Source: Propionibacterium ruminifibrarum
Lineage (GTDB): Bacteria; Actinomycetota; Actinomycetes; Propionibacteriales; Propionibacteriaceae
Length of the DNA stretch: 32,000 bases
Assembly (NCBI RefSeq): GCF_900289195.1
Contig: NZ_OMOH01000004.1
Coordinates: 270,001 to 302,000, forward strand
Reading direction: 5' to 3'
Shown: positions 1 through 32,000 of the stretch, piece by piece
Position numbering within the stretch: the first letter of the stretch is position 1
Layout: every line of letters begins with the position of its first letter
Notes under the pieces: model-generated
Database searches by the model: none
The model's input: only the letters and a program-made list of their open reading frames with translations
Told to the model about the DNA's origin: nothing
Position numbers and translations under genes: made by a program

Positions 1-635
1 TCGCCGCCGTCATCTTCCGGGTCACCAGCCGCATCTGGCCGCTTCCGGCTCCGCGCGGGGAGACCCTGTGCCGGCCGCCCTCGCCCGACCAGGAGCTGAC
101 CTTCGGCAGTCTCGACGCCCCGCACGTGCTCATCAACTACGCCGACATGAGTCACGAGGACCGCTGGCGTCTCGCCGAGGCCCTCTACGGCCTCCAGCCA
201 CTCATCGATTCCGGTGAGGTGCTGCTGATCCTGCGTCACAAGCTGTCGGGGCCGGAGAGCCTGCTCGCGGCGCTCGCGCTCGAGGCGGCCGGGGCGAACA
301 AGGAGCCGAACCTGTGGCCCTTCCACGACGCCATCGCCGTGCTGCGTGGTCGTATCAGCCCACGGTCCATCACCCGGGTCGCCCGCGAGGTCGGCATCGA
401 CGTCGAGGCCCTGTGGCGGCGCATCGACTCCCGGGCGGACGAGGCCAAGGTGCTCGCCGACTCCGCCGAGGTCGAGGGGCTGACCGAGGACGCCAGCCCG
501 GTCGTCTACATCGACGGGCGCCGATTCGACCAGCTGCTCAACCGCTGGACGTTCTCCGAGGAGATCACCCGGTTGCAGCAGGCCGCAGCGGACTCGGGCC
601 CCGATCCGGCCCCCGACGAGGCCGACGAGGCCTGA
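1..635 (+). CDS. DsbA-like thioredoxin-fold protein, 5' end outside the window; no CxxC at the expected active-site position
   Basis: Frame 3 is open from nt 3 to the TGA at 633-635; the track ORF only begins at an internal GTG at 126. The layout matches the DsbA/Thioredoxin_4 pattern: GSLDAPHVLINYADMSHEDRW ... LWPFHDAI ... GIDVEAL ... SPVVYIDGRRF. The position normally holding CPxC reads SHED. Confidence 0.6.
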   Translation, partial: AAVIFRVTSRIWPLPAPRGETLCRPPSPDQELTFGSLDAPHVLINYADMSHEDRWRLAEALYGLQPLIDSGEVLLILRHKLSGPESLLAALALEAAGANKEPNLWPFHDAIAVLRGRISPRSITRVAREVGIDVEALWRRIDSRADEAKVLADSAEVEGLTEDASPVVYIDGRRFDQLLNRWTFSEEITRLQQAAADSGPDPAPDEADEA

Positions 636-803
636 GCAGGTCGGGCACGGCGCCGGTAGGGTCGAGGAGCGCACTTCCAGCGGGCCGACAGTGCTGCACG
701 GCCACGGCGCCAGTTCGCGCAGGGTGTGCCCTTGGCAGGGAAGGACCCGCACCGGGACGCACCCGGGTCGAATGGAGGGCTCTCACCCAAGGCCGCCACG
801 ACA

Positions 804-829
804 CCGCCCGGCCATTGGCGGCCGGGCGG
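804..829 (-). terminator. GC hairpin directly downstream of the lysS stop
   Basis: CCGCCCGGCC (804-813) pairs perfectly with GGCCGGGCGG (820-829) around a 6-nt loop. It lies 5 nt past the lysS stop (834-836) and has no clear U-tract. Confidence 0.4.
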
Positions 830-833
830 AGGG

Positions 834-2363
834 TCAGCCCTGGGGGCGCAGCAGCGGGAACAGGATCGTCTCGCGGATCCCGGTGCCGGTGAACAGCATG
901 ATGAGCCGGTCGACGCCCAGGCCGAGCCCGCCCATGGGCGGGCAGCCCTGTTCGAGCGCGGCGAGGAAGTCCTCGTCGAGCTGCATGGCCTCGGGGTCGC
1001 CGGCGGCCGCGGCGAGCGACTGGGCCGTGAGGATCTCGCGCTGGACGACAGGGTCGACGAGTTCACTGAAGCCGGTGCCGCGCTCCATGCCGCCGATGAT
1101 GAGGTCCCAGGCCTCGATGCAACCGGGCTTGGAGCGGTGGCGGCGTGCCAGCGGCTGGGCGATCTCGGGATAGTCGCAGACGAAGGTCGGCTGCAGCAGG
1201 TCCTTCTCGACGAGCTCGCCGAAGAGTTCGACGACCATCTTCTGAGCCCCCCAGTCCGCGCTGAAGCCCACCTGATGGGCCTCGGCGATCCGGCGCAGCT
1301 CATCGAGGGGGGTCTCGGGGGTGATCTCCTGGCCGAGCCGGTTGGACAGGCCCTCGTGGACGGGCAGCCACGCCCATTCGCCGTCGAGGTCGATGACGCC
1401 GCGCTCGGTCTCGATCCGGTGGGTGCCGAGGGCGTCGGCGACCCGCATGATGACGGCCTTGAGGGTGTCGGCGATCGTGAACTGGTCGCCCCAGCTCTGG
1501 TAGGCCTCGAGCATCGTGAACTCGGGGCTGTGCGAGGAGTCGACGCCCTCGTTGCGGAAGACCCGCCCGATCTCGTAGACCCGGTCGGCGCCGCCGACCA
1601 TGACGCGCTTGAGGTGCAGCTCGAGCGCGATGCGCAGGTACATGTCGATGTCGAAGGCGTTCAGGTGAGTGGCGAACGGGCGGGCTGCGGCGCCGCCGTG
1701 CAGGGTCTGCAGGACCGGGCCCTCGACCTCGAGGTAGCCCTGCTCCTCGAGTTCGGCGCGGATGGCGCGGGTGATGTGCGCGCGGGTACGCAGCATGGTG
1801 CGGGCCTGCTCGCGGACGATGAGGTCGTTGTGGCGCTGGCGTACGCGCGACTCCTCGGACAGCTCCTTGTGGAGGGTCGGCAGCGGGCGCAGGGCCTTGG
1901 AGGCGAGCCGCCACTGCGAGGCCAGCACCGACAGCTCGCCGCGTTTGGACGCGATGACGCGGCCGCGCACCCAGACGAAGTCACCCAGGTCGATGTCGGA
2001 CTTCCACGAGGCGAGGGCCTCCTCGCCGATCTCGGCGCGCGAGAGCATGATCTGCAGGCGTTCGGCGTCGGCGTCCGGTGTGAAGCCGTCCTGGACGGTG
2101 GCGAAGCACAGCTTCCCCGAGTTGCGCAGGAGCACGACCCGGCCGCCGACGGTCACCTCGTCCTGGGTCTCCTGCCCGGGCTCCAGGTCGGGCCAGCCGG
2201 CCCGCACCTGGGCGAGCGTGTGGGTCCGTCGCAGGTCGACCGGGTAGGGCTGCTTGCCCTCGTCGAGGCAGCGCCGACGCTTCTCGGCGCGGACGCGCAT
2301 CTGCTCGGGAAGGTCCTGCTCAGACGCCTGGTTCGTGGGGCTGGTCGGCTGCTGGGAACTCAC
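834..2363 (-). CDS. lysS: Lysine--tRNA ligase (class II)
   Basis: 509-aa ORF with a GTG start. It has an N-terminal OB-fold segment (VTVGGRVVLLRNSGKLCFATVQDG), a class II core (YEIGRVFRNEG) and the C-terminal GGLGLGVDRLIML motif typical of LysRS. Confidence 0.95.
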   Translation of the reverse strand: MSSQQPTSPTNQASEQDLPEQMRVRAEKRRRCLDEGKQPYPVDLRRTHTLAQVRAGWPDLEPGQETQDEVTVGGRVVLLRNSGKLCFATVQDGFTPDADAERLQIMLSRAEIGEEALASWKSDIDLGDFVWVRGRVIASKRGELSVLASQWRLASKALRPLPTLHKELSEESRVRQRHNDLIVREQARTMLRTRAHITRAIRAELEEQGYLEVEGPVLQTLHGGAAARPFATHLNAFDIDMYLRIALELHLKRVMVGGADRVYEIGRVFRNEGVDSSHSPEFTMLEAYQSWGDQFTIADTLKAVIMRVADALGTHRIETERGVIDLDGEWAWLPVHEGLSNRLGQEITPETPLDELRRIAEAHQVGFSADWGAQKMVVELFGELVEKDLLQPTFVCDYPEIAQPLARRHRSKPGCIEAWDLIIGGMERGTGFSELVDPVVQREILTAQSLAAAAGDPEAMQLDEDFLAALEQGCPPMGGLGLGVDRLIMLFTGTGIRETILFPLLRPQG

Positions 2364-2382
2364 CCGGACAGACTACCGTGGG

Positions 2383-2431
2383 GCGCGCGCGGCCCCGCCA
2401 CCGTGACAACCGATGGCGGGGCCGCGCGCGC
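2383..2431 (-). terminator. 17-bp perfect GC hairpin after ugd, at the end of the six-gene operon
   Basis: GCGCGCGCGGCCCCGCC (2383-2399) is the exact reverse complement of 2415-2431, with a 15-nt loop. It starts 8 nt after the ugd stop codon (2439-2441) and sits just upstream of the lysS start (2363). Confidence 0.5.
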
Positions 2432-2438
2432 GTCCGGT

Positions 2439-3899
2439 TCACCGCCTGCCGGGGCCGCCGCACCGCAGCAGCCGGCGACGGCTGCCGACCGACCCGCTGA
2501 GTTGGCGTTCGGGCCGCCTGGCGGTGGCCGGGGTCGCGCGGTGCCGGGCCAGCTCGGGCCGTGACAGCCCGGGGCCGGACGGCGGCCGCCCCAGGCCGAG
2601 GTGGGTCCAGCCGGCCTCACGCCAGCGCCCGGGGTCCAGGGCGTTGCGACCGTCGATGACGACCGGGCGCGCCACCTGGCCAGCGGCCTCGGCCGGGTCC
2701 AAGTCGATGAACTCCTGCCACTCGGTCAGCAGCAGCACCACCTCGGCGCCCTCGAGGGCGGCCAGGGGGTCGCGGCGGGTGTCGAGCCCGGGGTGGAGGC
2801 GCTCGACGACATCCAGCGCCCGGGGATCGCACACCCGCACCAGGGCGCCCCGGTCGGCCAGGCGCAGGGCGACATCGAGGGCCGGTGAGTCGCGCACGTC
2901 GTCGCTGTCGGGTTTGAAGGCGGCGCCGAGCACCGTGACCCGCGCACCGGCCACGTCACCGCCCAGCCAGCGTTCGGCCAGGGCCACGACCCGGTCGCGG
3001 CGGCGCTGGTTGATGGCGTCGACCTGCTTGAGGAAGGTGAGGGCGTCCCCGACGCCCAGCTCCTCGGCGCGGGCGACGAAGGCGCGGATGTCCTTCGGCA
3101 GGCAGCCGCCGCCGAACCCGACGCCGGCGCGCAGGAACTTCCGGCCGATGCGGTCGTCGTAGCCGAGCACGTCGGCCAGGGCCACGACGTCGCCGCCGGT
3201 CGCCTCGCACAGCTCGGCCATGGCGTTGATGAAGCTGATCTTCGTGGCGAGGAAGGAGTTGGCCGCCATCTTGACCAGCTCGGCGGTCGGGTAGTTCGTG
3301 GCGATCCGGGGGATGCCCTCGGCCAGCAGCGGGGCGTAGGCGGCGTCCAGCGCCTCGCGGCCGCGCCGGGCCTGCGCGGGGTCGTCGGGCAGCCCGTAGA
3401 CGATGCGGTCCGGGTGCAGGGTGTCCTCGACGGCGCGGCCCTCGCGCAGGAATTCGGGGTTCCACACCAGGGTGGCCCCGCTCGCGGCGAGGCGCTCGGC
3501 GAGACGTTTCGCGGTACCCACCGGCACCGTCGACTTGCCGGCGACGACGGGCCGGGCGCCGACGGGCACGGCCGCGAGGATCGTGTCGAGGGCCGACTCG
3601 ACGGCGCTCAGGTCTGCCGAGCCGTCGTCGGACTGCGGGGTGCCGACGGTGATGAAGTGCAGTTCCGCGTCGGCCAGCCCGTCGTCGGCCGGCGTGGTCG
3701 TGAACCGCAGCCGGCCGCTGCGCACGGCCCGCTGGAGCAGTTCGCCCAGGCCGGGTTCGAAGAAGGGGGGCCTGCCGTCGGCGAGGGCGTTGACGCGTGC
3801 GGCGTCGACGTCCACGCCCAGGACATCATGACCGAGGGACGCCAGGGCGGCGGCGTGCACGGCTCCGAGATAACCGCAGCCAAGAACGGAGATTCGCAT
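2439..3899 (-). CDS. ugd: UDP-glucose 6-dehydrogenase
   Basis: The true start is ATG at 3899 (aa 334 of the 819-aa track ORF), preceded by GGAAAGGA 8 nt upstream. It has the N-terminal Rossmann motif MRISVLGCGYLGAVHAA and the catalytic-Cys motif GFGGGCLPKD, with family-typical sequence throughout. About 48 extra Arg/Pro-rich residues follow the usual ...GLGR end. Confidence 0.9.
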   Translation of the reverse strand: MRISVLGCGYLGAVHAAALASLGHDVLGVDVDAARVNALADGRPPFFEPGLGELLQRAVRSGRLRFTTTPADDGLADAELHFITVGTPQSDDGSADLSAVESALDTILAAVPVGARPVVAGKSTVPVGTAKRLAERLAASGATLVWNPEFLREGRAVEDTLHPDRIVYGLPDDPAQARRGREALDAAYAPLLAEGIPRIATNYPTAELVKMAANSFLATKISFINAMAELCEATGGDVVALADVLGYDDRIGRKFLRAGVGFGGGCLPKDIRAFVARAEELGVGDALTFLKQVDAINQRRRDRVVALAERWLGGDVAGARVTVLGAAFKPDSDDVRDSPALDVALRLADRGALVRVCDPRALDVVERLHPGLDTRRDPLAALEGAEVVLLLTEWQEFIDLDPAEAAGQVARPVVIDGRNALDPGRWREAGWTHLGLGRPPSGPGLSRPELARHRATPATARRPERQLSGSVGSRRRLLRCGGPGRR

Positions 3900-3949
3900 G
3901 GTGGGGTTCCTTTCCGTGGTGTCGGTCGGTTCTGGTGCCGCCGGGGCGA

Positions 3950-4951
3950 TCACGGCGGCCGCGGACCCGCCAGGCAGGCCTCGACCCACTGTTCGAGCCA
4001 GCGGTCCGCGGCGGGCCGGAAGGAGTGGACGAAGGCCAGCCGCAGGCGGGCGGCCCTCCAGTAGCGGTCGACGTGGGCCGGGCTCGCCCCCAGGCCGCGG
4101 GCCAGGTCGGCCAGGTGCCCGGTCACCCGCCGGTGGCCGTCGGCGCTGAGCGAGCCCGCCAGGCGGCTCAGTTCGGCGTGGGCCAGCAGGTTCCCCACGT
4201 CCAGGGCGGCCTCGCCCCGGGCCGCGGTGTCCAGGTCGAGGACGCCGAGCGCGGCGCCGTCCCACAGCAGCTGGCCGTCGTGCAGGTCGCGGTGCAGCAG
4301 CGCCGGCGGGTCGGTACCGGCCGCCAGGTCGGCGCAGGCCCGTTCGACCGCGCGGCGCAGCGGCCCGAGCGGGCCCACGGCGCCGTGCTCGGCGGCGGCG
4401 GTGTACCAGCGGTCGAGTACCGCGGCCTCGTCGGCGGGAGAGTGCTCGGCGCGGGCCTGGTCCACGTGGCGGGCGATGAGCGGCCAGGCGCCGGCCAGGC
4501 GGGCCCAGCCGTCCAGGCCGTCGTCGCCCAGTTCGTGCAGTGAGCGTCCCGGCAGCAGGGTGAACTCGACGCGCGCCTCGGTGGCGTCCAGCACCCGCGC
4601 GGCCCGCAGCCCGGTGCCGGCGCACAGGCCGGCGATCCGGCTGGAGACGGCGGCCACGCGGGCTGCGCGGCCGGGGCGCAGCAGTTTGACGGCCCGGTCG
4701 GGGCACATGACGACGGCGCGGCGGCCGAACCGGTGCACGACGAGCCGGCCGCGGGTCGGGGCGGACAGTTCGGGCAGGCTGGGGTCGGTGGCGTAGCCGG
4801 TCAGCTCGCTCTCGCCCCAGACGTCGATGCGTCCGGCGCGCAGCAGGCCGTCCGGGTCGCGCTGCTCGAAGGTGATGGCGCCCTGCCGCGCCGGCCATGC
4901 CCGGATGATCCCGTCGGTCGCCCGCAGTGTCGTCAGTGCCGCGCTCGTCAT
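3950..4951 (-). CDS. APH-fold (aminoglycoside/choline-kinase-like) phosphotransferase, substrate unknown
   Basis: 333 aa from the ATG at 4951 (aa 70 of the track ORF), which overlaps the upstream stop as ATGA. The SD GAGGAGG lies 7 nt upstream. The catalytic loop is LLHRDLHDGQLL and the metal-binding segment is VLDLDTAARGE. Confidence 0.75.
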   Translation of the reverse strand: MTSAALTTLRATDGIIRAWPARQGAITFEQRDPDGLLRAGRIDVWGESELTGYATDPSLPELSAPTRGRLVVHRFGRRAVVMCPDRAVKLLRPGRAARVAAVSSRIAGLCAGTGLRAARVLDATEARVEFTLLPGRSLHELGDDGLDGWARLAGAWPLIARHVDQARAEHSPADEAAVLDRWYTAAAEHGAVGPLGPLRRAVERACADLAAGTDPPALLHRDLHDGQLLWDGAALGVLDLDTAARGEAALDVGNLLAHAELSRLAGSLSADGHRRVTGHLADLARGLGASPAHVDRYWRAARLRLAFVHSFRPAADRWLEQWVEACLAGPRPP

Positions 4952-6078
4952 CGGAGCACCTCCTCGAGCCGGTCCAGCCGCTCGCCGACGAGCCGCGCCC
5001 AGCCGGGCCGTGCCTCGCGCAGGGGTTCGACGGCCCGCAGGAGCAGGGCCCCGGCGAGCGCTGTGCGCTGCTGCGGGCCTGACGGGACGTGTCCGCCGGC
5101 GTCCCGGTAGCCCGCCAGGAACGCCTGGACGCCGGGCTCGTCGGCCGTCATGAGCCAAGAACCCAGGTCGGCTGCGGCGGGCGCCAGGTGGGCCCGGTCG
5201 AAGTCGGTCAGCCAGACCCCGCCGTCACCGCTGGTGAGCACCTGGTCGGGCGAGAAATCGCCGTGTACGAGCACCACCGGGCCCGGCAGCCCGGCCAGGG
5301 CGCGGGCGGCGAGGGCGCGCATCCGCTGCGCCAGCGGCCGGTCCAGGGCGTCGAGGACGCCGGCATGGGCCTCGGCCTGCCGCCACGGGTCGACGACGCG
5401 GCGGGACAGTGGTTCGCGCAGCGGGCCGGGCAGCTGGTCGGTGCTGCGGTGGAGGGCCGCGATGAGGGCGCCGGCGGTCCGGCTGCCCCGCGGGTCGGGC
5501 CGGCGCCCCAGGTCGCTGTCACCGGTGTAGCGCAGCACGGCCAGGTGCGGGTCCGCGCCGTCGTCGACCCGTTCGGGGACGGCCACATGGGCGGACACGA
5601 AGTCGTGCACGTCGCGGCCCAGCGGGTCGGCCTCGGCTAGGACCCGCACCACCAGGTCGTCGCGGCGCAGCACCAGGCGTCTCAGCGGGTTGTAGCGCAG
5701 CGCCGTCTCCTCGGGACGGCCGCCGACGAGCCCTCTGCCGCCGGCCTGCCTCAGCGGGCGGCGGAGCCTGGGGTCGGCGAGGATCTCGCCGTGCTGGAGC
5801 ACCAGCCCGCCGGGCAGGGTGCGCCAGCCCACGAGCAGGCCGCGCCGGGCGGCGCTCATGCTGGTCTTGTCGGCCTTCGACAGGCCGCCGGGCCACAGGA
5901 TGCGTGCCCAGCCGCGGGACCGGCCCGTGCCGGGGTCGGCGAGGGAGACGGTCACCGAGGTGTCGGGTTTGATCCGCAGGTGATCGGCCCGCACGTCGCA
6001 GCCGAGCAGTCCGCTGAGCCTGGAGGCGTCCAGCACGGCATCCACGACGTCCAGGGTTCGGGTGCCGTCCACCGTCAC
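4948..6078 (-). CDS. APH-fold phosphotransferase, substrate unknown (divergent from its neighbour)
   Basis: 376 aa. The GTG start at 6078 overlaps the ABC gene stop as GTGA. The catalytic loop is VLVHGDFSPDQVL, followed by the WLTDFDRA (DFD) metal-binding motif. Confidence 0.75.
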   Translation of the reverse strand: MTVDGTRTLDVVDAVLDASRLSGLLGCDVRADHLRIKPDTSVTVSLADPGTGRSRGWARILWPGGLSKADKTSMSAARRGLLVGWRTLPGGLVLQHGEILADPRLRRPLRQAGGRGLVGGRPEETALRYNPLRRLVLRRDDLVVRVLAEADPLGRDVHDFVSAHVAVPERVDDGADPHLAVLRYTGDSDLGRRPDPRGSRTAGALIAALHRSTDQLPGPLREPLSRRVVDPWRQAEAHAGVLDALDRPLAQRMRALAARALAGLPGPVVLVHGDFSPDQVLTSGDGGVWLTDFDRAHLAPAAADLGSWLMTADEPGVQAFLAGYRDAGGHVPSGPQQRTALAGALLLRAVEPLREARPGWARLVGERLDRLEEVLR

Positions 6079-7877
6079 CGCCCCCCGATCCTGATCTCGC
6101 CGCTGTGGTGGCCGCTGGCCTCGACCCAGCCGCGGAAGATCCGGCTGGTCTCCATCAGGTCCTGCGGCTGGCCGTCGAGCATGATGTTCCCGTCCTGCAC
6201 CCAGACGACGCGGGTGGCGCGCAGCGCGACCTCGGCGTCATGGGTGACGGCCAGGGTGGTGCGGCCCACCACGAGGTGACTGATCGCGTCCAGCACCAGG
6301 CGCGCCGAGGCTGGGTCCAGCCCGGTGGTCGCCTCGTCGAGGATCACGACCGGGGCGTCGCGCAGCAGGGCGCGGGCGATGGCCACGCGCTGGCGCTGGC
6401 CGCCGGACAGGGTGCCGCCCCGCTCGCCGACGGTCGTGTCGTACCCGTCGGGCAGCTCCATGATGAAGTCGTGGGCGTAGGCGGCGCGGGCCGCCTGCTC
6501 GACCTCGGCGTCGCTGGCCCCCTGACGGCCCAGCCGGATGTTCTCCCGCACCGTGCCGGCGAACAGGACGGCCTCCTGGTGCAGCAGCGAGATGTTCGCC
6601 CGCAGTTCCTTCAGGTCGAGGTCGCGCAGCCGGTTGCCGTCCAGGGTGACCTCGCCGTACGTCGGGTCCTGGGCGCGCACCAGCAGGGACACGAGGGTGG
6701 ACTTGCCGGCCCCGGAGGGTCCGATGAGTGCCACGACCTCGCCGGGCGCGGCGCTCAGGCTCAGCCCGTGGAGCACCTCGGTGTCCTCGTAGGCGGCGTG
6801 CACGTTCTCGAAGCGCACCATGCCGCGAGCCCGCCCGATCCGCAACGGGCTGGGCGGGTTGACGATGTCGGGTTGCACCGCCATGAGGTCGGCCACGCGT
6901 TCCCCGGAGGCCGTGGCCTGGGCGATCCGGCCCGTGTACTTCGCCATGTCGCGCAGGGGTTTCATCGTCGTGCGCAGGTAGCTGGTGAAGAGCACGAGGT
7001 CGCCCAGGCTCATGGCGCCGTCGAGGGCCCGCAGCGCCCCGCTGACCATGACGATGGCGGTGGCGAGGCCGATGATGACGTCCGTGGTGCGTTCGAGCCG
7101 GGCGGACAGGCGCCGGGAGGCCACGCCCGAGCGCAGGGACGTCTGGTTGGCCGAGCCGAACCGGTCGGAGATGAGTTCCTCCAGGCCGTAGGCCTGCACC
7201 ACCTGGATGGCGGCGAGCGACTCCTGGGCGGTGTTCGCCAGGTGCCCCTCGCCCTTGCGGGTCTTGCGGGCCGCCGCCGTGATCTTCTGCGAGTTGCCCG
7301 CCGAGGTGAGGGCGAACAGGACGATCGCGCCGACCACGACGAGCGACAGCAGGGGGTCGAGCACGACCATGACCCCGAGCATGACCACCAGGGTGATGAC
7401 GTTGGCGACGAGCGGCAGGCCCGCGGTGATCACCACGTCCTGCATCCGGCCCACGTCGCTGACGATGCGCTGGACGGTGTCGGCGCTGCGGTTGCGGGAG
7501 TGGAACTGCAGGGAGAGCCCCTGCACGTGCCGGAAGATCCTGGCGCGCAGCGAGGTGGCCACGCGCGAACCGGCGAGGGCGAAGGCGACGGTGGCCAGGT
7601 AGTTCGTCAGGGCCCGCAGCCCGGTCAGGGCCAGCTGCGCGAAACCCCACCACATGAGCAGCCCGAGCGTGGCGGGGCGGTGCGAGCTGTCGGCGCCGAG
7701 CGCCGCCGAGACGGAGTCGACGACGTACTTCATGGGCCACGGCTCCAGCACCCGGAAGATCACCTCGGCCAGCAGGGCGCACACGCCGCCCGCCAGGAGT
7801 CTCGTGTGGGCGCGCGCGTCGGGGGCCAGCAGGCGCAGGGTGCGCACCAGGGCCTGTTTCCTGATCCGTTCAGCCAT
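6075..7877 (-). CDS. ABC exporter, fused permease + ATPase (type I / MsbA-like half transporter)
   Basis: 600 aa from the ATG at 7877 (aa 237 of the 836-aa track ORF), with GGAGGA 5 nt upstream. The N-terminal half is hydrophobic with six helices. It has Walker A GPSGAGKST, signature LSGGQRQR and Walker B VVILDEAT, all canonical. Confidence 0.9.
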   Translation of the reverse strand: MAERIRKQALVRTLRLLAPDARAHTRLLAGGVCALLAEVIFRVLEPWPMKYVVDSVSAALGADSSHRPATLGLLMWWGFAQLALTGLRALTNYLATVAFALAGSRVATSLRARIFRHVQGLSLQFHSRNRSADTVQRIVSDVGRMQDVVITAGLPLVANVITLVVMLGVMVVLDPLLSLVVVGAIVLFALTSAGNSQKITAAARKTRKGEGHLANTAQESLAAIQVVQAYGLEELISDRFGSANQTSLRSGVASRRLSARLERTTDVIIGLATAIVMVSGALRALDGAMSLGDLVLFTSYLRTTMKPLRDMAKYTGRIAQATASGERVADLMAVQPDIVNPPSPLRIGRARGMVRFENVHAAYEDTEVLHGLSLSAAPGEVVALIGPSGAGKSTLVSLLVRAQDPTYGEVTLDGNRLRDLDLKELRANISLLHQEAVLFAGTVRENIRLGRQGASDAEVEQAARAAYAHDFIMELPDGYDTTVGERGGTLSGGQRQRVAIARALLRDAPVVILDEATTGLDPASARLVLDAISHLVVGRTTLAVTHDAEVALRATRVVWVQDGNIMLDGQPQDLMETSRIFRGWVEASGHHSGEIRIGGR

Positions 7878-9000
7878 GGTCGTCCTCCATTCCGGCGAGC
7901 CGCATGATCCGGTCGACGACGCCCGCCCAGGAGTGACGCTCCTCGGCGCGGCGCCGCCCGGCGCGGCCGAGCTCGTCCCGGCGGTCGGGGTCGGCGGCGA
8001 GGGCGTCGATGGCCCGGGCGAGGGCCGCCGGGTCTGACGGGGGGACGAGAACGCCCAGCCCGTCGAGGATCTCGGGCAGCTGCCCGACCCGGGAGGCCAC
8101 CACGGGCAGGCCCGCCGCGAGGTACTCGTAGACCTTGAGCGGTGAGAAGTACTGGTCGTCCTCGGCACCGGTCCTCGGGTAGGGGGCGGCGCCGATGGCC
8201 GCACCGGCCAGGTGGGAGGGCATGTCCTGGGGGGCGACGGCCCCGCGGAAGTCGGCCCGCAGGCCGAGCCGGGCGGCCAGGCGTTCCAGTTCGGCACGCC
8301 GCGGCCCGTCGCCGATGATCCGCAGCCGCCAGGGCTCGCCGGCCAGGGACGCGGCCTTGAGCAGGTCCTCCACCCCGTGCCAGGGCTTGAGGGTGCCGAC
8401 GAAGGCCACCACGGGAACGCCCGGGGACGGGGGCCTGGGCACGATGCGGCGCACGCTGACGCCGTTGGGCACCGTGGCGGCTCGGGTGGCGCCGGTGCGT
8501 TCGACGACCCACCGGCGTACCGGGTCCGAGACGCAGATCGTCGCCGCGGCGGCCTCCACCTGGGCGCGCAGCGCCGCCAGGGCACCGGCCTCGTCGACCA
8601 GGCCGCGGTAGGTGCGCTGCTCGTCGATGAGGGGGGCGTTGACCTCGAGGACGCCGGGGACCCCGGCGCTCTCGTGCAGTCCGGCGAGCACGGTGGAGAA
8701 CAGCGAGTAGCGTTCGTAGACCATGTCGGCGCCCTCGGACAGGAGACGGCGGGTGATCTCGGCCACGGCCTCCTGCTGGGCGCGTTCCCGCCCGGCCGGG
8801 TCCTGGGCGGCCACCGGCAGCTCGGTCACGGGCAGGCCGGCGAGGTCGTCGGGCACCTCGTGGCCGCGGCGCGTCGTGTAGACCCGCACCTCGTGGCCGC
8901 GCGCCAGCAGCTCGCGCACCACCTCCTGCACGTGCACGGAGGCGCCCTTGGTGCCGAACACGGGGATGCCGGGGTCGACGGTGACGTAGGCGATGCGCAT
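7870..9000 (-). CDS. GT-B glycosyltransferase, family 4-like
   Basis: 376 aa, beginning MRIAYVTVDPGIPVFGTKGASVHV. The C-terminal nucleotide-sugar-binding segment is FSPLKVYEYLAAGLPVVASRVGQLPEIL. The ATG at 9000 shares 1 nt with the upstream TGA (TGATG), and GGAGGAGG lies upstream. Confidence 0.85.
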   Translation of the reverse strand: MRIAYVTVDPGIPVFGTKGASVHVQEVVRELLARGHEVRVYTTRRGHEVPDDLAGLPVTELPVAAQDPAGRERAQQEAVAEITRRLLSEGADMVYERYSLFSTVLAGLHESAGVPGVLEVNAPLIDEQRTYRGLVDEAGALAALRAQVEAAAATICVSDPVRRWVVERTGATRAATVPNGVSVRRIVPRPPSPGVPVVAFVGTLKPWHGVEDLLKAASLAGEPWRLRIIGDGPRRAELERLAARLGLRADFRGAVAPQDMPSHLAGAAIGAAPYPRTGAEDDQYFSPLKVYEYLAAGLPVVASRVGQLPEILDGLGVLVPPSDPAALARAIDALAADPDRRDELGRAGRRRAEERHSWAGVVDRIMRLAGMEDDHG

Positions 9001-11396
9001 CAGCGCTCACCTCCTCCCGCCTCACCCGCTTCCCAGGTGGACAGGGCGGCCGCCTGTTTGCGGCTGTCGAACTTCTCCTCGATGAGGGCCCTGGCGTTGC
9101 GGGCCATGCCGGTCAGGTCGTAGCCGCCGGCGGCCACGCGCGTCAGGGCCGCGGCCAGCGCGTCGACGTCGCCGGGGTCGAGCAGGATGCCGGTGTCCTG
9201 GTCCCGGACGACCTCGGGCAGGCCCGAGACGGAGGTCGCAATGACGGGCGTGCCGCTGGCCATGGCCTCCAGCACCACCGTGGGCAGGCCGTCGATGTTG
9301 CCGTCGGCGGCCTGGATGCACGGGGCGGCGAAGACGTGCGCGCCGGACAGCAGCCGCTTGACCTCCTCCTGGGTGAGTGGTCCGAGCAGCCGCACGTGGC
9401 CGGTGAGACCGCGTCGGCGGATCCGGGCGGCCAGCTCGCCGGCCAGCTCCCCGTCGCCGGCGATGGACGCGGTGACGTCGAGCCCGGCCGAGCGGGCCTG
9501 GGCGACGGCGTCGATGAGGTCGGCGAAACCCTTCTTGGGCACGAGCCGGCCCAGGGCCGCCACCCGCAGCGGTGCGCTGACCCGCGGCGGGTCGTGGTAG
9601 GGGAAGCGCGCCAGTTCCAGGGCGTTGTACTGCAGGCTGACCCGTGCTCCGGTGCCGTCCAGGACCTGCCGGAGGTAGGCCTCGTTGAACTCGCTGATGG
9701 CCACGACGCGTTCGGCGTCCCCGCAGATGCGGCGCAGCCAGAACAGGTCGACCGAGTCGTGGAAGATGTCCTTGGCGTGCGTGGTGACCGTGTAGGGCAC
9801 GCCCGTCAGGCGCGAGGCCAGCCAGGTCATGCGGCCGGCCAGGGACGCGAAGTGGGCGTGCAGGTGGGTGATGCCGTCCTCGAGCACGGACCGGGCGAGC
9901 GCCACGCCCTGAGCGACCTCGTCGCCGGGCAGTTCGGCGAGTTCGGGCAGCAGGCCGGCGAGGTTCTCGCGCAGCCGCGGGTGGCTGACCGCCCCGGCCA
10001 GCTGCTCCCACATGTCCGTGGCCTTGAGGGGGCGCGGCACCCAGGTCACCCGCGCCCCGACCCGGGCGATCTCGGGGTGGAAGCGCTGGTCGGTCGTCGG
10101 GCGCAGCGCGTAGATGCTCAGGTCGTCGCCGAGGGCCTCCCGGGCGAGCATCTCGGTGACGACGAAGGTCTCGGAGAAGCGGGGGTAGACCTTGAGCACG
10201 TAGCCGATCCGGGGCCGGGCCGGGGACGCCTCGAGGGCCGCCGCGTCGGCGAGGAGTTCGGCCGCGTAGCGGGCGGCCGTCGTCAGCCCGTCCAGGGCGA
10301 GGGCGGAGCGGCTGACATGACGGCCGACCGCCCCGGCCGCCCAGGAGCCCAGGGCCGCCGGGCTCATCTGCTCGGCCCGCATGACGTCGAGGGCGCCCAC
10401 GTCGGCCAGCGACCGGGCGCGGATGAGCTGTTCGCGTCGTGGCTCCTCGCGGGGCACGATGAGCGCGGGCGTGTCGGTGGCGAGGATCTCGCACGTCGTG
10501 TTGTAGCCGCCCATGGCGATGACGGCGTCGGCGTCGGCGATCTGGTTGCTCAGGCCGGGCCAGGAGCGGTGGACGTGGGTGCGCGGACCGGCCAGCGCCT
10601 GGACGGCCGTGGCGTCGGCGAGCTGCGGCCCGGTGACGATGACGTGCTCGTACCCGTCCGGCACGTCCATCGCCGCCGCCGCCCGCAGCAGGTCGTGCCC
10701 GTCCGAACCGCCCCCGGCGGTGGTGAGGATGAACGGGGCCCGGCGCGGCTCGCCCGCCCCGTCGAGTTCGCGCCGACCGTTCGCCAGGTACCCGGTGAAC
10801 CGGACCTTGTCGGCGAGGGCCAGGGGCACCTCTCCGCTGGCGATGGGGTCGTGGACGTCCTGGTCGCCGTAGACCCACACCTCGTCGACGAGGCGGCGCA
10901 GCTCCGAGAGGTCGCCCAGGGCGCGCCACTCGGCCGCGGCGGCGGCCGGCTCGTCGAGCACCTCGCGCAGCCCGAGGACCACGCGTGCGCAGGGGCGGCG
11001 GGCGCGCAGCCGGCGCAGTGGTCGGCGCAGTTCCCGCCAGACCCCGTAGATGTGGCGGTCGATGACGACCAGGTCGGGGGCGAAGGACAGCATCGCCGAC
11101 TCGATGAGGACCGAGCGCAGGTCGATGAGCCGGCTCGTGGGGCCGGCCAGGTTGCGGGGCTCGTAGCCGTTGCTGCCCTTGGCCACCCCCGGGATCGTCA
11201 GCCAGTCGAATCCTTGGGGGAGCAGGACGTCGTCGCCCATCGGCAGCCCCGAAACGAGCAGTCCCGAGACCGGACGGCCGGTCCGCTCGGGGATGGTGCG
11301 GGCCAGGTGGTGGGCGAGCGCCAGGTTGCGGCGCACGTGGCCCAGCCCCTGTGAGTCATGGCTGTACAGGAGTACTCGAATGGTGGTGTCGTCCAC
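9000..11396 (-). CDS. Two-module glycosyltransferase: N-terminal GT28/MurG-like GT-B module fused to a C-terminal GT4-like module
   Basis: 798 aa with a GTG start at 11396. Module 1 (about aa 1-390, nt 10212-11396) has RVLLYSHDSQGLGHVRRNLALAHHL and AMGGYNTTCEILATDTPALIVPREEPRREQLIRA. Module 2 (about aa 396-798, nt 9000-10211) has IGYVLKVYPRFSETFVVTE and DGLPTVVLEAMASGTPVIATSVSGLPEVV. Confidence 0.8.
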   Translation of the reverse strand: MDDTTIRVLLYSHDSQGLGHVRRNLALAHHLARTIPERTGRPVSGLLVSGLPMGDDVLLPQGFDWLTIPGVAKGSNGYEPRNLAGPTSRLIDLRSVLIESAMLSFAPDLVVIDRHIYGVWRELRRPLRRLRARRPCARVVLGLREVLDEPAAAAAEWRALGDLSELRRLVDEVWVYGDQDVHDPIASGEVPLALADKVRFTGYLANGRRELDGAGEPRRAPFILTTAGGGSDGHDLLRAAAAMDVPDGYEHVIVTGPQLADATAVQALAGPRTHVHRSWPGLSNQIADADAVIAMGGYNTTCEILATDTPALIVPREEPRREQLIRARSLADVGALDVMRAEQMSPAALGSWAAGAVGRHVSRSALALDGLTTAARYAAELLADAAALEASPARPRIGYVLKVYPRFSETFVVTEMLAREALGDDLSIYALRPTTDQRFHPEIARVGARVTWVPRPLKATDMWEQLAGAVSHPRLRENLAGLLPELAELPGDEVAQGVALARSVLEDGITHLHAHFASLAGRMTWLASRLTGVPYTVTTHAKDIFHDSVDLFWLRRICGDAERVVAISEFNEAYLRQVLDGTGARVSLQYNALELARFPYHDPPRVSAPLRVAALGRLVPKKGFADLIDAVAQARSAGLDVTASIAGDGELAGELAARIRRRGLTGHVRLLGPLTQEEVKRLLSGAHVFAAPCIQAADGNIDGLPTVVLEAMASGTPVIATSVSGLPEVVRDQDTGILLDPGDVDALAAALTRVAAGGYDLTGMARNARALIEEKFDSRKQAAALSTWEAGEAGGGER

Positions 11397-11751
11397 GGGA
11401 GGTTCCGATCAGGTCCGGCAACCGACACCTCGGCAGTGGGATTCTTCCCTGCGGCGGGGCCACGGGACTGCGCCGGGTGGAGTGCGCGTTGTTCATGGCT
11501 TGGGTCACTGCTGGGCCAGGGGCCGCGTTCCTCGGCGCGGCCCGGCACGGGGACAGCCGGCTTGGGTGCCACATGATGCCCGATCTCGCTGCGGGCTGCT
11601 GCCTTGGTTCCTCCCATGGTAGCCGCAACTCCCCAAATGCGGCCCCTCTGGGCTCTGATCGGCTCGCGGCACGGCCCCGGCGAGGCCGCCCGACCGACCC
11701 GAAGCAAGACCCGGCAACCAGCGGGCCGCGAAGACGCGGGCCCCGGAACAC

Positions 11752-11795
11752 GGATGCGGGTCACCGGTGCTCGCCCACACCGGTGACCCGCATCC
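11752..11795. other. 18-bp perfect hairpin in the long intergenic region
   Basis: GGATGCGGGTCACCGGTG (11752-11769) is the exact reverse complement of 11778-11795, with an 8-nt loop. It could act as a distal terminator for the methyltransferase gene or as a structure in the operon leader. There is no U-tract. Confidence 0.4.
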
Positions 11796-11843
11796 TTCCT
11801 CAAGCGATTCGCCAAGGCTACCCTAATTCAAAGCAAGCGGAAT

Positions 11844-11867
11844 GGGAAGCCCGGATTTCTTCTTCCC
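11844..11867 (-). terminator. Small hairpin followed by a T-rich run on the minus strand, about 100 nt after the methyltransferase stop
   Basis: GGGAAG (11844-11849) pairs with CTTCCC (11862-11867) around a 12-nt loop. The minus-strand sequence after it is ATTCCGCTTGCTTTGAATT. Confidence 0.3.
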
Positions 11868-11965
11868 GAACCCGTCGCCGACAGCACCGCCCCCGGCCGG
11901 CCCGATCCCCCCGGCGTTCTCCACCCCAGCTCTTCGGGGTGCCGGGCCCCGCGCCCATGAGTCGT

Positions 11966-12841
11966 TCAGGGCTTGCGCAGGACGATGCCGACCGCCGTCA
12001 GATCGTCCTTGTGCGCCTTGAAGCCCTCGCGCATGGCGTGCACCCGGCGTCTGGCCTCGGGGCGCCTGCGCAGGTTGTTGAGGAACCTGACCGAGCCGAT
12101 GATCCCCTCATCGGCGATGATGCGGCCCGGGTCGAGGAGGCGCATCGGGGCGCACCCGACCCAGACGACCTCGAAGCCGGCCCCCTCGAAGAGCGCCCGC
12201 CATGCCGCGATCTTGAGCGGGCGGGCCCCGACCTTGATCCGCGCGGAGAGGTCACGGCCGACCGGGCCGCGGGCGTTCTCGTCGGGGTCGTCGGCCTGGT
12301 CGGTGAGGGCGAGTTCGTGCACGGCGTAGCGACCCCCTGTGTCGAGCACGCGCCATGCCTCGGCCAGGATCGTGCGGCGCTGCGCCGGTGGACACATCGT
12401 GAGCATGGCCTCGCCGACGATGAGATCGGCGCTGGCGTCGGGCAGCGTGGTCTCGGCCGCGTCGGCGGTGACGACCCGGGCGCGGGGGTTGCCGTCGAGG
12501 ACGGCGTCGAGCTGGGCGCGCCCCTCGGGGTTGGGGTCGACGCCCGTGTACGAGACCGGGTCGACCGCCAGGAGCATCCCGGCGGTCAGCCCCACGCCGG
12601 GGCCGAACTCGACGATGCGGTCGTGGCTGCTCGGGTGCGCCCGGTCGAGCAGCCGCCTGGTGAGCCCCCGACCTCCGGGGCGCAGTACTCGCTTGCCGAG
12701 TGAGGCGAGCAGCCAGTGGCCCTGCAGCCGCGCGTCCTGGGCCGGGCCGGCGTCACGTCCCGCCTCGCCGGCATCTGCCGCCTCACCGGCCGGCCCGGCT
12801 CCGGGCGCCCCTTGGCGGGCGAGGCGGCCGGCCTCTGCCAT
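11966..12841 (-). CDS. Class I SAM-dependent methyltransferase
   Basis: SAM-binding motif I is IVEFGPGVGLTAGML, followed by DASADLIVGEAML and LDTGGRY (post-I/II/III pattern). I take the start at ATG 12841 (aa 45 of the track ORF); GTG 12901 is an alternative. Confidence 0.8.
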   Translation of the reverse strand: MAEAGRLARQGAPGAGPAGEAADAGEAGRDAGPAQDARLQGHWLLASLGKRVLRPGGRGLTRRLLDRAHPSSHDRIVEFGPGVGLTAGMLLAVDPVSYTGVDPNPEGRAQLDAVLDGNPRARVVTADAAETTLPDASADLIVGEAMLTMCPPAQRRTILAEAWRVLDTGGRYAVHELALTDQADDPDENARGPVGRDLSARIKVGARPLKIAAWRALFEGAGFEVVWVGCAPMRLLDPGRIIADEGIIGSVRFLNNLRRRPEARRRVHAMREGFKAHKDDLTAVGIVLRKP

Positions 12842-12924
12842 GGCACCGGGGTCGACCTGGCTGCACAGGCACTGGCCCTGCTCCGGCTCGGCCTCGACGT
12901 CGACAGCCCCGGCACGCTGCCCGT

Positions 12925-13278
12925 TCACCGGCCCGCCGCGGCGACATCGACGAGGACGAGCGTCATGCGGCAATCGGTCTCGGCCTTGAGGGAGTGCAGC
13001 ACGTCGGGCGCCATGTAGAGGCAGTCACCGGCGTGCAGCAGGTGGGGCTCGCCGCTCAGCGTGAACGTCATCTCGCCCTCGAGGAGCTGGACGACCACGC
13101 CCTTCGGGGCGGCGTGCTCACTGAGCATCTGACCGGCGCCGAAGGTGAACTGGGTGACCTGGAGCAGGTCGTTCTTCACCAGGATGCGCGATGTGGTGCT
13201 CTCGGGGACGATGGGGAGCTCGTCAGCCACGCCGGTGCTGACGACGTTCTCGGTGTACGTGGTCTGGTCATCGCTCAT
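12925..13278 (-). CDS. Cupin domain protein
   Basis: 117 aa from the ATG at 13278, with the SD AAGGAGA 5 nt upstream. A cupin-type beta-barrel signature is present: FGAGQMLSEHAAPKGVVVQLLEGEMTF ... LHAGDCLYMAPDVLHSL. Confidence 0.8.
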   Translation of the reverse strand: MSDDQTTYTENVVSTGVADELPIVPESTTSRILVKNDLLQVTQFTFGAGQMLSEHAAPKGVVVQLLEGEMTFTLSGEPHLLHAGDCLYMAPDVLHSLKAETDCRMTLVLVDVAAAGR

Positions 13279-13472
13279 GGTCGATCTCCTTCGTACTCGG
13301 GGTGCGCCGGAGCGGATCCCGCGGCCGCACAGTCCTCCGTGAACTAAGGTAATCCTCATTGAGTAATTAGCACGGAAGAAATCCCACATATTGGAGACCG
13401 GCTGGCTCGGCGGCGCATCCGGCACTCGATGCAACGAGTTGCCGCCGCTGCAACCAAGTGCCGTGCTTTGAA

Positions 13473-13492
13473 ATGAGTGAGCGCTCACTCAT
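13473..13492. promoter_or_regulatory. Perfect 20-bp palindrome, candidate TetR operator
   Basis: ATGAGTGAGCGCTCACTCAT equals its own reverse complement. It lies 30 nt upstream of the TetR ATG (13522), inside the 244-bp divergent region shared with the cupin operon. Confidence 0.55.
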
Positions 13493-13521
13493 ACCCTCGT
13501 CGTGTGAGCCGAGCAGCACCC

Positions 13522-14109
13522 ATGTCGCCTGAGGAGCGGCGAAGGACGATCATCGAAGCGGCCCGGCCGCTTCTCGTCGCCAATGGGGGCCGGTTCACGA
13601 CGAAGCAGGTGGCCGAGGCGGCCGGGATCGCCGAGGGCACCATTTTTCGTGTCTTCCCCACCAAGCAGGCCCTCTACGACGCGGTGATCGCCGACGTGCT
13701 CGACCCCACGCCCACGGTCGAGGCGTTCCGGACAATGCCCGAGCATCACAGCCTCGAGGAGCGCATCACCGCCGTCCTGACCCTGCTGTACTCGGACATG
13801 GACACGATCGAGGAGGTGTTCATGGCGGTCCACGCCATGCCCTCCGACGACCTGTCGCCCCGCAAGCCCCCGATGAAGAACTGCGACGGCGCCCCGACCC
13901 GCTCCGACGACCTGCGCGGGGCCATGGCCGAGGCCATCGCCCCCTGGCGGGACGAGTTGTCGGTCTCGCTGGAGGAGGCCGCGGCCTGGCTCCGTTCCGT
14001 CGCAATGGCGACCTCACACCCCTTCCTCAAGCGGGGCGCGGACTTTCCCCCCGAACTCGCCGCCCGCCTGATCACCCACGGTCTCACGAAAGGATCCACA
14101 CGGCCTTGA
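13522..14109 (+). CDS. TetR/AcrR family transcriptional regulator
   Basis: The N-terminal HTH is RRRTIIEAARPLLVANGGRFTTKQVAEAAGIAEGTIFRVFPTKQALY. I take the start at ATG 13522; the track start at 13477 lies inside the palindrome. Confidence 0.85.
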   Translation: MSPEERRRTIIEAARPLLVANGGRFTTKQVAEAAGIAEGTIFRVFPTKQALYDAVIADVLDPTPTVEAFRTMPEHHSLEERITAVLTLLYSDMDTIEEVFMAVHAMPSDDLSPRKPPMKNCDGAPTRSDDLRGAMAEAIAPWRDELSVSLEEAAAWLRSVAMATSHPFLKRGADFPPELAARLITHGLTKGSTRP

Positions 14110-14122
14110 AAGGGGATTGCGC

Positions 14123-15859
14123 ATGTTGAGGAGACTCATCGGGCGCTTCGGCGGGCAGTACCGCGGCCAGTTCGCCCTCGTGGTGCTGCTGCAGGCGGTG
14201 GCCTCCGTGGCCTCCCTGATGCTGCCCAATCTGAACGCCCGCATCATCGACACCGGCGTGGCGAACGGCGACACCACCTACATCTGGCACGCCGGCGCCA
14301 GGATGCTCGCCGTCGGCGGCACCCAGGCCGTGGCCCAGTGCCTCGCGGCCGTCTTCGGCGCGCGGCTCGCGATGGGGATCGGCCGTGACATTCGTGCCGG
14401 CCTGTTCGACACCGTGTTGAACTACTCGAGCCAGGAGGTCAACCATTTCGGGGCCCCGTCGCTGATCACCCGCACCACCAATGACGTGCAGCAGGTGCAG
14501 CAGTTCCTCCTCATGACCTGCATCATGATCCTCGGCGCACCGATCACCATGATCGGCGCCATCGTCATGGCGCTGCGCGAGGACATGGGCCTGTCGTGGA
14601 TCGTCGCCGTGGCCGTCCTCGTCATGGTCGTCGTGGTGGGGATCATCGTCAGCCGGATGACCCCGGCCTTCAAGAGGAACCAGGAGAGCATCGACCGGAT
14701 CAACCAGGTCGTGCGCGAGCAGCTGAGCGGCATCCGCGTCATCCGCGCCTTCGTCCGCGAGCACCGGGAGCGCAAGCGCTTCGACGTGGCCAATCAGTCG
14801 TTGATGCTGCTGGGGTTCAGGATCGGCACCTTCTTCTCGCTCCTGGCGCCGATGGTCATGATGATCATGAATGCCTCGACCGTCGCCGTGTGGTGGTTCG
14901 GCGCCCTGCGGGTCGACAGCGGCGACATGCAGGTGGGCCAGATCACGGCCTTCATGACGTACATGATCCAGATGCTCTTGAGCGTGATGATGGCCGCGAT
15001 GATGATGATCCAGCTGCCTCGCGCGCAGGTCTGCGCAGGCCGCATCATGGAGGTCCTGCGCACCCCCTCGACCGTCACGCCGGCTGCCAAGCCCGTCCGG
15101 GAGCTCCCCATGACCGGGGCGATGGACCTGACCAACGTGGAGTTCAGTTACCCCGGGGCCGAGGCGCCGGTGCTCCACGACATCAACATCTCGCTGCGAC
15201 CGGGGACGACCACCGCCGTCATCGGCTCGACCGGCTCGGGAAAGACGACCCTGGCCAATCTCGTCCCCCGCCTGTACGACGTGACCGGCGGCTCGATCAA
15301 GCTGGATGGCGTCGACCTGCGCAAGATCGACATGGACCTCATGTGGAGCCGTATCGGCCTGGTCCCGCAGAAGCCGTATCTGTTCAGCGGCACGATCGCC
15401 TCCAACCTGCGGTACGGCAATCCCGAGGCCACCGAGGACGAGATGTGGGCCGCGCTGCGCACCGCTCAGGCCGCCGACTTCGTCGAGCAGATGGACGGCC
15501 GGCTCGACGCCCCCATCGCCCAGGGCGGCACGAACGTCTCCGGCGGCCAGCGCCAGCGCCTGTCGATCGCCCGGGCCCTCATCAAGAAGCCCGAGATCTA
15601 CGTCTTCGACGACGCCTTCAGCGCCCTCGACGTCGCCACCGATGCCCGCCTGCGCGCCGCCCTGGCCGCCGAGACCCAGGACGCGGCGGTACTCATCGTC
15701 GCCCAGCGCGTCTCGACCATCCGCGACGCGGACCAGATCATCGTGCTCGACTCCGGCCACGTCGTCGGTCGCGGCACCCATGCGGAACTGCTCGACAGCT
15801 GCAGTACCTACCAGGAGATCGTGTCCTCGCAGATGAGCTCTCAGGAGGCGGCGGCATGA
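14123..15859 (+). CDS. ABC exporter half-transporter (permease + ATPase), subunit with the degenerate catalytic base
   Basis: ATG at 14123 with AAAGGGGA upstream. Walker A is GSTGSGKTT and the signature is VSGGQRQR. Walker B reads IYVFDDAFSALD, with Asp in place of the catalytic Glu. Confidence 0.9.
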   Translation: MLRRLIGRFGGQYRGQFALVVLLQAVASVASLMLPNLNARIIDTGVANGDTTYIWHAGARMLAVGGTQAVAQCLAAVFGARLAMGIGRDIRAGLFDTVLNYSSQEVNHFGAPSLITRTTNDVQQVQQFLLMTCIMILGAPITMIGAIVMALREDMGLSWIVAVAVLVMVVVVGIIVSRMTPAFKRNQESIDRINQVVREQLSGIRVIRAFVREHRERKRFDVANQSLMLLGFRIGTFFSLLAPMVMMIMNASTVAVWWFGALRVDSGDMQVGQITAFMTYMIQMLLSVMMAAMMMIQLPRAQVCAGRIMEVLRTPSTVTPAAKPVRELPMTGAMDLTNVEFSYPGAEAPVLHDINISLRPGTTTAVIGSTGSGKTTLANLVPRLYDVTGGSIKLDGVDLRKIDMDLMWSRIGLVPQKPYLFSGTIASNLRYGNPEATEDEMWAALRTAQAADFVEQMDGRLDAPIAQGGTNVSGGQRQRLSIARALIKKPEIYVFDDAFSALDVATDARLRAALAAETQDAAVLIVAQRVSTIRDADQIIVLDSGHVVGRGTHAELLDSCSTYQEIVSSQMSSQEAAA

Positions 15860-17847
15860 GCAGGGCCGACAGGAAGAACCGGGACAGGGGCACCGTGACC
15901 AGGGCCCATGAGCGCCCCGACTACGCCAAGAACGTCCACCACGGCGGCGGCCCCGGCGGGGGCAGGGTGCAGGAGAAGGCCGTCAACTTCGGCCCCTCCC
16001 TGCGCCGCCTGGTCGGCGAGCTCGCACCGCACCGGTGGGCGATCCTGTTCGTCATCGTGATGGGTTCGGCCGGCGTTGCCTTCAACGTCTACTCCCCCAG
16101 GCTGCTGGGGCGGGCGACGAACGTCGTCTACGAGGGCTTCATCGGCAGGATGCTCCCCGCCGGACTGACCAAGGAGCAGGCCATCGCCGCCTTGGAGGCG
16201 GCCGGCAAATCCGACCAGGCGCAGATGATCTCTGCCCTGGACGTCGTACCCGGCCAGGGCATCGACTTCACGCGCCTGGCCCACATCCTGCTGGCCTGCC
16301 TGACGCTGTACGTGCTGGCCTCGGTGCTGCAGTTCCTGCAGGGCTACATCCTCAACCGCGTCGTCCAGCACTCGGTGTACTCGATGCGCGACCAGGTGAG
16401 CAGCAAGCTCGACCGCCTGCCGCTGAGCTACTTCGACGCGCAGCCCCGCGGTGAGTTGCTCAGCCGCATCACGAACGACATCGACAACATCCAGCAGACC
16501 CTGCAGCAGACACTCACCCAGATGCTCAATGCCGTGCTGCAGCTGGCCGGCGTGCTCATCATGATGCTGACGGTCAGCCCGCGCCTGACGATCATCGCGC
16601 TGTGCGCCATTCCCGTCTCGTTCGTCGTCTCGGTGTCGATCGGCCGGGTGGCCCAGAAGCGCTTCGTGGGCATGTGGACCGCCACCGGCGTCCTCAACGG
16701 CCAGGTCGAGGAGGCCTTCACCGGACACTCCCTGGTCAAGGTCTTCGGCCGCCGCCGTGAGGTCGAGGCGGAGTTCGCCACGACGAACGGGGAGCTCTAC
16801 AAGCAGAGCTTCGGCGCCCAGGCGGTCAGCGCCCTGCTCATGCCGATCAACTTCTTCGTCGGGAACCTGACGTATGTGGCAGTGGCCGTCGTCGGCGGCC
16901 TACGCGTGGCGAGCGGCCAGATGCTCCTGGGCGACGTGACCTCGTTCATCCAGTACTCGCGGATGTTCACCCAGCCGATCACGCAGGTGGCCTCGATGGC
17001 GAACCTGCTGCAGTCGGGCGTGGCCAGCGCCGAGCGCGTCTTCGAGGTCCTCGACGCCGCCGAGCAGACCCCCGACCGCGAGGGCTCGCTGGAGTTGCCC
17101 GTCAAGGGCCACGTCGAATTCGATCACGTCGAGTTCTCCTACCGTCCCGATCAGCCACTCATCAAGGACCTCTCGCTCGACGTGCGCCCTGGACAGCAGA
17201 TCGCCATCGTCGGCCCGACCGGGGCCGGCAAGACGACGATGGTCAACCTGCTGGAGCGCTTCTACGACGTGGACGGCGGTGCCATCCGCATCGACGGCGT
17301 CGACATCAACGACGTACCGCGCGCGCAGTTGCGCGACCAGCTCGGCATGGTCCTGCAGGACACCTGGCTGTTCGGCGGTTCGGTCCGCGACAACATCGCC
17401 TACGGCAAGCCGGGCGCCACGGACGAGGAGATCGCCGAGGCGGCGAAGCAGGCCTACGTGGACCGCTTCGTCCAGACCCTGCCGGCCGGCTACGACACGG
17501 TCATCAACGACGAGGGGACGAACATCTCGGCGGGCGAGAAGCAGTTGCTCACCATCGCCCGTGCGTTCATCTCCGACCCGTCGATCCTCATCCTCGACGA
17601 GGCCACGAGCTCTGTCGACACCCGCACCGAGGCCCTCATCCAGAAGGCCATGGCGCGGCTGCGCGTCGGACGGACGAGCTTCGTCATCGCACACCGCCTC
17701 TCGACGATCCGTGACGCCGACACCATCCTCGTGATGGAGCACGGCGACATCGTCGAGCAGGGGAACCACGACGAACTGATCGCGGCCGAGGGCGCCTACT
17801 GGCGTCTCTACCAGGCCCAGTTCGCCGGAGGCCAGGAGGCCGCCTAG
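15856..17847 (+). CDS. ABC exporter half-transporter, partner subunit
   Basis: ATG at 15856 overlaps the upstream stop (ATGA). Walker A is GPTGAGKTT and Walker B is ILILDEATSSVD (canonical Glu). The signature ISAGEKQ is non-canonical. Confidence 0.9.
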   Translation: MSRADRKNRDRGTVTRAHERPDYAKNVHHGGGPGGGRVQEKAVNFGPSLRRLVGELAPHRWAILFVIVMGSAGVAFNVYSPRLLGRATNVVYEGFIGRMLPAGLTKEQAIAALEAAGKSDQAQMISALDVVPGQGIDFTRLAHILLACLTLYVLASVLQFLQGYILNRVVQHSVYSMRDQVSSKLDRLPLSYFDAQPRGELLSRITNDIDNIQQTLQQTLTQMLNAVLQLAGVLIMMLTVSPRLTIIALCAIPVSFVVSVSIGRVAQKRFVGMWTATGVLNGQVEEAFTGHSLVKVFGRRREVEAEFATTNGELYKQSFGAQAVSALLMPINFFVGNLTYVAVAVVGGLRVASGQMLLGDVTSFIQYSRMFTQPITQVASMANLLQSGVASAERVFEVLDAAEQTPDREGSLELPVKGHVEFDHVEFSYRPDQPLIKDLSLDVRPGQQIAIVGPTGAGKTTMVNLLERFYDVDGGAIRIDGVDINDVPRAQLRDQLGMVLQDTWLFGGSVRDNIAYGKPGATDEEIAEAAKQAYVDRFVQTLPAGYDTVINDEGTNISAGEKQLLTIARAFISDPSILILDEATSSVDTRTEALIQKAMARLRVGRTSFVIAHRLSTIRDADTILVMEHGDIVEQGNHDELIAAEGAYWRLYQAQFAGGQEAA

Positions 17848-17902
17848 GGCAGAAGGCATCCTCCGTGGGACCGCCTGGGGCAGTGGGCGGATCGCAGTGA
17901 GA

Positions 17903-17945
17903 GGGGAACCCCGGTACCGAACACCCTCCGGTACCGGGGTTCCCC
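17903..17945 (+). terminator. 17-bp perfect hairpin after the ABC pair
   Basis: GGGGAACCCCGGTACCG (17903-17919) pairs with 17929-17945 around a 9-nt loop, 56 nt after the stop at 17847. The downstream T content is weak (CTTGTCCC). Confidence 0.55.
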
Positions 17946-18005
17946 CTTGTCCCAGGCCGATTCATCACCCATGGCGCTCAGCCCTGTTCTCCATGGGCGA
18001 ATGTT

Positions 18006-18040
18006 ACTTTCTTGTATAAAGGAACTTTCTATGAGAAAGT
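18006..18040 (+). promoter_or_regulatory. AT-rich island with a repeated ACTTTCT motif, upstream of the oxidoreductase gene
   Basis: ACTTTCT occurs at 18006-18012 and 18024-18030, and its inverted copy AGAAAGT at 18034-18040 (7-bp inverted repeat with a 3-nt spacer). The surrounding ~60 nt are far more AT-rich than the rest of the window. The SD AAAGGAG is at 18061-18067. Confidence 0.3.
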
Positions 18041-18074
18041 ATTCATTGTTCCGATCCCCGAAAGGAGAAATCCC

Positions 18075-18692
18075 ATGACCTCAGTTTCGATACTCGGTGC
18101 AGGCAGTATTGGCTCGGCCGTCGCCACCGTGTTCGCCAAGGCCGGCGCCGACGTGCAGGTGCTCGCCCGTGACACCGCCAAGGGCGCAGACATTGAGGGC
18201 GTCACCGTCTCCCCGCTGGGAGAGCCCATCACCGGTGACGTCGTCGTCCTGGCCCTCCCCTACCCGGCCGTGGCCGAGGTCATCGACCAGTACGGCGCGA
18301 GCGCCTTCGACGGCCGGATCGTCGTCGACCCCACCAATCCGGTGAGCATCCCCGAGCTCACCGCGCTGCTCCCCGCCGGCACGTCGGCTGCCGCCGAGAT
18401 CGCCGCGAAGCTGCCCGGCGCCAGGGTCGTGAAGGCCTTCAACACGAACTTCGCGGCCACGATCGCGGCCGGCACGGCGTCCAACGGCGCGACGACAGTC
18501 GTCCTCGCCGCGGGCGATGACACCGAGGCCAAGGAGGCCCTGCGTTCACTCGTCGAGGGCGGCGGTCTGGCCTTCGCCGACGGCGGCGGCCTCGCCAATG
18601 CCGTGCGCCTCGAGGCGGTGGGCGCCGTCGGGATGCACCTCGCCCTGGCCGGCCGGATCGGCTGGACGGGCGGGTTGCTCATCACCGAGTGA
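18075..18692 (+). CDS. NAD(P)-binding oxidoreductase, NADPH-dependent F420 reductase-like family
   Basis: 205 aa from the ATG at 18075. The N-terminal dinucleotide fold is SILGAGSIGSAVATVFAKAGADVQVLARD, followed by VVVLALPYPAV and VVKAFNT, typical of the F420_oxidored / ProC-like family. Confidence 0.75.
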   Translation: MTSVSILGAGSIGSAVATVFAKAGADVQVLARDTAKGADIEGVTVSPLGEPITGDVVVLALPYPAVAEVIDQYGASAFDGRIVVDPTNPVSIPELTALLPAGTSAAAEIAAKLPGARVVKAFNTNFAATIAAGTASNGATTVVLAAGDDTEAKEALRSLVEGGGLAFADGGGLANAVRLEAVGAVGMHLALAGRIGWTGGLLITE

Positions 18693-18713
18693 CTGAACCG
18701 ATCGCTGCGCACA

Positions 18714-18751
18714 ACGAATGCCGCCGGAGCCACGGTTCCGGCGGCATTCGT
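18714..18751 (+). terminator. 15-bp perfect hairpin between the oxidoreductase and HxlR genes
   Basis: ACGAATGCCGCCGGA (18714-18728) pairs with TCCGGCGGCATTCGT (18737-18751) around an 8-nt loop, 22 nt after the stop at 18692. Confidence 0.5.
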
Positions 18752-18795
18752 GCGTGCCCGTGTTCTGTACAGTGGTCCCAGATGTTCTGGGGGTG

Positions 18796-19197
18796 ATGAT
18801 GTCCGAAGCGCCGGGCGGAGCGGGCGAGGGCTCCTTCAATCCTTATTCCCGGGCGTGCCCCTCGCGGCGGTTTCTGAAGTTCCTCGGCGATCTGTGGACG
18901 GTTCTCGTCATCGGGGCGCTGTACGAGGCCGGTTCGCCGCAGCGGTTCACGGAGATCTCCCTGCGTGTCGACGGGATCTCCACGAAGATGCTGACCAATA
19001 CCCTGCGCGCCCTGGAACGCGACGGCCTGGTCCTGAGGCACCAGTACGCCGAGATGCCTCCGCGCGTCACCTACGAGCTGAGTCCGATGGGGCAGGACCT
19101 GGCGAACGTCCTGCGGGACGTCGAGGGATGGGCGACGGGTCACATGCAGGACGTCCTCGACGCGCGCGAGTCGTACGACGTCGCTCACGGCGAGTGA
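18796..19197 (+). CDS. HxlR-family (winged-helix) transcriptional regulator
   Basis: 133 aa from the ATG at 18796. The sequence CPSRRFLKFLGDLWTVLVIGAL ... RFTEISLRVDGISTKMLTNTLRALERDGLVLR ... PPRVTYELSPMG matches the HxlR pattern. Confidence 0.85.
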   Translation: MMSEAPGGAGEGSFNPYSRACPSRRFLKFLGDLWTVLVIGALYEAGSPQRFTEISLRVDGISTKMLTNTLRALERDGLVLRHQYAEMPPRVTYELSPMGQDLANVLRDVEGWATGHMQDVLDARESYDVAHGE

Positions 19198-19218
19198 CCC
19201 GGCCACCCGCCCTGAACC

Positions 19219-20046
19219 TCAGTGCGTCAGCAGCTGGGACAGCGACAATGCTTCGCGGCCGGTCAGGGCGCGCACGTCATCGGTGACCATGGCGACCTCT
19301 CCGGCGGCGATGGCCGTATAGGTGCTGACCCACGCGTCCAGCTGCCAGTCGGGAACGCCGTAACGGGCGCGGTCTGCGTAGGCCTCCTCGACGGTCTGGG
19401 GCCGGTAGCTCGTCGGCACACCGGTCAGGCGGGTGACGGTCTCGGCCACCTGCGCCAGGCTGATCGCCTGCGGGCCGGTCAGGTTGTAGGTGAGTCCGGC
19501 GTGCCGCGCTGGATCGGTCAGGACGGCGGCGGCACTCGCCGCCACGTCGGCCTGGGCGACGGCTCCGACGACGCCGTCACCGGCGGGACCGGCGATGACC
19601 CCGTCCACGGCCATCTCGGGCAGGAAGTCGAGGTAGAAGCTGTCGCGCAGGAAGGTGAAGGCCATGCCCGATGCCCGAATGGCCTGCTCGGTGGCCCAGT
19701 GGGTGCGAGACAGGGTGAACACGGCATCGGGCGCCGCGCCCAGAAATGACGTGTAGACCACGTGGGACACGCCGGCCGCCGCGGCTGAGGCGATGAACGC
19801 CCGGTGCTGGTCGAGACGGTCGGCGCTCTCGGCCGCCGAGACCATGAACAGCACGTCGAGCCCGGCCAGCGCCTCACGATTGGCGGGGTCGCCGTACCCG
19901 TCGGTGACGCGCACCTGCCAGGGTCCCTGCGGGGCGCGCGAGGCGTCACGGACGACGAGAACGAGTTCGTCCGGTCCCCCTGCGAGCAGTCGCGCCACCA
20001 TGCCGCCGATGTGGCCGGTCGCTCCCGTGATCCCGATCCGTGTCAT
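19219..20046 (-). CDS. NmrA-like / atypical SDR NAD(P)-binding protein
   Basis: 275 aa, beginning MTRIGITGATGHIGGMVARLL (the GxxGxxG of the NmrA/SDR-a family). The SD AAGGAGG lies 6 nt upstream of the ATG at 20046. Confidence 0.85.
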   Translation of the reverse strand: MTRIGITGATGHIGGMVARLLAGGPDELVLVVRDASRAPQGPWQVRVTDGYGDPANREALAGLDVLFMVSAAESADRLDQHRAFIASAAAAGVSHVVYTSFLGAAPDAVFTLSRTHWATEQAIRASGMAFTFLRDSFYLDFLPEMAVDGVIAGPAGDGVVGAVAQADVAASAAAVLTDPARHAGLTYNLTGPQAISLAQVAETVTRLTGVPTSYRPQTVEEAYADRARYGVPDWQLDAWVSTYTAIAAGEVAMVTDDVRALTGREALSLSQLLTH

Positions 20047-20093
20047 GGATGCCCTCCTTGTTCATCCTGATTCTTCAGCAGTTCCTGGTCACA

Positions 20094-20121
20094 GGCCCCG
20101 ATGTCCAAGACATCCGGGGCC
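20094..20121 (-). terminator. Hairpin downstream of the small 2-TM gene
   Basis: GGCCCCGATGTC (20094-20105) pairs with GACATCCGGGGCC (20109-20121): 12 bp with one bulged C and a 3-nt loop. It lies about 83 nt after the stop at 20204. Confidence 0.35.
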
Positions 20122-20203
20122 AGGACATGACCCGGCAGGTCGCCGGGCGCGCCACGAGGAGCAGGGCGGCCGCCCCAGCAGTTCGTGCCTGCTCGGCAGG
20201 TGT

Positions 20204-20782
20204 TCACAGCGCGGCATCCTGCCGGGAGAACCCGGCGTAGCGTTGGTGTGCCCGGATGATGATCGCCCAGGTCCGCTCGGGCTCCTTGCCGAGGACGGTG
20301 TTGGGCACCGGTACGCTCTCGGCCGGCTGCTCGGGGGTGGCGGGGATCTGCAGGTGGCAGATGCGGTTGTTCGACCGGCCGATGCGGTCCACCGTGACCT
20401 GTGAGATCTCGTGCCAACGGTAGGCGTACTGACGCCGCCAGACGCCCTTGACCTGTTCCTCGTGGACGATGCCGATGGTGCTCAGCGCCACCTGGTGGGG
20501 CCGGGCGAGCAGTCTGGTCATCGCATAGCTGCCGATGATGCTCAGGACCGCCGTGCCGCCGAAGACGGCGATCATCGCCAGGTCGTGGCCCCAGAGGCCG
20601 ATGAGTCCGAAGATGAGTGCGACGCTGACGGCGCCCCCGCTGAGCAGCAGGAAGTCCCGCCGCGGCCCGGCCGGGTCGGACGTCATGACGAGGGGCCAGC
20701 CGGTGTCGATGTGCGCCAGGGCGTCCTCGACACCCTGGTCCGCGGACGCGTCGTTCATCCAGGGGGCGGGCTCTTGTCTCAT
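20204..20782 (-). CDS. Small membrane protein (2 predicted TM helices + soluble C-terminal domain), paralog of 23317..23910
   Basis: 192 aa from the ATG at 20782 (aa 149 of the 340-aa track ORF, whose N-terminal part overlaps the GH31 gene). There are two hydrophobic stretches: FLLLSGGAVSVALIFGLIGLW and MIAVFGGTAVLSIIGSYAM. The C-terminal part aligns with the other paralog. Confidence 0.6.
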   Translation of the reverse strand: MRQEPAPWMNDASADQGVEDALAHIDTGWPLVMTSDPAGPRRDFLLLSGGAVSVALIFGLIGLWGHDLAMIAVFGGTAVLSIIGSYAMTRLLARPHQVALSTIGIVHEEQVKGVWRRQYAYRWHEISQVTVDRIGRSNNRICHLQIPATPEQPAESVPVPNTVLGKEPERTWAIIIRAHQRYAGFSRQDAAL

Positions 20783-20891
20783 CGACCACGATCGTAGCGG
20801 AGCGCCGCCGCGCCATGTGCCGACCGGGGCCGGGGCCGACGGGCTCACGGTGATCCACGCCGCAGCGAACCCGGTTGCCAGGTGCGGGGTG

Positions 20892-23219
20892 TCAATGGCC
20901 CGGATCGGCGACGATGATCTCGCTGACGGCCTCGACGAGGTCCTCGGGCAGGGGCGCGGCCTCGCCGTGGACGATCCCGCGCACCCGCGCCTCGCGCAGC
21001 GCGACGACCTGGTCGAGCGGTTCGCCGGCGGCGACGAGCTCGCTGATGGCGTTCTTCGCGGTGTGCGCGCACTGCGCCGCCACGAGCAGTTCGTGGATGC
21101 GCGGGGCGGGCTCGTTGGAGCCCAGGTCCGTCCCCTCGGGCAGCTGGACGACCAGGCCCTCAACGGCCCGGGCCTCACCGAGGTAGACCACGGACCCCGA
21201 ACCGTCGCCTTCCGGTTCCGCGCCAATGACGCGCGCCCTCCAGCGCCGCCGGTCGGGCACCACCCAGGTGGCCCCCTTGGCCGGGTGCACGGTCAGCGTC
21301 CGTCCCGCCTGGTCCCACTCGATGCGGGTGCGGGCGGTGGCGGGCTCGAGCGCCCCGTCGTCCTCGACGAGCTCGTAGGAGGCGTCGGCTCCTGGCACGA
21401 CGAGCAGCTCGATCTCGTCGGGGTTGTCGGTGGCGGCTCCGGTGCTCGTCGGGATGATGGAGCCGGCACGGGCGAACACGGGGATGGTCTTCAACCCCCG
21501 GCGCACGGTGAGGAAGCGGTCTCCCCGGTAGACGAGCCCGGTGAAGACGTCCACCCAGGTGCCCGGGGGGAACCAGACGCGGGCGGACGCGGTCTGCGAG
21601 GCCTTGTCGAGGGGCCGCGTGATCGGGGCGACGAGCAGGTCGCGCCCGAGCAGGTACTCACCGGAGGCCTCGTAGGACTCGAAGCGGTCGCCCCACTCGT
21701 GGTAGACGGGCCGCACGAGTGGGGCCCCGGTGGCCCACTCGGTGTAGAGATAGGGCACCAGGGCGTGACGCAGGCGCAGGAACCGGGTCATGACCGACCG
21801 CGCAACGGTTCCGTAGTTCCACGGTTCCTTGCCGGCGAACGGGTCATCGCTCGAGTGCAGCCGGGTGAACGGCGAGAACACACCGAATTGCAGCCAGCGA
21901 GTGGCCAGCTCGTCGTCGTGGGACCCGAAGACATGCCCGCCGATGTCGTGGCTCCACATGCCGTAACCGATGTTGGCGGCCGTCGCTGTGAACCTCGGCT
22001 GGAAGGCGAGGGAGGCCCACGTGGCGACGGCGTCGCCGGAGAAGCCCACCGGGAAGCGGTGGGAGCCGGGTCCGGCGTACCGCGACAGGATCAGCGGGCG
22101 CCTGCCCCGGGCCGCCATGTCGGCGGTGTGCGCCTGGTTGAGCCGCCACAGCGGGTCCACGCCGTCGGTACCGACCGTGCCCTGCTGCCAGTCGATCCAC
22201 CAGAAGTCGACGCCCATGTCCTCCAGCGGGTGGTGCACCTGCTCGAAGTAGGCCCTGGTGAACGCCGGGTCGGACAGGTCGAACTCCACCGGGAGCCCGG
22301 CCTCGGGGTCCCGCCCCATGGCCTCGCACACCGCCGGGTAGCAGTCCTCGTAGGCGCGGATGCCGTCGGCGGGGTGCACGTTGAGCGTGACGTGCAGGCC
22401 CCGCGCGTGCAGGCCGGCGAGGAAGCCCTCGGGATCGGCGAACAGATCGCGGTTCCACGTATACCCGGTCCAGCCGTGCCCGTAGGCGGGGTCGATGTCG
22501 GTGATGTGCCAGTCCATGTCGATGACCGCCACCGAGAAGGGGACGTTCTCGGCGGCGAAACGGTCCATGAGCCGCTCGTACTCGTCCTGCGTGTAGGCGT
22601 GGTAGCGGCTCCACCAGTTGCCGAAGGCCCAGCGGGGGATCAATGGCGGGGCTCCCGCGATGCGGTAGAAGTCCTCGACCGCCCCGGCGTGGTCGAGCCC
22701 GTGGACGAAGACGTAGACGTCGACGGTGCCCGGGGCCCTGGGGACGAGCCGGTCGCCGTCGATGACGAGCGAGGCCGAGTCGTCGAGCACCGCCAGACCG
22801 TTACGGGTGGCCAGGCCCTCCCCCATGGCGATGGGCCCGTCGGCGCCGTCGAGGGTGCGCGCGGTGCCGCCGAGGTTGGACGCCAGCCCAAGGGCGGCGC
22901 CGAACATGTTCGGCAGTGGCTGGCCGTAGCGCCACGCCGACTCGTAGTCGCCCCGGCCCTTGACCCGCAGGGACTGCGGTGACGGCTCGGTGCCGTCGTA
23001 GTCGAGTTGGAAGGCGGCGGTGATGACCTGCACGACACCCGGTTCGTCGCGCACCTGGGCGCGGACCGGGCTGAAGGGGCGTCTGGTCACGACCTGGGTG
23101 GGACGGTCCTCGAAGACGCCCTGCGGGCTCCACTCGTAGCGCAGCAGGTGCTCACCGAGGACGCTGATGCGCCAGTGCTCGCCGCTCAGCTGCAACCGCT
23201 CGGACTCGCCCATCCCCAT
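20892..23219 (-). CDS. Glycoside hydrolase family 31 (alpha-glucosidase/alpha-xylosidase type), no signal peptide
   Basis: GH31 hallmarks: GVDFWWIDWQQG (nucleophile region), HRFPVGFSGD, and WLQFGVFSPFTRLHS. I prefer the ATG at 23219 because AAGGGGGA lies 5 nt upstream. The maximal ORF starts at 23252 with no SD. Confidence 0.9.
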   Translation of the reverse strand: MGMGESERLQLSGEHWRISVLGEHLLRYEWSPQGVFEDRPTQVVTRRPFSPVRAQVRDEPGVVQVITAAFQLDYDGTEPSPQSLRVKGRGDYESAWRYGQPLPNMFGAALGLASNLGGTARTLDGADGPIAMGEGLATRNGLAVLDDSASLVIDGDRLVPRAPGTVDVYVFVHGLDHAGAVEDFYRIAGAPPLIPRWAFGNWWSRYHAYTQDEYERLMDRFAAENVPFSVAVIDMDWHITDIDPAYGHGWTGYTWNRDLFADPEGFLAGLHARGLHVTLNVHPADGIRAYEDCYPAVCEAMGRDPEAGLPVEFDLSDPAFTRAYFEQVHHPLEDMGVDFWWIDWQQGTVGTDGVDPLWRLNQAHTADMAARGRRPLILSRYAGPGSHRFPVGFSGDAVATWASLAFQPRFTATAANIGYGMWSHDIGGHVFGSHDDELATRWLQFGVFSPFTRLHSSDDPFAGKEPWNYGTVARSVMTRFLRLRHALVPYLYTEWATGAPLVRPVYHEWGDRFESYEASGEYLLGRDLLVAPITRPLDKASQTASARVWFPPGTWVDVFTGLVYRGDRFLTVRRGLKTIPVFARAGSIIPTSTGAATDNPDEIELLVVPGADASYELVEDDGALEPATARTRIEWDQAGRTLTVHPAKGATWVVPDRRRWRARVIGAEPEGDGSGSVVYLGEARAVEGLVVQLPEGTDLGSNEPAPRIHELLVAAQCAHTAKNAISELVAAGEPLDQVVALREARVRGIVHGEAAPLPEDLVEAVSEIIVADPGH

Positions 23220-23316
23220 GTGATCCCCCTTGTCGTAGGCCAGTCGTGACATACGAGGGCCAGCCTAGCGGTTGTCGGCTCAGGCGTCATGGAGTTCAGG
23301 CGGCGGCGGTGAACGT

Positions 23317-23910
23317 TCAGTTGGCGGCCTGGAACTGCTTCGACCACTCGTAGTAGCGCATGTGGGCCTGCTGCATGAGGAACCAGACGTGCTCCCTCTC
23401 CTGCACGTCACGGATGACATAGTCCGGGAACGCGACGACGGTTTCCTCACCGACGCCGCGTTTGGGTCTGAGCTGGCAGATCTTGATCGTGCGGCCTGAC
23501 CTGACGGCGACCACGTCGACCTTGTCCACGTCGCACCAGCGGTACGCGAACTTGTTCACCCACCCGCCGTCCCTGAGCGTGTCGTGGACGACGCCGCGGC
23601 TGTTGATGACGACCCTGACGGGGGCCTTCTGGATGAAGTTGTAGGCGATCGCGCGCACCACGGCGACGAAGGCCGCGACGACGATGACCCAGGCGAGGGT
23701 CGTCCTGGTGATGAGGGCGGCGACAAGAGCACCGACGAGGATCACTGCGCAGATGACCAGGAGCCAGATCCTGAATCGTTTCGACTTCGTGGGCTCGAAG
23801 GTGTAAAGGAGGTCCTCACCGGCATCCAGGCCGGAGAACATCCGGTTGAGTTCGTCCGGGGAGACCTGGGACCGCGTTTGGTAGATCGGAGGGGGGTCGA
23901 TTGCGCTCAT
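23317..23910 (-). CDS. Small membrane protein (2 predicted TM helices + soluble C-terminal domain), paralog of 20204..20782
   Basis: 197 aa. The hydrophobic stretches are FRIWLLVICAVILVGALVAALI and LAWVIVVAAFVAVVRAIAY. The C-terminal domain shares GVVH, FAYRW, ICQL, ER..W and AHMRY with the paralog. Confidence 0.65.
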   Translation of the reverse strand: MSAIDPPPIYQTRSQVSPDELNRMFSGLDAGEDLLYTFEPTKSKRFRIWLLVICAVILVGALVAALITRTTLAWVIVVAAFVAVVRAIAYNFIQKAPVRVVINSRGVVHDTLRDGGWVNKFAYRWCDVDKVDVVAVRSGRTIKICQLRPKRGVGEETVVAFPDYVIRDVQEREHVWFLMQQAHMRYYEWSKQFQAAN

Positions 23911-24084
23911 GAGAGGTGTCCGTCTTGTCCTGGTCGTGTGCCACCGTCATGGGCGGGGCAGTGCGGGGTGTTCCCGCTGAACGATACACCCGGCCCCAGT
24001 TGTCCCTCCCCTTGAACGGCGTCGTCGATACCCAGGAGAGAACCCCGGGATCTGCTGGGTGATGGGTCGGATGAGCAAGCACAG

Positions 24085-24126
24085 AGTTTCATTGAAACTT
24101 GAAACGCTTGACGGTGACGATAGTCT
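24085..24126 (+). promoter_or_regulatory. Candidate azoR promoter with an overlapping 15-bp palindrome
   Basis: AGTTTCATTGAAACT (24085-24099) is a perfect palindrome. It overlaps a -35-like TTGAAA (24099-24104), followed by a 16-nt spacer and a -10-like TAGTCT (24121-24126). This is about 57 nt upstream of the azoR ATG. Confidence 0.35.
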
Positions 24127-24182
24127 CGCTCTTGCGCACTCAGCGCGTGAACGAACCCACCCCCGCAACCCGAGGAGCAGAC

Positions 24183-24788
24183 ATGACGACCGTGCTCATC
24201 GTCAGGGCCCATGTGCTCGACGCCACCCGCTCGCACTCGATGAAGGGCCTGGACCGGTTCATCGAGGTCTACTCGGCCACCCACCCCGGCGACACCCTCG
24301 AGGTCCTCGACGTCTACGACGGCTCCGTGCCGGAGATCGACGCCGACATCGTGGCCCACCTGTACCCCGACGGCACCCAGCCCTCACCCGAGGCGGCCGC
24401 CAAGGGCGCCCGATTCGACGCGCTCACCGACCAGTTCCTGGCAGCGGACAAGATCGTCATCGCCAACCCGCTGTGGAATCTCAACCTGCCGTCGAGGCTG
24501 CACTCCTGGGTCGACACGATCTGCGTCGCCGGCAAGACCTTCACGTACACCGAGCAGGGCCCGGTCGGGTTGGCCGCCGGCAAGAAGGTGCTGCACATCC
24601 AGTCGAGCGGCGGGGTCTACGGCGGCAAGGAGCCGGGCTCGACGTACCTCGAGCAGGTCCTGAGGCTGACCGGCATCACCGACATCACCTCCGTGTTCAT
24701 CGAGGGCCAGGACTACGCCCCGGACAAGGACGCGGAGATCACCGCGGCCGCCCTGGCCCGGATCGAGGAGATCGCCAAGGACTTCTGA
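24183..24788 (+). CDS. azoR: FMN-dependent NADH-azoreductase
   Basis: 201 aa from the ATG at 24183, with GAGGAG upstream. It begins MTTVLIVRAH ... and carries ADKIVIANPLWNLNLPSRLHSWVDTICVAGKTFTYTEQGPVGL ... KKVLHIQSSGG, which is the AzoR/AcpD flavodoxin-like pattern. Confidence 0.9.
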   Translation: MTTVLIVRAHVLDATRSHSMKGLDRFIEVYSATHPGDTLEVLDVYDGSVPEIDADIVAHLYPDGTQPSPEAAAKGARFDALTDQFLAADKIVIANPLWNLNLPSRLHSWVDTICVAGKTFTYTEQGPVGLAAGKKVLHIQSSGGVYGGKEPGSTYLEQVLRLTGITDITSVFIEGQDYAPDKDAEITAAALARIEEIAKDF

Positions 24789-25083
24789 GCCGAACTCGGC
24801 GAAGAGGGCCGCCCGTCGCCGACACGATGTTCGCGGCGGCCGGCGCCGATCTGCGACCGGCCCGTTCGGCACCTGCCAGGCCCCGGTGCGTGGGCATGCG
24901 CCGCCATGCGAACATCATCGCCAGGCAGCATCACGCATCGGGGCCGCCGCGCCTGGGACCACGGGGGCACCCGAAGCGGTCGTCCCGGCACGATGCCGGC
25001 CCTTCGTGCATCGTCTCGGTGGGCCCCACGTCGGCGCCATCGCCTAGCATGGTCACCGGAACACCCCAGCCCCTGGAGATCAC

Positions 25084-25746
25084 ATGAAGCGCCATTCCCG
25101 CGCGGCCGCCCTCGCCGCTGTTCTCACCGCCCTCACCCTGTCGATGTCGGCATGCTCGACCGCATCGGACGGCACCACCGGGTCACCGGAGTCCAGCGAG
25201 GCGGCCAGCTCACCCACTCCCACTGTCCCCGACGGGTACGCCCTCACCGAGGTGCCTGGAACCGGGCTCTCCATCGCCATCCCCTCCAGCTGGGAGACGC
25301 TGACCGCCGAGAACAGCTCGGACGATGCGCTCGTCGAACGCATCGCGCAGGCCCGGGGGATGGCGCCGGAGGCCCTGACCATGAGGCTGGAGGACTCCCA
25401 GCTCATCAGCGTCGACACCTCCGACACCACCGATTACGCGGAGAACATCACCGCGATGCAGGACACGGAAGAGGAGCTCGACGGGCTGCCCAGCGAGGAG
25501 GAGTTCACCGAGGAGTTCCTCTCCGACCGTGAGATCGACTCCGGCGAGTACGCCAGGGTGACGACGGGGAGCGGCGCCGATGCCGTTCGTTTCGTCTTCA
25601 CCGCGACGGGGGCCGACGGTCAGAAGCACCACGCGTCCCTCGTCCTCCTCGAGACTGGGGAGCACACCTTCTTCGCTGTGGCAGTCGACGCCGCCTCCAC
25701 CAGCCGCGCGCAGGAGCTCGCCGACGCGGTCATCGGATCTCTCTGA
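25084..25746 (+). CDS. Acidic lipoprotein of unknown function
   Basis: The signal peptide MKRHSRAAALAAVLTALTLSMSAC has a lipobox-like SMSAC. The mature part is rich in Asp/Glu/Ser/Thr. GGAG lies 6 nt upstream of the ATG. Confidence 0.7.
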   Translation: MKRHSRAAALAAVLTALTLSMSACSTASDGTTGSPESSEAASSPTPTVPDGYALTEVPGTGLSIAIPSSWETLTAENSSDDALVERIAQARGMAPEALTMRLEDSQLISVDTSDTTDYAENITAMQDTEEELDGLPSEEEFTEEFLSDREIDSGEYARVTTGSGADAVRFVFTATGADGQKHHASLVLLETGEHTFFAVAVDAASTSRAQELADAVIGSL

Positions 25747-25793
25747 GCCCACCGCCCGACGGAGGGGAGACGGCCCCGTCCCACGGGCATGAA

Positions 25794-25819
25794 CCCGCCG
25801 GGCTTAGCGAACCGGCGGG
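25794..25819 (+). terminator. Hairpin between the lipoprotein and ankyrin genes
   Basis: CCCGCCGG (25794-25801) pairs with CCGGCGGG (25812-25819) around a 10-nt loop, 48 nt after the stop at 25746. Confidence 0.35.
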
Positions 25820-25835
25820 TGGCTACCGTTCTCTC

Positions 25836-26495
25836 ATGGAACACGAGTTGCCCGACCTGGTGAACACCCTCGCCGGCCTGGGCCGGATCTGCGCCGAGGC
25901 CCCCGAGGGCGACAGGGCGTCGCTGCTGGTGGCGCGGGATGTCGTGAGGGACCGTGCCGTACAGATGGCCTACGAGCGAGCCAAGGCGGGAGACTGGCGG
26001 ACGGTCCTCGAGGCGTGGGCGCGCCACGAGATGTTCGCCCGCGGGTGCGCCCACCACGCCAAGCCGAGTTCGGGGTGGTCGTTCCTACACCAGGCCGCGT
26101 TCTGGGGCCACGAGGCGGCGTGCCGTGAACTCATCCGGTGGGGAGCTGACATCCACCTCAATGGCAAGGACGGCATGACCCCGTCCCAGGTGGCCACCGC
26201 GCGGGGGCACGGTGGCCTCGCGGCGCTCCTCGACCAAGCCGGCGAGCACGCCCGTGCCGCGTGGACTGCCCCCTCAGAGGCGTCACTGCTGCCGGCGAGC
26301 AATGCCTTCACTGAGGGCACCGCCTGGACCCCGCCTCACAACGACCGGGTCCGCTACGGCAACGGGTCGGTGCCGATCATCGCGGGGATCCCGGTCTGGG
26401 TCGATGACTTCCAGCGGATCCTGGTGGGATGGCGCGGCTCCATGACCCCTCCCTACGATATGGACCTCAAATCGCTGATTCCCGGTGTCGACTGA
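25836..26495 (+). CDS. Ankyrin-repeat protein with an uncharacterised C-terminal domain
   Basis: 219 aa with no signal peptide. GWSFLHQAAFWGHEAACRELIRWGADIHLNGKDGMTPSQVATARGHGGLAALLDQAG fits two consecutive ANK repeats (G-x-[ST]xLHxAAxxGHxxxxxxLIxxGAdxN). The C-terminal ~80 aa have no motif I recognise. Confidence 0.7.
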   Translation: MEHELPDLVNTLAGLGRICAEAPEGDRASLLVARDVVRDRAVQMAYERAKAGDWRTVLEAWARHEMFARGCAHHAKPSSGWSFLHQAAFWGHEAACRELIRWGADIHLNGKDGMTPSQVATARGHGGLAALLDQAGEHARAAWTAPSEASLLPASNAFTEGTAWTPPHNDRVRYGNGSVPIIAGIPVWVDDFQRILVGWRGSMTPPYDMDLKSLIPGVD

Positions 26496-26696
26496 ACGGT
26501 GGGGCCTCCAGCAACTCGTTCGTCGGCGCGCCCCTGGCCCGGCACCACGCCATGCTTCGGCAGCGCCCCGCACCGGTCGCCTGCCACGCGCGCACCCGGA
26601 CGAGGCCGACAAACGACCTGAAGGCCAAGGCCGCCCGCGCCTGCCACACGCGCTTGGACCAGGCGCGGTGTCCCGACAGGACGGACCATACGTACC

Positions 26697-27005
26697 TCAG
26701 GTCAGGAGCTGAAGGGCCTCGGCCGCGCCGATGGCCAGGGCGGCGCCCAGGACCACCGCCGACAGGTCGTGGCCGCGCCAGCCGAGCACGAGGGCGACCC
26801 CCAGGGCGACGAGCCCGGTGGCGAGTGAGGGGGCGTCGGTGAGGATGGCGGGGAAGGCCATCGCCGCCAGCACCACGTAGGGCAGGTAGTGCAGGAAGCT
26901 GAGCGCCCACTGGTTCGTGATGCGTCGCCGGATGGCCAGCAGGGGGACGGCCCGCATGAGATAGGTGACGACGGCCATGATCGCCACGCCGAACCACAGG
27001 TTCAT
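26697..27005 (-). CDS. azlD: Branched-chain amino acid exporter small subunit AzlD
   Basis: 102 aa from the ATG at 27005 (aa 170 of the track ORF), overlapping the azlC stop as ATGA. It begins MNLWFGVAIMAVVTYLMRAVPLL and is very hydrophobic. Confidence 0.8.
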   Translation of the reverse strand: MNLWFGVAIMAVVTYLMRAVPLLAIRRRITNQWALSFLHYLPYVVLAAMAFPAILTDAPSLATGLVALGVALVLGWRGHDLSAVVLGAALAIGAAEALQLLT

Positions 27006-27712
27006 GCCTGCGCCCCATGCTCGTCCGACGCTCGGACCGGGGCGATGGTGGCGAGCACCGCCGAGACCACCAGGGCGGTGACGATGATCCGCCAGCCCGA
27101 GGCGAGGTCGGTCCACACGGCGAGCACGGCGCTCAACCCGGCGCCGCCCGCCACGGCGCCGAGCACGGAGCGCGCCCGGGCGGCGACGGGGGTGACGATC
27201 GCCACGAACATGACGTACATGAGCAGGCCGAAGGCGGCGGTGAGCCGGGCCGGGAGTGCGTCGCCCACCAGCCCGCCGAGTACCGTGCCGCTGGTCCACC
27301 CGATGATGGGCAGCACGCAGCCGCTCAGGTAGGAGGCGACGGTGAGCCGCGTGCGTGACATTCCCAGGGCGTAGATCTCGTCGGTGATCCCCCACGCCAG
27401 CAGCATGCGCTGCCAGGTACCGGCACCAGGCCCCAGACGCTGGCCCAGCGAGATCGACATGAGCACATAGCGCAGGTTCACCAGGAAGACCCCGAGGGCG
27501 AGCTGCAACCACGAGCCGCCGCTGGTGATCACCGTCACCCCGGCCAGTTGGCCCGAGGAGGAGACGTTGGTGAGCGAGATGAGCCCGGACATCGCCGGGG
27601 GGATTCCGCCGCGGGCGCAGAACAGCCCGAAGGCCATGGCCACGAAGAAGTAGCCGACCATGATGGGGATCGAGTCCCTCATGGCGGTGGTGATCTCCTC
27701 GCGTCCGGTCAC
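27002..27712 (-). CDS. azlC: Branched-chain amino acid exporter large subunit AzlC
   Basis: 236 aa. SIPIMVGYFFVAMAFG ... LTNVSSSGQLA ... FLVNLRYVLMSISL is typical of AzlC. The start is GTG at 27712; ATG at 27682 is an alternative. Confidence 0.85.
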   Translation of the reverse strand: MTGREEITTAMRDSIPIMVGYFFVAMAFGLFCARGGIPPAMSGLISLTNVSSSGQLAGVTVITSGGSWLQLALGVFLVNLRYVLMSISLGQRLGPGAGTWQRMLLAWGITDEIYALGMSRTRLTVASYLSGCVLPIIGWTSGTVLGGLVGDALPARLTAAFGLLMYVMFVAIVTPVAARARSVLGAVAGGAGLSAVLAVWTDLASGWRIIVTALVVSAVLATIAPVRASDEHGAQA

Positions 27713-27979
27713 TGCGACACCCTACGCGCGCAGGGGACCCGTCGCCGAGTCATCCCACCCCTCGAAGCCGGTCTCACGCAGCGCACAGGCTCTCGCCCTG
27801 CACCCGGGATACGGGCGAGTCTGTCGACGGTGGCCCTCGAAAGTCATGCGCGGGGAGGGCCCGGAGCCGCCTCGGACACGGGCACGACTGTGGTGACCCG
27901 CCCCGTGCGTGTCTCGGATCACCCGGTGCCGCCCGGGTACGGGCACGACCCTCCCCGCCCGGCGTGCCGGCAGCCTCTC

Positions 27980-28020
27980 GGCCCATGCCCGGCACCATGG
28001 AATGATGCGGGTCATGGGCC
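27980..28020 (-). terminator. Hairpin downstream of the last nucleoside-locus gene
   Basis: GGCCCATG (27980-27987) pairs with CATGGGCC (28013-28020), and 4 further inner pairs are possible. On the minus strand it begins 22 nt after the stop at 28042. Confidence 0.3.
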
Positions 28021-28041
28021 GGCCGGCCCGCGACGCCCCGG

Positions 28042-28989
28042 TCAGGTCAGGACGGAGCCGACTCGCGTCATGAACTCCCCGAGGAAGCGCTCGACGTCGA
28101 CCTGCACCGCGACCTCAACCGTCTTCACCGGATCCGATAGCCCCTCGAGACTGCCGATGGTGCGTCCCCGGGTCGGCCCCTCCAGATCGACCTGCATGTT
28201 GATGGGGAGCAGGGTGACCAGGCTCTGATCGGCGGCCACGGCGACGGCGAGCGGGTCGTGCAGACCACAGCCGGCGATGTCCATGGCCCTTGTCTCGAAA
28301 TCGATGTAGTAGTCCGTCATGTCCGCGTAGCAGCGGCCGGCCTCCGTGCCCAGGTCGCGCCACGTCGAGGTCTCGGCCTTGGTCAGGAGGGTCTGGTGGG
28401 TGACGTCCAGGCCGATCATGATCACCCTGGCCCCGGACCGGAACAGCCGGTCGGTGGCCTCGGGGTCCTGGCTGACGTTCGCCTCCGTCCATGCGTTCAC
28501 ATTGCCCTCGGTGGTCAGCGCGCCGCCCATCATGACGATCGGCCCCATGAGGCCCTTGATCGCCGGGTCCTTCTCGAGGGCTGTGACGATGTTCGTCGCC
28601 GCCCCGGTCGGGATGCACATGAGCTCCTCGCCGTACCGGTGCGCCGATTCGATGATGAAGTCGACGGCAGGTTGGTGCTCGACGGGGCGCTTCGCATCGG
28701 GGATCTCGACCTCGCCGATGCCGTTCTGGCCATGGACGAAGGTCGAGATCTCGGTCGGGGTGAAGGAATCGGCGGTCATCGAGTGGCCGACCCCGGCGAA
28801 CACCGGCACATCCGTGCGCCCCAGCATCTCGAGAACGGCCAGTGAATTGCGTACCGACCGCTCGACCGTGACGTTGCCGTAGGTGGCGGTGATGCCGATG
28901 AGTTCGAGCTCCGGGCTTCCGAGGGCGTAGGCGATCGCGAGCGCGTCGTCGATCCCGGTGTCGAGGTCGAGAATGATTTTCTTGGTCAT
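28042..28989 (-). CDS. Nucleoside hydrolase (IUNH/Rih family)
   Basis: 315 aa. The N-terminal Ca-binding fingerprint is IILDLDTGIDDALAIAYAL, with HDPLAV later in the sequence. The SD AAAGGAGA lies upstream of the ATG at 28989. Confidence 0.9.
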   Translation of the reverse strand: MTKKIILDLDTGIDDALAIAYALGSPELELIGITATYGNVTVERSVRNSLAVLEMLGRTDVPVFAGVGHSMTADSFTPTEISTFVHGQNGIGEVEIPDAKRPVEHQPAVDFIIESAHRYGEELMCIPTGAATNIVTALEKDPAIKGLMGPIVMMGGALTTEGNVNAWTEANVSQDPEATDRLFRSGARVIMIGLDVTHQTLLTKAETSTWRDLGTEAGRCYADMTDYYIDFETRAMDIAGCGLHDPLAVAVAADQSLVTLLPINMQVDLEGPTRGRTIGSLEGLSDPVKTVEVAVQVDVERFLGEFMTRVGSVLT

Positions 28990-29107
28990 GCTGCTCTCCT
29001 TTCCGTGGGTTCTTGCGTGTCAGTGGTTCCGGAGGAGTCGGCTCGGGGCATCGAGCGGGGAAGCAGTCGGCCCTTCCCGGAGCAGAGGGGGACCAGGCCC
29101 GTTCCCG

Positions 29108-30478
29108 TCACCAGACGAAGAGTCCGACCATGCCCGCCGAGAGCAGGGAGACGAGGATTCCCGACAGGAGCATGCGGCCGACGTTCTTCGCAATGAGTTC
29201 GTTGCGCTCCTTGTCGACGATGCCCTTGAAGGTGCCGATGATCATGCCGAGGGTCCCGAAGTTGGCGAAGGAGGTGAGGAACACCGTGAGGACCGCTTGG
29301 TGATGCGGGGAGAACGTGGTGATGGTGTCCATGACCTGCCCCATGGCGACGAATTCGTTGGTGACGAGTTTGAGGCCCATGACCTGTGACATGTCCCACG
29401 CGGTGGCGGGGTCGAGCCCGAGCAGGAGCGAGGGGACGTACAGGAAGACGCCGAGGATCGATTCGAGGGACAGGGGCGACCAGATGGCGCCGAGGATCTT
29501 GTCGATGAGGGCCGCGAGGGCCACGAAGGTGATGACGTTCGCCGTGACGATGAGGACGAGCCGGCCGCCGTTGAGGATCGAGTCGCCGAGGAAGGAGAAG
29601 AAGGGTTCCTTCTTGGGCCGGTTCGGATCGCGCCTGACGATCTTCTCGAACCAGCCGCCGAGCCCCGGTTTCACCGCCGTCTCGACTGCCGCCGGGGCCT
29701 CCGCGGGCCGGGACGTCGCATCCGCCTCGGATACGGCCGCCGTCGACACGGGCTGCTTCTCCGCGTCCTGGGCCAAGGCGTCCTCGTAGGTGTAGACGAC
29801 GTCCTCCTCCGCGGTGACCTCGACGGGGTAGAGCATCGACGTCACGATGAGGGCGTTGAGGCAGTTGAGCGGAACCGCGGTGAGGATGTACTCCGCCGGC
29901 ATCATCTGGATGTACGCGGCGAGAATCGATGCCGTCACGCAGCTCATCGTCATCATCGCGACCACGACGTTGCGGGCCGGTGACATCTTCTGGAGCTGGA
30001 GTTTGGAGACGACGGGCGCCTCCGTGTTGCCGAGGAACATCATCTCGATGGAGTAGAAGGTCTCGAACTTCGGCCGGCGGGTGATGAAGCTCAGGATGCG
30101 GCCGATCCACTTGATGAGCCATGGCAGGAAACCGATGTACGTGAGGATGTCGAAGATCGGCAGGATCAGGAGGATCGGGAGCAGCGCGGAGACCACGAAG
30201 TTCACCGGTTCGGGGTTGACGCCATCGGCGCCGACCCAGTTGGCGAGCGCGAAGTTGATGCCCGTCCAGGCGACGTCGACGAGCTCGTTGAAGGCCGCCG
30301 CGGCTCCTCGAACAGCCGCCCGCCCCAGGGAAAAACTGGTGAGGAGCCACGCCAGCGCGAGGTTGAGCGCCGTGAGGATGCCGACGGACTGTCAGTCGAT
30401 CTTCTTGCGGTCGTGCGAGAACGCCAGGCCGATTGCGAGGAATACGACGACGCCCACGATGTTGAGTGCGAGATACAT
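29108..30478 (-). pseudogene. nupC: NupC-family (CNT) nucleoside transporter interrupted by an in-frame TGA at codon 29
   Basis: ATG at 30478 opens MYLALNIVGVVVFLAIGLAFSHDRKKID, then TGA (30392-30394). The same frame then continues QSVGILTALNLALAWLLTSF ... into the 365-aa track ORF. That ORF ends with the CNT C-terminal pattern KLVTNEFVAM ... FLTSFANFGTLGMIIG. Similarity to NupC runs across the stop. Confidence 0.75.
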
Positions 30479-30542
30479 GTGAGACCCTTCGGGGTGATGG
30501 TGGTTTGCCGGAAATGGAAAAGGGGTTCGCGCGCCGAGGCGA

Positions 30543-31484
30543 TCAGGTCTGGGGCAGCCTGCGGAGGGCGTCCTCGACGGCGCCCCAGAAACGATCGACG
30601 TCCAGACCCGTGCCGATCCTGGTCCGGCACTCCGGGTCCTCTTCCCCGCGCATGTCGGCGACCGTCATGCCATAGGTGATCCGCCCGCGGATCTCGACGT
30701 CGAGGGGCGCCCGGCGGGTCTCGACGATCGACGGGTCGATGACGTAGGCCACGGCGCACGGATCGTGCGTGGGCGGATCGGCAAAGGCCTGCTGATCCCG
30801 GTAGGCGGCGCGGAAGAAGTCCATGAGCCCGTTGACGACTCCCGCCAGCCTCGGGTTGGCCGCGCAGAGCCGCTCCTGGACCTCGTGAGTGCACAGCGCG
30901 CGGTGCGTCACGTCCAGCCCGATCATCGTCACCGGCCACGTCTCGTTGAAGACGATGTGCGCGGCCTCGGGATCGCACAGGATGTTGAACTCCGCCACGG
31001 GCGTGGCGTTCCCCGGCCCGTGCGCGCCGCCCATGAGGACGACCTGCTTGACCCGGTCGACGATGCGCGGTTCGAGCCTGGCCGCCAGCGCGATGTTCGT
31101 CAGCGGCCCCGTCGGCACGAGAACGACCGTTCCCGGATCACGGGTCATGATCTCGCCGATCATCCACTCGACCGCGTGCCACTGGGAGAGCTCGCGGGTC
31201 GGCGCCGGGAGCTCCACGCCGTCGAGCCCCGTCTGGCCATGGATCCCGGCCGCATCGATCGCCTCCCGGATCAGCGGGCGGCGGGCACCGGCGTGCACGG
31301 GAACATCGGGGGCGCCGGCCACCTCGCACACCGCCCGGGCGTTGTATGTGACCTTGTCCAGGGAATGGTTGCCACCGACAGTGGTGATGCCGATGAGGTC
31401 GATCTCGGGGCTGCCGAGCGCCATGAGGATGGCGATCGCGTCGTCGTGCCCCGGGTCGCAGTCAAGGATGATTGATGTTGCCAC
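30543..31484 (-). CDS. Nucleoside hydrolase (RihA/RihB-like, IUNH family)
   Basis: 313 aa from the GTG at 31484 (aa 80 of the track ORF), with AAGGAG 7 nt upstream. Motifs: IILDCDPGHDDAIAILMAL, GPLTNIA, AEFNILCDPEAA and HDPCAVAY. Confidence 0.9.
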   Translation of the reverse strand: MATSIILDCDPGHDDAIAILMALGSPEIDLIGITTVGGNHSLDKVTYNARAVCEVAGAPDVPVHAGARRPLIREAIDAAGIHGQTGLDGVELPAPTRELSQWHAVEWMIGEIMTRDPGTVVLVPTGPLTNIALAARLEPRIVDRVKQVVLMGGAHGPGNATPVAEFNILCDPEAAHIVFNETWPVTMIGLDVTHRALCTHEVQERLCAANPRLAGVVNGLMDFFRAAYRDQQAFADPPTHDPCAVAYVIDPSIVETRRAPLDVEIRGRITYGMTVADMRGEEDPECRTRIGTGLDVDRFWGAVEDALRRLPQT

Positions 31485-31644
31485 GATGAAACTCCTTCGT
31501 TCGCGTGGTTCGGCCCTGCGACGCGCCCCTTCTTCGGGGTGCCGCCCGACCACGGGCCCCGCCCGTCCCGCTCTCGCCGATCCGTGTTGGCGCGATGCGC
31601 GGTCTTGACGATTCGGTTGGCTCGTGCGAAAGTTGTAGCACGTT

Positions 31645-31658
31645 TGGAAACGTTTCCA
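31645..31658. promoter_or_regulatory. Perfect 14-bp LacI/PurR-type operator palindrome
   Basis: TGGAAACGTTTCCA equals its own reverse complement and fits the LacI-family half-site pattern TGnAAnCG/CGnTTnCA. It lies 15 nt upstream of the LacI-family ATG and about 160 nt upstream of the hydrolase start (31484). Confidence 0.6.
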
Positions 31659-31672
31659 CAAGGGGGTGGCCG

Positions 31673-32000
31673 ATGACGAATCCCACTGAGCCCGGGCCGA
31701 CGGTCCCGACGGGTTCCCCACAAGGCATCGAGGCGCAGTCGACGAACAGGGCTCCTCGCGCCCGCCCGACCATCAAGGACGTCGCCGCACTCGCCGGCGT
31801 ATCGCTCGGAACCGCCTCGCGGGTTCTGACCAACCACCCGGCCACTTCCGCGACCGCTCGCGAGAAGGTCCGCGCCGCCGCCCTCAGCCTCGGCTACCAG
31901 GTCAACCTGAGGGCCCGCTCGCTGCGCACCTCCCGCACGAACGCGATCGGCCTGATCGTGCCCGACATCCGCAACCCCTTCTTCGCCGGGCTCGCCCAGT
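31673..32000 (+). CDS. LacI-family transcriptional regulator, 3' end outside the window
   Basis: Absent from the ORF track because it has no stop inside the window. Translation from the ATG at 31673 gives a ~30-aa leader, then PTIKDVAALAGVSLGTASRVLTNHPATSATAREKVRAAALSLGYQVNLRARSLRTSRTNAIGLIVPDIRNPFF. This is the canonical LacI HTH plus the start of the sugar-binding core. Confidence 0.85.
   Translation, partial: MTNPTEPGPTVPTGSPQGIEAQSTNRAPRARPTIKDVAALAGVSLGTASRVLTNHPATSATAREKVRAAALSLGYQVNLRARSLRTSRTNAIGLIVPDIRNPFFAGLAQ

Follow-up and report, generated by a model that had tools for sequence, protein, structure and literature searches.

The window, a stretch of 32,000 nucleotides, contains a minus-strand operon of six genes spanning 2439-11396, which is bordered by two non-coding elements:

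11397..11965, minus strand: upstream non-coding region of 569 bp, presumed promoter/leader
9000..11396, minus strand: GTfus, GTG to TGA, 798 aa, a protein in two halves
10227..11396, minus strand: N-terminal half of GTfus (aa 1-390), an inverting GT-B of the GT1/GT28 (MurG/MGDG-synthase/OleD) type
9000..10208, minus strand: C-terminal half of GTfus (aa ~397-798), a GT4, retaining GT-B glycosyltransferase
7870..9000, minus strand: second GT4 glycosyltransferase, 376 aa, assigned by Pfam
6075..7877, minus strand: half-size ABC exporter (TMD-NBD), 600 aa, MsbA/ABCB/Sav1866 type
4948..6078, minus strand: KinA, 376 aa, an APH/choline-kinase-fold small-molecule kinase (Pfam APH, 64.9 bits)
3950..4951, minus strand: KinB, 333 aa, a very divergent APH-fold kinase (Pfam APH, 35.3 bits)
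2439..3899, minus strand: Ugd, 486 aa, UDP-glucose 6-dehydrogenase family
2383..2431, minus strand: GC-rich hairpin in the gap that separates the ugd stop from the lysS start, with 21-nt arms (2383-2403 and 2411-2431) that are 95% complementary

The six genes form a real, tightly packed operon, and the ORF ends and junctions match those of the initial annotation, which had described a translationally coupled unit with almost no spacing. The start of the second GT4 overlaps the GTfus stop by 1 nt in a TGATG at 9000, just preceded by GGGAGGAGG, and at 7870-7877 an 8-nt overlap joins the GT4 stop to the start of the ABC gene (ATGGCTGA, with GGAGGA before it). The ABC/KinA junction at 6075-6078 is a 4-nt GTGA overlap preceded by GGGGGG, while the ATG of KinB overlaps the KinA stop in a 4-nt ATGA (4948-4951) preceded by GAGGAGG; the Shine-Dalgarno-like runs previously placed inside the upstream gene ends are indeed found at the overlapping junctions. 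Only ugd is set apart, by a 50-nt spacer with GGAAAGGA located 8 nt 5' of its ATG. Third-position GC is 0.92-0.97 in the six chosen frames, as expected of real genes in a genome of 72-75% GC, and every assigned domain lies above its Pfam gathering threshold. Pfam and NCBIfam back the module list proposed at the outset: three GT-B modules, a homodimer-type exporter resembling MsbA, Ugd and two kinases of the APH fold. They also agree that a priming transferase, Wzx/Wzy, a polymerase and a nucleotidyltransferase are all missing from the operon.

The N-terminal half of GTfus matches Pfam Glyco_tran_28_C with 29.9 bits against a cutoff of 22, and MurG is its sole match in the PDB by phmmer (E = 1.3e-3). 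With its AF2 model (pLDDT 89.9), Foldseek ranks the GT1 enzymes OleI/OleD and CalG level with MurG (TM 0.52-0.63). The motifs YSHDxxGLGHxRRN, GGGxDG and GYNTxxE are at least 95% conserved across 74 orthologues, and this half is a candidate for the first, lipid-directed transferase. The C-terminal half matches Glyco_trans_1_4 (117 bits), Glycos_transf_1 (110 bits) and Glyco_transf_4 (33 bits) in Pfam and aligns with the full length of the NCBIfam EpsE model at a score of 171, below the cutoff of 400. Among proteins of solved structure, its nearest relatives are PimB', sucrose-phosphate synthase, MshA and PimA; those of the second GT4 in the PDB are PimB', sucrose-phosphate synthase, GlgM and MshA. 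Judged by sequence, all three GT-B transferases, one inverting and GT1/GT28-like and two retaining GT4, have the look of active enzymes. In most relatives the counterpart of the N-terminal half is a gene of its own, of ~395 aa. The fusion is specific to the source lineage, and since the two halves are separate genes in almost all relatives, the ancestral unit has seven genes, not six.

The exporter scores 126 bits with Pfam ABC_membrane and 121 bits with ABC_tran. Among NCBIfam models it reaches 374 bits with MsbA_rel and 363 (versus 602) bits with MsbA, both under the equivalog cutoffs, and 318 and 235 bits with the NdvA and ChvA models. Its best sequence matches in the PDB are ABCB1/ABCB4, Sav1866, TM287/288 and MsbA. 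It is a candidate flippase or exporter of the product of the cassette; as it stays under every NCBIfam equivalog cutoff, “flippase” is to be read as an analogy only.

Both kinases appear active, with intact active sites. In KinA, K37, H272-G-D274-x-S-P-D-Q279 and D292-x-D294 are invariant or at least 95% conserved, and the same 95% level holds for K89, H220-x-D222-L-H-x-x-Q227 and D239-x-D241 in KinB across 75 orthologues. The two proteins share weak similarity around the catalytic loop. The AF2 model of KinA (pLDDT 94) gave only generic APH-fold matches in Foldseek (TM 0.4-0.5), the closest being macrolide 2'-phosphotransferases, corramycin phosphotransferase and choline kinases, with a glucosamine kinase also listed. 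Neither kinase matches the WaaP/Kdo-kinase family of Pfam; both match APH alone. The KinA family comprises 579 clusters at E<=1e-30, and at least 8 of its top 150 representatives have the size of a kinase-kinase fusion (670-781 aa). In an alphaproteobacterium KinA and KinB form a single protein of 717 aa; another fusion, of 760 aa (P0412), has a C-terminal half that aligns with KinB along its whole length at 41% identity.

Ugd, the source of UDP-glucuronate, contains all three UDPG_MGDP_dh domains of Pfam and scores 388 bits with the NCBIfam NDP-sugar dehydrogenase model, for which the cutoff is 190. Residues 444-486 form an unconserved, Arg-rich tail, and orthologue alignments stop at aa 438-443.

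Upstream of the operon, the ORF-free region described as 570 bp measures 569 bp. It adjoins a methyltransferase gene (11966-12973), whose own terminator, an 18-bp perfect hairpin at 11752-11795, lies inside the gap. No Rfam family and no sigma-70 consensus was found in these 569 bp. The downstream hairpin, first reported as a 17-bp perfect one, is also real, with the 95% complementary arms given above. In its 82-nt context it folds with -62.5 kcal/mol (z = -5.6 versus shuffles), lacks a U-tract and lies 20 nt ahead of the lysS start at 2363. A consensus terminator scan did not report it because it has no T-run. It is possibly a U-less terminator or a processing/attenuation element, and its position directly ahead of the same-strand lysS makes the 3' end of the operon transcript uncertain.

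The gene set is not peculiar to this genome and is found in dozens of species of bacteria. A KinA profile recovered 80 related loci, and 72 of them have the full set of six core modules with order and orientation unchanged, a shared arrangement far beyond chance. The hosts include Actinomyces, Rothia, Arthrobacter, Microbacterium and Streptomyces, and one locus each was found in the Chloroflexota (L068), a cyanobacterium (L080) and an alphaproteobacterium (L079, the source of the 717-aa fusion). Most hosts are monoderm Actinomycetota. The initial annotation had allowed that the kinases might adjoin the GT and ABC genes in one genome only, or that the cluster might already be characterised; the first is contradicted by these 72 loci from several phyla, and for the second, no characterised counterpart was found in full-text literature, NCBIfam equivalogs, PADLOC or the PDB. 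The only flanking gene families that recur across taxa are Ugd and a two-component system, with no recurring priming transferase, Wzx/Wzy, nucleotidyltransferase or natural-product core enzyme in the flanks. Ugd adjoins the cassette in 53 of the 72 full loci and is missing there in the other 19, so that glucuronic acid (GlcA) may be a non-obligatory component.

About half of the relatives carry a linked, envelope-sensing two-component system, consisting of a histidine kinase with a ~140-aa extracytoplasmic loop and an OmpR-type regulator, together with a conserved TCTCAT-repeat ~100 nt upstream of the cassette. In these relatives, the kinase and regulator would act on this predicted operator to control expression. 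No two-component system is present within the 32,000 nt of the window and no copy of the TCTCAT operator in the 569-bp upstream region, so expression of the cassette must be wired differently here.

The genes would belong to a single pathway module acting at the cytoplasmic membrane, where a small anionic glycoconjugate is built, decorated and exported; this product is most likely a previously undescribed phosphorylated cell-envelope glycolipid or glycan. In its specific form, to which a probability of about 0.45 is given, the cassette assembles a lipid-anchored, GlcA-containing trisaccharide, phosphorylates it twice and flips it outward. The MurG/MGDG-synthase-like transferase would glycosylate a universal membrane lipid directly, which would account for the cassette never having a priming phosphoglycosyltransferase. 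The acceptor is most likely of the diacylglycerol type, a polyprenyl phosphate-linked primer made elsewhere being possible. The two PimA/PimB'-like GT4s would then add further sugars, giving a trisaccharide with glucuronic acid among its residues. KinA and KinB probably act together, given their fusion in other lineages, and may each phosphorylate one sugar hydroxyl, as WaaP and WaaY do on the LPS inner core, and a dimer of the ABC half-transporter would flip the charged product to the outer leaflet, like MsbA or PglK. If so, the cell would carry a strongly anionic glycolipid on its surface, or such a glycan linked to its wall, and the charge and permeability of the envelope would change. A lipid-linked glycan is favored by the nearest solved relatives of both GT4s, the lipid-acceptor enzymes PimB' and PimA, by the relation of the GTfus N-terminal half to MurG and by the kinship of the exporter with lipid and drug floppases (ABCB1/ABCB4, MsbA). 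Against it, no sequence feature points to a lipid acceptor, and the structural neighbours of KinA and of the GTfus N-terminal half would equally fit a drug-modifying system. Of the three readings first offered for the operon (a phosphorylated, exported lipid-linked glycan, sugar-1-phosphate synthesis, and inactivation with efflux of an exogenous glycoside), the first is now preferred, though all three are still inferences.

Such a drug-modifying system would be an inducible one for xenobiotic or antibiotic inactivation and efflux, in which the GT1-like enzyme serves as a glucuronosyl- or glycosyltransferase supplied with UDP-GlcA by Ugd, the APH-fold kinases inactivate an exogenous toxin that bears hydroxyls and the ABCB-type pump expels the conjugate. 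It would be the bacterial equivalent of Mph plus Mgt/OleD plus efflux, or of the phase II-III detoxification that UGT, UGDH and ABC proteins perform in eukaryotes. The macrolide and corramycin phosphotransferases at the top of the KinA matches, the macrolide transferases OleI/OleD at the top of those of the GTfus N-terminal half and the closeness of the exporter to the multidrug ABCB1 and Sav1866 agree with this, as do the patchy cross-phylum spread and the dedicated two-component sensor in many relatives, reminiscent of inducible resistance operons. It is nevertheless unlikely. The structural matches are weak (TM 0.4-0.6, 11-22% identity) and come from families that dominate the PDB for these folds, neither kinase matches an NCBIfam AMR model, and the cassette was found on none of 72,556 plasmids. 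Two further GT4s of the PimA/PimB'/MshA type are strictly conserved, and five fixed modifying activities fit poorly with the inactivation of one drug.

Quite unlikely, too, is a soluble rather than lipid-anchored product, a phosphorylated oligosaccharide or glycoside assembled on a small-molecule acceptor, which the exporter would secrete to serve as osmoprotectant, signal, metal chelator or matrix component. The small-acceptor GT4s MshA, BshA and sucrose-phosphate synthase reach scores close to those of PimA and PimB', similar ABC exporters export soluble glucans, as reflected in the NdvA/ChvA scores, and the cassette has no lipid-related enzyme. However, MurG/GT28-type enzymes and MsbA/ABCB-type exporters typically act on membrane-embedded substrates, and there is no gene for making a dedicated small acceptor.

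The kinases might instead be anomeric sugar-1-kinases, like the APH-fold enzymes Mak, NahK and AmgK. Their sugar-1-phosphates would supply the GT steps of an unphosphorylated product, either by way of a nucleotidyltransferase from another locus or straight into phosphorylase-like GT4s. A glucosamine kinase among the KinA matches and GlgM, linked to maltose-1-phosphate metabolism, among the GT4 matches would suit this, but it is improbable: a nucleotidyltransferase or GlgE-like enzyme co-occurs in 0 of the 72 loci, no Mak, NahK or AmgK model of NCBIfam or Pfam is matched, Ugd already implies a classical UDP-sugar supply, and the kinase-kinase fusion fits consecutive decorations of one substrate better than independent salvage.

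The cassette can be compared with several known systems. The enterobacterial LPS inner core is made by the GT-B enzymes WaaC, WaaF and WaaG (the last a GT4), the PK-fold kinases WaaP and WaaY and the flippase MsbA. The cassette would resemble it in having three GT-Bs that assemble a short lipid-borne glycan on the cytoplasmic side, a pair of sugar kinases and an MsbA-type flippase, and, in the relatives linked to two-component systems, an outcome tuned by such systems. The homology is at the superfamily level only, the cassette kinases being APH rather than Kdo/WaaP by Pfam, and the GT9 heptosyltransferases, lipid A genes and Kdo genes of the LPS pathway are absent.

The phosphatidylinositol mannosides (PIMs) of Corynebacteriales involve PimA and PimB', the best solved relatives of both GT4 modules and themselves GT4s that work at the cytoplasmic face to lengthen a lipid acceptor in the membrane. 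Similarity to them is low, with E about 1e-15, and confined to the C-terminal domain; the cassette lacks a PI synthase and an acyltransferase, and no dedicated kinase or ABC exporter gene belongs to PIM synthesis. In the synthesis of the O9a polymannan of E. coli, GT4 mannosyltransferases make a lipid-linked glycan, and the PK-fold kinase WbdD terminates it by phosphorylation ahead of ABC-dependent export, but the Wzm/Wzt (type V) transporter, polymerising GT, WecA-primed und-PP acceptor and methyltransferase domain of that system are missing from the cassette. The tua (teichuronic acid) operon of B. subtilis, which is under two-component control, likewise combines Ugd (TuaD) with GT4s (TuaC, TuaH), and the NCBIfam models of these three gave weak matches, far under their equivalog cutoffs. 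The priming enzyme TuaA, Wzx flippase TuaB and polymerase TuaE have no equivalent in the cassette, nor do its kinases and ABC exporter in tua. Macrolide sets (Mph, Mgt/OleD/OleI, OleB/OleC) share the fold classes of APH-fold kinase, GT1-type GT-B and ABC protein at TM-scores of 0.4-0.6; they lack a counterpart of the two extra GT4s and Ugd, and, unlike them, the cassette has a five-enzyme content that is fixed across phyla.

In Clostridioides difficile, a dedicated two-component system, HexRK, controls the hexSDF operon, which encodes an MGDG-synthase-like GT and a flippase, yields a novel glycolipid of the membrane and changes susceptibility to antibiotics (PMC10128005). HexSDF includes a deacetylase and an MprF-like flippase where the cassette has kinases, GT4s, an ABC exporter and Ugd; its product is unphosphorylated, and HexRK has no counterpart in the window. 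HexRK/hexSDF is nonetheless a Gram-positive precedent for a glycolipid and flippase operon under two-component control, matching the architecture proposed for the relatives that carry such a system (PMC10128005).

The cassette is made up of six consecutive minus-strand genes, in which GTfus, encoding a fused glycosyltransferase (GT), is followed by a second GT of family GT4, an ABC exporter, the two APH-fold kinases KinA and KinB, and Ugd. ORF listing and direct reading of the minus strand bore out the gene order, overlaps and spacer described in the initial annotation, and the six reading frames are supported by a GC content at third positions of 0.92-0.97. These genes and the adjoining lysS are as follows:

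9000-11396, minus strand: GTfus, 798 aa
7870-9000, minus strand: second GT4, 376 aa
6075-7877, minus strand: ABC exporter, 600 aa
4948-6078, minus strand: KinA, 376 aa
3950-4951, minus strand: KinB, 333 aa
2439-3899, minus strand: Ugd, 486 aa
834-2363, minus strand: lysS, with a GTG start

The genes are translationally coupled. GTfus and GT4 overlap by 1 nt (TGATG), GT4 and ABC by 8 nt (ATGGCTGA), and the ABC/KinA and KinA/KinB junctions by 4 nt each (GTGA and ATGA), and ugd is preceded by a 50-nt spacer containing GGAAAGGA. Shine-Dalgarno purine runs (GGGAGGAGG, GGAGGA, GGGGGG and GAGGAGG) lie within the 3' ends of the preceding genes. The GC content of the cassette (2439-11396) is 74.7%, against 68.5% for 12000-32000 and 70.5% for lysS, an excess that would agree with its having been acquired from a donor of higher GC content.

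Upstream of the cassette is a 569-bp gap (11397-11965), in agreement with the ORF-free region of 570 bp claimed previously. It opens with a terminator-like hairpin at 11752-11795, a perfect 18-bp inverted repeat (z = -5.2) that sits 170 nt past the stop of an unrelated methyltransferase gene (11966-12973) and is likely a terminator insulating the cassette from upstream transcription. An Rfam gathering-threshold scan of the whole window returned no RNA family, and the 569-bp region yielded no riboswitch or leader. Between 2200 and 12100, a sigma-70 consensus scan gave no promoter match, and a terminator consensus scan gave a sole hit, on the wrong strand and within chance expectation. At the downstream end, the hairpin noted in the initial annotation does exist (arms 2383-2403 and 2411-2431, z = -5.6), with a stem measured at 21 bp. 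It lacks a U-tract, and only 20 nt separate it from the start of lysS on the same strand, so that it is a candidate, not a proven, transcript end; transcription may run on from the cassette into lysS, or the hairpin may influence the expression of lysS instead of just terminating the operon. The space for a lysS promoter is limited to a 75-nt gap and the stretch encoding the Ugd tail. This tail (residues 444-486, window 2439-2570) is a 43-residue Arg/Pro-rich C-terminal extension present in no orthologue, the orthologue alignments stopping at aa 438-443, and it may be a fortuitously open frame over regulatory DNA.

Elsewhere in the window, a TetR-family regulator (13477-14109) precedes two overlapping ABC half-transporter genes (14117-15859 and 15856-17847) that look like a typical heterodimeric multidrug-type exporter, unrelated to the cassette. 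There is also a GH31 glycosidase (20892-23252), and two paralogous inosine-uridine nucleoside hydrolase genes (28042-28989 and 30543-31721) that flank a 454-aa ORF without a Pfam match (28986-30350).

Every cassette product scores above its Pfam gathering threshold, consistent with the domain assignments made for the six proteins from the DNA alone. GTfus matches Glyco_tran_28_C in its N-half and GT4 in its C-half. Both GT4 modules contain the Glyco_transf_4 N-domain and the Glycos_transf_1 C-domain above threshold, as expected of GT4 members, and all of their relatives in the PDB belong to GT4, the closest being PimB', PimA, MshA, sucrose-phosphate synthase (SPS) and GlgM. The N-half of GTfus, which belongs to a family of more than 2,600 proteins, is matched in Pfam by the GT28 C-terminal domain alone (PF04101, 29.9 bits vs 22), with the N-terminal PF03033 unmatched. 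PDB sequence searches with KinA, KinB and this N-half yielded nothing informative, MurG being the sole match of the N-half (E = 1.3e-3). With a model of the N-half (pLDDT 90), Foldseek ranked the GT1 enzymes OleI/OleD and CalG equal to MurG; these are fold-level neighbours that indicate no specific family.

The exporter has ABC_membrane and ABC_tran domains, and its closest relatives are ABCB1/ABCB4, Sav1866, TM287/288 and MsbA. It falls short of the MsbA equivalog cutoffs (TIGR02203, 363 bits vs 602; PRK11176, 284 vs 867), and by its architecture it is a type IV (ABCB-like) half-transporter and nothing more specific. No NCBIfam equivalog cutoff was reached by the GTs, the exporter or the kinases, and Ugd alone passes a subfamily model. 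Ugd belongs to the UDP-glucose/GDP-mannose dehydrogenase family, with the N-terminal, central and C-terminal UDPG_MGDP_dh domains all present in Pfam and a TIGR03026 score of 387.7 bits (cutoff 189.8). Since it does not reach the NCBIfam equivalog cutoffs of TuaD and AglM, its specificity for UDP-glucose is predicted.

A KinA profile search recovered 80 genomic loci, which were searched by tblastn with all window proteins. The core modules (GT1/28-like, GT4, GT4, ABC, KinA, KinB) are found in the same order and orientation in 72 of the 80, the remaining eight being mostly truncated contigs, so that the kinase-GT-ABC adjacency from which the initial annotation argued is not confined to this genome. 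Ugd adjoins the cassette in 53 of the 72. The hosts include other Propionibacteriaceae (the closest genome is P. australiense, at 82-93% identity), Actinomycetaceae, Rothia, Corynebacterium, Arthrobacter/Pseudarthrobacter, Microbacteriaceae, Brevibacterium, Nesterenkonia, one Streptomyces and one Acidimicrobiaceae MAG and, beyond Actinomycetota, a member of the Caldilineaceae (locus L068), one of the Synechococcaceae (L080) and the alphaproteobacterium Aestuariibius (L079). In several Arthrobacter genomes the entire cassette is present twice, as paralogous copies located on different contigs (locus pairs L054/L063, L057/L058, L060/L071 and L069/L078). The GT1/28-like protein and the first GT4 are encoded by separate genes almost everywhere, and are fused only here, in P. 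australiense and in P. acidifaciens.

Neither the six genes nor the scanned window ORFs include a priming phosphoglycosyltransferase, Wzx/Wzy, Wzm/Wzt or a GT2 synthase, and the flanks of the related loci show no recurrence of these genes or of a polymerase, a nucleotidyltransferase or a natural-product core enzyme. PADLOC gave generic ABC-ATPase matches for the transporter, none for the GTs, kinases or Ugd, and no defence-system match. The initial annotation knew of no characterised pathway with this composition; likewise, no characterised counterpart was found in NCBIfam, PADLOC, the PDB or full-text literature searches. Carotenoid glycosylation, teichuronic acid, moenomycin-like phosphoglycolipid antibiotic and PIM synthesis were considered and rejected, their defining genes being absent from all loci.

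When all flanking ORFs of the 80 loci were clustered, only a HAMP-HisKA-HATPase sensor kinase and an OmpR-type regulator recurred across taxa besides the cassette genes and Ugd. This two-component system (TCS) lies beside 35 of the 72 cassettes, downstream in Actinomycetaceae and upstream in Microbacterium, Brevibacterium, Streptomyces and some Arthrobacter. Examples among the related loci are:

L015, 12297-14460: TCS pair
L062, 2249-4407: TCS pair
L075, 1544-3624: TCS pair
L079, 1308-3646, minus strand: sensor/regulator pair, divergently transcribed and below the counting threshold

The sensor has two TM segments around an extracytoplasmic loop of ~140 aa and resembles CopS/CztS, MtrB, WalK and BaeS-type kinases, with no cutoff reached. 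Many loci share an operator-like element, TGAGA-N-TCTCAT-N5-(C/T)TCATC-N-TCTT, ~100 nt (about -70 to -150) before the first cassette gene (for instance L062 at ~4330-4370, and L014, L017, L006, L048, L074, L013, L019 and L036). In this TCTCAT box, a direct repeat phased at 11 bp comes after an inverted repeat, the typical layout of an OmpR-family site. Of 71 upstream regions, 48 score above 12 bits with its matrix, whereas the highest score among 380 coding controls is 3.6. Among the 46 other loci, 16 have a site, always between -71 and -146, that beats all 494 controls under a matrix trained on Actinomycetaceae alone; the box cross-validates between bacterial orders. A tblastn search of the 32-kb window for the cassette-linked TCS gave no hit, and no TCTCAT site above background is present anywhere in it. 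Since P. australiense and P. acidifaciens likewise have neither the TCS genes nor the box, regulation of the cassette is rewired in this lineage.

KinA and KinB match APH (PF01636) with 64.9 and 35.3 bits, respectively (gathering cutoff 23.2), and resemble each other marginally, around the catalytic loop. Both retain the beta3 lysine, the HxD...Q catalytic loop and the DxD metal site. The catalytic residues (K37, H272/D274/Q279 and D292/D294 of KinA; K89, H220/D222/Q227 and D239/D241 of KinB) are at least 95% conserved among 71 and 75 orthologues, respectively, and both enzymes therefore look catalytically active. The KinA family comprises 579 clusters (50% identity, E<=1e-30). In the alphaproteobacterial locus L079, the two kinases form a single polypeptide of 717 aa (9137-11290). 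Another fusion protein, P0412 (760 aa, at 858-3140 of L081, a 3.7-kb contig), has a KinA-like N-half and a C-half 41% identical to KinB over its full length. Lengths of 670-781 aa are seen in at least eight of the top 150 KinA-family representatives, and kinase fusions of ~720-780 aa also occur in several high-GC lineages. This Rosetta-stone pattern argues that KinA and KinB work jointly.

The AF2 model of KinA (pLDDT 94.2) has a bilobal protein-kinase-like fold. Foldseek returned 317 PDB matches at E<=1e-3, the best 50 of which are all APH/Mph/ChoK-type. These neighbours, which include macrolide phosphotransferases, choline kinases, APH(2''), a corramycin phosphotransferase and a glucosamine kinase, are generic for the APH fold (TM 0.4-0.5, identity 11-21%). 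Together with those of the GT N-half and the exporter, they would fit a system that inactivates a drug and expels it. However, the extra GT4s are strictly conserved, no NCBIfam AMR model (Mph, APH(2''), APH(3'), APH(9)) matches the kinases, phmmer against Mph in the PDB gives E = 0.29, and tblastn of KinA against 72,556 plasmids found no match, making drug inactivation and efflux unlikely. Export of a soluble phospho-oligosaccharide, which would agree with MshA-, BshA- and SPS-type GT4s scoring level with PimA and PimB', is rather improbable. That KinA and KinB are anomeric sugar kinases is unlikely, as neither has an NCBIfam or Pfam match to Mak/Pep2, NahK or AmgK and the flanks of the 72 loci contain no recurrent sugar-1-phosphate partner (nucleotidyltransferase, GlgE).

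The reading preferred here, to which we give a probability of about 0.45, is that the cassette assembles a glucuronic acid (GlcA)-containing lipid glycan, phosphorylates it twice and flips it outward. Enzymes of GT28 (MurG, MGDG synthases) and GT4 (PimA/PimB', WaaG, GlcA-DAG synthases) classically act on membrane-lipid acceptors at the cytoplasmic face, and MsbA- and PglK-type half-transporters flip such lipid-linked products. The cassette has no priming or polymerising genes, yet its hosts are actinobacteria, cyanobacteria and alphaproteobacteria, so the acceptor would have to be universal. For these reasons, direct glycosylation of a lipid is favoured. The GT1/28-like enzyme would glycosylate a membrane lipid directly, and the two GT4s would then extend the glycan, with at least one GlcA supplied through Ugd. 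The KinA/KinB pair would attach two phosphates, and the ABC dimer would move the product to the outside. The scheme builds on what was observed directly (domain identities, intact active sites, translational coupling, synteny, fusions, and the linked sensor and operator), while the acceptor, the order of the sugars, the phosphorylation sites and the flipping are all predicted.

More tentatively, the cassette may encode a horizontally mobile pathway, so far unrecognised, for an envelope lipid resembling the LPS core, a GlcA-containing triglycosyl lipid with two phosphate monoesters, made in monoderm Actinomycetota and a few diderms. It would use a new family of paired glycan kinases and flipping by a dedicated ABC exporter, in most lineages under its own envelope-stress TCS acting through the TCTCAT box. 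Such a pathway would establish a new class among bacterial surface glycolipids, along with the first APH-family glycan kinases.

Should the product be a wall glycan or surface glycolipid that carries phosphate, the envelopes of Actinomyces, Schaalia, Rothia, Propionibacterium/Arachnia, some Corynebacterium and soil Micrococcales would contain a component that has gone unrecognised and that could affect surface charge, cation binding, susceptibility to antimicrobial peptides and antibiotics, and host recognition. Phosphorylation of sugars by protein-kinase-like enzymes is mainly represented by WaaP/WaaY, WbdD and the eukaryotic POMK and Fam20B, and would be extended past Gram-negative LPS. The cassette is well defined and widely distributed. 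It is also compact (~9 kb), self-contained and accompanied in many species by a linked sensor/regulator and a recognisable operator, which makes its role directly testable.

All parts of the cassette come from known superfamilies, and the scheme of assembly, phosphorylation and flipping has a precedent in LPS. In logic and stoichiometry, the closest system is the LPS inner core, with its three GT-B enzymes, the PK-fold kinases WaaP and WaaY, and MsbA. A Pfam scan at E<=0.01 gave APH alone for both KinA and KinB, and nothing of the Kdo/WaaP family (WaaP/WaaY/KdkA); the likeness to the LPS core kinases is solely functional and architectural. In regulation, the closest analogue is HexRK, which controls the hexSDF glycolipid operon of C. 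difficile (PMC10128005).
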